Virus record (IMG/VR): IMGVR_UViG_3300043419_000665
Location: 1 to 64,000 of that record
Source: an uncultured virus (IMG/VR IMGVR_UViG_3300043419_000665)
Lineage: Duplodnaviria > Heunggongvirae > Uroviricota > Caudoviricetes
Length of the DNA stretch: 64,000 bases
Strand: one strand, 5' to 3'
This document shows positions 1 through 64,000 of the stretch, piece after piece. A program made the translations under genes and the position numbers. The notes below the pieces were generated by a model. The model searched no databases. It worked only from the letters and a program-made list of their open reading frames with translations, and was not told where the DNA came from. Within the stretch, counting starts at the first letter, position 1. Each line of letters starts with the position of its first letter.

Positions 1-1907
1 GTTTCTCCTGCATCCCCTGCTCTTTCTGCGAACTCAACAAACGCTGAAGCAAGTGCTGGATTGCCCTTCATCTGCTCAGCAATCTGTGCGACTTCTGATG
101 CCTTGATACCAAGGTCTCCAGCAATTTCTGCCTTTGCTTCTTGTGTTAAAGACTTTAGAGTTTGGCTAACTGCTGCTACCTGCTCTGCAGAAAGTTTAAC
201 TAATTTGTTATCCTTGCTTGTAAGGTTAGCAATAACTCCAGATAAATCTTCTGATGTACCAGTTCCCTTTTCAGGAATAAGTGCAGCAAGTTCTTCATCC
301 TTTATTTCAGGATTCTTTTCTGGCTCTGGTGTTGGTTCTGGCAATGGCTCTGGAGAAGGCTCTATAGAAGGCTCTATGGTAGGCTCTGGCTTTGGCTTAG
401 GCTCTTCTGTAGGTGTTGGCTTTGGCTCCTCTGGCTTTGTAGGTTCAGGCTTTGGATTCTCTGTTGGATCTGGCTTAGGGCCTGGCTGTGTTGGCTTTGG
501 ACCTGGCTCTTCTGTTCCAGTAACATTAGTTGGCTTTGGCTCTGGTTTATCTGTTGGTGGTGTAGAAGGCTTTGGCTTTTCTGGTTCAACAGTAGGCTTT
601 GGTGAAGGCTCTGGCTTAGGTTGATTTGCTGCAGCGTTTGCTGCTGCTTGCGCTATAGCCATTTGAATTTCTCTTTGCAACTGCTTGTCATAATAATTCC
701 AGGCATCTTGAATTGCATTATTAACATCATTAACTGCTTCATTAAAATCATTTATCGCATTATCTTTTTCAGACAAAGCATCTGCTGTATTATTTACTGC
801 GTTGTCGTACTCAGATTCTTTGTTTATTAGTGTTTGATTCAAGGAGTTTAGTATTGCGACTTCTTGGTTGTATACATTTAACTTATCATTATATTCTGAC
901 AAGGCATTATTATAATCTTGTTGTGCTGCATTTCGTGTTGCAAGTGCTTGATTATAGGCATCTATTTCTGACTGTGTTGGTCCTGATCCAGATGAGAATG
1001 TATTAAGATTACAAGAGAATCCTACTCCCCATCCACCAGTATAATCACAACCTGCTCCAGTCCACCCTCCAGGTATTGCCCATCCAAGATGATAAGATCC
1101 TGGTCCGCCTCCGTTATACCACCATACCTCTACATTTAAAGTTTTGTTTTGACTTACATCATATACTGGAGAGTATGCACTCCATGTTGCCCCTTGCTCA
1201 CGCCAGTTATTAACTGCAAGATTTCCATTAACAAACATTCTAAAACCATCGTCTGTGTATCCTGCAAAATATGTTGATGTCCAGTGATTCGGCACTGTTA
1301 TTTGTCCAGTAAACTTAACTATAAAATTTTGATATCTATTTCCACAAACTGGAAGTTGCATTGAGTTAGAGTTCCAAGTTCCTTCGCATAGCACAGATCC
1401 TGGGGTAGCGACATTACCCTGTCTAACAAGAGTATAAACAGTGTATGCCAAACCTGGACCTCCAGAAGACTGCATATTAGACTGTGTGGTTTGGAGATTG
1501 ATGTTGGCTATATTCAGAGAATCCTGGGCATCGTTCTTATCCTTAAAGGCATTGTTTCTATTCTCAAGAGCAATTGCTACTGTGGCTGTCTGCCCATCTA
1601 CATTTGACTGGGCAAGTTCTACTTCTTCTAATGCTAATTCTTCTGCTTCTACTGCATCTTCATAGTCTTTAATTGAGGCATCTCTTACATCCAGCAGATT
1701 TTTGGCGTACATAAACTTGTTCTCTGCTATGTCAATCATGTCTATTAGACCATCTTTATAGTCTAATTTATCTACTGCGCTATTGAGGTTTTCAATCTGC
1801 TTGGCTGCAACAGTTAGAGGGTCGTCAGAATGAGCCTCTGTAGGGGCTATTATGAGCCATCCAAAGGCTAATATTGTAGCGATTGCTATGCGTGATAATC
1901 GTTTTAT
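1..1907 (-). CDS. Secreted/surface protein: signal peptide, coiled coil, PA14-like domain, coiled coil, Pro/Glu/Lys/Thr-rich stalk; runs off the window end
   Basis: Absent from the ORF track (no stop in window); translated by hand in segments that share one frame. N-terminus IKRLSRIAIATILAFGWLIIAPTEAHS; PA14-like NFIVKFTGQITVP..YTDDGFRMFVNGNLAVNNW..VEVWWYNGGGPG (about 1080-1460); PEPK/PT-rich stalk about 320-620. Start appears to be ATA at 1907. Confidence 0.8.
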   Translation of the reverse strand, partial: MKRLSRIAIATILAFGWLIIAPTEAHSDDPLTVAAKQIENLNSAVDKLDYKDGLIDMIDIAENKFMYAKNLLDVRDASIKDYEDAVEAEELALEEVELAQSNVDGQTATVAIALENRNNAFKDKNDAQDSLNIANINLQTTQSNMQSSGGPGLAYTVYTLVRQGNVATPGSVLCEGTWNSNSMQLPVCGNRYQNFIVKFTGQITVPNHWTSTYFAGYTDDGFRMFVNGNLAVNNWREQGATWSAYSPVYDVSQNKTLNVEVWWYNGGGPGSYHLGWAIPGGWTGAGCDYTGGWGVGFSCNLNTFSSGSGPTQSEIDAYNQALATRNAAQQDYNNALSEYNDKLNVYNQEVAILNSLNQTLINKESEYDNAVNNTADALSEKDNAINDFNEAVNDVNNAIQDAWNYYDKQLQREIQMAIAQAAANAAANQPKPEPSPKPTVEPEKPKPSTPPTDKPEPKPTNVTGTEEPGPKPTQPGPKPDPTENPKPEPTKPEEPKPTPTEEPKPKPEPTIEPSIEPSPEPLPEPTPEPEKNPEIKDEELAALIPEKGTGTSEDLSGVIANLTSKDNKLVKLSAEQVAAVSQTLKSLTQEAKAEIAGDLGIKASEVAQIAEQMKGNPALASAFVEFAERAGDAGE

Positions 1908-1945
1908 TTGCCTTCCCCCTTGCAGACGACATGTCTGATAGGATG

Positions 1946-1954
1946 ATTATACCA
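1946..1954 (-). promoter_or_regulatory. Extended -10 promoter TGGTATAAT for the PA14 gene
   Basis: TGnTATAAT directly after the upstream terminator and ahead of a purine-rich RBS AGGGGGAAGG. Confidence 0.65.
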
Positions 1955-1965
1955 TTTTATTGCAC

Positions 1966-1998
1966 AAAAAAAGGGCTACCGTAATTGGTAACCCCTTT
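1966..1998 (-). terminator. Rho-independent terminator
   Basis: GGGTTACC-AATTAC-GGTAGCCC stem-loop followed by T7 on the minus strand, just after the 379-aa gene. Confidence 0.8.
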
Positions 1999-2011
1999 AA
2001 TGTTGGACTAA

Positions 2012-3151
2012 TTACTTAACAAGAGTAACCTTAGCCTTTGGATTCTTTGCATTCCATTGGCGAGCCAACTTGTTGAAAGCATCCTTAAGTGACTTGATTG
2101 CTGCAGCATTATCTGCTGTCAACTTAGCAACGACTGCATCATGTGCAACCTTTACATCAGCAAGTGCCTTATCTGAAGCAACCTTTGCATCTGCTAGTGC
2201 CTTTGCTGAAGCAGCCTTCTCTGCTGCTAGAGCAGCATCTGAAGCAACCTTTGCAGCAGCAGCATCCACAGCAGCCTTTAGAACTGCAGCATCTGCTACA
2301 GCCTTAGCAGCAAGTGCTGCATCCTTAGCAGCCTTTTCTGCAGCAAGTTCTGTGATTAGATCACGAACAGCAATTTCTGCAAATGGTGCAAGTGTACGAG
2401 CAGTTAGACCTACTACGTCTGCAGAAGCAGCATCAGAAGATGTTGTTGGTGCAAATGTGATAAGTGCTCGTGAGCCAGTTGTTGGAAGAGTTGCCTTGAA
2501 GGTTGCTGTTCCAAAATCTGCAAGTGTAGCACCAGTTGTTACTGTTGCTGTGTCTAGTGTTGCTGTTGCAGCAAAGACTGTTGCAGTAATTGACTTACCA
2601 GATACCTTATTACCAAATGCATCTGTTGCAGTTACTGTAATGTCCTGCTTTGTTCCTGCTGCACCTGATGTAGGTGCTGCAACTGTTAGGTTATTAATCT
2701 TTCCAGCAGTTCCCTGTACATAGTATGTAAGGGTTGTTCCACCGTTGTTGATTACAACTGTACCAATTGCTGTTGTCTTTGTGTAGACAAAAAATGTTGC
2801 AGTTGTTCCAGTACCTGTTGCAATTGTCAAAGATGATGATCCTGACGATGCTCCTACTGGTGCTGCTGATGTGTTTAGTGCTGATACGATTGTTGCGTTA
2901 GTTGCTACTGCAGAAACTGATGTTCCTGCTGCTACTGTTGCTACAAAACGCAATGCATCTGTTGCATCAATTACGTTATCTTCTGGGACTGGCAATGCAG
3001 CAGGTGTAGCAATTACACCGTTAGTGGTGTTTGCTGTACCATTTAGCGTTACTGCGACTGTCATTACTGTAGCATTTGCAGGTGCTACTGCGACCATGCC
3101 CAAAGTCATGGCTGCAACCACGGCTAGTGCGATCTTCTTGAATGAATTCAT
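2012..3151 (-). CDS. Secreted Thr/Ala/Val-rich surface protein (Ig-like beta domains plus C-terminal Ala/Lys coiled coil)
   Basis: Sec signal MNSFKKIALAVVAAMTLGMVAVAPANA (AxA); Big-like motif ITVTATDAFGNKVSG; AAKA/ADAK heptads at the C-terminus. Confidence 0.7.
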   Translation of the reverse strand: MNSFKKIALAVVAAMTLGMVAVAPANATVMTVAVTLNGTANTTNGVIATPAALPVPEDNVIDATDALRFVATVAAGTSVSAVATNATIVSALNTSAAPVGASSGSSSLTIATGTGTTATFFVYTKTTAIGTVVINNGGTTLTYYVQGTAGKINNLTVAAPTSGAAGTKQDITVTATDAFGNKVSGKSITATVFAATATLDTATVTTGATLADFGTATFKATLPTTGSRALITFAPTTSSDAASADVVGLTARTLAPFAEIAVRDLITELAAEKAAKDAALAAKAVADAAVLKAAVDAAAAKVASDAALAAEKAASAKALADAKVASDKALADVKVAHDAVVAKLTADNAAAIKSLKDAFNKLARQWNAKNPKAKVTLVK

Positions 3152-3167
3152 TCGTATTTCTCCTTAT

Positions 3168-4949
3168 TTATAGTAGATTAAATCTATCCAGATAATCTTT
3201 TACATCATCTGGCATAGGTTTATATTGTATCACGTTGTCAGGTAGTTCGTCAACTCGCTTAGATCTATCTCTAAAAGTGTGAACCTCTACCTCAGTGTCT
3301 ATATTTTTAGGGGTATGAGATATAGCCCCAAAAATAGCACCACACACAGCATCAGCCAAGTCCTTTGACTTTTTGCGTGGGTGGTCAACTCTATCATTTT
3401 TCATAATTTTTAACTGTGTTAGTTCATCAAATAATAAATCAATTGCTGGCATGGCAAGTCTTTCCTCGTAAACAAGCATAGCCATATCTTCGTAGTGCTT
3501 CTTAGCAACAGAAACAGTATCTGTTCTCATTCCAACCTGCTTCAACTCATTCTGAATATCAAAGGATTGCCAGCGGTCAAAAGAAACCATGCCAATATCA
3601 AACCCAAGTCTTCTAAGGTTCTGAATCCACTGTTTAACCTCAGATAGGTTAACTGGGCCCTCAACCTTTGGCTCCCACCATGCTACTGCATCTACTACTA
3701 CTATAGGGGCCACCTGTTCATAATTGTTAATTACTTGAATGTTTACCCATTTTTCTACATGTGCAATTGCTACGGCACACTTGTCATGCTTTTGTGCAAG
3801 GTCAGCGTGTACATAATATTTCTTAGTTGGGTCTGGTTTAAATGCTTCATCAAACCTTTTAAATGTATCTACTGGGTTTCTTAATGTCATGCAGGCTCTT
3901 ACTTTATCTGCCTGCTTAAAGAATGCATCCGATGCAAATGTTGGTACACATGCAAAACGCATCATTGCATCACCAAGGTCTGTCATGAATGCAATCATGA
4001 AATCATCTATCTTACGAGTAGGGTTTACTTCCCATGTAGGTCTCTTTAGTGCAAATACTCCAGGATATTTGTATGATGTAATCTGATCTTCATCCCACGA
4101 AATTTCAAATGTGTTGTCTGGGCTATCTTCTGGAAGCAATGGATTAATAGTAAACTTGTGTGTTCTTTCTATTACTTCCTTTTCAGCAACAACATCATCA
4201 TATCTTTCTGAAATAAAGTCACCTGGATAGCGTGGGAATGAAAGCAAAACAACCTTGCCAAGGTCTGGGAATCGAGAGTCTACTGATCCACGGAAAGCCT
4301 TGTAGATATTATCAGCAGTCTTTCCTTGTTCATTGCCTGTTCCGACCTCAGATGCAAAACCAGAAATCTCATCAAGCACTGCAAGAAGAAGGTTCAAGCC
4401 CTCATGTGATTCACGCTCTGAGTGACCAGAGTAAACAGTAATTGATTTATCAAATTCAATTGAGTCAGCCTTTGCATAATACTTTCCAGCAAACCAAGGA
4501 GATCTTTCAATCTTTGATTTAAAACCTTTAAAGAAAACATTCTTAGCCTGTTGAGCGTTAATCGCTACGTTAATCAAGTCAATAGCATCTCCAGAGGGCT
4601 TACCAAAATACTTTGCTGGGTCTTTAAGGCATAGAAGTTTATATACGATATATGAACAGGCTACAGTTGATGTGAAGTCTTTTCCAGATCCCTTGCCAAG
4701 TTGCAGGATAATCTCGTTCTTTGTGTACTTATTATAGTACTGGGTTCCTTTTTCTTCCCCCATAATATTTATCAAATCCTCTTTGCGGTAGATCTGACTC
4801 ATTGCTTCTACGATATCGTATTGAATATCAGAAAGTGGGGGCTGTCCAAGGTATGCTTCACCTTCTACAAACGTTCTTGCATCTACTGGGGTCTCATTAA
4901 AATGATCATCCTGTAGTGCCTCTAAGAACTCATTGAACATCGTGGACAA
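3168..4949 (-). CDS. terL: Terminase large subunit
   Basis: Walker A GKGSGKD, Walker B LLAVLDE, RNase H-like nuclease HADLA...FDRWQS...DHP..SKDLADA; TTG start with GAGGTG RBS. Confidence 0.9.
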   Translation of the reverse strand: MSTMFNEFLEALQDDHFNETPVDARTFVEGEAYLGQPPLSDIQYDIVEAMSQIYRKEDLINIMGEEKGTQYYNKYTKNEIILQLGKGSGKDFTSTVACSYIVYKLLCLKDPAKYFGKPSGDAIDLINVAINAQQAKNVFFKGFKSKIERSPWFAGKYYAKADSIEFDKSITVYSGHSERESHEGLNLLLAVLDEISGFASEVGTGNEQGKTADNIYKAFRGSVDSRFPDLGKVVLLSFPRYPGDFISERYDDVVAEKEVIERTHKFTINPLLPEDSPDNTFEISWDEDQITSYKYPGVFALKRPTWEVNPTRKIDDFMIAFMTDLGDAMMRFACVPTFASDAFFKQADKVRACMTLRNPVDTFKRFDEAFKPDPTKKYYVHADLAQKHDKCAVAIAHVEKWVNIQVINNYEQVAPIVVVDAVAWWEPKVEGPVNLSEVKQWIQNLRRLGFDIGMVSFDRWQSFDIQNELKQVGMRTDTVSVAKKHYEDMAMLVYEERLAMPAIDLLFDELTQLKIMKNDRVDHPRKKSKDLADAVCGAIFGAISHTPKNIDTEVEVHTFRDRSKRVDELPDNVIQYKPMPDDVKDYLDRFNLL

Positions 4950-5466
4950 CGGTAATCACCTCATTGTTTTTTGCAAATGAAGATAGCCTACGCATAATCT
5001 CATCACGAACCTGTGGGTACTCTGAGGCAATATCTTTTAGAATAAGAACAAGGATCTCTTGACGCTTTTCAATTTCCATCATCTCTTCTGCAAGTTCTTT
5101 ATTCTCAAGAAGTCCAGCCTTTTGTAGCATGTCAATACGCTTAGACTCAATGTCCATTACAAGTTTGATGGCAGCAGTCTTTGCGCTAAGGTTATTTGTC
5201 ATAGACGCTTCATCAATAACTTCGTATGTACGAGACACTAACTTGCTATAGTGTGTGTCTGCTGCTGCTAGTGCCTCTTTAGCACGAGCACGGATAGCAT
5301 CGTTAGCAGATGCCATAACCTTCCACTCATTGATAAGTGTAACGACTCTTTGTCTTGGAATATCAAGTTGTTTTGAAATTACAGTTGGGTCGTTGCCCTT
5401 TAGGTATTCTTCTACTACTTGATTAACTTGGTCAAGGTGCTTAACTAAATCATCTTCAGTTGACAT
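4930..5466 (-). CDS. Probable terminase small subunit (N-terminal HTH plus helical oligomerisation region)
   Basis: HTH-like YLKGNDPTVISKQLDIPRQRV; overlaps the terL start. Confidence 0.55.
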   Translation of the reverse strand: MSTEDDLVKHLDQVNQVVEEYLKGNDPTVISKQLDIPRQRVVTLINEWKVMASANDAIRARAKEALAAADTHYSKLVSRTYEVIDEASMTNNLSAKTAAIKLVMDIESKRIDMLQKAGLLENKELAEEMMEIEKRQEILVLILKDIASEYPQVRDEIMRRLSSFAKNNEVITVVHDVQ

Positions 5467-5698
5467 ACTTGCCCTCTAGCCTATTTATTTCATCTTTTAT
5501 GTAGAAGATTGCTTTCTCAAGATCCTGAATGGTTTTTGATTCATCCTTGATTCCTGCTCTCCATAAATACTTAAATGCATTTCCAATGTTGAAGTTGCGA
5601 TGTCTTGTTATCTGAATACACTCTACACCAGAAGGATCTGTTGTGTAGTGAGTTGGATGATTGACTTGATCAACAGTTATATTTAGGCTCTCACTCAT
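5456..5698 (-). CDS. DUF3310 / T7 gp1.7-like putative nucleotide kinase
   Basis: DQVNHPTHY..GVECI..FNIGNAFKYLWRAG.K..DLEKAIFY; start refined to MSESLN. Confidence 0.8.
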   Translation of the reverse strand: MSESLNITVDQVNHPTHYTTDPSGVECIQITRHRNFNIGNAFKYLWRAGIKDESKTIQDLEKAIFYIKDEINRLEGKYVN

Positions 5699-5813
5699 CG
5701 TCTTCCTCCCAATCAAACTCCTGTGGCATATTCCGCAGTGTTGCAGTTGCATACGAAATACCAACTGCTGCTACCAATGATAATACAAAAAGAATGTACT
5801 TAATCTTTTTCAT
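5691..5813 (-). CDS. 40-aa single-pass membrane/secreted peptide
   Basis: Hand-translated MKKIKYILFVLSLVAAVGISYATATLRNMPQEFDWEEDDE; overlaps both neighbouring genes. Confidence 0.65.
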   Translation of the reverse strand: MKKIKYILFVLSLVAAVGISYATATLRNMPQEFDWEEDDE

Positions 5814-5965
5814 CGCTTTGATTTCCTTAATCCAAATTTAGCAAGGTAAACATAGACAGTTTCTAATGAGCATCCACATTCCTTTGCAATATCTTCTGGT
5901 GTTTTTTTATCCATAAGATATCTCTTACGCATAAATGTTTCACTTGTATATAGTTTAGCACCCAT
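5810..5965 (-). CDS. 51-aa helix-turn-helix DNA-binding protein
   Basis: Hand-translated MGAKLYTSETFMRKRYLMDKKTPEDIAKECGCSLETVYVYLAKFGLRKSKR; ATGA overlap with the next gene. Confidence 0.7.
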   Translation of the reverse strand: MGAKLYTSETFMRKRYLMDKKTPEDIAKECGCSLETVYVYLAKFGLRKSKR

Positions 5966-5976
5966 GAGATTAATTG

Positions 5977-6615
5977 TCAAGCCTCCATCTCATTAATTTC
6001 ATAATTGAATCTGTCAGAGTTTTCTAAGATCCATTTATCCTGATTTTCAACGTCATATTTTCTTTCATTAATTATTCTATCAATCAAGTATTCTTTTTCA
6101 AGGGTAAATGAAGGCTCATAAATACGCACTCTATTGTTAGGTTGAATCGCAAAGTTTCCGTCATCTCTTTGTATTACGTGTCCACACTTATGATCTGCAG
6201 GGCTTTCAGAGTATCCGTCATCTAAAACATTTGTATCTGGATTGTGCCAGTCTAATGTAAATAGATATGTACCCTTGTGCATTGTCTTTGTTCTGTCAAT
6301 GTAAGACATTCTAAGATTTGTTAGATTTTCAAATCTTGTTACAGCAATGTGATGACTGAAAGAATTCCATAATACCAGGTTGTGTAGGTCTGGCTCAGGT
6401 ATACCTGGCTCTGTGCAAAAGGCAGAGATAGGAAGTCTCCACCAAAGACCACCATCTGGCATCATAATATGAAATAGTGGGCTTCTAGACTTTAAACTTG
6501 ATACGCCAAAGACGACACACTCAAAGTATTTGTCATGACTATCTTGGTGATTTCTTAAATAATTTCCTCTTACATAGCAATGTATTGGTGGTATGTTTGC
6601 ATTTAACTCTGGCAT
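5977..6615 (-). CDS. Hypothetical phage protein (212 aa)
   Basis: Clean coupled ORF; no motif I can assign to a function. Confidence 0.6.
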   Translation of the reverse strand: MPELNANIPPIHCYVRGNYLRNHQDSHDKYFECVVFGVSSLKSRSPLFHIMMPDGGLWWRLPISAFCTEPGIPEPDLHNLVLWNSFSHHIAVTRFENLTNLRMSYIDRTKTMHKGTYLFTLDWHNPDTNVLDDGYSESPADHKCGHVIQRDDGNFAIQPNNRVRIYEPSFTLEKEYLIDRIINERKYDVENQDKWILENSDRFNYEINEMEA

Positions 6616-7211
6616 TATTCAGTCCCTCCTACTGCTTTATTCCAATTCTTCATTGCCCAGTGGCCAATACCACAGGCATCTGCTACATCATTATCTGTAA
6701 TTGTTCTATCGTATTGCATGTTAATAAAACTAATCGTTCTTTGCTTTCGTATTTCTCTTTCGTAAGACTTGAGCCATGACTCTGACTTCCCTGGATTTTG
6801 TGACTTAATAAATAGTTTTTCATCTTTAGAAATCTTCTTGTTTCCAATAAAGTTCTGCCAAGTAATTGGTGCTACCTTGCCTATAATCTTAGTACCAGAC
6901 TGTCCTGCTGCTCCAAGTATTGCACCCTGAACAAGAGCAAGATCTGCAGCAGTCTTAGGGCTATTCATAAATACTGTGTGCTCAATAACGATAGCCTCAA
7001 AGCCTTCATATATATCAAGGAAAGCCTTTACTTTTTGTCCAGCATCCATAACCTTTTCGTAGGTATTCTTGCCTTTAAAATTAATCTTGCCTACCGACTT
7101 TAATGTTTTTTCTTGAGTATTGAAAATAGCAAAGGCAAGACTATTAGTGCTTGCATCTATAGCACAAATAGTTTTTGGAGGTTTATTTCCTATTGCCTCT
7201 GCTAGTTTCAT
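6615..7211 (-). CDS. RuvC-like Holliday junction resolvase
   Basis: ICAIDASTNSLAFAIF...IVIE...NDVADACGI acidic RNase H-fold motif. Confidence 0.8.
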   Translation of the reverse strand: MKLAEAIGNKPPKTICAIDASTNSLAFAIFNTQEKTLKSVGKINFKGKNTYEKVMDAGQKVKAFLDIYEGFEAIVIEHTVFMNSPKTAADLALVQGAILGAAGQSGTKIIGKVAPITWQNFIGNKKISKDEKLFIKSQNPGKSESWLKSYEREIRKQRTISFINMQYDRTITDNDVADACGIGHWAMKNWNKAVGGTE

Positions 7212-7483
7212 TTTAAATTATCCTTTATTTCTTTTAGTGCTTTTGCTACGTCAGAAGGATTTACATTACACTTTACACAAAGACTTTCATCATTATATAT
7301 TGACAAAGGTTCTTTGCATGACTTGCAAGTTCTTTCCTTCCCCTTTCTTTTTTGTCGTCTATAAATTATATACCTTGCAGCAATTTTTTCTTTAGTAGAC
7401 ATATCTCTACATTCAGGTGAACAATATATCTGATAAGTTATATCTGTTTTAAATTGTTTGTCACACCATTGACAATGTTTCAT
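7208..7483 (-). CDS. Zinc-finger protein
   Basis: CQWC, YCSPEC, CKSC, CVKC. Confidence 0.65.
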   Translation of the reverse strand: MKHCQWCDKQFKTDITYQIYCSPECRDMSTKEKIAARYIIYRRQKRKGKERTCKSCKEPLSIYNDESLCVKCNVNPSDVAKALKEIKDNLK

Positions 7484-8261
7484 CTAGTGGCTCCAAGGAC
7501 TTTAGTTTAAAGTCTCCCTTACCAGCATCTGCACAAGCCTTTTTAATAGGACATGATTTGCAAATTTTTGAATTTGAGCGATAGTTCTTTTCAGGAAGGG
7601 TTCTGTCGACCCAAGCCTTACGAACTGATCTCATCCATTCAAACGTCTGGTCTACCCACCGACGATAATAATCATTTACTTCTACTGGAAGGATTAGCAA
7701 CTCATGGTTATTTTTATTCTCATAAATAAGAACTGCCTTAGCCTTCTTCAGAATTTTCATATAAATTAACAACTGAATAAGGTGACCGCTCTTAGGCTTA
7801 TTGTGTGCCTTGCGGTATTCAAACCCTTCGTTCATCATTGTTTTAATTTCACCAAGGAGTTCTTCTCCCTGCCAATTAACAATAACATCTCCATAGCCAA
7901 AGATTGGTGGATCATTATGTGTGATCTTAAATTCAGAATCTACAAGGAAGTCTGGAACATTACCCATTGCTTCTTGAATTCTTTCGTGTGACTTTGTTCC
8001 TGCAGTCATGTTTGCTGCGCTGTATGGTGTTGCATCATCTTCAAACATTTGTCCATCAAAAGCAAGGTACCAGTATCTTGGGCACTCTCCATGCCCATAG
8101 GCAATGGTTGATGGAGCAAAGGTTTTCTTTTGTGTTTGCTTGTCTATGCGGGTTACAGTATAGCCAGACTGAATTTTTTCAGTAAGACCAGCAACATCTA
8201 TTGCGTGTACTGGTGGCTTTTCCTGCTTAACCATAATCTGCTGTAATAAACTTTTTGTCAT
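7461..8261 (-). CDS. Cas4-like / PD-(D/E)xK exonuclease with predicted Fe-S cluster
   Basis: PS..ECPR, GTKSHE, GYGD..GEIKT, QLLIY, CKSCPIKKAC. Confidence 0.8.
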   Translation of the reverse strand: MTKSLLQQIMVKQEKPPVHAIDVAGLTEKIQSGYTVTRIDKQTQKKTFAPSTIAYGHGECPRYWYLAFDGQMFEDDATPYSAANMTAGTKSHERIQEAMGNVPDFLVDSEFKITHNDPPIFGYGDVIVNWQGEELLGEIKTMMNEGFEYRKAHNKPKSGHLIQLLIYMKILKKAKAVLIYENKNNHELLILPVEVNDYYRRWVDQTFEWMRSVRKAWVDRTLPEKNYRSNSKICKSCPIKKACADAGKGDFKLKSLEPLDETLSMV

Positions 8262-8285
8262 GTTTTACTCGTTTCTATTAGTATA

Positions 8286-8294
8286 AGTATAGCA
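8286..8294 (-). promoter_or_regulatory. Extended -10 promoter TGCTATACT
   Basis: Intergenic TGnTATACT upstream of the exonuclease. Confidence 0.55.
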
Positions 8295-8296
8295 GA

Positions 8297-8602
8297 TTAA
8301 CGTGTGATGTACTTGAGTGCAGACACCAAATTATTAAGCGACTCTGCTGCCGTATAATAAAGATTCTTCTTTCCACGATCCGATTTGTCTACATTAGCCA
8401 TCCATGTTGCCTTAAATGCCATCTTTGCTGCGATGGCCTGCAATCTTACAATCTCCACGTGGGCAACATTGATTGGAATATCTGGCTTTATAATTAGTTT
8501 AGCAATCATTGTTAGTGCTATTGTTAATTCTTCGTCTTGCATATAGTCTGCAATCTCTGACAAACCATTTACCATATCAATTGTAGTATTTTCGTTTTGC
8601 AA
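8297..8602 (-). CDS. Hypothetical helical protein (101 aa)
   Basis: ORF track; fills the gap in the recombination cluster. Confidence 0.6.
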   Translation of the reverse strand: MQNENTTIDMVNGLSEIADYMQDEELTIALTMIAKLIIKPDIPINVAHVEIVRLQAIAAKMAFKATWMANVDKSDRGKKNLYYTAAESLNNLVSALKYITR

Positions 8603-8657
8603 TTTTTTTCCGATCTAGTAGTTATTTTAAATTATTATAAATTATTTACCGATATTG

Positions 8658-9326
8658 TTATTGTAAAGACTGTTCTTTTTTACTAAAGTCTTCTTTATAT
8701 TTTGCAAATACTGGATCTGCATTCCATTTATCAAGTCTTTCTTTTCTTGCTTCTGGAGATCTAGCAGGAAGGTTTAATTCTTCAAAGTCTTTCTTTGTTG
8801 AAAAATGCATAGTCAAAACCTCAGTGTTGTTTCCTTCTTTAAAAAGCACTGGCTCTCTCCAATGTGCCTGACCTGCACCCCAAAAAACAAGAAGGTCTCC
8901 ATACTGAAGATTAAAACTTTCATCTTCAATTACTATTGGCCAATCAATATTTGCGTCTAACTGATAGTCCATTGTTAGTTTAGAAAAATAATTATCTGAA
9001 TCATAGTGCACTGGAAGTTTTGGATTTACTCCTGGACTATGCTCTTGATTATAACTAAGGTAACTATTGTGGTACATAAAAACATCTTCTCCAACTAATG
9101 TTGAAGCAAACTTTTCAAGTTTTCTACGTATGTGCTCTGGGTACATAACTTCTATTTGCATTCTTGCCATAGTTGGCAAAACAAGTGGAGAATAAAACTC
9201 ACTTAAATCTTTAGCATTTTTTTGATACTTAATAATTGCAAGAAGAACTTCTATTTCTTCATCAGTAAAAAAGTTTTTAACAATGTGTGGAACTATCTTA
9301 TTTTTTGGTTCATGTCCTGTATTCAT
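8658..9326 (-). CDS. 2OG-Fe(II) oxygenase superfamily protein
   Basis: IVKNFFTDEE N-terminus, HxD (LPVHYD), GDLLVFWG..HWRE; ATG 6 nt after TATAAT (leaderless). Confidence 0.7.
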   Translation of the reverse strand: MNTGHEPKNKIVPHIVKNFFTDEEIEVLLAIIKYQKNAKDLSEFYSPLVLPTMARMQIEVMYPEHIRRKLEKFASTLVGEDVFMYHNSYLSYNQEHSPGVNPKLPVHYDSDNYFSKLTMDYQLDANIDWPIVIEDESFNLQYGDLLVFWGAGQAHWREPVLFKEGNNTEVLTMHFSTKKDFEELNLPARSPEARKERLDKWNADPVFAKYKEDFSKKEQSLQ

Positions 9327-9333
9327 AATACTA

Positions 9334-9621
9334 TTATACACCATCCTCTGAAAGTTGTTCTAAAATGCTCATCTCAATTATAGCAAGTCTTACCTTTGCA
9401 TTCCCCTCGCCTATTACTACAACAATGGCTGGATCTTTTCCGTTCTTCATAGCATCTGTTGTGGCCTTAGCCCAAACCTCTTTATTCAAAGTAAAAGATT
9501 TTCCAACCTCTTTAAAGTCTACAACAAAGTTTTTCCAGGATGCATCACCCTTTTGAGTATTACGACCAGAATTCTTATGCTGCTTAGCACCTATTCTCTT
9601 GGACTCACTCTTCTCTGTCAT
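9334..9621 (-). CDS. Small PD-(D/E)xK endonuclease (Hjc/resolvase-like)
   Basis: NSGR..KGDA..FVVDFKE..KSF; start refined to MTEKSE. Confidence 0.65.
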   Translation of the reverse strand: MTEKSESKRIGAKQHKNSGRNTQKGDASWKNFVVDFKEVGKSFTLNKEVWAKATTDAMKNGKDPAIVVVIGEGNAKVRLAIIEMSILEQLSEDGV

Positions 9622-9781
9622 TACCCTTCCATTTCTGCTTTCCAAACTTAACACTGCTTAGGTGTTTGCTGGGGCACATCCATGTTGCAGTCTTTGTGTC
9701 TGCATAAAGTCTTAAAGATCTTACCTCTGCCTTGCACTCGTGGCATGTAAACTTGCCAGTATATACTGTGTAACTAGCCAT
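9605..9781 (-). CDS. 58-aa zinc-ribbon protein
   Basis: Hand-translated MASYTVYTGKFTCHECKAEV...WMCPSKHLSSV; overlaps both neighbours. Confidence 0.65.
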   Translation of the reverse strand: MASYTVYTGKFTCHECKAEVRSLRLYADTKTATWMCPSKHLSSVKFGKQKWKGNDREE

Positions 9782-10784
9782 TTAGTTTTGCCTTGATTGA
9801 TTCTTGCAAGTCAAGATCCTCTCTTACACGATTAACGAATGCTTCTTTACCCTGGACCTTTGACCCATCAGGAAGTATGTACCAAGCACCTGTGCGCTCC
9901 ACGATGCCGTTTAGTTCTGCTGTAGTAACCAGATCACCAATGGTATCAAGACCAATATTGTCACCTCTAAAGTAAAAATCATACTCACCAGACTGGAACC
10001 CTGGAGAGGTTTTGGAGAACTGGAGTTCCCACTTAATAGTTCTACCAATTTTTTCTTCAATTAATTTATCTCCTACCTTGATCTTGCCCTTAATCGCTTG
10101 ATTGTCTGACTCTGAAGAAAAGAGTTTAACAATACATGAGGAATAAAACTTAGTAGCCTGACCACCAGAAGGCTGCTGGCTAGTATACATAGCATTAATA
10201 TTATTACGAGACTGAGAAATGAGAACAAGCAAAGTTGGCTTAACTTTATTGTTTGCATAGTTAAGCATTTTCCATGCGTTACTAAAGTCACGGGATTCTG
10301 CTCCAATCTGTTTTGTATTTTCTAATGCTTTCATTTCATCTGTATCTTTTTCAAAATAAATTGCTGGAAGCATTGATGTAATAGAGTCTACCACAATTAG
10401 GTCAACGCCAGCGTTCATTAATCCAACACCTACATCCACCATGTCGCTAATAGTTCTTGCTTGCGAATAGATTAGTTTTTCTGGATCTACCCCAAGAGTT
10501 CTGGCCCAGTCTTCTGAGTATGACATCTCTGAGTCAATCCACGCACACAGTTTGCCATCTGCCTGTGCAAGAGCAATCATCTGAAGGCACATAGAAGACT
10601 TTGCAGAAGACTTAGAGCCCCAGATCAGTACCTGCCTTCCATAAGGAAGACCACCACCAAGAGCACGGTTTAATCCAAAACTAGGAGTAGGTTGGTATTC
10701 ATAGTTAACACCAACCCCACTACCCAATCTCTTTCTTAACTTAGGGTCTAACTGTGCTAATGCTTCTTCGATACTAACTGACAT
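9774..10784 (-). CDS. recA: RecA/UvsX-like recombinase
   Basis: LNRALGGGLPYGR, P-loop GSKSSAKS, AWIDSE, LIVVDS, ISQSR, SGGQATKFYSS, GAWY..KVQGKE. Confidence 0.9.
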   Translation of the reverse strand: MSVSIEEALAQLDPKLRKRLGSGVGVNYEYQPTPSFGLNRALGGGLPYGRQVLIWGSKSSAKSSMCLQMIALAQADGKLCAWIDSEMSYSEDWARTLGVDPEKLIYSQARTISDMVDVGVGLMNAGVDLIVVDSITSMLPAIYFEKDTDEMKALENTKQIGAESRDFSNAWKMLNYANNKVKPTLLVLISQSRNNINAMYTSQQPSGGQATKFYSSCIVKLFSSESDNQAIKGKIKVGDKLIEEKIGRTIKWELQFSKTSPGFQSGEYDFYFRGDNIGLDTIGDLVTTAELNGIVERTGAWYILPDGSKVQGKEAFVNRVREDLDLQESIKAKLNG

Positions 10785-13700
10785 GTACATCCTCCAATGT
10801 TACTGTTCCGTCTTTAGTCTTGCCAAAATCAAACTTATAAGATTTGCCTTCTTCAATATGCATATACGCTTTTGCAAAAGATGTAGGAAATACTGTAATA
10901 GAATGTAGGTCTCTACTTGTATCTGCAAGTGTAAGTGATGCCATTTTCTTTCCAGTCTTTGTAATTCTTGGTTTAAAAGAAACTACAAACATTTCATCAT
11001 CTTTATATGGAAGTTGCTTATAACTTAAGAACTTCACAAGAGCATGGGATGATTCTTTTATCTCATCTGAAGGTATGAAAGAAACAATCCTGTTATCATT
11101 ACACAGAACCAGATAAGAGCGACCTGTCTCAATAGTTGTATTTTCATCATCAAATATACCGACACTGCCAGTTTTGTCCAAAATTTCAACTCGTGACCAT
11201 CCTGTTCCTCGTTTAATAGATTTTACCATACCCATAAAAATGTATGATCCTTTTTCTTCAAAGTCTACAATATCTTGAATAAATGCATAGTAGTGAGAGG
11301 GAATAGTAATATTAAACTCTGGAAGGTTTAAGTATTCATACAGGTTCTCTTTAATCTCCTGGTCATTTCTAGGATTGTCATTAAATGTTGCTGCACCAAT
11401 GACCCTTAGTGCTTGTAGTGCACGACTGTTTACTCCGTTTCCTTTTGTAAAGGTAAACTCTTCAAGTTCTTTATATGAACTAAATGGTCGTGCTGATATA
11501 TATCTTTCACCAATTTTGTCAGATATAAACTTGATAGCGCTGAGTCCAAACCGAATACCTTTACCCTCAATCTTAAAATCAATATCCGAATCATTAATGT
11601 GAGGCAACTTAATGCTAATGCCCATTCTCTTTGCTTCAATAAGATATTCAGTTCTTGCATCTTTATCCTTTTCGTTCTTTAGCACTGAGTACATAAACTC
11701 AAGTGGGTAATAATACTTTAGCCATGCTGTCCAATAGGATAGCGTTGAGTATGCTACTGCGTGAGATTTGTTAAATGAATACCCTGCGTGAGCCTCAAAG
11801 TCATGCCATAGATCACGAGCAGCATTAGGAGCAATAAACTTAGATGCTCCCTCTACGAACTTCTCTTTAAACTGATCAAATTCTTTAGCATCCTTTTTCT
11901 TTCCAATGATCTTTCTAACTTTATCTGCTTCCGACATGGACATACCGCCAAGGTGTACGCATGCTTGCATAACCTGTTCCTGGTAAAGAATACAGCCATA
12001 AGTGTCCTCCGTAAATTGTTTTAGTACTTGGTGTGTATAAGATATGTTTTGACGACCATGTTTACGATCAACATAGTCCTTTCCGATAGTGTTCATTGCA
12101 CCTGGACGGACAAGAGCATTAGATGCTGCAAGTTCATTTAAATTCTTTACACCCATCTTAACAAGAAGGTTTGTATATGGTGCTGCTTCACACTGGAATA
12201 CGCCCTTAGTGTATCCATCTGAAAGCATCTGATAAACATTTGCATCATCCATCTTGATTTTAAGAAGGTCAATCTTCTTGCCGTCTCTTTCTTTAATAAT
12301 ATCAATTGTGTTCTTGAGAACAGACAATGTTTTCAGTCCCAAAGCATCAATCTTGATTAGACCAATTCTTTCAGCCTCTTCCATGTCAACACCAACTACT
12401 GGAATTCTTTCGTCAGATCCAGTAGACGATCTTGTTTCAAGTGGTGCATATCTAAAGATTGGTTCCTTTGCAGTCACAACACCTGCTGCGTGGATACCTG
12501 TACCACGGATACGACCACGAAGTTGTTCTCCGTAAATCTCTACCTCTGGATACTTCTCACGAAACTCTCTTGTTGATTTAGATGTGCAGAAATCATCCCA
12601 TGTATCTACGGTTTTTAACACCTTATTTACATCTGATAGAGGAATATTTAATACTCGTGCAACATCTCTAACAATTCCCTTGCCTGTAAACTCAAGAAAG
12701 GTAGCGATAGATGCAACATGTCTATACTGTCTAACAAGATAGTCTTTTACTTCTTCACGACGAGTATCCTGAATGTCTGTGTCAATATCTGGAAAGTCAT
12801 TACGCTCTGGATTAATAAAGCGAAAGAACAAAAGGTTGTGCTCAATAGGATCAATGTCTGTAATCTTTAGTGCATAACAAACAAGAGAGCCAGCAGATGA
12901 TCCACGACCAGGACCAACCATGATCTCTTCTTTCTTAGCCCAGTTGATCATGTTACTCACAACAAGGAAGTATGGAGCAAACTTCTTATCTTTAATGATC
13001 TTTAACTCTTCTTCAAGTCTATCAAGATACTCTTGATTTTCTGACAAACCTCGCTCTGCCAAACCTTCCAATGCAGCCTTTGCAAGTTCCTTGTCAGGAC
13101 TCTTATACTGTACTGGTAAAAGGTTTAATCCTTCTTGAATGCCATAGTCTCCTACTGTCTCTGCTAATAGGAGTGTGTTTGAATATATGTCAGGTCGATC
13201 AATACCCTGCGCTTCCATGGCTGCTTTAATCTCTTCATATGAGAGCAGGTGTATGTCAAACTTGTTAAATGTAATCTGACGGTCTTCGCCATAAAGGTAG
13301 TCAAGGCGTTCCATCATGCTGCCCTTTTTCTTTGACTTTTCATATGTTGCATCTTTTACGAACTTGCCGTGTGTGTTCATGAGCAACTTAAACTCTTGAA
13401 CTTCTTTTTGTGATGGATCAACATGGTGGCAGTCTGGTGTAACAATAACTTTAATACCAAACTCGTCTGCTAGTTCTATCAGATACTTATTAATGTGTGC
13501 TTCATTATGAGGCATAACTTCAACGTAGTAGTCATCTCCAAAGCGTTCCTTGAACCAAGTTAAATACTTCTTGGCAAGAGCAAACTCTTCTTCTTCTAAT
13601 GCTTTTACAAGTACGCTACTTGGGCAAGCAGAGGATACGATAATCCCCTCTTTATACTTTTCTAGTATAGTAAAATCAAATCGTGGCTTCTTAAAGAAAC

Positions 13701-14049
13701 CATCTGTCCAGGATAGTTCACTAATCTTGTTAAGGTTTTCTAAACCAATTTGATTCTTGGCTAGAAGGATAATGTGATTATAGACAAGATCTTGCTGACC
13801 TTCTCTTTCAGACTTATCTCGTGTGTCAGATATGTCTGCACACATGTATCCTTCTAGACCTAGAATTGGCTTAATGCCCTTTGCTTTTGCAATACGGTGC
13901 AGTTCCCTATGCCCAGATAAAGTACCGTGGTCAGTGATGGCAATTGCTGGCATCCCTAACTCAACTGCACGGTCAACGTATTCTTCTGGAGTAGCAATCC
14001 CATCAAATAAACTAAAATGGGTATGGACATGTAAGCCGACGTAGTTCAT
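10774..14049 (-). CDS. dnaE: DNA polymerase III alpha subunit (family C)
   Basis: PHP LHVHTHFSLFDG..AITDHG; GPGRGSSAGSL; RFINPERNDFPDIDTD; HAAGVV; KIDALGL; GYSFNKSHA; start refined to MNYVGL. Confidence 0.95.
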   Translation of the reverse strand: MNYVGLHVHTHFSLFDGIATPEEYVDRAVELGMPAIAITDHGTLSGHRELHRIAKAKGIKPILGLEGYMCADISDTRDKSEREGQQDLVYNHIILLAKNQIGLENLNKISELSWTDGFFKKPRFDFTILEKYKEGIIVSSACPSSVLVKALEEEEFALAKKYLTWFKERFGDDYYVEVMPHNEAHINKYLIELADEFGIKVIVTPDCHHVDPSQKEVQEFKLLMNTHGKFVKDATYEKSKKKGSMMERLDYLYGEDRQITFNKFDIHLLSYEEIKAAMEAQGIDRPDIYSNTLLLAETVGDYGIQEGLNLLPVQYKSPDKELAKAALEGLAERGLSENQEYLDRLEEELKIIKDKKFAPYFLVVSNMINWAKKEEIMVGPGRGSSAGSLVCYALKITDIDPIEHNLLFFRFINPERNDFPDIDTDIQDTRREEVKDYLVRQYRHVASIATFLEFTGKGIVRDVARVLNIPLSDVNKVLKTVDTWDDFCTSKSTREFREKYPEVEIYGEQLRGRIRGTGIHAAGVVTAKEPIFRYAPLETRSSTGSDERIPVVGVDMEEAERIGLIKIDALGLKTLSVLKNTIDIIKERDGKKIDLLKIKMDDANVYQMLSDGYTKGVFQCEAAPYTNLLVKMGVKNLNELAASNALVRPGAMNTIGKDYVDRKHGRQNISYTHQVLKQFTEDTYGCILYQEQVMQACVHLGGMSMSEADKVRKIIGKKKDAKEFDQFKEKFVEGASKFIAPNAARDLWHDFEAHAGYSFNKSHAVAYSTLSYWTAWLKYYYPLEFMYSVLKNEKDKDARTEYLIEAKRMGISIKLPHINDSDIDFKIEGKGIRFGLSAIKFISDKIGERYISARPFSSYKELEEFTFTKGNGVNSRALQALRVIGAATFNDNPRNDQEIKENLYEYLNLPEFNITIPSHYYAFIQDIVDFEEKGSYIFMGMVKSIKRGTGWSRVEILDKTGSVGIFDDENTTIETGRSYLVLCNDNRIVSFIPSDEIKESSHALVKFLSYKQLPYKDDEMFVVSFKPRITKTGKKMASLTLADTSRDLHSITVFPTSFAKAYMHIEEGKSYKFDFGKTKDGTVTLEDVHVS

Positions 14050-14050
14050 A

Positions 14051-14704
14051 TTACCAATCAGCGTTAGTTGCTGAAGTGGCAGATGGGCCATCAAAGCCCA
14101 AGTAGAACGCTTCTTGTTCTGCGTAAGGAACCTTGCGTAGTGCAGACTCTAGTGGGTAAGGCTTAATCTCTCCCCAGTTGAATGGCTCCTTGTCTGGTGC
14201 AGATGGAATCAATGTGTAATTGGTTTCAGTTCCCTGTCCGTTACGCTTTAACTTCCACTGTACATTTGAGATGCTTCCTGTTTCAAGAGCATACTCACGA
14301 ATTGTGTTGAATGATGATTGCTTACTGATACCCATTGACCAGATTGCAACATATGGTGCTTCGATGCCGTCGTCTACAAGAACGTTGCAGTAGAAACGAA
14401 GACGTGCTCTCCAGCCAGCCTTTGGATCCTTGCGGTGCATCTCTTCAGCCCAGTCACGACCTTCTGTATCCATTGTATCTACAGCCTTACGCTTGTAGTC
14501 CTTTGGGTTTGTATGTTCTGATACAACAATTGCTAGTCCACGCTCTGCGTTATAGTTTGCTGAATCTTCATCGAGTTCTTCTAAGAACCTAATCTTTACT
14601 GATTGTCCATCGGCAAGTTTTAACCACTTAACCTTTGGGCCATCTCCACCCTTTGGGCCATCTAGTACTGGACCCATTTCCTTTATTCCTCTTAGTATTG
14701 CCAT
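14051..14704 (-). CDS. Single-stranded DNA-binding protein (gp32-like OB fold)
   Basis: WLKLADGQSVKIRFL...KLKRNGQGTETNY; acidic/aromatic tail; lies between primase and polymerase. Confidence 0.7.
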   Translation of the reverse strand: MAILRGIKEMGPVLDGPKGGDGPKVKWLKLADGQSVKIRFLEELDEDSANYNAERGLAIVVSEHTNPKDYKRKAVDTMDTEGRDWAEEMHRKDPKAGWRARLRFYCNVLVDDGIEAPYVAIWSMGISKQSSFNTIREYALETGSISNVQWKLKRNGQGTETNYTLIPSAPDKEPFNWGEIKPYPLESALRKVPYAEQEAFYLGFDGPSATSATNADW

Positions 14705-14729
14705 GTGTTTTCTCCTTTGTGTTGTTATG

Positions 14730-15674
14730 TTAGTTTAGCATAGACTGTATTGATTTGTCAAACTGGAAGTCCAGTTCTTGAATTGACTTATCGTCCATGT
14801 CGCCTATATCTTTGTATTGTTTATTTAGTTGTATTACAGATACACGAGAACCAAGTTTTTCAACTATCTTAGTTTTCATATTTCCACCTGCTTCATCGTT
14901 GTCTGCAATAACAATTATATCATTAAAGTACTTCTGAAGCAATTCTATTTGTATATTTGATACATTGGACCCAAGTGTTGCTACTGCAGCGAAACCACAC
15001 TGGTCAAGCCTGATAGCATCAAATGATGACTCTACAACGTATACCTTGCCATAACTTTTTACTCTATGCAAATTAAACAGTGTTTTTGATTTTGGTAAGC
15101 CTGGAGTATTCTTAAATTCTTTTCCTTCAATTGATCTTCCAACAAATCCAATTGGCAAACCTTCTGGGCTATGAACTGGAACTGTAACCATGTCTTGCTT
15201 GTCTGAGTATCCCAAAGAAAACTTTGATGCAGAAGTCTTTGTTATTTTTCTATAATTAAAATAATCTTTTGCTCTATCAGATGAAAGAAGATTATTGTGC
15301 AAGCGCTTAAGAACTAATTCATCAAACATTGCAAACTCAGGCTTCTGATAAAGAGCCTTATCGATATCTGTTTCAATGCTTGTTTCTGTTTCTTTACTTT
15401 TGATAAATCTTGCAGCCTCAAAGTAGGTCCTGTTAGACATATGCATAACAAATTCAATAAATCCAGTTACGTGATGACATGCAAAACAAAAAAATGTTCC
15501 GTTATTCTTATCTATTTCTCCTGCTGGGGTTCTGTTGTTATTGTGATATGGACAAAAAATAATATAGTCTGAGTCGACCTCAGACTCAATAGTTACACCT
15601 GTTCCTGTGAGAACTCTTTTGATTTGCTCTTTTGTGTATACACTACTTTGCTTCCGTCTATTCCTGCTATCCAT
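14730..15674 (-). CDS. dnaG: DNA primase (CHC2 zinc finger plus Toprim)
   Basis: CPYH..CFAC; IGFVGR; VYVVESSFD; IADNDEAG; KDIGD. Confidence 0.9.
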   Translation of the reverse strand: MDSRNRRKQSSVYTKEQIKRVLTGTGVTIESEVDSDYIIFCPYHNNNRTPAGEIDKNNGTFFCFACHHVTGFIEFVMHMSNRTYFEAARFIKSKETETSIETDIDKALYQKPEFAMFDELVLKRLHNNLLSSDRAKDYFNYRKITKTSASKFSLGYSDKQDMVTVPVHSPEGLPIGFVGRSIEGKEFKNTPGLPKSKTLFNLHRVKSYGKVYVVESSFDAIRLDQCGFAAVATLGSNVSNIQIELLQKYFNDIIVIADNDEAGGNMKTKIVEKLGSRVSVIQLNKQYKDIGDMDDKSIQELDFQFDKSIQSMLN

Positions 15675-15919
15675 TCGCTTTGTTTTCTCCCCGTATATGT
15701 TCCGTGTACTGTTAATTCAAATTCAAAATATTTTTTCTTATGGTTATAGTCTAATGTAAAATCTGGGTCTATATCAAGTCTTGGCACATATCCAGACAGG
15801 CGCATCTCAGACTCAAGTAGTCTGATATATTCCTGCTTAAGCCTGCCAAGTGCTGATTCATCATGAATGACTCCACTCAAGTTGAACTTCTTGATAGGCT
15901 TGTGGTGATAGTTTGCCAT
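15593..15919 (-). CDS. Hypothetical protein (108 aa)
   Basis: ATG 7 nt after TATAAT at 15927-15932; overlaps the primase start. Confidence 0.6.
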   Translation of the reverse strand: MANYHHKPIKKFNLSGVIHDESALGRLKQEYIRLLESEMRLSGYVPRLDIDPDFTLDYNHKKKYFEFELTVHGTYTGRKQSEWIAGIDGSKVVYTQKSKSKEFSQEQV

Positions 15920-15933
15920 GTAACATATTATAC

Positions 15934-17154
15934 CTACTTATCTTCATAGTCTTTATATCTGTAGTATCCCTTGTCAAAATCGACCTGCACAAGGAAATCT
16001 CCCATAAATCCATTACGGTTCTTTCTAAATGCACACTCAATGATGTCGCTATTAGAGGCTCTTCCCAAAGCAATAACCCAGTCAGCATCATAGGCAATTT
16101 GTCTTGACCAAGCAGTCTGTCCAAGTGTTGGTACTCCGCTTAGGTCATTAACATCATCTGGTGTAGCAGATGAGATAGCAATAATAGGAACTTCTTCACC
16201 AATAGCCATAAGTTTAAGTTCTCGTGAAAGGTTCTTCATTCTTACCGTTTCATTATCTGACTTCTGATTAGGAGCCATCAACTGTAGGTAGTCTACAATT
16301 ACAAAGTCTGGCTTATACTGATCAATCTTTCCACGAAGGACAGATGGGTTGATTTCTCCACCTTGATCATTTGAGATGATGTGAAACTCTGGCTTGCCCT
16401 TTAGATGTCTTTCATGCCATGCCTTAAGTGTGTCTAACTCAACATCTCCGTTAGATAGTTTTCTATGTGACCAAAGACCTTCTCCCATAATTGTGAATAC
16501 ACGATTACGAACTTCTGTTTCAGACATCTCAAGCGAGATTACGAGTGGTGTCTTTCCCTGCTTCCAAGCCTGTACAGCGAAGTATAGAGCCATCCATGAC
16601 TTTCCTATACCTGGATATGCTAAGAAAACTCCTAACTGCCCTGGCATAATTCCAGATGGAAGATAGTTATCAAACCCTGGAAGATTAGTTTTAATGCCAA
16701 CATGTCCTGCTGCTTGCTGAATCTTTAAGTTTTCAAAGTATGCAATTGCAGATTCAAGGTCTGTAACATCGATGTCTCGGATTGCAGAAGTGTTTTTCTT
16801 TAACTCTGATGTTTGTGTAATTAAATCATTTAATGCAACATTGCCCTGATTATTCTGAACATTGGTTGCTGCTGATCTTAGAATATCTTTAAGGCTATCA
16901 TTTAGATATTCTCCCTGTAACTCTTCAAGGTGATGCTTTGTTGCACCGACATTATCTATTGGAGAAAAATCTCTAAACTTTTCTGTTACAAGTTCTGCAG
17001 GAGGAAGAGACTTATTATTTTCAAAGTAAAGCCTAATGAAGTTCCAGATATCTCCGTGTGTTCTAAGAAGGTTATCTACATTTGCCTGTAAAAGAACATG
17101 GATCTGCTTATCCTGAAGAACTGCAGTAATTAGTTTGGACTCTGTATTATTCAC
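15934..17154 (-). CDS. dnaB: DnaB-like replicative helicase
   Basis: AYPGIGKS, ISLEMS, VIVDYLQLM, SRELK, IAYDAD, KNRNG. Confidence 0.92.
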   Translation of the reverse strand: MNNTESKLITAVLQDKQIHVLLQANVDNLLRTHGDIWNFIRLYFENNKSLPPAELVTEKFRDFSPIDNVGATKHHLEELQGEYLNDSLKDILRSAATNVQNNQGNVALNDLITQTSELKKNTSAIRDIDVTDLESAIAYFENLKIQQAAGHVGIKTNLPGFDNYLPSGIMPGQLGVFLAYPGIGKSWMALYFAVQAWKQGKTPLVISLEMSETEVRNRVFTIMGEGLWSHRKLSNGDVELDTLKAWHERHLKGKPEFHIISNDQGGEINPSVLRGKIDQYKPDFVIVDYLQLMAPNQKSDNETVRMKNLSRELKLMAIGEEVPIIAISSATPDDVNDLSGVPTLGQTAWSRQIAYDADWVIALGRASNSDIIECAFRKNRNGFMGDFLVQVDFDKGYYRYKDYEDK

Positions 17155-17455
17155 TTAGCCACTCCTTAGCCATTCTTCTACGCTCTGCTCTCTCTTCGTC
17201 GTCTCTTTTTTTATCTTTTTGTGCCTGCAATATTTTTTCTGCGTTGTATGCAAAGTAGTTCCATGATGGATTCTCTGAAACCTTAAAGTAATACTCAAGT
17301 ATATCGTAACAGCCAGATAGTCCGTATGACTCTACAAGGCCATCAGAGGCCCACTGCTCTACGTTTAGATTCAGAGATGGCTTTGATTCGTACCTTGCGG
17401 TATGATACTTACTGTATCTTGAAAGCAAAGCCATACGGTCTTTGCGTTCAGCCAT
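17147..17455 (-). CDS. Hypothetical protein, possible helicase loader/initiator
   Basis: Overlaps the helicase start; function inferred from position only. Confidence 0.5.
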   Translation of the reverse strand: MAERKDRMALLSRYSKYHTARYESKPSLNLNVEQWASDGLVESYGLSGCYDILEYYFKVSENPSWNYFAYNAEKILQAQKDKKRDDEERAERRRMAKEWLSE

Positions 17456-17661
17456 TACTCGTTGATTTCAGACTTTGCTTCGTTAATCTTTTCAGTTAAC
17501 TTGTCTTCAACAAACTTATAGACTCGCTCAAATGCTTGGTCTGGGCTTTCACCATTCCGTCTTGAGTCAACAACTCCAAGGTCAAGTCTTAGTGATTGAA
17601 AATTGCCAAGGTTAAGTGTATATCCTAATGTAACAGATATCTTTGTGTCTTCGTTTTCCAT
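17455..17661 (-). CDS. Hypothetical protein (68 aa)
   Basis: ISVTLGYTLNLGNFQSLRLD; start refined to MENEDT. Confidence 0.6.
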   Translation of the reverse strand: MENEDTKISVTLGYTLNLGNFQSLRLDLGVVDSRRNGESPDQAFERVYKFVEDKLTEKINEAKSEINE

Positions 17662-17674
17662 TTCATACCTTTCG

Positions 17675-18217
17675 TTAAATAGATTCAGACCAGATTGGAA
17701 TGAATCGACCATCTTCAGTTCTCGTATATGTAAGTATACCATCGCCCATTCTTCGTGTCAACTCTTGTTTGCTGGGCGTAATATCATTTGTAATTAAATT
17801 ATCTTTTCTTGGTCTACCAATATGGTACGTAGCAAGTATATCACGAATCTCTCTTACTTGCGATTCTGAGTAATATGATCTTACTTGGAAGCCTCTTGCT
17901 CCACCTTTTTGAGATCCCATTGGGAAAGGAATAACTCCTCGTCTCATTAGTGATGGCATATATTTTTTATGACGATTAACTAAATCAGCAGTCTCTCTAA
18001 CCGTGTATGCTCTTTCACGTTTCTTTTTAAAATCAGAAATTAAACAACTTTCAATTTGATCTTTAGTGATATTATAAACAGACATAATTCCATTAGACTT
18101 ATTGAGATGATGTATTCTTACTAAGTCTCCATTTAAGAACCAAACCTTTTTATTCCCTGGAATTACAGGGAGGACATTGTAGCCTTCGCTCTCAATACTT
18201 CCCTTTTTAACAGCCAT
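17675..18217 (-). CDS. DNA-binding protein with MerR/excisionase-like HTH
   Basis: AYTVRETADLVNRH..RRGVIP..RSYYSESQV. Confidence 0.65.
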   Translation of the reverse strand: MAVKKGSIESEGYNVLPVIPGNKKVWFLNGDLVRIHHLNKSNGIMSVYNITKDQIESCLISDFKKKRERAYTVRETADLVNRHKKYMPSLMRRGVIPFPMGSQKGGARGFQVRSYYSESQVREIRDILATYHIGRPRKDNLITNDITPSKQELTRRMGDGILTYTRTEDGRFIPIWSESI

Positions 18218-18354
18218 GACCCCTCCGTAGAACTTTCTGGTGGGTTATAAAAGTTTCGTGATCCACAAGACATGCAGTATGTTTCAAGGTGGCCGACTGT
18301 GCTGTATTGTCTATCAAGAAACATTCTCCCTTTGCATTTTATACACGTTAGCAT
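18163..18354 (-). CDS. Zinc-ribbon protein
   Basis: CIKCKGRMF...CMSCG. Confidence 0.65.
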   Translation of the reverse strand: MLTCIKCKGRMFLDRQYSTVGHLETYCMSCGSRNFYNPPESSTEGSWLLKREVLRAKATMSSL

Positions 18355-18797
18355 TAGTTTGGTACGCCAATGATAATAAGATTAACATCAACAGACACAT
18401 CTCCAGAGGTGTTAAATCTAACGACCCCTTCAAGACCTGAAGTTGTTACGCTCTTAAGAACAACCGTTACATTTTTACCAGCAACTGTGTTTCCAGTATT
18501 AATTGGTGTGGCTGTTGCAATTGGGGAGTACTTAAACTCTCCTGGGAAAGAATATGTAAAGGATTTTTCCTCACCTGCTGTTATAGTCCCGCTATTAACA
18601 ACACGAACATATCCACCAATTACTCTTGCCTCTGTTGCTTTAATGTTTTGCTTACCAGCGTTAGGAGTGTCTATAGAAGTATACTTATAGGTTGATGGAG
18701 ATATTGCTGTTGACAATTCATTGACTGCCTGGGCCAACTGAGAAATATAAGTAACATCTAAAGGTTGTCCTCTTTCGGGTAAAGGTATTTTTGCCAT
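18354..18797 (-). CDS. Tail-tip/fibre-associated protein (gp53/H-type-lectin-like C-terminus)
   Basis: FTYSFPGEFKYSPIATAT..VTTSG..VNLIIIG; preceded by TGGTATAAT at 18807-18815. Confidence 0.5.
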   Translation of the reverse strand: MAKIPLPERGQPLDVTYISQLAQAVNELSTAISPSTYKYTSIDTPNAGKQNIKATEARVIGGYVRVVNSGTITAGEEKSFTYSFPGEFKYSPIATATPINTGNTVAGKNVTVVLKSVTTSGLEGVVRFNTSGDVSVDVNLIIIGVPN

Positions 18798-18815
18798 GGT
18801 TATATAATTATACCA

Positions 18816-19247
18816 CTAAACCGCTATTGGCGATGAGGTAAATAATGCAGCCCCAGAGAAATATTGCTTAGGATATGTTGGAAGTTGCACAGCAACACGC
18901 AGAGTTGAGACTGAATCTGCAATCAAGGTTGAAAACTGGGTTGATGATGAACTTGATATGTATGCCCAATCAGCACTATCTAATTTAAAATAAATATCAT
19001 ATTGCTTAATTGCTGAGCCTGTAGGCTGCTTCCAAACCATATTTACTACATTTGCAGTTACCGTTACAGAACATTCTAATTGCTCTGGAGATGGATTTGA
19101 TACATAATAATATGGCGACCAATGAGAGGATCTGTTCTTGTCTTCTGAGATTATTCTATATCTTACAGAGTGCTTCTGTGTGGTTCCATTAAATGCTGGA
19201 AGATCTTCCTTTTTGATAACTACCTTTTTTATTTGTGAGTCTGCCAC
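18816..19247 (-). CDS. Minor tail protein with Fn3-like fold
   Basis: VRYRIISED.NRSSHWSP, VNMVWKQP..YDIY; end of the tail operon. Confidence 0.5.
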   Translation of the reverse strand: MADSQIKKVVIKKEDLPAFNGTTQKHSVRYRIISEDKNRSSHWSPYYYVSNPSPEQLECSVTVTANVVNMVWKQPTGSAIKQYDIYFKLDSADWAYISSSSSTQFSTLIADSVSTLRVAVQLPTYPKQYFSGAALFTSSPIAV

Positions 19248-20365
19248 TATAGAACATCCATCCCAAACCTAAACTCAATATGATTAGTTGTATTAGCAGT
19301 CTTAGTAATCGTCTCTGCATTTTTATTTTTAATGACTGAGTATCCTGTTAAACCATAGACTGGGTTTGAAGATGTAGTATTTTCTAATCGCAACGCATCT
19401 AAGCATACGTAGTAATCATTTGATACTGCGCCATTCTTAATTACTGCAACATAAAACTTTACAACATCAACTACGCTCCAAGTAAAACCATTGCTCTTGT
19501 ATAAATCTTGGAATGACTTCTGTGAAACAAAATATCTGTTAGTTGCAAAATCTATACCAGCATCAGACTCTTTAACTACTGTCTCAAACCTTGCCCATTC
19601 TCCAGTTCCATGAACATCAGACTCTGCAAACTCTATCATTATTCTAACCTCATCTGGCTGAACATTTGATTCTCCGTCTTTGTTGACTACAGAAAATGCA
19701 AGTCTGAGATCATCTGTTGGTGCATTCTTATTAAAGTCAAGTGCTGCGCCAGTAAGGTGTATATGCTTTGAGGCAGGTGGAACAACTAAATGGCCACCAG
19801 ATACAGAAAGATTTGTCATATCTCCTCTTATAACCATAATGTTATTTAAGAATCTGCATCTTTCATACCTGTTCACACGTTCTTGGTTTGTAAAAATCTT
19901 GTTGTTTGCATTTGTTTGAAACACTTGATCCGTAATATTGATAATGTTGTCGTCTGAATCTAACGGTGTATAGTATACGGGAATCGCTGTTGCTGTTGTT
20001 GTTCCATGGTATTCCCAGTTTTCATTTGAAGTAAATGAATAAATGTTCTTGCTATCATATGCTCCTGCTGTTGGATTTGATCCCGCAGACCAAACACCAA
20101 CCTCTGTAATCTCATATCTTTCTGCCGTAGGAAGTTCTGCAGTAAAGACTATCTTTGACTGTCCGCCCTCTGTAACATAGCCACGAGATGTAATTGGCAC
20201 ACGAAACATTTCAAAATCTAATGCTTGTTTGCCTGAGTAGTCTCCAAGAGTTGCGTCTGTGTTTAGTGGCTTTGCTCCACAGCCTATGGCAATATATGAA
20301 GCATATGCAGGTGCTTGACCTACAAGATACTTTGCCAGAATGTTCTTACCTGTATTAGTTATCAT
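19247..20365 (-). CDS. Minor tail / baseplate protein
   Basis: MITNTGKNILAKYL..YIAIGCG..EITEVG N-terminus typical of tail-fibre/baseplate proteins. Confidence 0.6.
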   Translation of the reverse strand: MITNTGKNILAKYLVGQAPAYASYIAIGCGAKPLNTDATLGDYSGKQALDFEMFRVPITSRGYVTEGGQSKIVFTAELPTAERYEITEVGVWSAGSNPTAGAYDSKNIYSFTSNENWEYHGTTTATAIPVYYTPLDSDDNIINITDQVFQTNANNKIFTNQERVNRYERCRFLNNIMVIRGDMTNLSVSGGHLVVPPASKHIHLTGAALDFNKNAPTDDLRLAFSVVNKDGESNVQPDEVRIMIEFAESDVHGTGEWARFETVVKESDAGIDFATNRYFVSQKSFQDLYKSNGFTWSVVDVVKFYVAVIKNGAVSNDYYVCLDALRLENTTSSNPVYGLTGYSVIKNKNAETITKTANTTNHIEFRFGMDVL

Positions 20366-20368
20366 TTT

Positions 20369-20863
20369 TTATACCGCCCCATATATTGTACCATTAAGTA
20401 TCTCACCGTTGTTTACTATTTGAACCTCTATTTGCTCATCTGAATCAAGGTTAGTTACATTGATTACCAAGTCACCTGTTGCTTGATCTATATAGACTAT
20501 CTGTCCAGCAGGTCCTGAGCCTACTGATGGTATCTTGTTCTCAAGTCTAATTGGAAAGTTCTTAAAATAAGTATCTGCTGTGTTCTCAAGTTTAATTATA
20601 TTGTTAGGGTTGTATTCTAAGTAAAGGCTTTGCAGGTTTTTAATTGGGCTATACAAAACATCCTGTCCATTAATGATGTCATTTCTTGATATGTTAATTA
20701 ATTCTTGGCCTCCTATATTTTCAAATATAAGATCTGACATAATATCAATTTCAAGTGGTGGGTTGCTAAGAGCAATCAAGGAAGGAGTTGCAACCTTAAC
20801 CGCTGGATTAACTACTGGCTTTGCCTGGGACGCTGGTTGATTTGCTACTGAATCAGTTGCCAT
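20369..20863 (-). CDS. Minor tail protein
   Basis: Coupled ORF in the tail-tip cluster. Confidence 0.5.
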   Translation of the reverse strand: MATDSVANQPASQAKPVVNPAVKVATPSLIALSNPPLEIDIMSDLIFENIGGQELINISRNDIINGQDVLYSPIKNLQSLYLEYNPNNIIKLENTADTYFKNFPIRLENKIPSVGSGPAGQIVYIDQATGDLVINVTNLDSDEQIEVQIVNNGEILNGTIYGAV

Positions 20864-23800
20864 TAAACTACCTCACTTAAAAATAATGTCATTTCTGGAC
20901 CATCTTTTTCTTTAGAATATTCTATATTATATACCACAAACCTTGCGTCTTTAGATCCGATCTTATCTATTTGATTTTCAACGTAGTCAACAGATACAAT
21001 GTCTCCAAGTTGAATCATTGGGTTTGCAAAAACCTTAACGCCTATAGACTTTCTTGGCTTCATTATTTTTTTAATTACCCAAGCCAAAAGGTTTTCTGCG
21101 TCATCGTGTGACTGAATATATGGAGCCTCTAATGAAAAATCCTTTTTGCCATAAGTCATGCGACTTAATTTTATGTCCTCATAATCTTTTGCAATTTTAT
21201 TAGGATATGATACTAGCGAATTACCAACAAACTGTGGGTCTGCTAAATTGCTATTCTTTGAAAAGTATTCGTCAACAGTAAGATCGTTGTTTGATTGCTG
21301 AGTAAATGTAATGCCTTGAATTCTTAGATAGTTTCCGCTTGTCTCATCAAGGCTGAGTGCTGTGTCTGTAGAATTAAATATTAAAAATTCTGCTCCATAT
21401 GCCCCTGCTCTAAATCCTGAAATAGCATAACCCTTTAATCTATTAAATGTTGGAGATAACTTTGCATACAAAGCAGGATATGCCTTGTCATATTTAAAAT
21501 TAAATGATGCTGCTTCTCTCATTATTGTTCCAAACTCTTCAAAGTACATGCTAAACTTTGGAGGCTCAGCAGAACTAATACCAGTAAGATAGGTTGATTG
21601 AACTGCACCTGACATGGCGTATTTCATAAATGAATCGTTTGCATTTATTTCAGAATCTCCAAATGCTGAACTAATCGGTGCATCAATTTGAAACGCTGTA
21701 TTTTGTGAATAGTTGTTTGCCAATGCATAGATATTTTCAAACATAACTCTTGAAGATCCACGAACAAACAATGACATATTGTTATATATTGGAAGCGGGT
21801 CAGTGTCATCTATTGTAGCGATTAGGTTATTGTTTAGATACAGAAAGAACCTTCTGCGTGAGCCTATCTCTTGATACTCAACTGCTAAGTCATATACTGT
21901 TGGGTTTTCTTCTGCAGCCATTCTGTACTGTCCCGTGAATTTTCCATCGTCTACAATTATGTTTGTAAGTCCTTCATACAGTTTTACTGGCACTGCAGAT
22001 GTAGTTGCTGTTCCAGTAGTAGCAGCCTTTAGTTTATAGAATATAACATTATGAACATTGTCTTGCTCAGAATTATTAAGGTTGTTTGCTCCCAGCGCAA
22101 TGATTTCAAAATAGTATCCGTTGTTTGTTTCTGGGTTTATCATAACACCAAGACCACCTGAGCCACCAACAATGCTTATGTTCTTGTCTGGAGTAGTTCC
22201 TGGAACAGTGTAGTAAGTAGATCCACCTACTGGTGTCTGACCACGATTAATATCATTTTCAATTTTACCAACAATTCTCATTCTAGTTCCAAAGTGCTTA
22301 TACTTATTTGCTAATGGCTTATACACATATGATATAAAATCAATTGGTGACTCTGTTGTTGTAAACCCTGGACCATTCATAATCAAAGCAGAAGACTGGA
22401 CTGTTCCAGTTTGTGTTGAAAGCATTGCATTAATACTTGTCTCTGCAATATACTTTGATGAAAGAAAGTTTTTAATAATACCGTTTCTTGTTGTTTTCTG
22501 TGCAAGAGTGTTGCTTAGGCCTGCTGCAAAAACCCTTGTGTCTGGCAATGTTTGATCTGATTTAAATAAATACTTTGACTCCATTGTGCATCCACGAACA
22601 TTTGCGTTATCTGACCAGTATGGATTTAGACCAGCAGTATGCAATGTTACTGGAGTTCCAAACTGTCCTCTTCCATGCTTTGCAACAGGACCATTTTTTA
22701 ATTTTATAATTCCAGAAACTTCTTCATAGTTTGGCTCAGCGTATATTCTTACTAAGCCCGTTGGATAAATCTTTCCGTTAAAAGGAAGAGATGAAAAGTA
22801 CTTATCATATTCCTGAACATTGTTAATCCAAACATCTCCATTACCAGAAATATTATATTGAACAGCATCATACTTTATAATCTCTCCATTAGAATAAAAG
22901 TATCCATTGTATCTTGTTATCCAGTAAACGCCCTCTCCTAAATCCATAACATTATTAACAACTACGTTATTAGAAACATTTGGAACTGTGGCAGAAAGAT
23001 TAGAATTTAATGGTATTGCGCTTAGCATGTATGTAGACTGGTTTCCAATCTCTCCATTAGTAGACTTGGTATTTTCTGTACCTGCAACTTCCCATAAAAG
23101 AACTGGTTTATAAATCCAAGTCTTTTCATTATCAATTAGGTTTGCCTGCTTTATGCTTCCAATAGATCTTTGAATATGTCTTGTTGTATAAACAATCTTT
23201 CCATCATTGTAAACATCGTTGTCCTCAGATGTTACCTCTAAAATATTTGCAAGTTTTGTTTTTGTTCTTTCGTTTTTAACTACTCCAGAATCTTGTGAAT
23301 CAGAAGATCCGTAAAGAACTATGTCTGTTGGTCTTTGCGCTAATGATGGCATTATATAGTTTTTACTCATCATTACAAAATTATTGTACTCGTCAAAAAA
23401 CATGGCTGTTTGTGTTGAGATTGCTATATCTTCTAATATCTCAGCAACAGTCTTTTCTGGTGGTATAAAGAAATATGGAATAATTGTTTCTGATTCTCCG
23501 TCTACCCTTTTAAATACATAGTTTGAAAATCCTATAGAGTCTAAAAGAAGTGAAACGGCTGCGCTAACAGATGTGTTTGTTGAAAGAATTTCTGGGGCAG
23601 TTTGAGATTCAAAGTAGAAATATAAATCTCTTAGTTCAATAGATACCTGCTTTGAATCATTTGATGTTTTTGGAAATCCATCTGAGTACATGGTTTTGAT
23701 TGGAACGTAGTAGTCAACGCCTGCAACATCCACAATTATCTCGTAAAGTTTTACCTGTATATTTTTTGATACATACTTTCCAATAATACTGTTTGTGTTG

Positions 23801-25143
23801 TTTGCATTAAAGGCATCGTCAAAATCAAAGAGTTCAAGTTTACCAGTAGATGCAAGTAGTTGTCCAACAGGAAGTCCACTTGCACCAAGGTCTGATGCGC
23901 TTTTGTTAACTGAAAAACTCAATACCCTATCTGAAATATCTGCTGATAGTCTAGAAGACATTTCAATTAAATCAAATGTTGAGTCAAACTTATTCATGCT
24001 TTCAACCACGATTCTAATTCCAGAAATATATTCAAACTCTTTATATTTTTTAGCAGTACCAGAGTTGTAGTATTTTGGAGATGTTAAATCAGTTACAAAG
24101 TTTGTTAGACTGTCTACAGAACTTTCTTCAAGTTTCCAACCATATGTTGGAGTAAAAGTTTTCCATTCAGAATCGTACCAGATATAATACGTACCAAGTT
24201 CCCCATCATTTTGTATTACTAAAAATGAATGTCCTTCTTCTGCAGTATCTGGTCTAAGAGTTACAGAAGGTAGTTCTCCTTTAAAAATAAATATATCTGA
24301 ATATAACTTAGGAACTATGAGGCCATAGGAAAGTTCAACATATCCGTCAGACTTGATGATGTCTGTTCCATCTTTTCTTTTATCTTTGTCTGTAAACGAT
24401 ACAGCATCTACCCAGTTGTTATTCTTTAAAACCTGAATCTTCCATCTATCTGGAGTTGTTTTATTTGTATCACCAAAGTATGGATCTAAAAATGTATCTG
24501 CTGAGTTTGAAAATGTTCCATAATCAAGTTCTCCAACATTAGTTTGCATCTTTACAATAACTCTATTTGCTGGCACTTGCTGCTTGTACACAACAAATGG
24601 GGCAGTGTCTTCTATTCTGTGTCTTCCATTTATAGTCTTATTTGCAACACCATACTCAATTTTATTTTCAGTTCTAAAAGATGTCCAGTATTTAAATGGG
24701 TCATTCTTGTCTGGCATATAGTATCTTGGTCTTTTTGCCATATTAATATTTGGGTTGTGCAAGTATCTACCGTTTAAATATGTTGCTTTATTAATTCCAG
24801 ATCTTGGTCTTTGAGGTTTTAAACAATCTTCCAAAGAGTAAAGCATCTTTAACTTTTCTTTATAAGCAGTAAGAGTCGTTGGCTCTCCATTATCATCAAA
24901 GCCACCATCAATTTTTACATCTGCATCTGTTGCTCCAGTGTAATAGTTTCCAGCATCTGCTTGATCAAAGGTGTTTGGAATTCCTCTATATGGAGAATCT
25001 TGGCTGGTTGGTCTATATCTATAGTTTCCAACAGTAGAGATGTTTGATGGTATGTTCATGTTCCATTCAACTACAACTGCAGATTGTGTTTTTACAGAAG
25101 AACTTGTCTCTAAATGATTTTGTAATTCTTTACCCTGAAACAT
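20863..25143 (-). CDS. Large tail-tip / baseplate hub (central fibre-like) protein
   Basis: About 1426 aa, second gene after the tape measure; hub-like MFFDEYNNF and NPMIQLGDIV; TAATG overlap fixes the start at 25143. Confidence 0.65.
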   Translation of the reverse strand: MFQGKELQNHLETSSSVKTQSAVVVEWNMNIPSNISTVGNYRYRPTSQDSPYRGIPNTFDQADAGNYYTGATDADVKIDGGFDDNGEPTTLTAYKEKLKMLYSLEDCLKPQRPRSGINKATYLNGRYLHNPNINMAKRPRYYMPDKNDPFKYWTSFRTENKIEYGVANKTINGRHRIEDTAPFVVYKQQVPANRVIVKMQTNVGELDYGTFSNSADTFLDPYFGDTNKTTPDRWKIQVLKNNNWVDAVSFTDKDKRKDGTDIIKSDGYVELSYGLIVPKLYSDIFIFKGELPSVTLRPDTAEEGHSFLVIQNDGELGTYYIWYDSEWKTFTPTYGWKLEESSVDSLTNFVTDLTSPKYYNSGTAKKYKEFEYISGIRIVVESMNKFDSTFDLIEMSSRLSADISDRVLSFSVNKSASDLGASGLPVGQLLASTGKLELFDFDDAFNANNTNSIIGKYVSKNIQVKLYEIIVDVAGVDYYVPIKTMYSDGFPKTSNDSKQVSIELRDLYFYFESQTAPEILSTNTSVSAAVSLLLDSIGFSNYVFKRVDGESETIIPYFFIPPEKTVAEILEDIAISTQTAMFFDEYNNFVMMSKNYIMPSLAQRPTDIVLYGSSDSQDSGVVKNERTKTKLANILEVTSEDNDVYNDGKIVYTTRHIQRSIGSIKQANLIDNEKTWIYKPVLLWEVAGTENTKSTNGEIGNQSTYMLSAIPLNSNLSATVPNVSNNVVVNNVMDLGEGVYWITRYNGYFYSNGEIIKYDAVQYNISGNGDVWINNVQEYDKYFSSLPFNGKIYPTGLVRIYAEPNYEEVSGIIKLKNGPVAKHGRGQFGTPVTLHTAGLNPYWSDNANVRGCTMESKYLFKSDQTLPDTRVFAAGLSNTLAQKTTRNGIIKNFLSSKYIAETSINAMLSTQTGTVQSSALIMNGPGFTTTESPIDFISYVYKPLANKYKHFGTRMRIVGKIENDINRGQTPVGGSTYYTVPGTTPDKNISIVGGSGGLGVMINPETNNGYYFEIIALGANNLNNSEQDNVHNVIFYKLKAATTGTATTSAVPVKLYEGLTNIIVDDGKFTGQYRMAAEENPTVYDLAVEYQEIGSRRRFFLYLNNNLIATIDDTDPLPIYNNMSLFVRGSSRVMFENIYALANNYSQNTAFQIDAPISSAFGDSEINANDSFMKYAMSGAVQSTYLTGISSAEPPKFSMYFEEFGTIMREAASFNFKYDKAYPALYAKLSPTFNRLKGYAISGFRAGAYGAEFLIFNSTDTALSLDETSGNYLRIQGITFTQQSNNDLTVDEYFSKNSNLADPQFVGNSLVSYPNKIAKDYEDIKLSRMTYGKKDFSLEAPYIQSHDDAENLLAWVIKKIMKPRKSIGVKVFANPMIQLGDIVSVDYVENQIDKIGSKDARFVVYNIEYSKEKDGPEMTLFLSEVV

Positions 25144-25799
25144 TACGCCTCTTCCAGTGTTAGGGCGACATTCCAAAAGTCAAAGTTAAGACCGCTTCTT
25201 TTTACAACAGAATACTTAAAGTCTGAGAAAAATACTTCTACAATCTCATTATACTTATTTATATTATTAAACCTGTTGTCTGCTTCAGTTAAATCTGTAT
25301 CTTCAAAGTTTGTGTACTTATCATAAGCCAAGTAAACCCAAAAAGATCCTTTATGGTTTTCATACCAGTCAAGCAGTTCTACTCCGCCTGCTCCACCATC
25401 TGTAGTAAATTCTAATGGCTTTGGTCTTGATGGTGATGATTCCATGTCTGCATTTCCACTGGTATTAAAGTCTGCCTTGGTGTCATATGCTCTTGATGGC
25501 AGCATATCCCAAGAAACAGATATGTTTAATTTATCTGCAATGTGGTATGACCTCATACGTCCATTGATCATTCTTTCACGTTTTTCAATTCTAACGGGAG
25601 TAAAGTCTATCTCTGATCTATTATCATCAGAGAGTATTAGAAAGTCTCTAGTATTGGCTGCAGAGCCTGCATATGCCCCTACCTCGTACCCGTCTGGGAC
25701 GTAAAAACCATTAACCTTTGTTCCAGGGTTGTCTGCAAATAGCATTGCTTGTGGTCTTGAATATTTTTTTCTTCCAGACATATATGTATTAGTTGCCAT
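25143..25799 (-). CDS. Distal tail (Dit-like) protein
   Basis: Immediately after the tape measure; RMINGRMR..ISVSWDML..VALTLEE. Confidence 0.6.
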   Translation of the reverse strand: MATNTYMSGRKKYSRPQAMLFADNPGTKVNGFYVPDGYEVGAYAGSAANTRDFLILSDDNRSEIDFTPVRIEKRERMINGRMRSYHIADKLNISVSWDMLPSRAYDTKADFNTSGNADMESSPSRPKPLEFTTDGGAGGVELLDWYENHKGSFWVYLAYDKYTNFEDTDLTEADNRFNNINKYNEIVEVFFSDFKYSVVKRSGLNFDFWNVALTLEEA

Positions 25800-28700
25800 T
25801 ATAATCTATTCCCCCTGAGTTTTTGTGAATCAATACCCTTTATTTGTGTCATTACAACTCTTGCAATTTCATCTGGGTTTGCATCTGATTTTACATTAAC
25901 ACTAATACTATAATTATACACTGAGTCTCCTGCTGATTGGCCACTATTTATTGCTCTCATTGTGTCTGCACCATGAGACTGAACAGCATATCTACTCATT
26001 ACAAATTCTCCTGGTGTTAGCATTGCAGGGACTGTGTCTGTTCCAGAAGCATATCCACCTTCTGCAAAGTATTTTGGAACTAGTCCGCCCTTAGAAAACA
26101 TTTGAAGTCCATAAAAACCATTTCCGCTTCCACCCATTGATGCTCCAGAACCAACTAATGGCCTTAAACTCTTGTCTACATCCATTGGATTGCTAATGCT
26201 CTTTTTAGGCTGTTCTGCTAGTTGATGGAAATAGTCTGAGAAGTTTGCTACCTTGCCGTTAAATGGAAGACCTGGGATCTCTGTTCCTCCCCATGGATCT
26301 TTTCCAGCATCATTAAATATTGGCTTACCTTTAGTATCAAATCCTAATGGTGACTGCTGATGAAGTCTTTCTAGTTCTCCCCAATACCTTGATGTTGGAC
26401 TTCCAGTTGGCTTATTGTCTGAATCATATGCAGATTTTGGCTTAGGTGGAAAATATTCGTCTGCTCTAGCCTCTGATGTCTTGAACAAAGAAAGACCAGT
26501 AATTGCAGCAGCAAGTGCTGATGCTTTAGCGATCAGAGACTTGTTGGTTCCAATTTTTTGAGTGTTATTTAGATTTGGCTCAACGATTTTAGGGATATCT
26601 GTTCGTGGAACAAAAACTGTTTTTCCATCTTTTACAACTGCTTTAAGGTCTGGACCATCTTTAAACTTTAATCGCATTCCAGGAATATTTCCAACACCCC
26701 AATTGGTGTATGCATCTCCATGTCTATATCCAATATATCCATCTCTCATAAGTGATTGCATAAATGGGTCAGTTGTATCAGCATTTATATTTCCCATATC
26801 TCTTGGCTGAGTCCCTGTTGTTTTAATATAATTCTCTTTATATTTTGCCATTTTTGGTGGATCTATAAATCCTTTACTTGTTAAAACTTTAAACATTGCT
26901 TTTGGTGTCAAATCTATACCGTACTGATTATCTCCAAAAGTATTAAAGAATTGTTTAGAAGTTGCTGGACTAGTTGCACTATACAGGCCTGGCCCATATG
27001 CGTTCATTGGTGTTTTTGCTCCATCAAATTTTGATGCTAAGAATCTTTCTAAAGGAGATGGAAGATCCTCTATAAGTTTTCCATGTCGATGAATGCCTCT
27101 TTTCATTTGAATTAATGCACCAAGTCCGCCAGGAATTGAATCTAATATTGCTTGAGTCTTGTAGTGCTTTACTAATTCATCTGCATTGTCTCCACCAACA
27201 TCAGCAATCTGACGAGAAAGAGACATATTTCTTCCAAAGTTTGTTTTTTCGTATTTGCCTATTAAGAAGTTTGTTGCAGAATCTTTAACTTTATTAAATC
27301 TTGAAGTAATTGGGCTTGTAATATCAGAAGCAATATTTTTAAATGCGTTACCATATGAAGCAGTTTTCTTTCCATTTTCTCCTGAAACCATAGACCTTTG
27401 AAGATATGAACGCTCATCTAAAGGAGTGTCTATAAGTCTTTTAGGGTTAAGTGCTTTTCCTAAATCAGCAACAGTTGGTGCTACCTTTGCTGCCACAAGG
27501 CTTCCAAGTTTTGTGCTTAAAAATGAATTATTTATTGTTGGTTCTTTTTCTCCTAGCCTCCAAGCCTGACTTATTTTAGGGCTAAGATTTTCAAAAAATC
27601 TTCTAGGAGAATATACAGCATTTGCTATTTTGTTACGGATTGGGTTCATCCCTTGTATTTTCATTCCAAGTCTTGTGTCCCAAGGTTGTTTTGGCATTAC
27701 CCAATTATCTGAATCCCAACTTCCCCAATCATCCATATTTGATTCTTTTGAAGATACTGTATTAGTATTAGTGGTTAGTTTTTCTTCTACCAAACTTGTA
27801 TTTGGTTTTGTTGTTGTTACAGCATTTGCCTTATTTAGTATTTTATTAAATATATCGATACCATTTTTTCCAAGGGATTCTTTTATGGTTTTAGGAATAA
27901 TGCTACCTAACTTGTTAATTGCTGGCTTTACTGCTTTTAAACCTGGAACTGGTGCAACTGCTAAAGCAGCATTTAAATTATCTTTTAGGCTAGACTTTGT
28001 TTCTGCACCCATTGCTTTAGCAGCAAACATTTGAGGAATACCGCCATACTTTGCAATGTCCAAAGCAGTTTTTGCTATTGATGGAAGTGAAAAGAAGTTA
28101 GCAGTTTTTTCCCATATCTTCTTATCAAATAATGATGTTGCTCTTTCATCTTGGGTATTGGTGCTTCTAGAGCCCATTGATGACATCCCTAGACCATGTG
28201 GTGCACCTACGGTTCCACCAGTTGAGAATCTTTGAACATTTATATCATTTAAGAAGTCTTGGCCATATTGATCAACTGCAGACTTTCTAACTACAAACTC
28301 TCCTGGAGTTAACATTGCAGGTACAGTATCTGTACCCTTTGGTATGAAGCCACCATCTGCTTGATATAGCATTCCGTACTTTCCTGTTAGACCTCCTCCA
28401 GGTTTTGCATTTGGATCAACTTCTGGAAGTGTTGCATCGTATGCCGACTGGATTGCAGCAAGAGCAATTCCTGCATTTCTAACTCTATACATGTTTCCAC
28501 TTGCAACGGCTGATTCGTATGCTGCAATTGCTGCATCAAGTGCTTGTACTGTGTTATCAAACTTTTCTGCTTCACTTATTGTTGCTTGTGTCTCTTGAGG
28601 TGCTACATAGGCTTCTGCGCCTACTCCTCCAATTTGATTCATTGCATTTTGAACTGCGCCAGGAATTCCATTTGCATATTGAGCCATCTTTGCAAGAATA

Positions 28701-31700
28701 TCTGCCCATGTCATGTTTAATGTCTCTGCTGCTGAAAGTAGTGCTGCTAAGTCTGCTGATTGAGCAAGGGCTCGCTTTGTTGCTGCATCCATATCAAGCA
28801 TTGCATTGATTCTATCCCACTCGTCCCTGGTTTTTCCAAGAACTCTTAGTCCTTCAATTTGCTTGTCGATACTATCCTGCAATAATTTATTTGTATAGTT
28901 AAGAGCATCAATTCTTTCTTGAAGTGGTTCAATAGAATTTTCTTCAATATTCCAAATTTTATCTTCAAGATCTCTAATCTTACGTAATGCGGCTTCACGC
29001 AGTTCTTCTTTTTTGTATATTTCATCTTGCTTATCCTGAATCTGCTTTAATATTTCAAGTCTACGTGGATCAGTTTCCATACGATAAATTGCTTGTGCAT
29101 TTTGGAATTGTTTTTCACTTATCTGATCCTGAGTCAATCCGCTTTGTGGCCCTACAAGACTACCAAGTGCATTTTTTCTTGCCTGCTCCAATGCATCTGA
29201 TTGACCTGATGCAAACTGTGAGGCGCTTGTTGCTCTCATATCTTGTGCTGCTTGGGCTGCTGCTGAAATATCACCTTGAGTCAAGGCATCAGCAAGACCA
29301 AGTTGTTGCTTCTGCTGATCAAGAATATTTTGATTTATTTCTTGAACCTTTGAAAGCGCTTCTGCTTGCTCGTCGTATCTCTTGTTAACTTCATCTGCTG
29401 CATGATTTATAATTTCAAGATCATTTGAAAGCATTGTATTTTCATCTTGAATCTTCTTTATTGCACGGTCACCAAAGAAAGGATTCATTTCTAGATCACG
29501 GTTTAGGTCATTAATCTCTTCGTTTAAATCTTCTATTGGTCTTGTGTATGATTCTTCAATTACTCTTTGACCATCTTCAATTTCATCATTTAGTTCTGCA
29601 ATTCTTCTTTGGAATGGAGCAATCTGTCCTTCAAGATCTCTGATTTGTCTTTGATTGCCCTTTAGTTGCATTGCCTCTGGGCCTGTACGAATAAGTGCTT
29701 CCTGTGCTGCAAAGAGTTCGTCTACAACTTCTCTTCCCTTATCGCTGGCTTCTTTAAGTGCTCCCTTGTTAAGCAAAATCTGAATATCAATAATTTTTCT
29801 TGCTTCAATGTTATTTAGAGTCTCTGCAATTTCTTTAGCCTCTAACTTTCCATCCTTCAAATCTTCTACTAAGAATTTTGCTAACTCTGGGTCTCCAAGA
29901 ACTGCATCAATCTGATCTGTGCTATACCCAAGTTCCTTCATCTTAGAAACTAGTTCTGGCATTTTTGCATAAAGACCAAACTCCTCGTTTGCCTTTATTG
30001 CTTTATTTAAAACTGCTTGGCGCTCAAGTTCTGTATTTGCTGTCTTTATATTATTAATATATGTTTGCCATGCTGGTGATGATGTATCTATTGCTCCCGC
30101 TGCAATTGCTGCTGCTTGACCTGTGTCTGCAACAACCTCTAATGCTTTTGCTGCAGATAGTCCGCTACCAACAAGAATAGCATATGCCTTAGTTTGATTC
30201 TCTATATCCTTTATTATTGTTGCATTAGCAATGTCAAAGTTACCAAGGTCTTTTGCTTTGATTGCTTTGTCTGTTGCTTCGCCAAGTGGACCAAGACCAG
30301 ATATTGAATCCTTTGATCTTGGCTTTCCTTTTTCAAAGGTAAACATAGCCTTATCTTTTGGTAGTGCTGCAACCTTTGCAAAATCTTCTGCAGACATAGA
30401 TGCAACAGCATCTCTTAGTTCTTGACCAACACCAAGTTTTAGAAGCCTATGTTGTATACCATCAAATAAAGTAAAAGCATTCTTCTTTGTTTTATTATCT
30501 TTTAATAATTCTAGTAATGATTTTACTGGTGTGAGGGCATTAAATGCATTGTCTCTTACATTCTTTAAAGCCATTGCCAATGGTGCTAAGAATGCTAGTG
30601 GATCATTTCCTGCTCCGCTGCCACCACCTGAATCTGCATTGCCTGAAGAGTTAACAACAACCTCTCCATTTTCACCAATATAAGTTTTTGTGCTTGCAGC
30701 AACTCGGTCAACAAGTGTTTCATCTGCATTTTTTGCATTATACATAAGCGATGTTAAGTGGCCTGTAGCAGTTGTATCTCCGCCTGTAGCCTTTTGTGCA
30801 TACTTGCTATAAAATGCCAACCTGGATGCTTCATCAGCAAACACTGTTTCCATTATAGTTTTAAATTTAGAGACTGCTTCTTTTTGTGCAAAGTCTGGAA
30901 GTTTATCAAAGTCTTTCCATTTGCTAAATAATACTTCAAGGTTGCTTTCTGTCATACCCTTCATACCCTTGCCCTTGCCATTAACAAAGTAATCAAGGAT
31001 AATAGCCTTATCTATTTTCTTTGGCATTCCATCAATTGTTTTTAAATCTTGAGAAAGTTTGACAAGCATATCATAACCAATTGGTTTGCCATCAGAATCT
31101 TTCATGCTAAGGAATGCTTCCATATTAATTTCATGACCGTCTAATACTCTTAGAACTGCCAGGGTTTCACCTATTTCATTAAATGTTTTTTTATCACTAT
31201 TAATAATTTTTGTAGAAATCGTGGCTGCAGCATCGCCATCTTTAAACGCTGAAAAGTATTCTAAAATTTCTATAGTTGGTCCAGCACCCTGTCTTTGCAT
31301 TCCAACCTTTAGTGTTTGACTAAGTTCTGGTAATTTTCCTTCAAACATAAGTAAGAAGGTGTCCATTTGGTCTGGATTTAAAACCTTGTTTGCTAGAAGA
31401 AGCGACATGTCAACTTCAAAATCTTGAGCAGCCATTTGGGTCTTAAATCCTCCCTTTGTTGCATTTCCGTCACCTAATTTCAAGGTCTTGTCGCTTAACT
31501 TAGCCAATTTTTCAAGGGTTGTTCCTACTGATGTTTCAAATCCTGTACCTTTATAGGTATCTTTAACTTTAGATTTTAGGGAAGAAAAGTAGGCGGTTTC
31601 TTTTTTGTTTGATTTAAAACTATCTACATTCTGAATATTGTCTTTAAATCTTTTCTTTTCTCTGTCCATTTGAACAACGACTGCATTATTTGCAACCACC

Positions 31701-34700
31701 ATATCGTCTGCCATTTTTTCTTCTAATCCAGCAATCTTTTCTTTTATTTTTAAAAGTTTTTCTGCATTTGAAGTGGACTCTAACTCTTTTTCTAATAACT
31801 GAATTTGTTTTCTATATTGAAACTCTGTTGCATCAGCCTGTGCTTTTGCAACAGAAATATTGTTTACAGAAAGTGCTGCAAGTTGTGCAGCCTCTGTTCT
31901 ACCACCATCCATACTCATTGGTGAGTAGTTTTTATTCATTGCATCGATAACTCTATCAGATCTCTTGTTTGTCTCCTGAACAATTTGCATTCTAACCTTT
32001 AGAGGATTATTTGCTAGATCTTCTCCGTTTACACCAATAACTTCTCTTAAGTTTCCAACAATATCAGCAGTGTACTTTCTGCTGCCTAGTTGTACTCCTA
32101 TTTGATCAGCAATGTCTGCTGCTTGTGCTGCATCTAAAACTCCATCTGAAACATATGTTGATAATTGTAAAGCAAAATCTTTTGCTGCTGCCTGTGAACC
32201 AGATTTGGACATTTCTTTTACAAAGCCATCCACCATTTTCTTTCCAATTTCTGACCTTAAGAATGTATCTCCAAAGCCAGTTCCTGCTCGTTCAACATCG
32301 TTGTATGAACCAAATGATCCCTTCTTTCTTACTTCGTCCATTGCACGAGAAGCGCCAACCTTGTCTGTTATCTTTCCTATCTCGTCCATCTTATTAGTTG
32401 TTGCTGATATTGAATCTACATACTGGGCTTGCTTTTTAGCAGAATTTTCAAAATGCTTATTTAATAAAAACAGTCCTGCACCTGCTGCTACTATTGCAGT
32501 TGTAACCCAGCCAGTTGGCCCCATACCCGCAAGCATTGGAGCCATACCTGCAACTGTTGAAGCGCCCAGCATTGCCATACCGCCCGATGTATTGCCAGAC
32601 ATCATCATTGCAGATCCAGCCATGCCAAGCCCCATAGCCAATCCGCCTGATGCTACTCCAACTTTTTGTGCACGATAGTCTCTTTTTTCTTTAATCTTAT
32701 TTTTTCGTGCTTGTGCATCTTGTTTTTGTGACTGCTTAAGATTGTTTAGTTTTCTTCTTTCATCTTCGTCTAATGCTTCTTGATAATACCTTGCCTGATT
32801 ATAGTTAAGATTTGAAAGATGTTGCTGCTTTCTAAATCTGGCTCTTGCTTCATTAGTCTGTCTTCTGCGGTCTGCATCATCTAACTTTTGATTTCTTACT
32901 TGTTGGGTTACGGATTCTGATTTACCCTTAGCAAGTTTTGCTTCATCCTTTGCAACCTTTCTTAATACTTTATCAATTTCATCTTGGCTATATCCCTTTG
33001 CACGAAGATCTGCTGCTACTCTACCCTGGCGAACTGTAGGGTTTGGCATTGGTCTGTCTGCTTGAGAATCAAATCTTGGATCACCCGTAGCCATTCCAGG
33101 CATAGAGAATCCAGGTACAGATGCAAAACCTCTACGGAAATTTGCAAACTGTCTTCTAGTTACAACTGTTTGGTTTGGTGTTAATGATGTTCCTCTGCTA
33201 TCTTTACGACTTCCGCTGCTTGGAACTGCTCCAGCCTTTGCTGCAGTAGTATTAGAATCTGTTAATTTTTCTGTTCTTATTACTCTTTTGGTTTTTGGAT
33301 CAATTGTCATCTTGGTCTCACTACCGTCAGGGTTTACTAAGACTGGCAATGTTTTATCTGATCCACTCTTAAGGTTGAACTCTGGTTGAGGAGAACTATA
33401 GTACTTTGTGCCAAATCTATCATCGAGAACAGCCAAGACTCCCTTAGCAGTTTTTGCTGGTCCTAGTTTTGGGAACCTCTTTGGCTTTCTTCCTGCTTTT
33501 GCTTCACTGTCTTTGTATTGCTGCGCTAGAACATCAAGTTCTGCTGCTTTTTGGACTAACCTTGCTTCTCTTTCATTTGTTGGATGACCACCCTTTGACA
33601 TGAACTCAGCAGCCTCAGTATAAATTCCAATCTGATTTTTTGGAATAAACGGGTGTCCATTTTTTGCACTCCAGTCTAAAATCTTGCCGTGTCTAACTGA
33701 AGCGTTCATAAACTTATTTAATATACCTAAATCAAACATAGCAGAGCCTGTTAACCATTTAGCAGGGCCCTTACCAGGTTTTCCAGTTTTACTTATATGG
33801 GATAGTTCAGTTCTTAGTGCAGTATCAATTTCTTTTGGTTTGTATCCCAAAGCAACAAGTTTTTCTCTTACTGGCTTTAATGGATCATTTTTTCCTGCAA
33901 TTTTATTTTGTTCTGTAAAGGCCTTTTCTTCAGCATCTAAAACTTGATACAACTCAGAATCTCTAGGAACGTTTCCTCTCCAAGATCCACTTTCTTTTCC
34001 TACAGGGCTAACTGCATTTCTTAATCTAGAGGCAGCATTAATTTTTTTATCGCTTACAAATTCTCCATCTTTTTGTCTTACACCCATCTGATAAAAAACT
34101 TTTTGCATTACTTCTTCATATGTTCTTCCATAAACTCTTCCAGCATCTAAAGTTTTTTTGTCGTGATAAAGTCCATCTTTGTAAATAAGTTCCTCGTCAA
34201 CAAACTTAAGCATATTGCTTTGGCTCAGATAATCTTCTAAGGTCTGTGGACCAATTACTGCTGGTGTCCTTGCATTCATTTTTTGTTTTGCAATTGCATC
34301 TAGTACTCTTCTTTGTTGCTCTTCAGGTAGTTGCTTAAAATCTCTAGCAGCCTGAGCAGCAAGACCTTTTCTTAGTGTTGATATCTGTCTTTGTGATTCT
34401 GGAATATTTTTAAACTTTTCAAAATCTCCAAGTGCAAGTTTTTTAACACCTTCTGATGCACGAGCATGAACTGGATGAAGTTCATCCCAGTGTACTTTTG
34501 CTCCAGCCTTAAGTCTTTCAAGCATGTTGTTGTAAACAACTTGCTCTTCTGGATTTAAATCCCCACTCCAAGACTTAATAAGTCTTTCTAGTTTTGGAAT
34601 AGAACTATTAATCTCTCCTTTAATTGCATCATCATATTGTTTTGGTGTCATGCTTGCTGCAACACCTGATGTTTCTTGTGCAAAGAACTTCTTTGCGCCT

Positions 34701-37672
34701 CCCTTTACACCAAGCAAGTTAACAACTGCTTGCTCCTCCATGCTTGGCATTGCTTTTGAGAAATCTCTAAAACCAGATGCTCTATCAAACACTCCAGCCG
34801 TTCCAACATCTGCTAACACATTTCCAGACAAATTTGGTTGCTGTAAATCTTTGTCTCCTCTTAATGTTGAAGCAACTAACTGCTTAACCATATCAGACTT
34901 GCTAAACTTGCCATCCATTGCTGCTATTCTTGGATCATACGGTGATTCAATTACTATAAACTTTCTTTGACCTGATGGATCTGTTGGGTCAATCATTGTT
35001 CTAATACTTTGTTTTGGTGCAACTAGACCATGAACCTGTCTTGCAATTTCAGTAGCACGAACTTCTGCTAACGCAGTCTTTTCATCTATTGTTGGTTTTA
35101 CTACAACAATCTTTCCATTAGGCTTTCTGTATATACCGCCAACTCCTTGAACAGGGAAACTTCTTCCAGAAAATGGCTGAAGCAGTGTCCCAAAGTTTGA
35201 TGGAGGCAAAGTTCCAAATCTTCCGACACTTACTTGATCACTAATTTTTTCTACTATCTGCCTTGACTGAGATGTTTTATCGCTTGACTTTGGCATTCCA
35301 ACAAATACTGGACCAGTTGGAACTTCTGGATGAGGCTCGTTATATCCTTGTCTTGCATCATCTCTTCTTCTATACTTTGCTTGCTGTGCTTTTCTAACTG
35401 CTGCTGGTCCATCAGATAGTGGTATTCCTCTACCTGGTCCACCAGGAAGTCTTCCAGCCATAAAACCTGGAACCTTATCCTGGAACATGGCACTAATAAG
35501 TCCTCTATATTTGTTTGTTGTATCTGTAGGAATAACTGCTTCTCCTGGAGAAAGCATTGCTGGAACAACATCTCCTGCACCCTTTGGACCTGGAACACTC
35601 AGGATTCCCTCTGCATACTTTTTAACTGGTGGCAACTTGCTTACTGCACGTCGTGCACCTGGTACTCCACCTGCAAACAATGAAGGATTCTGTGCAGCCA
35701 TAGTTCTCATTTGTGTGCTAAGAGCATGATAGGATGCAGCAAGATTATTTACGGAAACCTTTTCAACATTAAATACTTCGATCAATCTTGTATGTGTTTG
35801 GTGTAACTGTTGAGAGGCAGCAGCAGATTCTATCTGCTCTTGAGTCATGTAGTTAAATCCTGCACCCATTACAGATGTCTGTCCATTTAACTTTGCTATT
35901 CCTCCACGCAGCATTGCAAAGAATTTAATAACATTTGCTACGCCGTTTGCAAGTAAACCAAATGTCATAAGAAGTACTGGTCCAAGACCTGCAACAACTC
36001 CAACTATGACAGCAACTACCTTTTTAGTTTGATCGCTTAATCCATTAAACTTTTCAAATATGTTACCAAAAAACTTAACAACTGGAGTTAGTGCTTCAAG
36101 AAACGCTTTACCTAATGGCATGATCTCTTGCTTGAACTGTTCTATTGCTGCCTGAAACTTAACCCCTACTGAGTCTTCAATCTTCTTCATTTCTCGCTCA
36201 GACAAGACTGCTAATTCTTCTATAGTAGATCCTGCTAAGTCAAGTGCTCTTGATGCCTGAGTTCCATCTTTTGCAACATTTTGGAACAAGGTAGAAAGAC
36301 GAGCAAACTGGAACTTTCCAAACATTTGCTCAATTGCTCTTGCACGATTAAGTGGATCGAGTGTATCAAGTGCTTGAGCAAATCCAATAACTGTTGCCTT
36401 GATATCTCCCTGGTTTGCTTCTACAATTCCTTTAACATTGATACCAAGATCTGCAAGGAATCCTGCTGCCTTCTTGGATGGGTTAATTAGGGATGCTAGA
36501 CCAGACTTTAATGCGTTAGCACCTTCAGATGCGTTGATTCCACCTTCTTTCATTGCAGTCATAAAGAATGCAAGGTCTTCAACGTTTCCGCCAAGTTGTT
36601 TAATTACTGGTGCTGCTTTTGGAATAGCGATTGTTAAATCTTCAATTGAAAGAACGGTCTGGTTTTCTACTGCGTTAAGGAAGTCAATCTTTTTTGCAAG
36701 TTCTTCGCTAGACAAACCAAAAGCATTTTGTAAAGACATAGTTGTTTCAAGTGCTTGCTGTTGTTCTACTTGTCCAAGCACTGCTAGTTTAGTTGCAGTT
36801 TCAACCTGAGTATTTAATGCTGCTCCTGCAAAACCTGCTGCTGCTGCTGTTCCAGCCATCTCCATTGTTTTTGTAACAGAGACTCCGTACTTTGTATATT
36901 CAGTTGCTAACTTTCTAATGTTTTCAACTGCAGCATTTACTTCTGCATCATTTGTAACTGCTGTTCCATACACACGCTTAAACTTAACAATCTCTGTTTC
37001 AAGTTCTCTAAATGCTTTTGCAGCAGATGCACCAAATAAAGCAAGTGGCATTGTAAGACCAACCATCAACTGGCGACCTGCCCACTGAGTATTCTTACCG
37101 AAGTTCAGGAGTTGTGTTGATCCCTGCTTTAGTAATTGATTTAAGAACTGCTGTCTTTGTGCAGCATACTGAATTCTTGCTCCAAGTTCAGTAAATCTTC
37201 CACTAGCCATCTGAAGATTTTTTGGCATAATGCGAATAGCATCCATAAAGCCAGCATTGGCTTTGTTCATCTGGATGTATTGTGCTTGTAAAGCCTTTAC
37301 TCTGTCTCGTCTTGCACGGTTGATAATTTCTCGCTCTTGTGCAAAAGCCCTGCCCATAACACGAGTGTTGGCAGTTGCTGCTGCCATTGTGTATCTGTAG
37401 TATTCACGAAGCGAAAGTTTATTTTTTTCTAAAGCAGATGTAAATGCTAGTGTACTTCCTGCAACCTTAACTTGGCTTGCAGAGAACTTTCCTGTTGCTC
37501 CAAGAGACTGAAGCAGTTGTGCGTTTAAACCTTTTTGTGCATTTGCAGCAGCCAGGTTGCCCTCAGCAAGTGATTGATGAAACTTACTGAGGCCTGCCTG
37601 AAGTTGTCGAAGTTGTGCAAGGGCGGCAGCCGTATTAAAATTAATATTTATATTAGAGTTTACATCTGCCAA
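25799..37672 (-). CDS. Giant tape measure protein with inserted enzyme-like domains (3957 aa)
   Basis: Between tail chaperones and Dit; TP901-type core (ATKLAVLG..GINASEGANALKSGLASLINPS..IEQMFGK); hydrophobic segments; long coiled coils; three VPAML(S/T)PGE modules; TTG start. Confidence 0.9.
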   Translation of the reverse strand: MADVNSNININFNTAAALAQLRQLQAGLSKFHQSLAEGNLAAANAQKGLNAQLLQSLGATGKFSASQVKVAGSTLAFTSALEKNKLSLREYYRYTMAAATANTRVMGRAFAQEREIINRARRDRVKALQAQYIQMNKANAGFMDAIRIMPKNLQMASGRFTELGARIQYAAQRQQFLNQLLKQGSTQLLNFGKNTQWAGRQLMVGLTMPLALFGASAAKAFRELETEIVKFKRVYGTAVTNDAEVNAAVENIRKLATEYTKYGVSVTKTMEMAGTAAAAGFAGAALNTQVETATKLAVLGQVEQQQALETTMSLQNAFGLSSEELAKKIDFLNAVENQTVLSIEDLTIAIPKAAPVIKQLGGNVEDLAFFMTAMKEGGINASEGANALKSGLASLINPSKKAAGFLADLGINVKGIVEANQGDIKATVIGFAQALDTLDPLNRARAIEQMFGKFQFARLSTLFQNVAKDGTQASRALDLAGSTIEELAVLSEREMKKIEDSVGVKFQAAIEQFKQEIMPLGKAFLEALTPVVKFFGNIFEKFNGLSDQTKKVVAVIVGVVAGLGPVLLMTFGLLANGVANVIKFFAMLRGGIAKLNGQTSVMGAGFNYMTQEQIESAAASQQLHQTHTRLIEVFNVEKVSVNNLAASYHALSTQMRTMAAQNPSLFAGGVPGARRAVSKLPPVKKYAEGILSVPGPKGAGDVVPAMLSPGEAVIPTDTTNKYRGLISAMFQDKVPGFMAGRLPGGPGRGIPLSDGPAAVRKAQQAKYRRRDDARQGYNEPHPEVPTGPVFVGMPKSSDKTSQSRQIVEKISDQVSVGRFGTLPPSNFGTLLQPFSGRSFPVQGVGGIYRKPNGKIVVVKPTIDEKTALAEVRATEIARQVHGLVAPKQSIRTMIDPTDPSGQRKFIVIESPYDPRIAAMDGKFSKSDMVKQLVASTLRGDKDLQQPNLSGNVLADVGTAGVFDRASGFRDFSKAMPSMEEQAVVNLLGVKGGAKKFFAQETSGVAASMTPKQYDDAIKGEINSSIPKLERLIKSWSGDLNPEEQVVYNNMLERLKAGAKVHWDELHPVHARASEGVKKLALGDFEKFKNIPESQRQISTLRKGLAAQAARDFKQLPEEQQRRVLDAIAKQKMNARTPAVIGPQTLEDYLSQSNMLKFVDEELIYKDGLYHDKKTLDAGRVYGRTYEEVMQKVFYQMGVRQKDGEFVSDKKINAASRLRNAVSPVGKESGSWRGNVPRDSELYQVLDAEEKAFTEQNKIAGKNDPLKPVREKLVALGYKPKEIDTALRTELSHISKTGKPGKGPAKWLTGSAMFDLGILNKFMNASVRHGKILDWSAKNGHPFIPKNQIGIYTEAAEFMSKGGHPTNEREARLVQKAAELDVLAQQYKDSEAKAGRKPKRFPKLGPAKTAKGVLAVLDDRFGTKYYSSPQPEFNLKSGSDKTLPVLVNPDGSETKMTIDPKTKRVIRTEKLTDSNTTAAKAGAVPSSGSRKDSRGTSLTPNQTVVTRRQFANFRRGFASVPGFSMPGMATGDPRFDSQADRPMPNPTVRQGRVAADLRAKGYSQDEIDKVLRKVAKDEAKLAKGKSESVTQQVRNQKLDDADRRRQTNEARARFRKQQHLSNLNYNQARYYQEALDEDERRKLNNLKQSQKQDAQARKNKIKEKRDYRAQKVGVASGGLAMGLGMAGSAMMMSGNTSGGMAMLGASTVAGMAPMLAGMGPTGWVTTAIVAAGAGLFLLNKHFENSAKKQAQYVDSISATTNKMDEIGKITDKVGASRAMDEVRKKGSFGSYNDVERAGTGFGDTFLRSEIGKKMVDGFVKEMSKSGSQAAAKDFALQLSTYVSDGVLDAAQAADIADQIGVQLGSRKYTADIVGNLREVIGVNGEDLANNPLKVRMQIVQETNKRSDRVIDAMNKNYSPMSMDGGRTEAAQLAALSVNNISVAKAQADATEFQYRKQIQLLEKELESTSNAEKLLKIKEKIAGLEEKMADDMVVANNAVVVQMDREKKRFKDNIQNVDSFKSNKKETAYFSSLKSKVKDTYKGTGFETSVGTTLEKLAKLSDKTLKLGDGNATKGGFKTQMAAQDFEVDMSLLLANKVLNPDQMDTFLLMFEGKLPELSQTLKVGMQRQGAGPTIEILEYFSAFKDGDAAATISTKIINSDKKTFNEIGETLAVLRVLDGHEINMEAFLSMKDSDGKPIGYDMLVKLSQDLKTIDGMPKKIDKAIILDYFVNGKGKGMKGMTESNLEVLFSKWKDFDKLPDFAQKEAVSKFKTIMETVFADEASRLAFYSKYAQKATGGDTTATGHLTSLMYNAKNADETLVDRVAASTKTYIGENGEVVVNSSGNADSGGGSGAGNDPLAFLAPLAMALKNVRDNAFNALTPVKSLLELLKDNKTKKNAFTLFDGIQHRLLKLGVGQELRDAVASMSAEDFAKVAALPKDKAMFTFEKGKPRSKDSISGLGPLGEATDKAIKAKDLGNFDIANATIIKDIENQTKAYAILVGSGLSAAKALEVVADTGQAAAIAAGAIDTSSPAWQTYINNIKTANTELERQAVLNKAIKANEEFGLYAKMPELVSKMKELGYSTDQIDAVLGDPELAKFLVEDLKDGKLEAKEIAETLNNIEARKIIDIQILLNKGALKEASDKGREVVDELFAAQEALIRTGPEAMQLKGNQRQIRDLEGQIAPFQRRIAELNDEIEDGQRVIEESYTRPIEDLNEEINDLNRDLEMNPFFGDRAIKKIQDENTMLSNDLEIINHAADEVNKRYDEQAEALSKVQEINQNILDQQKQQLGLADALTQGDISAAAQAAQDMRATSASQFASGQSDALEQARKNALGSLVGPQSGLTQDQISEKQFQNAQAIYRMETDPRRLEILKQIQDKQDEIYKKEELREAALRKIRDLEDKIWNIEENSIEPLQERIDALNYTNKLLQDSIDKQIEGLRVLGKTRDEWDRINAMLDMDAATKRALAQSADLAALLSAAETLNMTWADILAKMAQYANGIPGAVQNAMNQIGGVGAEAYVAPQETQATISEAEKFDNTVQALDAAIAAYESAVASGNMYRVRNAGIALAAIQSAYDATLPEVDPNAKPGGGLTGKYGMLYQADGGFIPKGTDTVPAMLTPGEFVVRKSAVDQYGQDFLNDINVQRFSTGGTVGAPHGLGMSSMGSRSTNTQDERATSLFDKKIWEKTANFFSLPSIAKTALDIAKYGGIPQMFAAKAMGAETKSSLKDNLNAALAVAPVPGLKAVKPAINKLGSIIPKTIKESLGKNGIDIFNKILNKANAVTTTKPNTSLVEEKLTTNTNTVSSKESNMDDWGSWDSDNWVMPKQPWDTRLGMKIQGMNPIRNKIANAVYSPRRFFENLSPKISQAWRLGEKEPTINNSFLSTKLGSLVAAKVAPTVADLGKALNPKRLIDTPLDERSYLQRSMVSGENGKKTASYGNAFKNIASDITSPITSRFNKVKDSATNFLIGKYEKTNFGRNMSLSRQIADVGGDNADELVKHYKTQAILDSIPGGLGALIQMKRGIHRHGKLIEDLPSPLERFLASKFDGAKTPMNAYGPGLYSATSPATSKQFFNTFGDNQYGIDLTPKAMFKVLTSKGFIDPPKMAKYKENYIKTTGTQPRDMGNINADTTDPFMQSLMRDGYIGYRHGDAYTNWGVGNIPGMRLKFKDGPDLKAVVKDGKTVFVPRTDIPKIVEPNLNNTQKIGTNKSLIAKASALAAAITGLSLFKTSEARADEYFPPKPKSAYDSDNKPTGSPTSRYWGELERLHQQSPLGFDTKGKPIFNDAGKDPWGGTEIPGLPFNGKVANFSDYFHQLAEQPKKSISNPMDVDKSLRPLVGSGASMGGSGNGFYGLQMFSKGGLVPKYFAEGGYASGTDTVPAMLTPGEFVMSRYAVQSHGADTMRAINSGQSAGDSVYNYSISVNVKSDANPDEIARVVMTQIKGIDSQKLRGNRL

Positions 37673-37691
37673 TTCTCATGCACCCCCTTAT

Positions 37692-38018
37692 TTATTTGTT
37701 TAGCGAATTAAGCAATGCTCCTGCATCGGAGTTTTGAAGTCCTGATGCTACATCGATAATTTGATAAACAGTTGGAAGGTCTAGAAGATCCTCTAGCGCT
37801 TCTCTGTCTTCTGCCAATTCTGGCTTGAATTGCTTTAGTGCGATTTGTGCACAATCAATAAGGATATCCATTGACTTATCATTATCATCTGATGACTCTG
37901 CTAATAGAGAAAACTTAGCCATGAATGGTCTAAGCAATGATAACTTAAGTGGTCTTGCTACAATCTCTGTACCGTCGATTAGTGTGATACTTTTGCTGTT
38001 TAAAGGCTTGTCAGCCAT
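37692..38018 (-). CDS. Tail assembly chaperone (short, G-like)
   Basis: Directly before the tape measure; paralogous to the N-half of the upstream gene; AGGAGG RBS and own TGGTATAAT (38047-38055). Confidence 0.7.
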   Translation of the reverse strand: MADKPLNSKSITLIDGTEIVARPLKLSLLRPFMAKFSLLAESSDDNDKSMDILIDCAQIALKQFKPELAEDREALEDLLDLPTVYQIIDVASGLQNSDAGALLNSLNK

Positions 38019-38047
38019 AGTGTTCCTCCTTGTAGGTTAACAATTAA

Positions 38048-38752
38048 TTATACCATGCTGGAGGGTGTAGATTCGTCTAATTTTTCGTAGGTTAATCCCA
38101 TGCCAATTCCAAAACCAGCCTTTTGTGCATTATATCCCTGAAGTGCAACAATATCTTTAGAATCAGATGCTTGTCCACCACTGAATACTCTGGCTTTCAT
38201 TTCTTCCCAGGCATTTTGTTTTCCACTGGCTTCGTCTAAGTTAACACCTTGCATAGCAGCAAGAAACTTCTTTTGAGAATAATCAAGATCTCTCTTAGTC
38301 TTAAGTGTTGCCATTATCTCTGGCATTGACATAGATGATTCTAACTCATCGTAGTCTTTCCAAATCCCCAGCAAAAATACCTCTGCTTCTATCTCTGCTA
38401 AATCTAAGTCATCCCAAGTAGAGCCACTTTCAGTTGCTTGCTCTTTTACTGGCTCTTCTGATTTTTCGTTTATTTTTATTCCTGCTGAATAATCTAATAG
38501 TTTATATATTGTTGGCATGTCAATATTATCCTCAAGTTGCTCTTGAGTCTTTATGCTTGGATAATATTGTCTCATTGTGATTGTTGCACATCTACATAAA
38601 GAGTCAATTGCCTCTGTATCATTTCTTGCTTCTTTAACACTTTCAAACTCACGTAAAAATAACTTTAAGTATTTTATCTTTAATGGCGTTATATACAACT
38701 CTGTTCCATCAAAGAGTTCGATGGTGGAGGTTTTGTATATTTCTGTAGGCAT
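38048..38752 (-). CDS. Tail assembly chaperone (long, G-T-like fusion)
   Basis: After the major tail gene; C-half W..YDELESSMSMPEI resembles a T-type domain; leaderless ATG 6 nt after TGGTATACT (38759-38767). Confidence 0.7.
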   Translation of the reverse strand: MPTEIYKTSTIELFDGTELYITPLKIKYLKLFLREFESVKEARNDTEAIDSLCRCATITMRQYYPSIKTQEQLEDNIDMPTIYKLLDYSAGIKINEKSEEPVKEQATESGSTWDDLDLAEIEAEVFLLGIWKDYDELESSMSMPEIMATLKTKRDLDYSQKKFLAAMQGVNLDEASGKQNAWEEMKARVFSGGQASDSKDIVALQGYNAQKAGFGIGMGLTYEKLDESTPSSMV

Positions 38753-38772
38753 TGTATAAGTATACCAAACAG

Positions 38773-38803
38773 AAAGGCCCAACCCCGAAGGATTGAGCCT
38801 CTC
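38773..38803 (-). terminator. Rho-independent terminator after major tail gene
   Basis: AGGCTCAATCC-TTCG-GGGTTGGGCCT then TTCTGTTT. Confidence 0.8.
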
Positions 38804-38818
38804 GTATATTAAGTTATA

Positions 38819-39442
38819 TTATGCTGCTGGGATAGTGCGGTCTACGATCTTACCGTATGATGCATTATCATTTGGAAGAAGACGGAATGATACTTCGAAC
38901 ATTGTCGCTTCGTCTCTCTTTGCAGATACTGTTACGCTCTCGATTGAGAGTGCACGGTATGCTACGTAAACTCTTTCGAGTTCGTCTCCAATTGCACAAT
39001 CTCCAGTTCCTGGACCAACTGCAACCAAACCACGTTCGACTGGGCATTCGCCGATGTCTCCTGCTGAAAGATTAAGTGTTGGGTTTCCTGATACTGTTGC
39101 TAGATCTGCATCCTTGCCTGCTAGTGCAAACAATAGGTTCTCTAGTGTTGATTCTGCGAATGTAGTATTTAGGTTTACCTGCATGCCTTGCTTGAACAAC
39201 TTAGCAACGTCAAGTACCTGGTCTACTGCTACTTCACCGAAATCTGGCTGGAATTGAATTTCCAAACCATTCATTGTGTAACCAACATTGCGGAAGTCTG
39301 CATCATTAGAAAGTGTCTCTCTGTATGATGTTCCTGCCACATATGCTGGAAGTGCGTTATCTGTTAGTACGCCATCTTCATGTGTGAAGAGGGCTGCTGC
39401 TCCAACAATAATATTGTTGCTGCTACCACGTGTATATGCCAT
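38819..39442 (-). CDS. Major tail (tube) protein
   Basis: NIIVGAAALF..VGYTMNGLEI..VAVDQ..TFAESTLENL..FEVSFRLLP; strong RBS, own promoter (39497-39505) and terminator. Confidence 0.85.
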   Translation of the reverse strand: MAYTRGSSNNIIVGAAALFTHEDGVLTDNALPAYVAGTSYRETLSNDADFRNVGYTMNGLEIQFQPDFGEVAVDQVLDVAKLFKQGMQVNLNTTFAESTLENLLFALAGKDADLATVSGNPTLNLSAGDIGECPVERGLVAVGPGTGDCAIGDELERVYVAYRALSIESVTVSAKRDEATMFEVSFRLLPNDNASYGKIVDRTIPAA

Positions 39443-39512
39443 TTATTTCACCTCTTTATTTTCTTATGGATTAAAGGGGCTTGTTTCCTCATATTAAGTA
39501 TAACATGCCTTT

Positions 39513-40073
39513 TTATGGGTTTACAATTGAGTTTTCTTGGTGGTACTCGAAGTCTATAATTATCTTGTTTCCGCCATATGTTCTGGCTGTTCCGAAATCT
39601 ATTATATCTCTGACTTCTTCTAATTGATATACCCTAAACTTATGGAAAAAGAATTTACAATCCATTCCATCTATTGGTCCTTTGGCCTTGGCCCATTTGT
39701 TAATCTCTTCTGCGGTCTCATCTTCACGATCCATTAGTCTTAGTACTGCCTCCTGTACCCTAACCATTTGCTCAGTAACTTCTGACTCTGTTGCATAAAA
39801 ATAGTATAACAACTGCTCTTGCTTTATGTGTGGGAAAGGTGATCGACGCATTCGCACTAATCTATCCCAGGTGGCCATAATTCCTTTATATGGATATATG
39901 TTGTTTTCTACTGTTATCCAAGATTCTGTTAATTCGTCAATAGATGCTGGTCTTGATGGGAAAAAAGGAACACCTATACCAACATCAAGTGTTTCATCTG
40001 CTGCCATCTTTTCTTGTAAATATTTGTTGATCCAGAGTGTTGGTGTATTAAAAGTTGAACTTGATTCTGCCAT
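39513..40073 (-). CDS. Probable tail terminator/completion protein
   Basis: Synteny: last gene before the major tail gene. Confidence 0.55.
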   Translation of the reverse strand: MAESSSTFNTPTLWINKYLQEKMAADETLDVGIGVPFFPSRPASIDELTESWITVENNIYPYKGIMATWDRLVRMRRSPFPHIKQEQLLYYFYATESEVTEQMVRVQEAVLRLMDREDETAEEINKWAKAKGPIDGMDCKFFFHKFRVYQLEEVRDIIDFGTARTYGGNKIIIDFEYHQENSIVNP

Positions 40074-40750
40074 TATGCAATCCTCCCTGCATTAGCCACC
40101 CATTGGTATCCAGTCTTTAATCCTAAAGACCTACCGCCTCTTTTTGCTGCTGATAAATTTTTCTTATAAAACTCTGGATACTTAAAGTACTGAAGAAGCC
40201 CACTTGCGTTTAAGAATGATTGTCTAAAGTATACACCAAAAAAGTTATTAAGAACATTTTCAAACTGTCCCTGTGTTTGTCCACCAGGATTGTCAACAAC
40301 AACATCTCTTGAAGTATAAACCTCTTCGCCATTAATTTCAAAACGTAGAGCGTTTGCTCTTACAGGCTTAATAGTGACCGCAACACCTTCTTCCATAATC
40401 TTTGCTTTATTATAGAAAGGAACATTTGAGCCATTTTTAATTGAAGTTGACTGCTTTAAAGACGATGTAAATGTTATGCCAATCTTGCTAATTTTGTAAT
40501 CTAAATCAAATAGTCTTGCTTCTGGACTTCCAACTTTTTCCCACTCATAGATGTGGTGAAGTAATTCTGGAGACATTCTTGCATTTACGTCAATGAACTG
40601 TGACGCTAGTTCTGTTATCTTTGGTGCTAATGCCATATAGAATTCAGACTTACCATTCTGTATACCCTCGACAAATCCAGTCGAGTATTTCATTATGTTA
40701 TTAATTTCTTTTTCAAATTGCCTATTATCAAATACCACTTTTAACATCAT
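40073..40750 (-). CDS. Probable neck/tail-completion protein (HK97 gp10 position)
   Basis: Synteny; LHHIYEW..GSPEARLF. Confidence 0.5.
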   Translation of the reverse strand: MMLKVVFDNRQFEKEINNIMKYSTGFVEGIQNGKSEFYMALAPKITELASQFIDVNARMSPELLHHIYEWEKVGSPEARLFDLDYKISKIGITFTSSLKQSTSIKNGSNVPFYNKAKIMEEGVAVTIKPVRANALRFEINGEEVYTSRDVVVDNPGGQTQGQFENVLNNFFGVYFRQSFLNASGLLQYFKYPEFYKKNLSAAKRGGRSLGLKTGYQWVANAGRIA

Positions 40751-41193
40751 ACATCTACCGCCTGATTTTCGGACCTGCGAATTACCAGGTTGTAGTATTC
40801 GATTCCACCAAAAGGTCCTACAAAAGGCTCCTGTGTAGCAATCTCAAATATAGTTGACTTGCCTGATCTTGGACCAGATGTTTCCATATAAATTTCGTTG
40901 CAGTTCTTGTCACGAATGTTAGTTAAAATAATGTTTGTTATAGAATGAGGGGCATCTAAACTTGATATTCTTAGGTCTGTCTTTGCTCTTCCAATTAAAC
41001 TTGATCTTTGGGTAATATTTACATTGGGTCTTACTTCTTCGTTTCCTGCAGAACCTACTGCATTAAAATTAGCAGCAATAGTCTTATCTAAAACCCAAGT
41101 CTTTTTAACATTGCCATAGGTTCCTTGCTCAACAATTGGATAGTAAATATCCGCTTGCAATGGAAATATAAAATCTGGCTCTTCGCATATCAT
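40747..41193 (-). CDS. Probable head-to-tail stopper/closure protein
   Basis: Synteny; beta-rich ADIYYP..GTYGNVKKTW. Confidence 0.55.
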   Translation of the reverse strand: MICEEPDFIFPLQADIYYPIVEQGTYGNVKKTWVLDKTIAANFNAVGSAGNEEVRPNVNITQRSSLIGRAKTDLRISSLDAPHSITNIILTNIRDKNCNEIYMETSGPRSGKSTIFEIATQEPFVGPFGGIEYYNLVIRRSENQAVDV

Positions 41194-42101
41194 TAAATCA
41201 TCCCTGGTTTAAGAATAGTATTTGCATACTTATCTAATATCTTATCTACTAGCATATTTCCAGTTCCATTAAGAACTGACTTATCAAATTGAATCCTAAA
41301 CTGATCTGTATTGTATGCAGTCACATATCTCTTATAATAATCCAACTTTCCACATTTTATATCTTCCATTAATGTTTTTGTTGCATACTCTACGTCAGAT
41401 GGAATTGTTTTATACCCGCAGTCAAGAACAAATGTATAGTCATATCCCGCTGGAAAAGAGGCAAACTGAAACCCAAAGTATCCAAGGTCTCCTCTTCCTA
41501 TTGGAAGGTTTGGAACAGCCTGCTCAGATCTGTTATATACACCAGAAATAACTCTTTGAATTGCAGAATTATCTAATGTAATCAAATATTCATACTCATT
41601 TAGTTCTGGAGTATCGACATCATAAACTAAAACATTGTTTTCATAAACTTTTAAAACCTTGCTTGTGTCGTACCATAATGGGAAATAATCAGATCCCTGA
41701 CCAACTGCCTGAACAATCTTTTTGTAATTGTAAAATCCATTTGGAATAATTGTGTCAATAATTGATCTTGATACAAGTTCAAGCATTCTGTATTCTGCAA
41801 TTTCTGATGCTGTAGTGCCAAGTTTATTTGCATTTACATATGGACGAATAACATCTAAATTGCTTTCATAAAGAATATGCTCACGCTCTGCATCATAAAA
41901 ACGAATAAGAAACTTTCTATCAAACTGTATTTTTTCTAATTGTAATACGTATTCAACTATGCCATCGGCATCTGACTGTACTTCTGTTTCTATTACTGAG
42001 TGATCCACCAAATCCTCAACATATTGAATATATGTGTAGTTTGGTATGGGTAATTCCCATACTGTCACAATAGGATAAGGTGGAACTCTCATAACCTCCA
42101 T
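41193..42101 (-). CDS. Head-to-tail adaptor protein
   Basis: C-terminal GYKTIPSDVEYAT..TGNMLVDKILDKY adaptor-like motif; synteny. Confidence 0.65.
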   Translation of the reverse strand: MEVMRVPPYPIVTVWELPIPNYTYIQYVEDLVDHSVIETEVQSDADGIVEYVLQLEKIQFDRKFLIRFYDAEREHILYESNLDVIRPYVNANKLGTTASEIAEYRMLELVSRSIIDTIIPNGFYNYKKIVQAVGQGSDYFPLWYDTSKVLKVYENNVLVYDVDTPELNEYEYLITLDNSAIQRVISGVYNRSEQAVPNLPIGRGDLGYFGFQFASFPAGYDYTFVLDCGYKTIPSDVEYATKTLMEDIKCGKLDYYKRYVTAYNTDQFRIQFDKSVLNGTGNMLVDKILDKYANTILKPGMI

Positions 42102-42104
42102 TGC

Positions 42105-42614
42105 TTACTTACCGAATTCCTTAGCAACTTCTTCTGGTGTTGCTACACGAACATGTGAACGAGTAAGCCACTTTTCAGCAGCATCCTTTTCAACAATGTT
42201 GTAGCCACGATAAACCTTGCCTACCTCTGACCATGTAACATTTTTTGTTGAGTAAATTGCTACCTTTTCTACAACTGAGGCTTCTGCCTTCTTCTTTGCT
42301 GGTCTTGGTTGACGAACTGCTGTCGTTGCTCCAATTGCACCATCTCCTACTGTGCCAAGTGCTGGAACTTCCTCTATATGTGATTCATATGAAGGCGTTG
42401 TGATTGCAGTTACTGGCTCTTCAACAACTGGTGCTGGAGCCTCTACTTCAGGTTCTGCTGGAGTTTCTGTCACAGGTGCTTCTTCAACAACTGGTGCCTC
42501 GTGGACCACAGGTGCTTCTTCAACAACTGGTGCCTCGTGGACCACAGGTGCTTCTTCAACAACTGGTGATTCAACTACTGCTTCTTCTGGTGCAGGATTA
42601 TTTAAATTTTCCAT
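42105..42614 (-). CDS. Acidic repeat-containing head-region protein
   Basis: (VVEEAP/VVHEAP)n N-terminus, compact basic C-terminal domain; AGGAGG RBS and TGATATAAT at 42633-42641. Confidence 0.6.
   Translation of the reverse strand: MENLNNPAPEEAVVESPVVEEAPVVHEAPVVEEAPVVHEAPVVEEAPVTETPAEPEVEAPAPVVEEPVTAITTPSYESHIEEVPALGTVGDGAIGATTAVRQPRPAKKKAEASVVEKVAIYSTKNVTWSEVGKVYRGYNIVEKDAAEKWLTRSHVRVATPEEVAKEFGK
42473..42580. repeat. In-frame 18/36-bp tandem repeat
   Basis: caggtgcttcttcaacaactggtgcctcgtggacca repeated about 2.7 times. Confidence 0.85.
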
Positions 42615-42652
42615 GTTTTCCTCCTAAATAGTATTATATCATTATAAGTAAT

Positions 42653-42686
42653 AAGGGGAGCAGGAGAACTAACTCCTACTCCCCCT
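42653..42686 (-). terminator. Terminator after major capsid gene
   Basis: GGGGAGTAGGAG-TTAGTT-CTCCTGCTCCCC then TTATT. Confidence 0.75.
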
Positions 42687-42705
42687 AAAATGTACTGTTT
42701 ACAGA

Positions 42706-43851
42706 TTATGCATCTGATGCAGCGTCAGCGAATGCGATTGCATCCTGCTCTTCCCACTGAATACCGAAGCGAACAAAGACTGTGTATTCTACAGTATCCT
42801 TCTTTGGCTTGTATTCGCGGTTTACAGTGATGTCACGCTGGAATCCCCATACACGGTTCTGTGGGAATGTCAAGTCAACATATCCTGCAGGGTAGTATGG
42901 AACTTCCTGTACGTCAATTCCGAGAACACGTGTTGTACGTGCTCCACCGAATGTCTGTGCTCCACCATCAAGGTATGCCTGACGGTTTGTTGGAGTACCA
43001 CCAGCACGTGATGCAAATGCTTCAGCAACTGCGTCTGCTAGTGTACCGTTATTCTTGACGATACCCTGGAATGCGTCTGTACCAGCATAGAACTTCAAGT
43101 TAGACTTGATAGCACGATACTTACGTGGCATTGCTAGGATAATGTTCTGCATTACATCTGTTGTCCAGGCGTTATTAGCGACTGTTACAACTGACTCATG
43201 AGCATCTCCGTCTGTCTTAACACGGTTTACGAAACCTTCCATAATTGAAAGGAAGTTTCCTGTTGCGCCATCGCCATTGATTGCAAGGTCTTCGATATCG
43301 TTACCGAAAGCATTTGTCATCAAACGGACAATGTGATCTTCTAGTGCTGCACCTTCGATATTATCTTCTAGTGCTTCTGCAGATACTTCCCAGTCAAGAC
43401 GAATCTTCTTTGTAGTCAATTCAACCTTTGAGAATGTTGCACCTGCGTTTGTGTAATCGCCAACTGCTTGCGCTGCTGCACGAATGACACGCTCTCCGAC
43501 GTTTACCTTTTCGAGTTCCATTGTGTTGGCTCTCATTGTAACGCGACGGCCATCTTGGGCGAGAATGGTTGCATCCCACACGTAGTCAATAAAACGACGT
43601 GCCTGCTCTGGGCGTAGGATACCTGATCCAGCCTCACCTGAAGGGTTAACTGCATTTGGTCCAGATGTAACGCCTGATAGTGCTGTTGGGATATTTCCTA
43701 ACACGCCACCATCGGTGTAATTACCTGGTACGTTTGAACCTGCTTCAGATCCAGATGCGAATGCACCTTGTCCCTGATACAGTCCTGGTGCTGTTCCACC
43801 AAGATTACCTGATGTTCCAGGCTGGTTCTTTTCTATATTTTGTTCCGACAT
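42706..43851 (-). CDS. Major capsid protein (HK97 fold)
   Basis: GILRPEQARRFID..LEDNIEG..FGNDIEDLAINGD..NRVWGFQRDI; follows protease/scaffold; AGGAGGTG RBS. Confidence 0.9.
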   Translation of the reverse strand: MSEQNIEKNQPGTSGNLGGTAPGLYQGQGAFASGSEAGSNVPGNYTDGGVLGNIPTALSGVTSGPNAVNPSGEAGSGILRPEQARRFIDYVWDATILAQDGRRVTMRANTMELEKVNVGERVIRAAAQAVGDYTNAGATFSKVELTTKKIRLDWEVSAEALEDNIEGAALEDHIVRLMTNAFGNDIEDLAINGDGATGNFLSIMEGFVNRVKTDGDAHESVVTVANNAWTTDVMQNIILAMPRKYRAIKSNLKFYAGTDAFQGIVKNNGTLADAVAEAFASRAGGTPTNRQAYLDGGAQTFGGARTTRVLGIDVQEVPYYPAGYVDLTFPQNRVWGFQRDITVNREYKPKKDTVEYTVFVRFGIQWEEQDAIAFADAASDA

Positions 43852-43886
43852 ATTGTCACCTCCTGTGATTTTTACTTATTTGTTTT

Positions 43887-45203
43887 TTAATTGAATAAGT
43901 CGGCTGTTTTGAGGAAACTACCGCCCCATAGGGATTTTTCAACCGTTTCAGGTTGATTCTGTACTATCTCGCCGAGATCGCCAGACTTTCGGAAAGCAGT
44001 GTCTTGCTCTACAAGTTCCACACGCTTACCAAATTCATTGAATGTATTTGTTGCTGCTGCAATATCTTTTGCAACTGCTTCAAATGATTGTTTTGCTGTT
44101 TCAACATCTACCTTTGAAGACTTAAGCATTTCTACTTCTGCCTGCAAAGACTTTACTGTTGAAACTAGATCGCTAAAGGCTGATTCTAGAGTATTTTTGA
44201 TTTCTTCAACTGATTCAACAATTGTTTCATCTGATTTAGATACCTCTGTAACTTCTTCAACTACATCAACTGCAGGAGCCTCTTCAGGCTTTGCAACTTC
44301 TTCTACTGCTACGACTTCATCAGCCTTAACAACATCTTCTGTAGGTGCATCTACTACGGCATCAACCTCTGGAGCGACCTCTGACTTTTCTACTTCTACT
44401 GCTGCTTCTGTTTCAATAACTTCTGCAACTGCTTCTGTGTTTTCTGTCATAGGTTGTACCTCCTTGTTAATCTTAGAAGTATTAATGCCTTTAGCACTAT
44501 CAACTAAGAATTTTATCATTGTTGTTTTTTCACTATCCGTTTTTTCAACGAACCCTATGTTTTCCATTTGCTCACCAGTAATTGGGCTAAGTTCTGATTC
44601 ATTTTCAGATGCTATAACTATTCCATTTTCCTTGTCGTAAAAAACATTTTCTAGCACTGTTTCGTCTGCCTTGATAACATCTACGCCATCAACCTTTTCA
44701 ACAGATACTATATTTGCAAATTGATTTGCTGGGGAATCTACAAGACTCAACTCAACCAAATCATATTCCTTAATAACTCTAATTGTTTTGTCTGCCTTCT
44801 CATCATAGGCATCGTCCCACTTGTTCATTCGTCCACCAATAGAAAAACCAGTCAAAGTTCCATCAAGAACTTTCTCCCATGTATCCTGTGCACCCTTTGA
44901 AACATATGCAGATACAAATACGCCCTTATAAAACTTCTTTGTTTCTGGATCAAAATACTTATCTTCTTTAAAGTCTACCATCTTGCCTACTGCTACTGGC
45001 TGATGCATTTCTCTAATGTTCCCACGGAATTTTGCAAAGGCTGCCATTGATGCTTCTGCGGTTACGATGTCATCCTGCTTATCAATATTGTCAAGGGATG
45101 CAAAACCAGATACAATTCTGCGTTCTTTATCTACCTTGGTTAAAGGCATAGATAGGCGAATATTATCACCATCTGAATTCCAATGCGCTTTTGATATAAT
45201 CAT
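43887..45203 (-). CDS. Prohead protease fused to acidic scaffold
   Basis: RIVSGFAS..DKQDD..REMH..TLTGFSIGG..ELSLVDSPAN; Glu/Val/Ala-rich coiled C-half. Confidence 0.88.
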   Translation of the reverse strand: MIISKAHWNSDGDNIRLSMPLTKVDKERRIVSGFASLDNIDKQDDIVTAEASMAAFAKFRGNIREMHQPVAVGKMVDFKEDKYFDPETKKFYKGVFVSAYVSKGAQDTWEKVLDGTLTGFSIGGRMNKWDDAYDEKADKTIRVIKEYDLVELSLVDSPANQFANIVSVEKVDGVDVIKADETVLENVFYDKENGIVIASENESELSPITGEQMENIGFVEKTDSEKTTMIKFLVDSAKGINTSKINKEVQPMTENTEAVAEVIETEAAVEVEKSEVAPEVDAVVDAPTEDVVKADEVVAVEEVAKPEEAPAVDVVEEVTEVSKSDETIVESVEEIKNTLESAFSDLVSTVKSLQAEVEMLKSSKVDVETAKQSFEAVAKDIAAATNTFNEFGKRVELVEQDTAFRKSGDLGEIVQNQPETVEKSLWGGSFLKTADLFN

Positions 45204-45241
45204 GGTTATTATATTATATACCCTTTTTTGCTAAAGTATCA

Positions 45242-46849
45242 CTATTCGGACATTTCGGTCAGATCATCAACCTTACGGCCTTCGCCTTTGGGATTTCTTC
45301 CACTTACTGTGGCTTGTCCATCAGACTGGTTGTTTGTTCTTTCAGTGTCCCTTGCTCTGTTAGCATTATCGTTTGCTGTCTGTTCTGGCTTTGGATCAAA
45401 CGGCTCGTTGCCACCCTCGATTTGAGGAAGTCCAAGAAGTTCTCGACCTTCGTTTGGTAGCATAACCTGTGTCTTAACAAGTCTTTCGATAATCTGTGAT
45501 TGAGCAATTTCATCTGTAAGTGTAAGTTCATTGAACTTAAACTCAAGAATATCTGTCTTTTCTTTTACGATCTTGTTGATCATTTTTTCAAGATTTCTTT
45601 GTGCTGGTCTTGCAACCTGCTCTTTAAATGTTCTATCCTGTGCAAGTGCTGCAGCAATAGCAGAAGAGTCTCCTCCGCCAATTTTTGACAAAGGCACCTG
45701 GTGAGCAACAAGAATATCATCTCTATTTTGCTTACGATATTCCTTAAAGGATGCTTCCTGAACACCATTTTCAACTGGGTCCATTTTAAACTCTACCTTG
45801 TTTGTGTCAGAGTCTCCTGGAAGAGGAATGTAAAGTGTTCTATGGTTTTGTCCCTTAAGTCCAGTCTGTAAAAATCTAAACATCTTGTCTTCTGCTTCTG
45901 GAGATAACTTTGCACCTTTAAGAGTTACAACATATCTTGGCGTTGCCTTATTCTGGAAATAATCAATGTTATATTGTGACGCAAGTTGATCACCATGAAG
46001 AGATCCAATTGCTGACATTATATCTGGGACACCATAAAAAGTATTTAGTGGTGAGTATTCTTTAAAATGAATAATCTCATTTGGTCTTGTGTCTGCTCCT
46101 ACTGGGTTTGGATTTGTTGCTCCGAAATTACGGAAGTATACAACCTTGTTTCCAATAACCTGAACAAACCCATCACGAAGACGACGCACACGCATTGTAG
46201 TTGATGGGATGTGCCCTACATAACCAATATCTCCACGAACTGTTCTACCTATTTCAAGATATGCATTTCCTGTTGACTGTAGGTCAGTAAATACCTTTTC
46301 CATAGTTGTAGTAAATGAGTCTTCATCGTTTAAAGATTCTAGCCAATCAGTTAACTCAATCTTTGCTCTTTCAATTCTTTTCCTTGCATTTTCTGCTGTC
46401 TTTGGTTCTGATGCCTCTAACTTAAGCATTGTTCTCTTAGAGACCTTAAACTCATATCCAAGTCCAACAATGTTTTCTACCTTTGCATCAATTGCAGCAT
46501 GGTTTGCAAATGAAGTGTCGTAAAAACTTGCTAGTTCGTACAAGTTCCATGGTGGCGTAATTACATCAAATAAGCCGTATGCATTTCTGTATACAGTTCC
46601 TGAATTAATTTCTTTTGATCTTGCACCATCAATACCGACGCTCTCTGCTCTCGAACTATCGATGTATCCCTGTGTTGCTTCAGTTTTTACAATACGAGAT
46701 GTTCTTCTTTTAAAGTTGTTGTCTAAGCCTTGCAAATCTTTAATTACATCCCATGTTTGATTAAAAGGGTCTTGCTTTGTAAAAGTATCATCTGCTGGTA
46801 GTGGAGAATCTGTTTTTGCTCTAATAAAGAATTCTTTTTCTTCACTCAT
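45242..46849 (-). CDS. Portal protein
   Basis: DLQSTGNAYLEI, NEIIHFK..FYGVP, YFQNKATP, ILVAHQVP, PNEGRELLGLP. Confidence 0.9.
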   Translation of the reverse strand: MSEEKEFFIRAKTDSPLPADDTFTKQDPFNQTWDVIKDLQGLDNNFKRRTSRIVKTEATQGYIDSSRAESVGIDGARSKEINSGTVYRNAYGLFDVITPPWNLYELASFYDTSFANHAAIDAKVENIVGLGYEFKVSKRTMLKLEASEPKTAENARKRIERAKIELTDWLESLNDEDSFTTTMEKVFTDLQSTGNAYLEIGRTVRGDIGYVGHIPSTTMRVRRLRDGFVQVIGNKVVYFRNFGATNPNPVGADTRPNEIIHFKEYSPLNTFYGVPDIMSAIGSLHGDQLASQYNIDYFQNKATPRYVVTLKGAKLSPEAEDKMFRFLQTGLKGQNHRTLYIPLPGDSDTNKVEFKMDPVENGVQEASFKEYRKQNRDDILVAHQVPLSKIGGGDSSAIAAALAQDRTFKEQVARPAQRNLEKMINKIVKEKTDILEFKFNELTLTDEIAQSQIIERLVKTQVMLPNEGRELLGLPQIEGGNEPFDPKPEQTANDNANRARDTERTNNQSDGQATVSGRNPKGEGRKVDDLTEMSE

Positions 46850-47253
46850 TAGTCATCACTTCCATACTTAGCAATAGTATCCTTTGCTGCTTGAACAGCA
46901 CCAAGGTCGTTCATAGAAGGAATCAATCCTTCTGCTAGTCTTTGCTTTTGCTCAGAGTATTCTTCTTCTGAGATTCTTGTTAATCCTGGTACGAAGATGC
47001 ATTCACCATCTCCTTCATCCCCGTAATATTTTGCAGCATCCTTTAGTTTAGAAATCTGAAGGATATCACCTTTCATTGACTCAATATTTAAAACAGAACC
47101 ATTTCCATCTGTAAACCACTTGCCATTGGCCTTTTTGTATACATATAGACCCCAATCATAATGCTTTTCAATAATTTTTGCACGGGACTCTCCCACTTGC
47201 CCCTTCATTTTGGGCAGTTGCTTCTTCTTTTTGCGTGGATCTTCCATATTCAT
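46849..47253 (-). CDS. Hypothetical protein upstream of portal
   Basis: TAATG-coupled to portal; leaderless ATG 7 nt after TGGTATACT (47261-47269). Confidence 0.6.
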   Translation of the reverse strand: MNMEDPRKKKKQLPKMKGQVGESRAKIIEKHYDWGLYVYKKANGKWFTDGNGSVLNIESMKGDILQISKLKDAAKYYGDEGDGECIFVPGLTRISEEEYSEQKQRLAEGLIPSMNDLGAVQAAKDTIAKYGSDD

Positions 47254-47271
47254 ATACTCAAGTATACCATA

Positions 47272-50200
47272 TTAGACAGCATCAACAGTAGTTTGTTGCA
47301 AAGTTATACCTTTATAGACATTATATTCATATCCGTTTACCGTAAACACCTTTTCGGTATCAATAATAATCTTGTTAGTTCCAGTATAACTCTTGTAAAC
47401 TGTCTCTGGATTTACGCCATAATAACTACTTGAGGCCAAAACTAATACCCCGTCCCAAATAAAGGCTGAAGACTTCCAATAATCCCATTCAAGAGTAAGT
47501 GGGCTTGCATACTTCACAGCAAACCATGGGCGAATCTCTACCTGCTGGACCTCCTGAAGGTTTGTAGACTGGTAGTATGAAATAGTATTAAACGTAATAG
47601 GTCCATTAAGATTTATTGATCCAACTCTATTTTTAAAGTCTAAAATATTTGGAAAAGATATTCCCAAGAATCCCCACTCTTTTACTGTAATAACTGGCTC
47701 TTTTACAAGTTTGCCATTCCAATAAAAAGATATTCCATCTTCTAATCTTCCAGTTTTTGCATTAATTGCATAGATCTTTGCTCTTTCTCCACTTGGGTGA
47801 ATTGCAACCATATAAAACTTTATGTGAGTATTCCTTGATTGTATCTCAAATATTTCTGTTGATCCATATGGAAATGCATCTTGGTCATATCTTATGGCTG
47901 TTTGTAAGGCTATAACTTTGTAGTTTTCTGCCATTGTTTTATTTATTGGAATAGAAAGACCACGGTTAATTAGTGGGTCATAAACACCCTTTAACTCTAT
48001 CCCAGTATATCTTGTTAGATATAGGTATGGAGAACTACCCTTATAAATCGTAAAAGGATTTCTTTCTTTATAATCATAATAGAAACCAGATTTTTTATAT
48101 GGATATATCTCATTGCCAAACCTTGTTCCAATAGGGTTTGGAGATGTTGCGTTAAATGCTTGAGATGCGTACTCAAGGTTTCTAACCTTAATTCTATTTT
48201 TCAATATTCCCTTGACATTAAAATCTAAGTGTGTGACTATTGCAAGGTCCAGAGTTCTTGCATTTGATGGTGGGTAAATAATCATGTTATTAACTACTTC
48301 ATATTTTGTGTTAATCCAGTTTTCTCCTGGGACAACAAAAGAATCGTTTGATGGTTTTTCACTATTAACAAAATTTGACTCTGGCAGATTTGTTCCATTT
48401 TCAATATATTGAAAAGTAATATATGATTTTACCAAAGCATTTGACGTATCATACTTATAATTTTTGTAGGCTCTATTTTTTAAATCATCATAATTTAAAT
48501 ATCCAGTAAATAACTGATTATCTAATGATGAGTATGTTCTCTGAGTTGGCACATTGTATTGGTCATACAATTGTTCATATGTCCAAGAACCAGTTTGCTC
48601 TTCTTCAACAAAGACTGATGGGGCTGGGTAATTTATATTAAACTGAATTAGGTCTAAATCATATACATCTTTGCCTTTTTCATCTTTAATGTATTGGGCA
48701 AAATATGTAAGAGGAATGTAGTCTTCCCAATAACCTTGAATGTCAATGTCTAAAGTGTAGTTGTCAAAATATGAAGATGGTGATAAAGTATAACTTGCTG
48801 TATGTCCTTGGAAACTTTCTACTGGATAAGAATTTACACTGCCTGAGTCAACAATTTCGTCCCACTCTGCAGGATTTGTTCCAAAATAATTATCTGTTGA
48901 GTTGTATTCTACATCAATTGTGTCTGCATATAAATCAAAAACATTTTCATCGCCTACAGGGATTCCTTTTTCATTAAACAGGTACTCAATTTTTTTGTGA
49001 TTTCTTGCCGTACAAAAACCAACCTTATAAATTTTTCCAGAGAATGTTTCTGTAAGATTTGATTTTCCACCTATATAGAACTTAAGGGTGTTTACATTTC
49101 CAAAGAATGATGCAACATTTCCTCCAAAGTATTTAGAAACTTTATCTATATCTATTCCTACAGAAAACATCTCATTTACAGTAATTCCAGCAAGCGTATT
49201 TTCGTTAGACCATGAAAATTTTGCAAGTGTTATTGGCTCAGTTGATCCAGACTTTAAGATATAAACTACATCGTTACTAAGCGTAGATATTTCAAAGTAA
49301 TCTGAAGAGTTCTGAGACTCTATTCTGAAAAGTATTTGCTTGGTTGTAGGCTCTTGTAAAAACTTAAACGATCCATAAAAGGATCTAATCTTTTGATTTA
49401 AAAAATTTAAATTATCAAAATACATGTAACCGTTTTGTGCTGGGTTAAAAGAAAAAAACTTTTCAGTTTCATTTTGCATTGTTCCTAATTGAGAATATAA
49501 ACTATGAATATCAGAAGATGCTAGTACTATTTCTGGCAAAGAGTATTCTGGTGTACAAAGCATGTTATTTTCTACGGCAAGGTTATCAATTACTGCCTGA
49601 CTCCACTTTCCAATATTTGGATAAGAGTAATTGTTTGTATAATCTGCAAATGGATAATCTATATAAACTGATGATCCACTATATGCTTGATTAATTCCCT
49701 CTGGAAATTCAACTCCTTGTCCATATATAAATCTTTTCTTTGCTAATACTAGTGGTACTTGATAAGTATAAATTGCAACGCAGTCAAGTTCTACTGGAGA
49801 CACATCTTCGTATGCATAAAACCCAATCCAGTCTTGATCTTTTCCAAGTGAATTAAGTTTTGATGGTAGTTGTAATTCTGAAGTTATATAGTTAAGAGAT
49901 ATAACTTCTTCGCCATTTATAAGCATAGATGCATAGTTTTCTGAAATACGAACATGCATTAACATTGGCCTTGTCCATTCACCAACATAATAAGAACCAG
50001 AAATATTTCCAATCTTTAAAGTAAGGAATGGCCCATCAACATAAATACCATCATCAGAACCTATTGGACCAATAATTCTTTTAATAGTAGACGAGTCAGA
50101 GTTGATTCTAAGCCAAGCCTCTAACGTGTACTCTTTGTATTGACCACCTTCAGATAAAAACCCTAGCCCTGGAATGATTAAAGAGGGGTCTCCGTTGTTT

Positions 50201-50982
50201 GGCAAAAGTTTTGTAAGATTTGATGCCCCGTATACAATTGGAATTCCAGTGTTCTTTGCCATAAGGCTGTTGTCTTTGACTAAGTAATATCCTTTGTTGT
50301 CTTGTAGACCATAAGCGTTTGCCTCAATTCCAAAATATGGACTTAATGCTATGTCTGATGGTATTGATATTTTTTGAACACCTAAAGATGATGAATTAAA
50401 TTCTTCACACCACTGACCAGCGGTGATTCCATTAACAAGAAATTGATAATCATCTACAGTTGATGCTCCGCCAATATAGTTGATCTTTAATACAATTCTA
50501 AATTCTGTATTATCTTCTGGGATGTCAAATGTCTCAGAGATAAAAAACCATTTATCTTTAACAGATGTTGTGTATGACTTAAGTCTTTGAATTGTACTTC
50601 CAGATGTTGTGTCATAGTACTCATAGCCAATTTCAAAACTAGAAGCATAGGCGCTTATTGAATTAAAAAATGCACCAATTGAGAATGTGGACAGGTTGTC
50701 ATTTAGAGATGAAAAGTTAACTATATTGTTGCTTATGCAAACAATTTGTCCAAAGTCATTTTCTGTAAGAGTTCCTGTAATTTTTACTGTTTGACTACCA
50801 ATAAAAGGCTCGTCAGTCGTAATGTGGTTCACTGCCGTTCCATTGCTTATTGTCCAAGAAGTTACATTTCTGTCAGCCTCATCAACTAAACTAATGTAAT
50901 CTGCAACGTCATCTAATGCCCAAAGAGCGATGGGATGTTCTGCATATATTTTTTCTGCATAGAGGTTGGATGAACTAGACAT
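47272..50982 (-). CDS. Large probable virion protein with LamG/ConA-like domains (1236 aa)
   Basis: YAEKIYAEHPIALWALDD; YTLEAWLRI..MLINGEEV..WIGF..LDCVAIY. Confidence 0.55.
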   Translation of the reverse strand: MSSSSNLYAEKIYAEHPIALWALDDVADYISLVDEADRNVTSWTISNGTAVNHITTDEPFIGSQTVKITGTLTENDFGQIVCISNNIVNFSSLNDNLSTFSIGAFFNSISAYASSFEIGYEYYDTTSGSTIQRLKSYTTSVKDKWFFISETFDIPEDNTEFRIVLKINYIGGASTVDDYQFLVNGITAGQWCEEFNSSSLGVQKISIPSDIALSPYFGIEANAYGLQDNKGYYLVKDNSLMAKNTGIPIVYGASNLTKLLPNNGDPSLIIPGLGFLSEGGQYKEYTLEAWLRINSDSSTIKRIIGPIGSDDGIYVDGPFLTLKIGNISGSYYVGEWTRPMLMHVRISENYASMLINGEEVISLNYITSELQLPSKLNSLGKDQDWIGFYAYEDVSPVELDCVAIYTYQVPLVLAKKRFIYGQGVEFPEGINQAYSGSSVYIDYPFADYTNNYSYPNIGKWSQAVIDNLAVENNMLCTPEYSLPEIVLASSDIHSLYSQLGTMQNETEKFFSFNPAQNGYMYFDNLNFLNQKIRSFYGSFKFLQEPTTKQILFRIESQNSSDYFEISTLSNDVVYILKSGSTEPITLAKFSWSNENTLAGITVNEMFSVGIDIDKVSKYFGGNVASFFGNVNTLKFYIGGKSNLTETFSGKIYKVGFCTARNHKKIEYLFNEKGIPVGDENVFDLYADTIDVEYNSTDNYFGTNPAEWDEIVDSGSVNSYPVESFQGHTASYTLSPSSYFDNYTLDIDIQGYWEDYIPLTYFAQYIKDEKGKDVYDLDLIQFNINYPAPSVFVEEEQTGSWTYEQLYDQYNVPTQRTYSSLDNQLFTGYLNYDDLKNRAYKNYKYDTSNALVKSYITFQYIENGTNLPESNFVNSEKPSNDSFVVPGENWINTKYEVVNNMIIYPPSNARTLDLAIVTHLDFNVKGILKNRIKVRNLEYASQAFNATSPNPIGTRFGNEIYPYKKSGFYYDYKERNPFTIYKGSSPYLYLTRYTGIELKGVYDPLINRGLSIPINKTMAENYKVIALQTAIRYDQDAFPYGSTEIFEIQSRNTHIKFYMVAIHPSGERAKIYAINAKTGRLEDGISFYWNGKLVKEPVITVKEWGFLGISFPNILDFKNRVGSINLNGPITFNTISYYQSTNLQEVQQVEIRPWFAVKYASPLTLEWDYWKSSAFIWDGVLVLASSSYYGVNPETVYKSYTGTNKIIIDTEKVFTVNGYEYNVYKGITLQQTTVDAV

Positions 50983-51007
50983 TATAAGTCTATTTTACCA
51001 CAGAAGG

Positions 51008-53041
51008 CTACTTGTTTATTTTAATTTCACAATAGTCTGTAGTGCAGTACATCTCTCCCTGAGCCTCAAGGTTTTCTGCTCCATCATAGATAGCAGAAAA
51101 ATCAATGTGCTTCAATTTGCCGATATATGACTCGTATTGCTCTTCAGTAATCTGGGTGTATGGCTGTTGTGGATATGTGTGATTTCCCATTGGCAGGAAT
51201 GAAACTGCCTTTAATTGTCCCTCGTACATATGCAGTGCTGGAACAACATGCTTTGACTCTGTTTCCTTATCAAATGAAAGCGTTACAGAAACTCCATTAT
51301 CAGACCAGTACTTCTGAGCAGTTGCAGCAAGTGCAATCTTTTCAAATAACGTAACATCCTTTTCAGATCGTGGATGACCTGACTTGATTGGGAAGTATAC
51401 AACTGATGTGTTTGCTGATACAACGTCGTCTTCTATTGTGTACCCCGCTGCTTTGAACAAGTGCATCATTGGATCTGTGTTTCCAAATCGAACTGCACGA
51501 AGGAAGAAGTTTCCTCCAGGTCCCCAGTGAACTCCAGGAGTTGCACCAGAAAGAATTGAAACTGATCCTGATGGCTTAACTGTTGTTACACGAATTGACT
51601 CACGAACACATAGCCACTCTGAATACTGGTGGTCATAGTGACGAATCTTATTGTATCCTTCATCCATCCATTCACGAACAACTGGCAAACCCTTCTGATC
51701 TGCAAATGATGCAATACCAGTGAGTGATGTACCAATACGACGATTGCGTTGCATGATACCGTTTGTTTGTGGCCAGTGTGTTGGAACAAGCGTTACAGTC
51801 TTTCCATAAAGGTATGCAAACTTCAGGGTACGCAGGAAGTCTTCCTTAGATTCATGACGATTTAAGTGCACTTCTACAAGTGTACACAGTTCGTATGATT
51901 CTAATGGCTGCTCCGCACATGGGTTGAATCCCATCACACGATAATCCTTACCGTCTGGCGCATCCTTTAGTCGTCCATAATTACGAGCAACATCAAGCCA
52001 GATAAAACCTGGTTCTCCGTTTTCCGTAATTAAATCTACATAGTCTTCATAATTTGTTCCTACTTCTGCTGAAATAGAATTGTTAGACATCCAAGCCCAA
52101 CCTGGAGTCTCTGGATCAAATGAGTTACGCTCTGGGAACATCTCTGAGTTCTTTAGATTCATAAATGTTTCATCCCCTGCATTACCCAAAGCAAGAGTTG
52201 CTGATCGTCTTACGTTTCCTGATACCACACAGGTACCAATAAGATTTACAAGGTCTACGATAGCACGAGAGTCTAGGGTTTCTCCGCCTCTGGAGCCGAT
52301 TACACGGTCTATCTGGTCGTGCAACTTGATAAGAGGTGCAGGTCCTGATGCAACGCCTCCAAAGCCCTTGATAGGGGCTCCTAGGGGTCTGATCAAATCG
52401 TAGTTAAACTTCTGAATACTCTGGTTTGCTCTTAAGTAAGAGTTGATGAGAAGGCGTACTGATTCTACCCAGCCTTCACGAGTGTCTGGAATTTCGAACA
52501 CCTGTTCTGGCTCTGTTGGGGTATAGATTGAGAAATTCTTATCCTGTCCCACTGTGTCAAACCCTACACCAATGCCAAGCATCAATGCATCCATAACCCA
52601 AGCAAATAATGCTCCTGGATCATTCTTATCAAGGTCCTTGGTTGAAACCATGGCACAGTTTTGTAGTGCTGCTGAGTTCTTTTTCTCCATAGTCATAGGA
52701 GTTCCAAATGCCCACATGCCACGACCTGGTGGTGTCCACTTTAATTCAAACATTCTTTGGAATGCTTCTTGTGCTGACTTCTGAGCCTTATAGTCATTCC
52801 ATGGCAAACGGTTTTCTTTAGCATGATTCTTCTGAACTGAATACATACCCTCGATTACACGGCGACAAACTTCATTCCATCTTTCTTTAGTTCCATCTTC
52901 CTTCATACGAGAATATGTACGAATAAAAGTAATTTCTCCAAGTGAATTTTCTGCTGCATCCTTGAATCCAAATGGGCTTTCTACATTTTTGTACTTTTCT
53001 ACAAAATCTTCTGGAAGTTTAAAACTAAAAAAATCTGACAT
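51008..53041 (-). CDS. nrdJ: Class II (adenosylcobalamin-dependent) ribonucleotide reductase, RTPR type
   Basis: PPGRG, QNC, GNVRRSA, FNPCAEQPL, TTVKPSGSVS, C-terminal CTTDYC; no beta-subunit gene nearby. Confidence 0.93.
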   Translation of the reverse strand: MSDFFSFKLPEDFVEKYKNVESPFGFKDAAENSLGEITFIRTYSRMKEDGTKERWNEVCRRVIEGMYSVQKNHAKENRLPWNDYKAQKSAQEAFQRMFELKWTPPGRGMWAFGTPMTMEKKNSAALQNCAMVSTKDLDKNDPGALFAWVMDALMLGIGVGFDTVGQDKNFSIYTPTEPEQVFEIPDTREGWVESVRLLINSYLRANQSIQKFNYDLIRPLGAPIKGFGGVASGPAPLIKLHDQIDRVIGSRGGETLDSRAIVDLVNLIGTCVVSGNVRRSATLALGNAGDETFMNLKNSEMFPERNSFDPETPGWAWMSNNSISAEVGTNYEDYVDLITENGEPGFIWLDVARNYGRLKDAPDGKDYRVMGFNPCAEQPLESYELCTLVEVHLNRHESKEDFLRTLKFAYLYGKTVTLVPTHWPQTNGIMQRNRRIGTSLTGIASFADQKGLPVVREWMDEGYNKIRHYDHQYSEWLCVRESIRVTTVKPSGSVSILSGATPGVHWGPGGNFFLRAVRFGNTDPMMHLFKAAGYTIEDDVVSANTSVVYFPIKSGHPRSEKDVTLFEKIALAATAQKYWSDNGVSVTLSFDKETESKHVVPALHMYEGQLKAVSFLPMGNHTYPQQPYTQITEEQYESYIGKLKHIDFSAIYDGAENLEAQGEMYCTTDYCEIKINK

Positions 53042-53130
53042 GTGTTTCGTCCTTTCTAAAACGGAATAGTGTTAAGTATAGCAGAGTTTTTAAAAAAGCA
53101 AAACTCTCTATCTTTTGTAAAAGGTTAGTT

Positions 53131-53844
53131 TTACTTGTATGTTTTCTTTTGCCAAAACTTAAGCCTATATCCATGCTGAAAACTAGACCTAACTTTTATT
53201 CTTTGCTCTTCTATTTTCTTTAAATCAAAACTTTTGTCTACTTCCATTTCCCATTCTTCTCTCTTAAAAGGAAAAATTTGAGACATTGGAGTTCCTTGCT
53301 TTATGGTTCCCTTAAAATTTTTCTTTACCAAGAAAGAAAGATGACCATCAGTAAAATAAGTATCTGTATCGACTACTGCGTCAATTGCTTTTAGTGGTGA
53401 TACATTTTGGTGCATAGGACTTGTAAATAAAGTGCTATATCCTTCTTCAGTTTGAACCATCCATGTTGGATGTATTCTTAATATTTTATCACAATAAATT
53501 TCTCTATCAATTGGAAGATGTGAAACTTGCTCTATTCCGTGTTCGCTTATTAGTGCTGCCTGATATTTATTCATATGTGCAGGTAATTGAAGTTTAAAAT
53601 CTCCGTCAGTTGTATCTATATATATATCTACTGGAACTTTTAAAATATAACCCATTGACATGGCATCAAAGAATGCTTGACATTTTTTTACAGTGAGTTT
53701 TAGTTGTCCTTTTTCAGGTGTGTCTTCTCCTACAACTCCTGGCTGTTCTTTGTACCATGCAGGAATATTTTTTGTTCCTGGCTCTGGCAGTGGTGCTACA
53801 TTTGCTAAAGGAGGATACATCTGTAAAAATTTAATGATATTCAT
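53131..53844 (-). CDS. Hypothetical beta-rich phage protein
   Basis: IPAWYK..KKCQAFFDAMSMGYIL..VVDTD.Y..IKQGTP.QIFPFKRE; own TGATACAAT at 53866-53874. Confidence 0.6.
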   Translation of the reverse strand: MNIIKFLQMYPPLANVAPLPEPGTKNIPAWYKEQPGVVGEDTPEKGQLKLTVKKCQAFFDAMSMGYILKVPVDIYIDTTDGDFKLQLPAHMNKYQAALISEHGIEQVSHLPIDREIYCDKILRIHPTWMVQTEEGYSTLFTSPMHQNVSPLKAIDAVVDTDTYFTDGHLSFLVKKNFKGTIKQGTPMSQIFPFKREEWEMEVDKSFDLKKIEEQRIKVRSSFQHGYRLKFWQKKTYK

Positions 53845-53926
53845 ATAAGCCTTTCTTTAGTTATAATTGTATCACACTAAAATATTTATTATTTTTTAAT
53901 ATTTTAGTATATCTAGAATTTAATTA

Positions 53927-55480
53927 TTAGAAATTAGTTTCTATTTGATAACCATCATAAACTAGGAAGCGGTCTGTATAAAACATATCATAAGGCTCAC
54001 AGTTAATTGAAATAACTTCGTGAGGAGTGTATGATATTATCAACTCAGTGATAGGAACCCAAGAATTCGTGTCTGCAGACCATAGTTCGTCTGTCTCCAA
54101 AAGATCTTCAGAGGCAATCATGCTAGAAACATTATCTCTTTTTGCAAGCATATAGTGAGTTCCTGAGTAATATTCGCCATTTATTCCAACAGAAACCTGT
54201 GCTGTTGATGTTCCTATTGCAACGATTGTTGTCTCTTTGTCAGGAATAGCAACAACATTTGTTGGAGTTTCTGTCCATGACTGAACATCTTGAACTGTAA
54301 AGTTTGATCCTAGTCCAGGGATTTCTGTAGAAACAAGAACATCTCCGACCTTAAGATTTTTTGCTTGAGTAAGCCCATCTACAGTCAAAACTAATGTGTC
54401 TATGTTTACAGAGAAGTCAAAACTTCCTCCTGGAGAAAATCCGAATGCAGGAACAAATCCAAATGCTCCGAATGCACCGAATGCTCCGAATGCACCGAAT
54501 GGTGCAAAACCAAATGCTCCGAATGCACCGAATGCTCCGAATGCACCGAATGGTGCAAAACCAAATGCTCCGAATGCTCCGAATGCTCCGAATGGTGCGA
54601 ATGAGAACACTGTTGTAACATTTCCTGATGCACCTGATGTTCCAGAACTTCCGTTTGCATTGTCTGCACGAACTGTGTATGTCTGTGAACTTCCCTGTTC
54701 TTGAGATACGTTTACAGATGTTGACCCTGTATTTCCAGACTTACCGTCAGATGCTGCCCAGAAATAATTGGTGATAGCCTTACCGCCATTATTTGGTGCT
54801 GACCATGAGACAGAGTCAGTTCCTGCTGATGGTGATGATGCGGAAGGTGCACCTGGAGTTGCAGGTACTGTAGTTGCAGTAATAGCATTTGAAGCAGCAG
54901 ATGTTGCTGAGTTTCCATTAGCATTAGTTGCTACTACTGTAAAAGTATAAGATGTTCCTGATTGAAGTCCTTGTACTGTAATTGGAAAACCATCAGTTCC
55001 AGTATAGCCACCAGAAGATGCTGTAGCAGTATAAACACTTACTGCTTTACCACCTGTAGCCCCTGCAGTATAACTAACTGTTGCTGCGCCGTTATTAAAT
55101 GACCTACCTGTTCCAACATCTGTAGCAGTTACGCCAACTGGTGTTTGAGGAACAGTAGTAACTGTTACAGAATTAGATCCAGCAGATGTTGGGCCAACTC
55201 CTGAAGCGTTTGTTCCTGTTACTGTAAATGTTGGAGTTGCTCCTGAAGAAATTCCAGTTACAACAATTGGAGATGATGATCCTGTTGCTGATTGTCCAGT
55301 GCTTGCTGTTACAGTAAATGATGTTGCAGCGTTTGGACCTGTAGGAGTAAATGTCACTGATACAGCACCATTGTTAAATGGTCTTGCTGTTCCAACATCT
55401 GTTGCTGTACCTATTGTTGGTGCGTATGGAGTTAGGAAGTCATTTGCTCCCTGACTCATTCTACCTGCTTGCTTTGACAT
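53927..55480 (-). CDS. Fibronectin-III repeat virion protein with Gly-Ala-Phe repeat and C-terminal Hint domain
   Basis: Three Fn3 repeats (SYTFTVVATNANG, VSWSAPNNGG); (FGA)n repeat; Hint blocks SVNIDTLVLTVDG..LKVGD, SGTHYML, VISINCEPYDMFYTDRFLVYD. Confidence 0.8.
   Translation of the reverse strand: MSKQAGRMSQGANDFLTPYAPTIGTATDVGTARPFNNGAVSVTFTPTGPNAATSFTVTASTGQSATGSSSPIVVTGISSGATPTFTVTGTNASGVGPTSAGSNSVTVTTVPQTPVGVTATDVGTGRSFNNGAATVSYTAGATGGKAVSVYTATASSGGYTGTDGFPITVQGLQSGTSYTFTVVATNANGNSATSAASNAITATTVPATPGAPSASSPSAGTDSVSWSAPNNGGKAITNYFWAASDGKSGNTGSTSVNVSQEQGSSQTYTVRADNANGSSGTSGASGNVTTVFSFAPFGAFGAFGAFGFAPFGAFGAFGAFGAFGFAPFGAFGAFGAFGAFGFVPAFGFSPGGSFDFSVNIDTLVLTVDGLTQAKNLKVGDVLVSTEIPGLGSNFTVQDVQSWTETPTNVVAIPDKETTIVAIGTSTAQVSVGINGEYYSGTHYMLAKRDNVSSMIASEDLLETDELWSADTNSWVPITELIISYTPHEVISINCEPYDMFYTDRFLVYDGYQIETNF
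54430..54605. repeat. 9-bp tandem repeat nested in a 51-bp unit, coding (FGA)n-FGFAP
   Basis: tgc(t/a)ccgaa units interrupted by tggtgcaaaaccaaa. Confidence 0.9.
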
Positions 55481-55510
55481 ATTTAATCTCCCTTGTTTCT
55501 TTAATTTTTA

Positions 55511-57664
55511 TTATGCTGACAAGTCTCCGAAGACTAACCATCCTGCTGAAGTCTTCATTGCTGTTACTACTGAGTTAGTTGTTCTAAAGTTACGTCCTGG
55601 TGTTCCAACAACTCCGTTTGTTGCTTCAAAACGTGCTCCAGTTCCTGACTCTTGATAGAAATCAATTGACTGTCCAGTTGAGTATCCTGATGCTGGAAGA
55701 GTAATTACTACTGCTCCAGTTAGTGGGATCAACTGATCTGCCCGACCTGTTGCAAGTGAGTGTGCACCTGCTGCGATTGCAGTTGGAATTGTTGTAATTG
55801 AAGGAACTCCAGCCTTTGTCTGTGTACCGTCTGAGAAGACGATTCCAGATGATGCTGTTACAGCACCTGAGAATGTTGGTGCATCTGCAACTGCAATTGT
55901 TGAACCAGACTTTGTAATGTTTGTACCAGCAGTTACTGCTTCAGAAGCGTTGAACTGTGCGTAGTTAACATTTGTAGTTCCGATTGTAATTGTTCCAGTT
56001 GTGCTCAAGATGTATCCCTTAGAGCCATTTGTTGATCCAGATGTTACGAATACGAAGTCACCTGTCGCCAATTCTCCTGAAGGATTGTTATCTGCATCTA
56101 CTGCACGAGTTACAACCCACTTTGCTGATGCTCCACCTACGTTAGTAATTGTGTAAATACCGTTTTGTGTTGCGTCTGTTTGTGCACGAAGAAGGATTCT
56201 GTTACCAACAGAAACTGATGCTCCGTCAATTGTTCCGATTGCGCCATTGGCAGATGCTGTAAGTGTTGCACCTACACCGTTTGTACCATTGTCGTAAACT
56301 CCAGCAAGATTTCCTGTTGATGCTGCAACTACTGGCTGATGGAAGTTAATTCCTGCTGCAAGTCCATCAACGTACTGCTTTGTTGCTGCATGAAGATCTG
56401 ATGTTGGGGCACCTGATAGTGTAAGTGCTCCTGTAAGTGTTCCGCCAGCAAGATTTAACTTAGCATTAAGTGCTGTTTGTGTAGCAGTTGAAACTGGCTT
56501 GTCTGCATCTGCTGTGTTGCTAACATTTGCAAGGCCAACCATTGACTTTGTGATACCTGAAACTGTTCCAGTAAATGTTGGATTTGCGAGAGGTGCCTTA
56601 AGGTCAAGTGCTGTTTGTGTTGCTGTAGAGACTGGCTTGTTGGCGTCAGATGTATTGTCTACATTTGCAAGACCAACTGAAGACTTTGTTAGTGCTGATA
56701 CTGCAGTTGTTACTGCTCCGTCAGCATATGTCTTTGTAGCAAGTGCTGCTGTGTCTGAAATTCCATGTACATTTGTTGTTACACTGTTATGGTTTGAAAC
56801 TGCTGTACCAATTGCTGATGTAGTTGCTGCTGTAGTAGCAAGAAGTGATGTGTCTGCAATGCCATGAACATTTGTTGTGTCATCGCTGTGTAGTGATATT
56901 GCTGATGCAAGTCCGCTCTGGACTACAAGTACTGAGGTATCTGCAATTCCGTGTACATTTGTTGTGTCCACATTATGATCGTTAAGTGCACTGGATGCTG
57001 CAGTTCCTGCTGCGGTAATTGCATCTGCTTCTGCAGTGTCTGCATAAGACTTTGTTGCGAGAAGTGCAGTATCAGCAATTCCGTGAATACCTGTTGTGTC
57101 AGAAGCGTGGTTTGCTAGATTGTCTGCTATTTCTGCTTTTGCTACTACAAGTGCTCCTGCAGCATTTGTTCCTACAAGGTTTACCTGAGATGTTACTGAT
57201 GACACAGTTGCAATTGTTGAATCAATATCAAATCTTTCTGCTTGAGCGTTCCAGTCAATACCAGTTCCTGCAAGGTCTACATATGCAGCCGTTGTATTGC
57301 CAAGAGCATCTTCAAGGTCTGAAACTGTAACAAGAACAGATGTGTCTGGGATACCGTGGACATCTGTTGTGTCTGCTGCGTGTGTTGATAAATTTGTTGC
57401 AATTGTTGTTAAAAATGCTGGATTGTCTCCCATTGCTTCAGCAAGTTCATTAAGAGTATTAAGTGCTGCTGGTGCTCCATCAATGATTGCTGCTAGTTCT
57501 GCTGCATTAGCAAAGTATGTTAGGGCAGACCATGTTGATGATCCGTTACCCATTTTAAACTTACTTGTGTCTGTTTCAAAACCGATTTCACCTGCTGCTA
57601 AAACTGGGTTTGCAGCCGTCCATTGCGCTGCTGTTCCTCTGCGCTGTTGCATTCTTGTTGCCAT
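55511..57664 (-). CDS. Tail fibre / appendage protein
   Basis: Mtd/hyaluronidase-type N-terminus QQRRGTAAQWTAANPVLAAGEIGFETDT; five H..DTT.VHGI.DT-like repeats; two VGLANV.NT.DA.KPVSTATQTAL repeats; RILLRAQTDATQNGIY domain. Confidence 0.8.
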   Translation of the reverse strand: MATRMQQRRGTAAQWTAANPVLAAGEIGFETDTSKFKMGNGSSTWSALTYFANAAELAAIIDGAPAALNTLNELAEAMGDNPAFLTTIATNLSTHAADTTDVHGIPDTSVLVTVSDLEDALGNTTAAYVDLAGTGIDWNAQAERFDIDSTIATVSSVTSQVNLVGTNAAGALVVAKAEIADNLANHASDTTGIHGIADTALLATKSYADTAEADAITAAGTAASSALNDHNVDTTNVHGIADTSVLVVQSGLASAISLHSDDTTNVHGIADTSLLATTAATTSAIGTAVSNHNSVTTNVHGISDTAALATKTYADGAVTTAVSALTKSSVGLANVDNTSDANKPVSTATQTALDLKAPLANPTFTGTVSGITKSMVGLANVSNTADADKPVSTATQTALNAKLNLAGGTLTGALTLSGAPTSDLHAATKQYVDGLAAGINFHQPVVAASTGNLAGVYDNGTNGVGATLTASANGAIGTIDGASVSVGNRILLRAQTDATQNGIYTITNVGGASAKWVVTRAVDADNNPSGELATGDFVFVTSGSTNGSKGYILSTTGTITIGTTNVNYAQFNASEAVTAGTNITKSGSTIAVADAPTFSGAVTASSGIVFSDGTQTKAGVPSITTIPTAIAAGAHSLATGRADQLIPLTGAVVITLPASGYSTGQSIDFYQESGTGARFEATNGVVGTPGRNFRTTNSVVTAMKTSAGWLVFGDLSA

Positions 57665-57723
57665 ATTTTTATTTCTCCTTTATGGGGGCTGCCCATTAAC
57701 TTATCTTATTATAACATCAATTT

Positions 57724-58173
57724 TTAATTGAAATTATCTACTACACTACCGCCATCGAATACAACTGTCCAAACTGTTGAGTCTGGTCCACCCGCATCCA
57801 AACCTACACCCAATGGGCTGTTGAATGATCCACCTTCATAGAACTGAGATACTATGAAACCAGTTCCATCAATTGCGGTATCGTGAATGTGCTGTGGAAG
57901 ATTGTTTGTATCATCAATAGTTGCTTGGGTATACCAAGAACCTTCGTAATAGAAATTAACTCTGTTTGTTAGAGTGTCTAACCACATTGTTCCATTAGTT
58001 GGTGAAGAAGGAGCAGTTGAGCCAACAGCCATTGATCGGTTATCGACATACTCCTTAGTTGCTGCATGGGCATTAAGAGTTGGTGCTCCTACTGTTACTG
58101 CATCTCCGAATGTACCGCCGTTTGCTACGACTAGCCCATTCTTGACCTTGAAGTCTTTATCGACTGTTGCCAT
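57724..58173 (-). CDS. Short fibre-associated protein
   Basis: MATVDKDFKVKNGL; HAATKEYVD; APSSPTNGTMWLDT. Confidence 0.65.
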   Translation of the reverse strand: MATVDKDFKVKNGLVVANGGTFGDAVTVGAPTLNAHAATKEYVDNRSMAVGSTAPSSPTNGTMWLDTLTNRVNFYYEGSWYTQATIDDTNNLPQHIHDTAIDGTGFIVSQFYEGGSFNSPLGVGLDAGGPDSTVWTVVFDGGSVVDNFN

Positions 58174-58208
58174 TTACTGCTCCCTCTTCCAACTATTTTT
58201 ATTTTTTA

Positions 58209-60011
58209 TTACGCAAGTAGTGTTCCGACAACAGTAACTGTTGAGTTATTGTTTGTGGTTGTTACTAGAAGTTGTACATTTGCACCGTCAACATTTGCTG
58301 AAACTGACATCGCTGTGCCATTTGTTCCAACAATTCCGTATTCGGTCATTGCAATGTTGTCTGAAGCGTCAAGTGTCAAAAGAACCTTTGAGATTTCAGT
58401 ATGTGATCCGTAAGCAACCTTTACAAGGAACTCTGCTGAACGGTAATCTGCCTTAGCAAATGCGTGTCCTACATGAGCACCTGCAGATGCTGCTGACATT
58501 GTTGAAGCAACCTGCTTAGCAACTGAGTTTACCTCAACTGCTGTGAAGTTTGGAACTACTGCTTCAAGAGCGTCTACTGCACGAGAATCTGTGAAGTAAA
58601 GGTTTGTTGTACCCTCAACAAGATCATCAGTATCAGAATCTGCCACACCGTTTTCTGCGGTAATAATAAGACCTGTAGTGCTGGTACCTGTGATTGCGAT
58701 ATTTGTTAGTGATGCATTGAGAAGAAGATTTGCTGCTGAAGCCTTTGCACGAGCATCTGTGTGGTAAAGGTTTGTTGCTCCCTCTTCAATATCATCTGTG
58801 TCAAGAAGATTAATCTGATCACCAATTGTTCCACCAACAGCGTCAATTGCTCGCTGATTTGTGAAGTAAAGGTTTGTGCCTTCTGCAATATCAGATGTTG
58901 TAAGTGCATCTGCGTATGCCTTAGCGTCTACCTCAGCCTGATCAGCATATGATTGGTATGCAGTTGTGATTGCTGTCTCACGGCCATCTGTGTAAGAGTT
59001 AGCCGATGTAACTGCGTCTGTTTCTGCTGTATCAACATATGCCTTTGTTGCTGCATGTAGGTTGCTTGTTGGTGCACCTGAAAGTGTCAAAGCACCTGTC
59101 ATTGTGTCGCCAGCCTTTGCTACCTTTTCTCCAACTGATGTTGAAAGAGTTGTTGCAAAGTTAGCATCGTCTCCGATTGCTGCTGCTAATTCATTAAGTG
59201 TGTTAAGAAGTGCTGGTGCTGAATCTACAAGGTTTGCAACCTGTGTATCAGCATATGCCTTAGCATCTGTCTCTGCTTGGTCAGCATATGCTTGGTAAGC
59301 AGTTGTAATTGCTCCTTCACGAGTGTCTGTGTAAGCCTTAGCATCTACCTCTGCTTGGTCAGCGTATGCCTCGTAAGCAGTCGTGATTGCTGTCTCTCTA
59401 CCATCTGTGTATAGGTTAGCATCTGTCTCTGCCTGATCTGCGTATGCACGAGTTGCAACTACATCTGATCCCCACTTGACATCTTTGCCAGTACCTGGTG
59501 TAAGAACAACGTCATCATTAAGTGACTTAAGAGCAAGGTCTCCGTAGTTAGCCTTAATTTCAAATTCGTGGCTTACTGGAATTACTGCAATCTGTCCTTC
59601 ATTTGCTATTGTTACACCATCTGTAAAGTATGTGGTGTCAATAAAACGCTTGTTTGAAAGATCCTGTGTGTCAGTTGTTCCTACTACTGAACCAGTTACT
59701 CCGTGTACTCCAGAAGTAAGTGCTTCGTGATCTGAAAGATCTCCTGCAACTGCTCCTGCTTCTGATGCTGCTGTTCCTGCTGCATCGTAGTAAGCATCTA
59801 CTACTGTACGATCAAGTGAAAGTTCTCCACCTGCTGAAACATCAAACTGGTTTGAAACTGACTTTACTAGTGTTTCTCCACCAATAAGGTCTAAAATAAA
59901 ATCTTGTGATGCTTGTGATTCTGTAAGAATTCTCTTATTGTTGATTGTACCTTGTAGGCCCTCAACGATAAGTCCACTCTTAATCTTAAAATCTTTATTT
60001 ACTGTTGCCAT
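58209..60011 (-). CDS. Long fibre/appendage protein
   Basis: MATVNKDFKIKSGL; AYADQAE.DAKAY coiled repeats; three T.D..EG.TNLY.T..RA repeats; C-terminal YRSAEFLVKV..EYG domain. Confidence 0.75.
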   Translation of the reverse strand: MATVNKDFKIKSGLIVEGLQGTINNKRILTESQASQDFILDLIGGETLVKSVSNQFDVSAGGELSLDRTVVDAYYDAAGTAASEAGAVAGDLSDHEALTSGVHGVTGSVVGTTDTQDLSNKRFIDTTYFTDGVTIANEGQIAVIPVSHEFEIKANYGDLALKSLNDDVVLTPGTGKDVKWGSDVVATRAYADQAETDANLYTDGRETAITTAYEAYADQAEVDAKAYTDTREGAITTAYQAYADQAETDAKAYADTQVANLVDSAPALLNTLNELAAAIGDDANFATTLSTSVGEKVAKAGDTMTGALTLSGAPTSNLHAATKAYVDTAETDAVTSANSYTDGRETAITTAYQSYADQAEVDAKAYADALTTSDIAEGTNLYFTNQRAIDAVGGTIGDQINLLDTDDIEEGATNLYHTDARAKASAANLLLNASLTNIAITGTSTTGLIITAENGVADSDTDDLVEGTTNLYFTDSRAVDALEAVVPNFTAVEVNSVAKQVASTMSAASAGAHVGHAFAKADYRSAEFLVKVAYGSHTEISKVLLTLDASDNIAMTEYGIVGTNGTAMSVSANVDGANVQLLVTTTNNNSTVTVVGTLLA

Positions 60012-60028
60012 TTTTTATATCTCCTTAG

Positions 60029-60475
60029 TTATGCCTTAAGTCCAATTCGTGCGAAACGAACTGTGACTGGCTTGATCGCAGGGTCTGGAGTGACTGTTAA
60101 AGCCACGGTATTTCCAGTGCGAGAGACATTAATGGTGCCAATATTCCCATCATTGTCAATTGTTCCGTATTCGCTGACATTTACATTTGTACCGTCAACG
60201 AGAATTGTTAGTTCGGTTGCATAGAACTTATTGTCCCCTGCAGAGGTCTTTGATATTGAAACAATATACTTAACCATACGCCAAACTGTAGCGTCAAAGT
60301 TATCAATAACAGTTACGTTCTCAATACCATTGATTGTGTTTTCATTATTACCTGCAGAGCCCAAGTCTGTTGCCTGTGCTGCTACGGTATCGATTAAATC
60401 TACATAATTTTCTTGAGTAGGTCTATCTCCAGTTTGGAATAGACTTTTAACTGATGGAATTGATACTTTAGCCAT
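60029..60475 (-). CDS. Virion protein paralogous to the C-terminal domain of the 600-aa fibre
   Basis: FQTGDRPTQENYVDLID; WRMVKYIV..SEYG; leaderless ATG 6 nt after TGATATAAT (60482-60490). Confidence 0.6.
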   Translation of the reverse strand: MAKVSIPSVKSLFQTGDRPTQENYVDLIDTVAAQATDLGSAGNNENTINGIENVTVIDNFDATVWRMVKYIVSISKTSAGDNKFYATELTILVDGTNVNVSEYGTIDNDGNIGTINVSRTGNTVALTVTPDPAIKPVTVRFARIGLKA

Positions 60476-60507
60476 GCGGTAATTATATCACCCTTTTAAT
60501 TATATAA

Positions 60508-60732
60508 TTAGAGAATATAGTTGCTGTAGCCAATAACCTGTAGTGGAATTGCTGGAGTATTGCCTAAACCAATAGCCACAATTTGAATGGCTGTAAACTT
60601 AACTCTAAAAGGCAAAACTTCAGTTATAACTGTTTTTCTTGTAAAGTCTTCTACTTGTACTATTGCATAATCTATTGGAAAGACTCGTTCTGTTTTGTTT
60701 TGTAGATCGTCAAGTATGATTGCTGTTGCCAT
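60508..60732 (-). CDS. Small hypothetical virion-cluster protein
   Basis: TAATG-coupled ORF. Confidence 0.55.
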   Translation of the reverse strand: MATAIILDDLQNKTERVFPIDYAIVQVEDFTRKTVITEVLPFRVKFTAIQIVAIGLGNTPAIPLQVIGYSNYIL

Positions 60733-61142
60733 TAATCTGTTACATCTTCAAGAATTCTCATGCTGCCCTGGGCAACTGTCCAAACTCTTGTTGGGTCTGA
60801 TACCTGAATATCAAAGATGTCTCCTGTTTGTAAGACATTAGATTCTTCTGCTGTAAGCCAAACTGTAAATTCTCCAACAAGGTCGTCTTCATCTGCAACT
60901 GGATGCAAAGCCATGATTGTTGTGGCATTGTCTGTAATAACTCCAGGAGTTGAGGTTGGTCTTTTAATCTTCATTGCAATATCCCATTCAGACCCCTCGC
61001 CTTTTAAAATCAAAGGCTGCTTAGCATCGTCTGTAACATAAACTTTAAATCCAGAAGTATCTCCACGAACAACAGTCCAAATAACTGTAGGAGGTTTATT
61101 TCCTATGTTATATAATGATTGAGATCCTCTTACATTTGCCAT
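60732..61142 (-). CDS. BppU-like Ig-fold fibre-attachment protein
   Basis: VVRGDT..VWLTAEES..IFDIQVS..TVAQGSM.I.EDVT; leaderless ATG 6 nt after TGATATAAT (61149-61157). Confidence 0.55.
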   Translation of the reverse strand: MANVRGSQSLYNIGNKPPTVIWTVVRGDTSGFKVYVTDDAKQPLILKGEGSEWDIAMKIKRPTSTPGVITDNATTIMALHPVADEDDLVGEFTVWLTAEESNVLQTGDIFDIQVSDPTRVWTVAQGSMRILEDVTD

Positions 61143-61154
61143 ATTGTTATTATA

Positions 61155-61673
61155 TCACGACAAACCGTCTCTGAGTGCTCCCCAGGTACCGTTTCCTTTT
61201 GCCTCTACAATCACTATGCCATTAAGATTGTTTGCATATGCACAAATTCCAACTGCTGCTGATCCTCCTGCTGGCCTAACATTTGTTAAGCCTCCAGACT
61301 GTCCAACATATAAAGTTTGACCTGCAACAAATCCTGAAGTATTTAAACCTTCCATAACTCCAGCAACAACAACTACACCATCAGACCCGTTTGTTGTAGT
61401 GTTTTTTATCAAACCCAGGATTGGAGAAGAAGTAGATGGAAGTGCTTTTGCTATTGTTGTTTTTGTTTCATATCCTGTTGCGTATACTGGTACACCAGCA
61501 TTTATAGTAGCACCGCTATTGTTTTTTACATTAATTTGAAAATATGATACTCCGTATGCTGGAAGTATTGCATCAAGGGATTCTGCTAGTTTTTTAAAGT
61601 CTCCGTGTACATTTACAGGGGAGTTTTCAAGGGGATATTTAACTCCCGTGGCAGAAAAATCATATGTAGTCAT
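61155..61673 (-). CDS. Virion protein with cement/fibre-like C-terminal domain
   Basis: KNNSGATINAGVPVY..GLNTSGFVAGQTLYVGQSGGLT; start refined to MTTYDF. Confidence 0.55.
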   Translation of the reverse strand: MTTYDFSATGVKYPLENSPVNVHGDFKKLAESLDAILPAYGVSYFQINVKNNSGATINAGVPVYATGYETKTTIAKALPSTSSPILGLIKNTTTNGSDGVVVVAGVMEGLNTSGFVAGQTLYVGQSGGLTNVRPAGGSAAVGICAYANNLNGIVIVEAKGNGTWGALRDGLS

Positions 61674-61697
61674 AATAAAATAATTATACACCCAGAT

Positions 61698-61727
61698 TTG
61701 ACTTTTGACTCAAAATTATGTTATACT
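61698..61727 (+). promoter_or_regulatory. Near-consensus housekeeping-sigma promoter
   Basis: TTGACT-N18-TATACT with TG extension, divergent from a minus-strand TATAAT at 61683-61688. Confidence 0.7.
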
Positions 61728-61775
61728 TGTCAGTAGACACCTACCAGGGTGTTATTGTTTTCTAAGGAGGAAACT

Positions 61776-62339
61776 ATGATTAAATTTATCGAAAGAAACA
61801 AAGAGATCATTAGCACACTCAGTATCGTGGCACTTGTCAGTGTATTTTCTAATGCTGCTAATGCTACACCAGAACTAAGCACTAAAAATAACCTTAGCCT
61901 TGAACAGGCTCAGACATCGGACACAACCTCGAAAGAGGTTTTTTTGGTTTCTAAGGAAAAAATGTTGGAGAGTTTTGCAAACAAGACATCTCTTACTGAT
62001 TTAGAACTAAAGAAGATGCTATCCCTAGTTGGCTTTAAGGGTCAAAACCTTGTTGAGGCTTGGGCTGTAGCAAAGAAAGAGTCTAATGGTCGACCATTGG
62101 CTTTTAACGGAAATGAAAGCACTGGAGACTCCTCATACGGAATTTTCCAGATCAATATGATTGACTCGCTTGGTCCTGATCGTAGAAACAAGTTTGAGTT
62201 ATCTTCAAATGCCGAACTTTTTAATCCAGTTCTTAATGCACAGATTGCACATCATATGACTGACGGTGGAGAAAACTGGACTGCCTGGAAAGGCATGACT
62301 CCAAGAACTAAGTCTTGGATGTCTAAGTTTCCTAAGTAA
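61776..62339 (+). CDS. Secreted lysozyme-like lytic transglycosylase
   Basis: AAGGAGG RBS; signal ..SIVALVSVFSNAANA; AWAVAKKESNG (catalytic Glu), SYGIFQIN, LFNPVLNAQIA, GGENWTAW. Confidence 0.85.
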   Translation: MIKFIERNKEIISTLSIVALVSVFSNAANATPELSTKNNLSLEQAQTSDTTSKEVFLVSKEKMLESFANKTSLTDLELKKMLSLVGFKGQNLVEAWAVAKKESNGRPLAFNGNESTGDSSYGIFQINMIDSLGPDRRNKFELSSNAELFNPVLNAQIAHHMTDGGENWTAWKGMTPRTKSWMSKFPK

Positions 62340-62351
62340 ATTAAAGACTAT

Positions 62352-62381
62352 AAAAAGCCACCTGTTATAGGGTGGCTTTTT
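62352..62381. terminator. Bidirectional terminator between convergent genes
   Basis: AAAAAGCCACC-TGTTATAG-GGTGGCTTTTT. Confidence 0.85.
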
Positions 62382-63325
62382 TAGTTTTTATATATTGGCT
62401 TTAAATAATCTTTTGATTCAAAATCAAGGTTCATTTCTTTTTGTAAAGCCCTATATTCCTCAACATGATTTTGTAATCCGTAAACCCCAAGATCTTTTAA
62501 ATGAAACAAACTGTTCAGTCTAAGCCTTGCAGATTTGTCCCTTAAATGCCAAGTTGTGTTGTCTTGCCAATGGAATCCGCCTCTTTTGCCATTATCTCTA
62601 TCATAGTTTGTGTATATTGCATTTATTGCTGGTGCAACTAAATTAACACCTTGGACAGATAAACGAATCCCAAGACTTATCTCTTCTCCAAGAAAATATA
62701 AATATGGATCATAGGGTGCTTTCATAAACGACTTTACTGATCCAAAAGCAAAGTTTGCAGCAAAACCATAAACTTTATCTCCATACTCAAGATCCTCTAT
62801 GTCATTCCATCTTAAAAGATAAACGAATTCTTCTTCATCCCACACAGCATCTACCTTATGCATAGATTCATTTTCTGTATTAATAATATCTTTTGAGTTT
62901 CCGTTTTCATCCCACTCTTTTGTAAATCCATGTGGATATTTTGTAAATATGTAGTCTGTACCCCACTTTACAGAGCATTTAACATATTCTAAAATTAACA
63001 TTTCATCCCAATCCTGTTTTGCTCTTGAGTGAGAGTCTGTGTGAAGAAAGTATTTATATTTTTCTGATAAAAGAGAGTTTGCTAGGTGTCTTCCAGAGCA
63101 TGCTCCGTCTGCTAATCTATAATCAATTTGCTGATAAGAAATTTGTTCAGATGGAATAAAAGAAAAATCAAAGTCTATTTCTTCTCCCTCGTGTGAAACT
63201 AAAGAAAAAAATAGCCTATCTTTATGTTTTGCTTTTTCATAAAAACTTTTAACTGTATTTATTAAATCTGGATCTCTATATCCAGCAAGGCTTACAAAAA
63301 TTTTATCCATATCATTATCATCCAT
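62381..63325 (-). CDS. GT60-like polypeptide/hydroxyproline N-acetylglucosaminyltransferase
   Basis: IFVSLAGYRDP, GACSGR, YFLHTDSHSR..WD, PYDPYLYFLGEE match my recollection of the Dictyostelium Gnt1 (Pfam GlcNAc) family motifs. Confidence 0.8.
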   Translation of the reverse strand: MDDNDMDKIFVSLAGYRDPDLINTVKSFYEKAKHKDRLFFSLVSHEGEEIDFDFSFIPSEQISYQQIDYRLADGACSGRHLANSLLSEKYKYFLHTDSHSRAKQDWDEMLILEYVKCSVKWGTDYIFTKYPHGFTKEWDENGNSKDIINTENESMHKVDAVWDEEEFVYLLRWNDIEDLEYGDKVYGFAANFAFGSVKSFMKAPYDPYLYFLGEEISLGIRLSVQGVNLVAPAINAIYTNYDRDNGKRGGFHWQDNTTWHLRDKSARLRLNSLFHLKDLGVYGLQNHVEEYRALQKEMNLDFESKDYLKPIYKN

Positions 63326-63327
63326 TT

Positions 63328-63933
63328 CTATTTCATCCAACTAACTACTGCATACCTTGTTCCATCCACAACCTCAGATACTGAATGATTATAAACATAA
63401 GTTGATGGAAATATAATCATTTGATTGGCTTTTGGTTTAAAAGTTATATCAAAGCGAGGAAAATTAATTTCTCCTCCTGTATAGTTATCATTTAAATAGT
63501 AAACTGTAGACATCCTCCTGTGATAAGATGGATGATCGTCAATATGGTTTAAAAAGTGCTGACCTTTTCCATATTTTAGAATACCGTACATGTCGTGCCA
63601 CTCATGGACTACACCAAAAGAACTTTCATAATCTTTTTCAAGTGGGTCAAAATGTTGAAAAAATATATTGTTTAAATTTGTAAAAAATGCATCAGAAAAA
63701 TTTGTTGCTTCTAATTCTACAACTCCACCAAGATACTGAACTCCAACAGTCTGTGTATCTCTTATTTTAGGATTTTTCATTGAATCTTCACCTACCCCTG
63801 ATTTTACCCTAGCCTCGTTCCAACTCAGTCCCGCTGAAGCCAAACCTTCTTCTATATCGTTATACAAGTTTTTACTGTCAGGAATAACATCGCTATATAC
63901 AATTATTCCTGGGGCAATCTCTTCTTTTATCAT
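63328..63933 (-). CDS. Prolyl-4-hydroxylase-like 2OG-Fe(II) oxygenase
   Basis: ILKY..GQHF..HID, STVYYLND.YTGGEINFP, IIFPS..Y.HSV..V..GTRYAVVSW. Confidence 0.85.
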   Translation of the reverse strand: MIKEEIAPGIIVYSDVIPDSKNLYNDIEEGLASAGLSWNEARVKSGVGEDSMKNPKIRDTQTVGVQYLGGVVELEATNFSDAFFTNLNNIFFQHFDPLEKDYESSFGVVHEWHDMYGILKYGKGQHFLNHIDDHPSYHRRMSTVYYLNDNYTGGEINFPRFDITFKPKANQMIIFPSTYVYNHSVSEVVDGTRYAVVSWMK

Positions 63934-63934
63934 T

Positions 63935-64000
63935 TTACCATTTTCCTAAAGGACATGTTGCCTTTTGTAGTTTAGTTTTTGCAGACATAAAGCAACCACA
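63935..64000 (-). CDS. C-terminal end of a small Cys-rich protein (DUF6171-like), partial
   Basis: Hand-translated CGCFMSAKTKLQKATCPLGKW*. Confidence 0.65.
   Translation of the reverse strand, partial: CGCFMSAKTKLQKATCPLGKW

Follow-up and report, generated by a model that had tools for sequence, protein, structure and literature searches.

A conserved module repeated in giant phage tape measure proteins and found at the borders of their exchangeable segments

The tape measure gene, its three modules and the segments between them

The window analysed here is a stretch of 64,000 nucleotides from a siphophage contig of IMG/VR (record IMGVR_UViG_3300043419_000665, 73.8 kb in full), and the features considered in it, all on the minus strand, are collected in Table 1. 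Its longest feature, the 3,957-aa ORF, is a tape measure protein (TMP) of the TP901 family, since it matches PF10145 at aa 255-452 (92.3 bits, curated cut-off 33.2, E 4.9e-26) and TIGR01760 at aa 208-565 (113.8 bits, curated cut-off 28.8, E 8.4e-33) and occupies the corresponding gene position; PHROG tape-measure families match it as well (best E 4.9e-97). The gene order is portal, protease, capsid, Ig-domain tail protein, two phrog_10504 ORFs, TMP, 218-aa ORF and 1,437-aa minor tail protein, with chaperone-like ORFs flanking the TMP gene on one side and Dit/Tal-like ORFs on the other. Pfam gave no match on either of the two downstream tail-tip ORFs, and none of the 21 neighbouring tail-gene ORFs matched a JAB/NlpC-type or other protease in Pfam. 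Megablast of the TMP gene against cultured phages returned no match.

Table 1. Features of the tape measure gene and of the two genes downstream of it (positions in the window)
Feature	Residues (aa)	Window positions	Strand	Remarks and basis
TMP gene	3,957 aa	25799..37672	-	TTG start as listed, stop codon 25799-25801; ORF list and translation
Hydrophobic, transmembrane-like stretch	549-586	35915..36028	-	Module 1 begins ~90 aa further downstream; Kyte-Doolittle maximum of 2.49 in a 19-residue window
Module 1 (subtype A)	675-731	35480..35650	-	KKYAEG..SVPGPKGAGDVVPAMLSPGEAVIP...; profile envelope
Cargo A, predicted protein-kinase-like domain	~807-1076	34445..35254	-	AF2 and fold comparison
Module 2 (subtype B)	3093-3153	28214..28396	-	C-terminal flank RFSTGG; profile envelope
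Cargo B	3160-3745	26438..28195	-	Segment between modules 2 and 3; no Pfam family found
Module 3 (subtype B, subterminal)	3857-3917	25922..26104	-	N-terminal flanks FSKGG, FAEGG; profile envelope
C-terminal tail	3918-3957	25802..25921	-	SVYNYSI.VNVKSDANPDEIARVVMTQIK...; kept in 34 relatives (alignment)
218-aa ORF, Dit position	218 aa	25143-25799	-	Gene order; candidate docking partner
1,437-aa minor tail protein, hub/Tal position	1,437 aa	20863-25176	-	phrog_10359 minor tail protein, E 5e-61; candidate docking partner

An earlier note on this DNA had pointed to three long repeated motifs, and all three are present, in frame, on the minus strand and within this one ORF. The core VPAML[ST]PGE begins with residues 703, 3117 and 3881 (window 35540-35566, 28298-28324 and 26006-26032). 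A degenerate DNA pattern of the 9-residue core matched the 73.8-kb record three times on the minus strand and never on the plus strand, and the reversed control pattern gave no match in the same record. Judged from their sequences, the three repeats are copies of one homologous module of about 55 aa, whose envelopes were taken from a profile. Its layout, namely [FY]AxGG, a Gly loop, a core ending in GE[FY]V, a helix and a second [FY]AxGG, is seen in modules 2 and 3, in lambda, JBD30 and Douge and in 38 aligned copies; module 1 represents a subtype with a PG[FY]xxG end, and it runs on into VPGFMAG at aa ~733-740, just downstream of the profile envelope. Module 2 is 75% identical to the orthologous module of a related TMP (L015) but just 37% identical to module 3 of its own protein.

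The same note had placed five shorter motifs at the edges of the inserts, and of these FMAG, FSTGG and FSKGG are flanks of the modules. The pattern [FY][AS]xGG occurs in the TMP only three times, as FSTGG (aa 3149), FSKGG (aa 3859) and FAEGG (aa 3869), against a mean of 0.26 and a maximum of 3 in 500 shuffled sequences; all three are conserved flanks of modules 2 and 3, and FMAG (aa 737) is the conserved PG[FY]xxG end of the module-1 subtype. LALG (aa 1079) and MATG (aa 1527) fit a looser pattern only, and since this pattern is found 4 times where shuffled sequences give a mean of 2.48, they are at chance level as motifs. The position of LALG is nonetheless that of a homology breakpoint, one recorded in 9 comparisons.

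Cargo A is, in its AF2 model (27-sequence alignment, pLDDT 77-98 over model residues 140-420), a bilobal protein-kinase-like fold. The best VIA-align match is CtkA (3akk_A, Z 10.5, rmsd 4.4 over 202 aa), and 50 of the 50 listed rows are kinase-like folds, PI4KII, HipA, LepB, Fam20 and VPS34 among them; Foldseek gave weaker support (E 2.3e-3, prob 0.98). An invariant GDKDL...N...D.G motif in the 27 sequences (D281, D283, N288 and D296 in the numbering of the first sequence of the alignment, with D281, D283 and D296 at about aa 940, 942 and 955 of the TMP) fits, by eye only, the catalytic-loop Asp/Asn and the metal-binding Asp. No kinase family of Pfam matches the segment, and its 56 sequence relatives are TMP-like proteins or fragments only. 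For cargo B the ESM Atlas offered weak leads only, including ART-PolyVal (PF18760) clusters at 0.78-0.86, with recognition below the stated level. Cargo B is followed by a weakly hydrophobic stretch (aa 3712-3731), a segment of ~110 aa and module 3. A hydrophobic stretch precedes module 1 and, weakly, module 3 only; a transmembrane segment systematically ahead of each module is absent from the averaged profile of 341 copies, and this idea was rejected. The C-terminal tail contains an AF2 helix (model residues 91-112) and is likely a tail-tip plug helix, as C-terminal helices have been resolved in lambda gpH (818-849), T5, JBD30 and Douge and serve as the analogy here.

Spread, conservation and mosaic boundaries of the module

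On profile evidence the module is also homologous to lambda gpH 732-786, to JBD30 gp46 1015-1068 and to two copies in the TMP of Douge. In the exhaustive search the module matched 34,978 cluster representatives at E<=1e-3, 11,048 at 1e-10 and 1,731 at 1e-30, and a word-indexed search gave 3,901 proteins at E<=1e-3; these match sets were ordered by summed score and thus favour multi-copy proteins. The number of copies per protein reaches 10-11, in proteins of up to 7,872 aa, and PF10145 lies near the N-terminus in seven of ten sampled multi-module giants. The variant of the module found in lambda is matched by 997 of 50,697 cultured-phage records. In 41 of 50 complete related TMP ORFs the first module shares the subtype-A consensus, and 31 of the 50 have their last module ending 37-50 aa before the C-terminus. 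An ordinary TMP, that of CN1A, carries the module at 1312-1371 of 1,436. Among 327 distinct copies, a set biased to top-scoring matches, the D, A, G and E of the module are 100% conserved and the P, L, V and N 97-99%. Glycine makes up 20-25% of the residues on both flanks.

None of the families of Pfam, NCBIfam and PHROGs covers the modules; phrog_35029, of unknown function, matches aa 3859-3911 only. The motif was not found printed in the searchable literature either: among the matches listed, core and flank strings of the module retrieved unrelated papers only, those for the flank strings being primer or antibody strings. The module, for which Pfam has no model, appears to be an ancient element that belongs to tape measure proteins.

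The modules had also been proposed to serve as DNA-level homology anchors. This does not hold within the gene, where the three copies share exact runs of 9-10 nt only, but it does fit comparisons between phages, where exact runs of module DNA reach 95, 59 and 35 nt and the median is 10-11. Of the 26 codons of a core of modules 2 and 3, 18 agree in the residue that they specify, 9 being identical in sequence and 9 synonymous, which points to selection on the protein. A recent in-gene duplication was ruled out by 78% identity over 63 nt and by the shortness of the exact runs.

The proposed tie between motif position and cargo boundaries is supported, as modules lie at the edges of exchangeable segments both here and in related TMPs. 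Among 11,998 HSP ends in related giant TMPs, 30.0% fell within 30 aa of a module, where randomly placed positions gave 9.4% (200 draws, at most 10.1%), although this enrichment is partly inflated because a conserved island stretches alignments to its edge; with unique breakpoints only, the excess is smaller (15.1% vs 9.7%, maximum 11.3% in 500 draws). The strongest breakpoint of the TMP is at aa 753 (36 comparisons), and five relatives lose homology at aa 740-753, immediately past module 1. Further breakpoints surround module 2 (aa 3092 in 2 comparisons, aa 3157 in 15) and precede module 3 (aa 3853, 9 comparisons); strong ones at aa 1078, 1652, 1903 and 2963 are far from every module. In one relative (L018) the segment between modules 2 and 3 is replaced exactly at the modules, with homology ending at aa 3157 and restarting at aa 3860 and a different, unrelated insert of ~285 aa in between. 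Three others (L012, L019, L020) are without module 2 and cargo B, and in two (L011, P0072) cargo B is reordered. Relatives differ by whole module-plus-segment units. The idea that modules bracket the cargo is right for the part enclosed on both sides, but the kinase-like segment of this phage has an upstream module only; its counterpart in another relative (L034) has modules on both sides. Pfam found almost nothing except PF10145 on the inter-module segments of 28 relatives.

Docking as a proposed role, and the alternatives to it

The reading that we favour, and to which we give about even chances, is that the module is a docking or junction peg dependent on a partner, marking where the ruler or channel parts of the TMP meet ejected cargo and doubling as a joint for recombination. 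Its architecture comprises an [FY][AS]xGG strand, a Gly-rich loop, a hairpin-like core (G)[TS]D[TS]VPAML[TS]PGE[FA]V and one or two short helices leading to the conserved Asn and to a second [FY][AS]xGG (PG[FY]xxG in subtype A), the whole unit being set between Gly-rich linkers. Module 3 is the standard subterminal copy that ordinary TMPs have as well, with the probable C-terminal plug helix ~44 aa further on; module 1 comes after the hydrophobic stretch of the TP901-type core, and module 2 would have come with a cargo cassette. Such a peg may become structured only when bound to a partner at the tail tip or inside the tube, namely the hub, Dit or neighbouring TMP chains, and the 218-aa and 1,437-aa tail-tip proteins are candidate docking partners in this phage. 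The peg would set the register of the TMP in assembly, or hold the expelled TMP at the opened tip, and would thereby separate the ruler and channel parts from the segments pushed into the cell, here the kinase-like domain and the second insert. Since the module is the sole stretch common to all these genes, related phages would recombine at it, and segments would as a result be swapped, added, lost and reordered there.

In AF2 monomer models, pLDDT is 32-53 over module 1 and 55-81 over module 3, in comparison to 77-98 over the neighbouring kinase-like domain, and the C-terminal 115 aa have a mean pLDDT of 63 and no hairpin. Docking fits better than autoprocessing, to judge from the unfolded state of the module in these monomer models, the hook predicted in JBD30 and a positional analogue in the opened hub of T5 (see below). 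It is, however, hard to reconcile with docking at the tip that copies occur thousands of residues from the C-terminus and number up to 10-11 per protein.

A doubtful but possible alternative, raised in part by the earlier note, is that each copy specifies a cut, which would be either autocatalytic or due to a protease, of phage or host origin, with the module or its [FY]AxGG flanks as its recognition site. As a polyprotein, the giant TMP would then be divided at tail maturation or ejection into ruler, kinase-like and other pieces. The invariant Asp and Glu, the Thr or Ser following the Asp and the Asn conserved at 98% would suit this, but AF2 shows no compact fold able to hold an active site, and a Pfam search of the three module segments gave no family, of proteases or otherwise, even with the threshold relaxed to E<=10. 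The core seems to resemble the nucleophile hairpin of S24/S26 peptidases; self-cleavage of that type was rejected, as there is no family match and no Lys at the right spacing and as lambda is without the Asp. Cuts in known TMPs also favour processing: lambda gpH loses a C-terminal piece of ~14 kDa (PMC12617516), by mass from a site 7-20 residues before its module, a cut has been proposed right after the JBD30 hook (PMC11445458), and that of T5 falls between anchor and enzyme domain (PMC10038345). Nevertheless, the copy in lambda has neither Asp nor Asn at these positions, T5 pb2 is cleaved although it has no module, and the JBD30 cut is a peptide-cutter prediction joined to an analogy. Because cleavage in lambda depends on the assembly stage (PMC12617516), simple self-cleavage is argued against. 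Cleavage beside the module is plausible all the same, by analogy, since the lambda cut maps just upstream of its copy. A still more far-reaching proposal, which we consider unlikely, is that the module is a universal release-and-dock signal: a cut at the Gly-rich flank would free a new end that docks in the tip, giant TMPs would be polyproteins delivering exchangeable enzymes into the host ahead of the DNA, and the same element would be the determinant of gpH cleavage in lambda.

The module could instead bind a partner outside the tip, such as the chaperones of tail assembly, the inside of the tube wall or, after ejection, a host envelope factor, the repeats being extra attachment points along a very long protein. 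Copies do lie all along the protein and not just near the C-terminus, the first copies in the largest module proteins are regularly spaced, ~950-1,250 aa apart, and the tail-lumen proteins of T4-like cyanophages have one copy in mid-protein (in S-SCSM1 gp159, 54 aa before a glucosaminidase domain); the unfolded monomer models agree with this reading too. The tip is favoured over a tail-wide partner by the fixed distance at which the last copy stands from the C-terminus, and we regard binding elsewhere as quite unlikely. Finally, it is improbable that internal copies are left-over C-terminal ends of serial fusions or cassette insertions by TMP-gene recombination, persisting as harmless linkers without function. 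In favour of this, the module is a standard subterminal element of ordinary TMPs (CN1A, lambda, JBD30), relatives differ by entire units and the 95-nt runs between phages fit recombination; against it, the in-gene paralogues are old by their short exact runs and synonymous differences at half of the conserved codons, internal copies are conserved as strictly as terminal ones (97-100% at core positions), and a functionless linker would have decayed.

TMPs are known to be cut, as in lambda and T5, and to carry single enzyme domains. The module is found beside the region where lambda is cut, at the hook of JBD30 and where swapped enzyme-like segments have their borders, and it offers a concrete target in the fifty-year-old question of the lambda cut site and its determinant (PMC12617516). 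Delivery of the inter-module segments into the host, if it occurs, would make giant TMPs a large and unexplored store of phage effectors, modular in build, and the module would be a natural place to splice when tail cargo is engineered. Were it a structural peg and nothing more, it would still define the domain grammar of the longest known proteins of phages.

Comparison with known systems

The polyvalent proteins of phages and conjugative elements are very large and multidomain, with several enzyme-like domains, and are thought to enter the host with the DNA (PMC5512222). The giant TMP resembles them in its size and multidomain build, and ART-PolyVal clusters are among the weak leads for cargo B; it differs in that the available text of that paper is without the term "tape measure", and a junction module was not seen in the concept there (PMC5512222).

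Closer parallels are found among TMPs of cultured phages. The mycobacteriophage Douge has two module copies in gp16 (PDB 8ZDO), at 963-1027 and 1412-1468 of 1,699 aa (E 4.2e-18), and is thus a cultured phage with an internal copy, but only residues 1658-1699 of gp16 are built, and repeats are not mentioned in the available text (PMC13033339). The module likewise lies outside the built residues of the lambda and JBD30 structures (818-849 in lambda, the last 33 residues in JBD30). In JBD30 gp46 the profile match is weak (15 bits; E 0.04 against the PDB, 8.7e-7 as a single protein), and it covers the same stretch as a hook, composed of a pair of helices with one short beta-hairpin, that AF2-multimer predicts at 1022-1066 (PMC11445458). 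This hook may hold the TMP in the baseplate once the C-terminal domain leaves and was likened by its authors to the element in T5; they propose a cut directly after it, on the basis of a peptide-cutter program and analogy (PMC11445458). In contrast to the module, the hook is described, in the text available, for one phage, with no family, repeats or link to inserted domains (PMC11445458).

In T5 pb2, the 42-43 residues before the cut dock into a crevice of the opened hub; the cut itself, after R1127, was mapped by mass spectrometry, and the released pb2C is a muralytic domain (PMC10038345). The order of elements is like that of the module 1 region, i.e., a hydrophobic stretch, a linker, the anchor or module and then an enzyme-like domain, and in T5 the enzyme domain is expelled first and the anchor is ordered only on the opened hub; T5 differs in having only one enzyme domain (PMC10038345). 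The analogy is positional only, since the anchor (pb2 1085-1127) is without sequence similarity to the module, the best profile match in pb2 scoring -4.1 bits and lying elsewhere in the protein.

The likeness to lambda gpH is the most direct. The motif that the earlier note had named for gpH is correct, as FATGG...GEFV stands at gpH 732-779, and the profile of 341 copies matches gpH with 19.4 bits (E 3.3e-8 as a single sequence); a further profile of the module finds gpH among all PDB sequences at E 1.3e-3. The single copy, with FATGG and YATGG flanks and a GEFV core, follows a Gly-rich hydrophobic stretch and precedes the tip-located C-terminal helix by ~35 aa; gpH differs in its length (853 aa), in having no embedded enzyme-like domains and in lacking the Asp and Asn that are near-invariant elsewhere. 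It matures to gpH* and gpHC, with site and protease not identified (PMC12617516, PMC10721106). A piece of 14 kDa would by its mass place the cut near residues 710-725, so that the copy does adjoin the inferred cleavage region, as had been proposed. The module of lambda seems to lie in the released gpHC piece and not at the end of gpH*, and the T5 anchor is on the opposite side of the cut from it.

The repeated module and its gene

The three long motifs described in the earlier note are real and lie in frame within one ORF, that of the tape measure protein (TMP; aa numbers refer to it), where the core VPAML[ST]PGE starts at aa 703, 3117 and 3881. The back-translated core gave these three matches on the minus strand and none elsewhere in the record, and a reversed control pattern gave 0. 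Each core belongs to a ~55-aa repeat, here called modules 1 to 3 from the N-terminus. The shorter motifs listed with them fared unevenly: FSTGG, FSKGG and FMAG are conserved module parts, but LALG and MATG only fit a loose pattern with 4 matches, where 2.48 are expected. FSTGG, FSKGG and FAEGG, the only three matches to [FY][AS]xGG in the TMP (shuffle mean 0.26), flank modules 2 and 3 as conserved motifs, while FMAG is the conserved terminal part of the module-1 subtype.

Coordinates of the TMP gene, its modules and other features of the locus
Feature	Position	Strand	Remarks
TMP gene	25799..37672	(-)	3,957 aa, TP901-type
Module 1	35480-35650 (aa 675-731)	(-)	profile envelope
Module 2	28214-28396 (aa 3093-3153)	(-)	profile envelope
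Module 3	25922-26104 (aa 3857-3917)	(-)	profile envelope
Gly/Met/Ala-rich stretch GGLAMGLGMAGSAMMMSG	32400-32620 (aa ~1690-1760)	(-)	mid-TMP
Two neighbouring ORFs 5' of TMP	37692-38018 and 38048-38782	(-)	both phrog_10504, E about 1e-18
134-aa ORF	46849-47253		precedes portal gene
1,236-aa ORF	47272-50982	(-)	weak Laminin_G_3 match, E 4.4e-4
717-aa ORF	55511-57664	(-)	N-terminal major-tropism-determinant domain PF18454, E 1.1e-13; many tail-fibre PHROGs

PHROG tape-measure families match the TMP (best 4.9e-97), as do PF10145 (aa 255-452) and TIGR01760 (aa 208-565). The gene stands in a siphophage structural block in the order portal, protease, capsid, Ig-domain tail protein, two chaperone-like ORFs, TMP, a 218-aa ORF and a 1,437-aa minor tail protein; every gene near the TMP is on the minus strand. 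The phrog_10504 pair occupies the tail assembly chaperone position. The 1,236-aa ORF, for which a PHROG search gave no match, is flanked by a ribonucleotide reductase gene and the 134-aa ORF. The IMG/VR record is 73.8 kb long and rated 67% complete, and the window covers its first 64 kb. A protein encoded at 6976-18171 of another IMG/VR contig (L010, 98,649 bases) is 100% identical to the TMP over 3,731 aa, so the same phage has a more complete genome on record.

Across 327 distinct copies, a set skewed towards high scorers, the consensus is GG-x-[VI]-Y-[FA]-[ANS]-x-G-G ... G-[TNS]-D-T-V-P-A-M-L-T-P-G-E-F-V-[VIM]-[NRK]-[KR] ... G ... L-x-x-[MI]-N, with conservation of 100% for D, A, G and E and 97-99% for P, L, V and N. 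Glycine content is 20-25% in either flank. Subtype A (module 1) carries ..SVPGPKGAGDVVPAMLSPGEAVIP...N[IV]PG[FY]xxG, and subtype B (modules 2 and 3) has [FY][AS]xGG at either boundary. At the DNA level, modules 2 and 3 are 78% identical over 63 nt and have no exact run longer than 9-10 nt, and the 18 same-residue codons of their 26-codon core comprise 9 identical codons and 9 synonymous differences. The identity of module 2 to its orthologue in another phage is 75%, versus 37% to module 3. The copies are thus old and kept by protein-level selection.

Distribution of the module

TMP cleavage, single enzyme domains within TMPs and one predicted hook were previously known. Our literature search returned no account of the module as a family, of its repeats or of a link to exchangeable segments, and its motif letters in no relevant paper; the polyvalent-protein paper (PMC5512222) does not mention tape measures. 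In the part of the DT57C paper dealing with C-terminal TMP fragments, an alignment of DT57C, lambda and 80alpha gave no conserved motif.

The window modules match no Pfam family, even at E<=10, and in lambda gpH Pfam's lambda families reach residues 54-256 and 627-701 only. The lambda gpH FATGG motif, mentioned in the earlier note, indeed belongs to a module copy, a single one at 732-786 flanked by FATGG and YATGG. One copy each was also found in JBD30 gp46 (1015-1068) and in the Clavibacter phage CN1A TMP, 65 aa from the protein end, and two in Douge gp16 (963-1027 and 1412-1468); profile comparison found none in T5 pb2. T4-like cyanophage tail-lumen proteins carry a single mid-protein copy, which in gp159 of Synechococcus phage S-SCSM1 (aa 594-643) lies 54 aa ahead of a glucosaminidase domain (697-816). 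The module-bearing virion proteins of the T4-like cyanophages S-SCSM1 (locus L006, 2231-5083) and S-SM2 (L005, 4002-6302) adjoin baseplate hub genes.

The lambda variant occurs in 997 of 50,697 cultured-phage records. A word-indexed search gave 3,901 module-bearing proteins, and an exhaustive search of cluster representatives 34,978 at E<=1e-3 and 1,731 at E<=1e-30, with up to 11 matched stretches per protein and a maximum protein length of 7,872 aa. Our own profile recount of the top 149 hits gave 4-10 copies each, and seven of ten sampled multi-module giants have an N-terminal PF10145. The longest proteins with many modules (P0178, P0180 and further top matches) have their first modules regularly ~950-1,250 aa apart (starts in P0178: 600, 1824, 3065, 4131, 5107 and 6058) and their last ones clustered close to the C-terminus; this spacing may represent a series of ruler units with short cargo cassettes after them.

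Segments between modules

We surveyed 76 module-bearing ORFs from 76 viral loci, 50 of them complete. Among the latter, 5 have one copy, 31 two, 10 three, 3 four and 1 five; the first module begins between aa 640 and 700 in 41, and the last ends 37-50 aa before the C-terminus in 31. The basic layout thus runs from the core through a hydrophobic stretch to module A, then a long middle, module B and a ~44-aa tail; against this layout the window's third copy is extra.

The segment after module 1 (cargo A) and the insert between modules 2 and 3 (cargo B, aa 3160-3745) vary among related loci. L018 is homologous to the window TMP up to aa 3157 and again from aa 3860, with an unlike ~285-aa insert in between; L012, L019 and L020 are without module 2 and cargo B entirely; in L015/L017 module 2 and cargo B are 63% identical from aa 3092, the backbone 49%. 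In five relatives homology ends at aa 740-753, and L034 has the kinase-like segment with a module on either side. In L011 (3-10328) and the protein P0072 the cargo B sub-segments (the large part, aa 3181-3738, and the ~110-aa part, 3744-3857) are reversed in order, and P0038 has only the small ~110-aa part between its two modules.

The proposed association of modules with segment boundaries was borne out in 71 non-redundant proteins (HSPs of at least 120 aa, 11,998 ends): 30.0% of HSP ends fell within 30 aa of a module versus 9.4% at random (maximum 10.1%, 200 draws), and 15.1% of unique breakpoints versus 9.7% (maximum 11.3%, 500 draws), figures to be read knowing that a conserved island pulls alignment ends to its own edge and that the compared sequences are mutually related. 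Strong breakpoints remote from modules lie at aa 1078, 1652, 1903 and 2963. The Gly/Met/Ala-rich stretch, which may be a second membrane-active segment, adjoins breakpoints at aa 1652-1681 (11 and 9 comparisons).

The idea that modules are DNA-level anchors for exchange held in part: copies within the gene share at most 9-10 nt exactly, but between phages the exact runs are 95 nt for module 1 with L015/L016/L017, 35 nt for module 1 with L033, and 59 nt for module 2 with L015/L017. Exact runs in module DNA between phages have a median of 10-11 nt, and DNA around the shared runs is 70-90% identical. Runs of this length suffice for homologous exchange, but could equally be its outcome.

An AF2 model of module 1 plus the following 350 aa (27 sequences) gave pLDDT 77-98 for aa ~800-1080 and 32-53 for the module. 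In this model the folded part is protein-kinase-like: fold comparison gave CtkA (3akk_A) as best match (Z 10.5, rmsd 4.4 over 202 aa), all 50 rows being kinase-like, while Foldseek was weaker (E 2.3e-3). The invariant columns GDKDL...N...D.G resemble, by eye, a catalytic loop. TMP-like proteins or fragments account for all 56 sequence relatives of cargo A, one of which is named as Chitinophagia MAG-derived. Cargo B had no Pfam family match, and Atlas returned weak ART-PolyVal leads only.

Possible docking or cleavage

The earlier note offered either processing or docking as the role of the module. For lambda gpH, the passage on processing in PMC12617516 describes removal of ~14 kDa out of a Gly-rich region; placed by mass alone, the cut is near residues 710-725, directly ahead of the module. 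Cleavage adjoining the module is a possibility. We favour the reading that the module would be a partner-dependent docking peg placed at segment borders, given the lambda, JBD30 and T5 facts and the module being ill-defined in both monomer AF2 runs. In the published tail structures of all three phages, lambda, Douge and JBD30, the module lies outside the built parts (lambda 818-849, Douge 1658-1699, JBD30 last 33 residues). The section of PMC11445458 on JBD30 gp46 predicts a hook at 1022-1066, two helices and a short hairpin, proposed to retain the TMP in the baseplate once the C-terminal domain has left; this hook coincides with the module. For T5 pb2, the relevant section of PMC10038345 describes 42-43 residues ahead of the mapped R1127 cut as ordered within the opened-hub crevice, with hydrophobic helices before this docking segment and an expelled enzyme domain after it. 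The window TMP shows the same order, a hydrophobic stretch (549-586), module 1 and the kinase-like domain; lambda, however, differs from T5 in that its module lies on the opposite side of the cut from the T5 anchor.

Follow-up and report, generated by a model that had tools for sequence, protein, structure and literature searches.

A C-terminal Hint domain with Ser at position 1 on an FN3-repeat protein of an uncultured virus, a candidate self-removing cap

We found that the last 161 residues of an FN3-repeat protein encoded in the window (64,000 nucleotides of the uncultured virus record IMGVR_UViG_3300043419_000665) form a genuine intein/Hedgehog-type (Hint) domain, as judged from an AF2 model and from structure and profile matches. 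Comparison of the protein with its orthologues leads us to favor, with some reserve, the proposal that these residues are a self-removing Hint "cap" whose departure would free a sticky Phe-Gly-Ala tail.

The Hint domain and the protein that carries it

The ORF list and translation place the gene at 53927..55480 (-), encoding 517 amino acids plus a stop codon (53927-53929). It sits in a fiber-like gene block, and this gene neighborhood is the whole basis for regarding the product as a virion protein, which the initial annotation had stated outright and which we retain as a suggestion. Over its C-terminal part the protein is 55-69% identical to 17 metagenome homologues. The N-terminal peptide, residues 1-18 (MSKQAGRMSQGANDFLTP; 55427..55480 (-)), is conserved in an 18-row clade alignment, with S9, N13, D14, F15, L16, and P18 near-invariant, and is probably an attachment element. 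Pfam fn3 matched the protein at E 2e-8 in three stretches. FN3 domain 1 covers about residues 19-110 (55151..55426 (-)), its approximate borders being taken from TTVP linkers in the 18-row alignment; domain 2, about residues 113-204 (54869..55144 (-)), contains the best Pfam stretch (residues 167-198) and is missing from the shorter homologues, with gaps in 11 of 18 rows; and domain 3, about residues 207-290 (54611..54862 (-)), is the best conserved, with many invariant columns from V205 to T289. It is followed by an aromatic low-complexity repeat of 66 residues (291-356; 54413..54610 (-)), translated as (FGA)n broken by FGFAP and ending ...FGFSPGGSFDF, which at the DNA level includes a tandem array at 54454-54594 (period 51, 2.8 copies, 97% matches). 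Homologues differ in the length and the unit of this repeat (AFG, SFVPY, FGFSP). A collagen-like (Gly-Ala-Phe)n structure was not favored, as FGFAP units interrupt the period of 3 and relatives have the five-residue units FGFSP and SFVPY. Between 53000 and 58300, predicted promoters and terminators were no more numerous than in shuffled sequence, and a profile search with a DUF6065-like neighbor matched no PDB sequence.

The 161 C-terminal residues (53930-54412 (-)) start with SVNIDTLVLTVDG, contain YSGTH, and end with FLVYDGYQIETNF. The range 53927..54412 assigned to the domain by the initial annotation takes in the stop codon. The Hint domain proper comprises 153 residues, Ser357 to Asp509 (53954..54412 (-)), as defined by AF2, Foldseek, VIA-align, the family profile against PDB, and hhalign. 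Block A opens with Ser357 (54410..54412 (-)), the predicted nucleophile; cleavage is predicted at Phe356|Ser357. Block B is S439-G-T-H442 (54155..54166 (-)), the equivalent of TxxH in the family alignment and in the profile alignment to the Aes123 PolB1 intein, and Tyr508-Asp509 (53954..53959 (-)) replaces the intein His-Asn of block G, as seen in the family alignment and with VIA-align. Translation adds only the tail GYQIETNF (53930..53953 (-)), whose +1 residue, Gly510, is not a nucleophile; the tail is short, as had been noted, although it has eight residues rather than seven.

The AF2 model of the domain had a pLDDT of 94.1 and a pTM of 0.86, with pLDDT dropping to 79 and then 44 across the final 11 residues. 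Foldseek with this model gave 41 PDB matches at E<=1e-3, headed by BIL2, Cth BIL, and inteins, and all of the matches listed had the Hint fold; the fold on which the initial annotation depended is thus present. With VIA-align, the Ssp DnaB mini-intein, Hedgehog (1at0), the Mtu RecA intein, BIL2, and Cth BIL scored Z 16.4-16.0, the best chains having an rmsd of about 2 Å over 125-133 residues, and 82 of 997 chains reached Z>=8. Model residue 1 (Ser357) coincided with residue 1 (Cys1) of inteins and with Cys258 of Hedgehog, and model residue 153 (Asp509) with the residue that ends the Mtu RecA and Npu DnaB inteins. The family profile matched PDB sequences 9hth_A (E 1.6e-5), 2lwy_A (a BIL; 7.4e-4), and gp41-1 (1.1e-3), and its end, ...FYTDRFLVYD|G, was paired with intein ...FFGNDILVHA|S.

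The 161-residue sequence alone behaved quite differently in searches: it gave no Pfam family at E<=10, and hence no Hint-clan model, no match in PHROGs or NCBIfam, and only chance-level GINS matches (E 0.8 and 1.5) with phmmer against PDB. As no Pfam Hint-clan model matches the window's own sequence at E<=10, its recognition by eye in the initial annotation was not trivial. When Pfam was run on 94 family members, Intein_splicing matched 8, PT-HINT 2, Hom_end_hint 2, and Hint_2 1, with scores either under the cut-offs or close to them. ESM Atlas leads began with unnamed viral clusters, followed by PT-HINT, Intein_splicing, Vint, and Hint clusters at 0.90-0.92, and BFVD returned uncultured-phage relatives at TM 0.80-0.86, some auto-named "Hint domain containing protein" by UniProt. 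We concluded from the family-profile matches, the AF2 model, Foldseek, and VIA-align that the Hint motifs lie far above chance; these methods agree with the initial annotation on a Ser-type Hint domain that has Ser where Cys1 would be, SGTH as block B, and Tyr-Asp in place of His-Asn. The domain lies at the C-terminus of an FN3 protein in a fiber-like gene block.

Distribution of the family and conservation of its catalytic positions

The Hint family is large and essentially viral, with 96 representative clusters and 324 IMG/VR loci. Searched with a narrower alignment, 185,579 species genomes of cellular organisms yielded 35 pattern matches of which three were relatives, all on MAG contigs; two of these contigs are about 10 kb long, and on the third (93.6 kb; L084) the match is confined to 28 residues, at E 1e-4. 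The single-protein scan of cellular genomes found no relative among 52 pattern matches. In tblastn searches of 50,697 GenBank phage records the whole protein had no match at E<=1e-5 and the domain none at E<=1, so that work on cultured phages would miss this architecture despite its 324 IMG/VR loci. In the literature searched, neither phage fibers or FN3 proteins with a terminal Hint domain nor phage fibers with FG-type repeats are described. Domain partners in the 94 family members include FN3 (39/94), PASTA (20/94), and Ig-like modules.

Positions were counted over 113 family segments, 24 of which are truncated at position 1. The remainder have Ser (82), Cys (6), or Trp (1) there; that is, 88 of the 89 segments reaching position 1 carry Ser or Cys exactly at the domain border, and Ser357 is invariant (18/18) in the clade alignment. 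Of the 110 segments with a residue at the block B His position, 106 retain the His; in the window's protein this residue (His442) pairs with the TADH histidine of the Aes123 PolB1 intein. The first residue of the block is Ser in 85 segments and Thr in 24. The terminal residue is Asp in 90 segments and Asn in 16, and the penultimate one His in 47, Tyr in 40, and Phe in 18. In class 1 inteins the block F Asp (F:4) helps to activate position 1. The Asp of VYDIEV in 9hth, which occupies F:4, pairs with Ser at domain residue 135 of the window's protein, where the family has Ser (82), Thr (11), or Cys (7). Further near-invariant residues, in domain numbering, are W46, R92, D93, and C138-E139-P140-Y141-D142. 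A class 3 intein, with its nucleophilic block F Cys, was rejected; the conserved Cys of INCEP lies three positions past F:4, Ser is conserved at position 1, and Thr is not the penultimate residue.

The replacement of the F:4 Asp by Ser and of the penultimate His by Tyr in the window's protein are observations that count against a discarded cap. They are also what might be expected if the domain had no catalytic role and remained in place beyond the flexible repeat as a distal folded knob with a part in binding or assembly; many non-catalytic residues are strongly conserved, which would fit a binding surface as well, and the distal end of a fiber-like protein is the usual site of receptor-binding knobs. 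A mere knob, however, would need neither the Ser or Cys found at position 1 in 88 of 89 segments nor the block B His found in 106 of 110, and close relatives replace the domain with a stop codon or with a self-cleaving S74 domain. We regard a non-catalytic knob as unlikely.

Alternative C-terminal modules and the predicted cleavage

A search with residues 1-295 gave 1887 matches at E<=1e-5, and C-terminal modules were scored in the best 120 of these 1887. The N-terminal signature was present in 106 of the 120, irrespective of the C-terminal module. Among these 106 orthologues, 42 end with a Ser/Asp Hint domain, 24 with a Cys/His-Asn Hint, four with a Cys...CHK Hint, and one with a truncated Hint; 28 end within or shortly past the aromatic repeat; two (P0188 and P0195; Pfam E 1.7e-10 and 5.8e-13) have Peptidase_S74 straight after the repeat; one has a Cys knot; and in four the end is unclear. 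Domain-free ORFs accounted for 10 of 58 resolved loci, nine of them having no Hint domain in any frame for about 3 kb downstream and one being a frameshifted Hint. Comparison by hhalign of the window's Hint domain with a Cys1/His-Asn orthologue (98.7%, E 2e-16) paired S|VNIDT with C|IDQDT and LVYD|G with IVHN|L, the sister domain ending ...IAGNMIVHN|L. The tree built from the last FN3 domain has at least 18 changes of module type, compared to a mean of 45.8 after shuffling. Its alignment has 91 columns and leaves 52 of 96 inner branches unresolved, and these counts are confounded by shared ancestry; well-supported clades of the tree contain mixed module types. To judge from the sequences, the Ser/Asp Hint, the Cys/His-Asn Hint, S74, and a stop codon have been exchanged repeatedly at a single position. 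The coupling of Ser with Asp and of Cys with Asn between the Hint subfamilies is likewise confounded by shared ancestry.

Cleavage after ...GGSFDF is the best-supported reading, because it is at this point that orthologues have S74, a Cys/His-Asn Hint, or a stop codon; the exposure of the repeat by self-cleavage, put forward in the initial annotation, thus gains a comparative basis. The domain-free orthologues end ...TAAF, ...TAAY, or ...TAWT, as in ...APGGFTAAF, which resembles the predicted new end ...SPGGSFDF. As S74 domains act on trimers and as trimerization chaperones, the sharing of a site with S74 does not prove that the Hint domain does an equal job. We propose that, once the domain has folded, Ser357 would attack the Phe356-Ser357 peptide bond in an N-to-O acyl shift, with His442 of block B straining and protonating that bond, as the equivalent His does in inteins and Hedgehog. 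The resulting ester would be hydrolyzed, the acceptor most likely being water, to release the Hint domain with its eight-residue tail and leave ...GGSFDF and SVNIDTLVLTVDGLTQAK... on either side of the cut. Asp509, at the intein Asn site, could aid Ser activation or ester hydrolysis, or could cut off the tail by cyclization. What would remain as the mature product is the N-terminal peptide followed by the three FN3 domains and, as a free aromatic C-terminus, the Phe-Gly-Ala repeat.

The residues beyond the domain bear on a further possibility, splicing of the kind performed by type A BILs and inteins, in which cyclization of Asp509 and attack of the tail α-amine on the Ser357 ester would join GYQIETNF to ...GGSFDF and excise the Hint domain. 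According to passages of PMC4031507, type A BILs splice by such a route without a +1 nucleophile, and some inteins accept Asp, Gln, or Glu in place of Asn; the statement in the initial annotation that a Hint domain without the terminal Asn cannot splice was therefore too strong. All 18 rows of the clade alignment keep G510, Y511, and Q512, which is unexpected for a part that is thrown away and may point to some function of the C-terminal junction. Elsewhere in the family the +1 residue is Ser in 41 and Thr in six of the 113 segments, preceded by His-Asp, so that all canonical splicing positions are filled in those branches; and in P0182, P0161, P0221, and P0090 the Hint domain is followed by a longer tail (20-184 residues) or a further domain. 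In the window's protein, by contrast, the +1 residue is Gly, which excludes canonical splicing, and the penultimate residue is Tyr rather than His. Tails in the family are mostly 1-13 residues long, the ends of the domain-free orthologues are unrelated to a GYQ-like peptide, and even BILs give more cleavage than spliced product (PMC4031507). Splicing of this protein seems to us very improbable.

The nucleophile that resolves the ester could also be something other than water (a sugar, a lipid, or Lys on a protein of the virion or host), which would leave the FG-repeat C-terminus covalently attached to the acceptor. The top Foldseek match, BIL2 of the BUBL1 locus (6y75, E 6.3e-7), joins its N-terminal flank to a Lys of other proteins through an isopeptide bond, as described in part of PMC8616854; Hedgehog HhC was aligned at Z 16.3; and the near-invariant W46, R92, D93, and C138-E139-P140-Y141-D142 have no assigned role. 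The eight residues after the Hint domain, however, leave no sterol-recognition or other acceptor-binding region, and no candidate acceptor emerged. Conjugation, moreover, is not required for the job of the protein, because orthologues manage without any C-terminal domain (28 of the 106 among the best 120 of 1887) or with S74, a pure hydrolyzer. We give such a transfer only a small chance, and the label "Hedgehog-like" in the initial annotation, together with its ligation to a lipid, sugar, or partner protein, overstated the case. A bolder form of the idea, to which we attach equally little weight, would make the Ser1/Asp Hint a disguised ligase, in which the Phe-Gly-Ala tail tethers the appendage to the virion or the host envelope and Ser-His-Asp with C-E-P-Y-D select the acceptor; if true, it would be a phage counterpart of Hedgehog cholesteroylation or of BUBL BIL2 conjugation.

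If the Hint domain is a removable cap, possible reasons for having one include solubility, the timing of assembly, and chaperoning. The exchange of modules suggests three unrelated phage routes (Hint, S74, and a plain stop codon) to a fiber-type protein with an exposed aromatic repeat end. The family constitutes a large phage-borne Hint branch in which Cys1 to Ser and terminal Asn to Asp were swapped together, and the sister branch that retains Cys and Asn in the same proteins offers a natural experiment on Hint chemistry. A 153-residue domain with Ser-dependent self-cleavage, should it behave as predicted, could serve for tag removal under oxidizing conditions.

Comparison with known systems

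Type A BIL domains, such as the C. thermocellum BIL (PDB 2lwy; Amitai 2003 and Dassa 2004, as cited in PMC4031507), share much with the window's domain: a mini Hint without an endonuclease, located outside a conserved enzyme site, lacking a +1 nucleophile and ending in a block G-like sequence, carried by variable surface-type host proteins and expected mainly to cleave. The Cth BIL matched in fold (Z 16.0, rmsd 1.9 over 127 residues) and in profile (E 7.4e-4). Type A BILs, however, have Cys1 and His-Asn, whereas the window's Hint has Ser1 and Tyr-Asp (His, Tyr, or Phe with Asp in the family), follows an aromatic repeat at the very C-terminal end of its protein, is spread among viruses rather than bacteria, and has no Pfam Hint-clan match. 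Type B BILs differ further, as they have no similarity to intein block G, with which the end of the window's domain aligns. BIL2 of Tetrahymena thermophila BUBL1 (6y75, 6tmm), the top structural match (TM 0.67/0.71, Z 16.2), would by analogy resemble it in processing the C-terminus of the preceding domain. BIL2 nevertheless has Cys1 and a terminal Asn and transfers a ubiquitin-like domain to a target Lys (reported in part of PMC8616854); the window's protein has neither acceptor nor ubiquitin-like partner.

Hedgehog HhC is a C-terminal Hint domain that cleaves at its own N-terminus via an ester and never splices. It aligned well (1at0, 6tyy; rmsd 2.1 over 130 residues), with model residues 1..155 on Hedgehog 258..402, but it has Cys1 and a sterol-recognition region that recruits cholesterol, where the window's Hint has only GYQIETNF. 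The class 1 mini-intein Aes123 PolB1 (9hth), the best profile match, also uses a Ser nucleophile; its blocks F and G, VYDIEVDGNHNFFGNDILVHA|S, pair with vysincEPydlFFTeklLvyd|s, and the block B His is aligned as well. In contrast to class 1 inteins, the window's domain is terminal and not an in-frame insertion in a host protein, and orthologues without it simply stop after the repeat; it has Gly at +1, an eight-residue tail, no homing endonuclease, Ser for the F:4 Asp, and a penultimate Tyr. PT-HINT (PF07591), which two of the 94 family members match, is a Hint peptidase of polymorphic toxins, found in long filamentous or repeat proteins from which it releases the terminal part (as stated in part of PMC3482391); it precedes and frees a C-terminal toxin domain, whereas only the short tail follows the window's Hint.

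Peptidase_S74 (PF13884), found in endosialidases and tail fibers, is a self-detaching chaperone of tail-fiber and low-complexity proteins that works through a Ser-Lys dyad, as described in part of PMC7824862. Its fold and chemistry are unrelated to those of the Hint domain, and Pfam found no PF13884 match in the window's protein (P0001, P0002). It is not a family relative; it is the closest known functional analogue, occupying in P0188 and P0195 the identical place right after the aromatic repeat.

Domain layout and fold of the Hint protein

The Hint gene is a single ORF of 517 aa at window 53927-55480 on the minus strand, as assessed from the ORF list and translation. Its product begins with the conserved peptide MSKQAGRMSQGANDFL..., followed by three FN3 domains (Pfam fn3, E 2e-8, in three stretches; borders from A1, an 18-row alignment of the protein with close metagenome homologues), by a 66-residue aromatic repeat, (FGA)n with FGFAP interruptions, for which the coding DNA is a tandem array of 51-bp period at 54454-54594 (97% matches), and by the 161 residues from Ser357 to the C-terminus flagged in the initial annotation as a Ser-type Hint domain. 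Every motif quoted there was present in the translation; the tail past the Asp of LVYD, given as seven residues, has eight. Several ORFs of 74-102 aa (e.g. ...PNAPNAPNAPNG...) occur in other frames of the repeat on both strands of window 54394-54704; we rejected these as genes and regard them as arising from the tandem array with its 51-bp and 9-bp periods.

As a single sequence the Hint domain gave no match in Pfam (E ≤ 10), PHROGs or NCBIfam, and only chance-level matches to the PDB by phmmer. Close relatives comprised 17 proteins at 55-69% identity, and a search of 1.84 billion proteins gave 96 representative clusters at E ≤ 1e-3, of which 73 also passed E ≤ 1e-10. An AF2 model, made from an alignment of 94 family sequences, had a pLDDT of 94.1 and a pTM of 0.86, and Foldseek matched it to 41 PDB chains at E ≤ 1e-3; among the matches listed, all were inteins, bacterial intein-like (BIL) domains or Hedgehog HhC. 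By VIA-align, Z was 16.4 to the Ssp DnaB mini-intein, 16.3 to Hedgehog 1at0 (rmsd 2.1 over 130 residues), 16.2 to BIL2 and 16.0 to Cth BIL, with Z of at least 8 for 82 of 997 chains. Residue 1 of the model paired with residue 1 of inteins and Cys258 of Hedgehog, and residue 153 with the final residue of both the Mtu RecA and the Npu DnaB intein; thus, Ser357 occupies the nucleophile's place and Asp509 that of the terminal Asn. A 19-sequence family profile run against PDB sequences found the Aes123 PolB1 intein (1.6e-5), Cth BIL (7.4e-4) and gp41-1 (1.1e-3), and its alignment to solved Hint proteins matched up the His of block B as well as blocks F and G. The previously claimed Hint fold is thus supported by AF2, Foldseek, VIA-align and the profile search, and with the predicted fold, block A and block B all found, we assign the domain to the Hint superfamily.

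Conserved positions and distribution of the family

Conservation was counted over 113 aligned domain segments. Position 1 was Ser in 82, Cys in six and Trp in one, the other 24 being truncated; the first position of block B was Ser in 85 and Thr in 24, and the block B His was present in 106 of 110. The penultimate position was His (47), Tyr (40) or Phe (18), the terminal position Asp (90) or Asn (16), and the +1 position Ser (41), Gly (31), Thr (6) or another residue (35). W46, T61, R92, D93 and a block F C-E-P-Y-D motif were also near-invariant, and in the alignment to 9hth, the PDB entry of the Aes123 PolB1 intein, the F:4 Asp of class 1 inteins aligned to Ser in the family. That the domain is merely a non-catalytic knob seems to us rather unlikely, as it has a near-universal nucleophile exactly at its border.

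In 173 pooled Hint segments the first and terminal residues were coupled, although the counts are not independent because relatives carry the same labels: the pair was Ser-Asp in 100, Cys-Asn in 29, Ser-Asn in eight, Cys-Lys in four, Ser-Glu in three, Cys-Ser in one and Cys-Asp in none. The Ser/Asp and Cys/Asn forms are true sisters, which hhalign joined at 98.7% (E 2e-16), with S/VNIDT opposite C/IDQDT and LVYD/G opposite IVHN/L. Tails past the terminal Asp were 1-13 residues in most members and 20-184 in a minority, the long ones including a second Hint-like domain in homologue P0090 and a Flg_new domain in P0221. In these two and in homologues P0182 and P0161, the Hint ends in His-Asp-Ser or Tyr-Glu-Ser and is followed by 42-184 residues forming a helical peptide or one of those domains; because all canonical splicing positions are filled, these branches may carry out true splicing.

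The source IMG/VR record has 73,784 bases and is an estimated 67% complete. Relatives of the Hint domain were encoded in 324 IMG/VR stretches, with an identical copy in locus L002 on a 98.6-kb contig. Another contig carries two diverged repeat-Hint genes about 9 kb apart (loci L032 and L044, whose domains are 58% and 53% identical to the query). A first scan of prokaryote genomes (185,579 species, one genome each) gave no relatives and a second scan of the same genomes gave three, all on MAG contigs, two of about 10 kb and the third a 28-residue match (E 1e-4) on a 93.6-kb contig. Among 50,697 GenBank phage records there was no match to the whole protein or the Hint domain. The nearest BFVD models (TM 0.80-0.86) came from uncultured Caudovirales, and UniProt automatic names of the BFVD relatives were 'PASTA_pknB domain containing', 'Fibronectin type III' and 'Hint domain containing'. 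N-terminal partners of family Hints were FN3 (39/94), PASTA (20/94) and various Ig-like modules, the linkers to the Hint being of low complexity and either Pro-rich or aromatic.

Gene neighbourhood

Every gene of the Hint locus is on the minus strand. In order of transcription, a 600-aa fibre-like protein (tail-fibre PHROGs), a 149-aa protein within the fibre-like block and a 717-aa fibre-like protein (Mtd_N, E 1.1e-13) precede the Hint gene, which is followed by a 237-aa DUF6065-like gene (53131-53844; the window's own match, E 0.0019), a class II (B12-type) ribonucleotide reductase (51008-53041) lying after the fibre-like block and before the portal gene, a 1236-aa protein (47272-50982) just upstream of portal, and the portal, protease and major capsid genes. 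Of 80 related loci, 70 had a gene like that for the 717-aa fibre close by, and about 40 kept the whole order. The capsid was nearest to Streptomyces phages (45%) and the reductase to an Actinomycetia phage (61.5% identity). Description of the Hint protein as a virion protein agrees with these fibre-like neighbours, and it is from the neighbourhood only that we infer it.

Several features of the surroundings were recorded separately. Identity of the reductase is about 96-99% between most related loci, and its structural neighbours are far less conserved. PF19541 (DUF6065) matched 14 of 27 homologues of the 237-aa protein, and of 80 related loci 41 have its gene after the Hint gene. The protein had 245 metagenome homologues and no sequence match in the PDB, and 49 haloarchaeal tailed-virus records contain relatives at 30%. 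In many related loci, e.g. locus L003 (6487-7406, plus strand), the Hint and DUF6065-like genes are separated by two small ORFs of 168 and 138 aa, which the window does not have. The 1236-aa protein had no PHROG match, a weak Laminin_G_3 match (E 4.4e-4) and about 50% conservation in related loci. A single ORF of 3957 aa at 25799-37672 on the minus strand has a PhageMin_Tail domain (E 4.9e-26), and its neighbours are small genes and the gene for a 1437-aa minor tail protein. We presume that it encodes an exceptionally long tape measure protein, in which case the tail would be very long too. Two adjacent genes at 62381-63933, also on the minus strand, lie 7-8.5 kb upstream of the Hint gene start. 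One encodes a 2OG-Fe(II) oxygenase of prolyl-hydroxylase type (PF13640, E 6.2e-18); the product of the other is a glycosyltransferase belonging to PF11397 'GlcNAc' (E 5.5e-36), a family that includes the Skp1 hydroxyproline GlcNAc-transferase. It is conceivable that the Pro-containing aromatic repeat is the substrate of this pair. Among phages, distant relatives of the transferase occurred only in four jumbo Xanthomonas or Stenotrophomonas phages.

C-terminal states of orthologues and the predicted reaction

With residues 1-295 as query, 1887 proteins were found at E ≤ 1e-5, and we classified the best 120, of which 106 had the N-terminal signature in common. These 106 carried a Ser/Asp Hint (42), a Cys/His-Asn Hint (24), a Cys...CHK Hint (4), a truncated Hint (1), Peptidase_S74 directly past the repeat (2; E 1.7e-10 and 5.8e-13, both exceeding the Pfam cut-off) or a Cys knot (1); 28 ended in or just past the aromatic repeat, and four were unclear. 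Among 80 loci retrieved with a domain-free orthologue as query, 58 ORFs were resolved and ten of these had no Hint; in nine of the ten there was no Hint in any frame within about 3 kb downstream, and the tenth was a frameshifted Hint. We concluded that the domain-free state is real. On a weakly resolved tree built from 107 rows and 91 columns of the last FN3 domain, module type changed at least 18 times (shuffled mean 45.8, minimum 3), and clades with SH-aLRT of at least 95 were of mixed type, e.g. 20 'none' with six Ser/Asp, ten Ser/Asp with two 'none', and six Cys/Asn with four Ser/Asp. The predicted new end, ...FSPGGSFDF, resembled the C-termini that domain-free orthologues encode (...APGGFTAAF, ...SPGGPAFTAAY). 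PMC7824862 describes S74 as a chaperone which detaches itself and serves tail-fibre and low-complexity proteins. Since orthologues swap Hint, S74 or stop at the same place and have similar C-termini, the comparison suggests one mature product reached by three phage routes: a stop codon, S74 self-cleavage or a Hint domain. This comparison is our strongest argument on Hint function.

We propose that the reaction is probably an N-to-O acyl shift at Ser357, aided by His442, and that the ester is then hydrolysed. Asp509 may activate the Ser or water, or may remove the tail by cyclisation; according to PMC4031507, Asp, Gln or Glu can stand in for Asn in inteins. Transfer of the ester to a nucleophile other than water has a precedent in BIL2 of BUBL1, which makes an isopeptide bond (PMC8616854), but domain-free and S74 orthologues exist and the protein has no acceptor-binding region, and we give transfer only a small probability. 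Ligation of the conserved tail onto the N-terminal part, as in type A BILs, appears very improbable: although the GYQ of the tail is invariant, the junction has Gly/Tyr, and the natural C-termini of domain-free orthologues are unrelated to the tail. Canonical splicing is excluded in this protein because the +1 residue is Gly.

Our literature search, with supplements outside it, found no description of such a terminal Hint architecture. Three features of class 1 inteins are absent: the Hint protein has no nucleophile at +1, its Hint is not inserted into a host protein, and the F:4 Asp is missing. Type A BILs have Cys1 and His-Asn, retaining the latter while mostly cleaving (PMC4031507), and the Hint protein has neither; type B BILs are defined by the absence of block G similarity (same source), which the Hint protein possesses. 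Hedgehog has a sterol-recognition region that the Hint protein lacks, and the label 'hedgehog-like' goes too far. The domain departs from defining features of class 1 inteins, of type A and type B BILs, and of Hedgehog.
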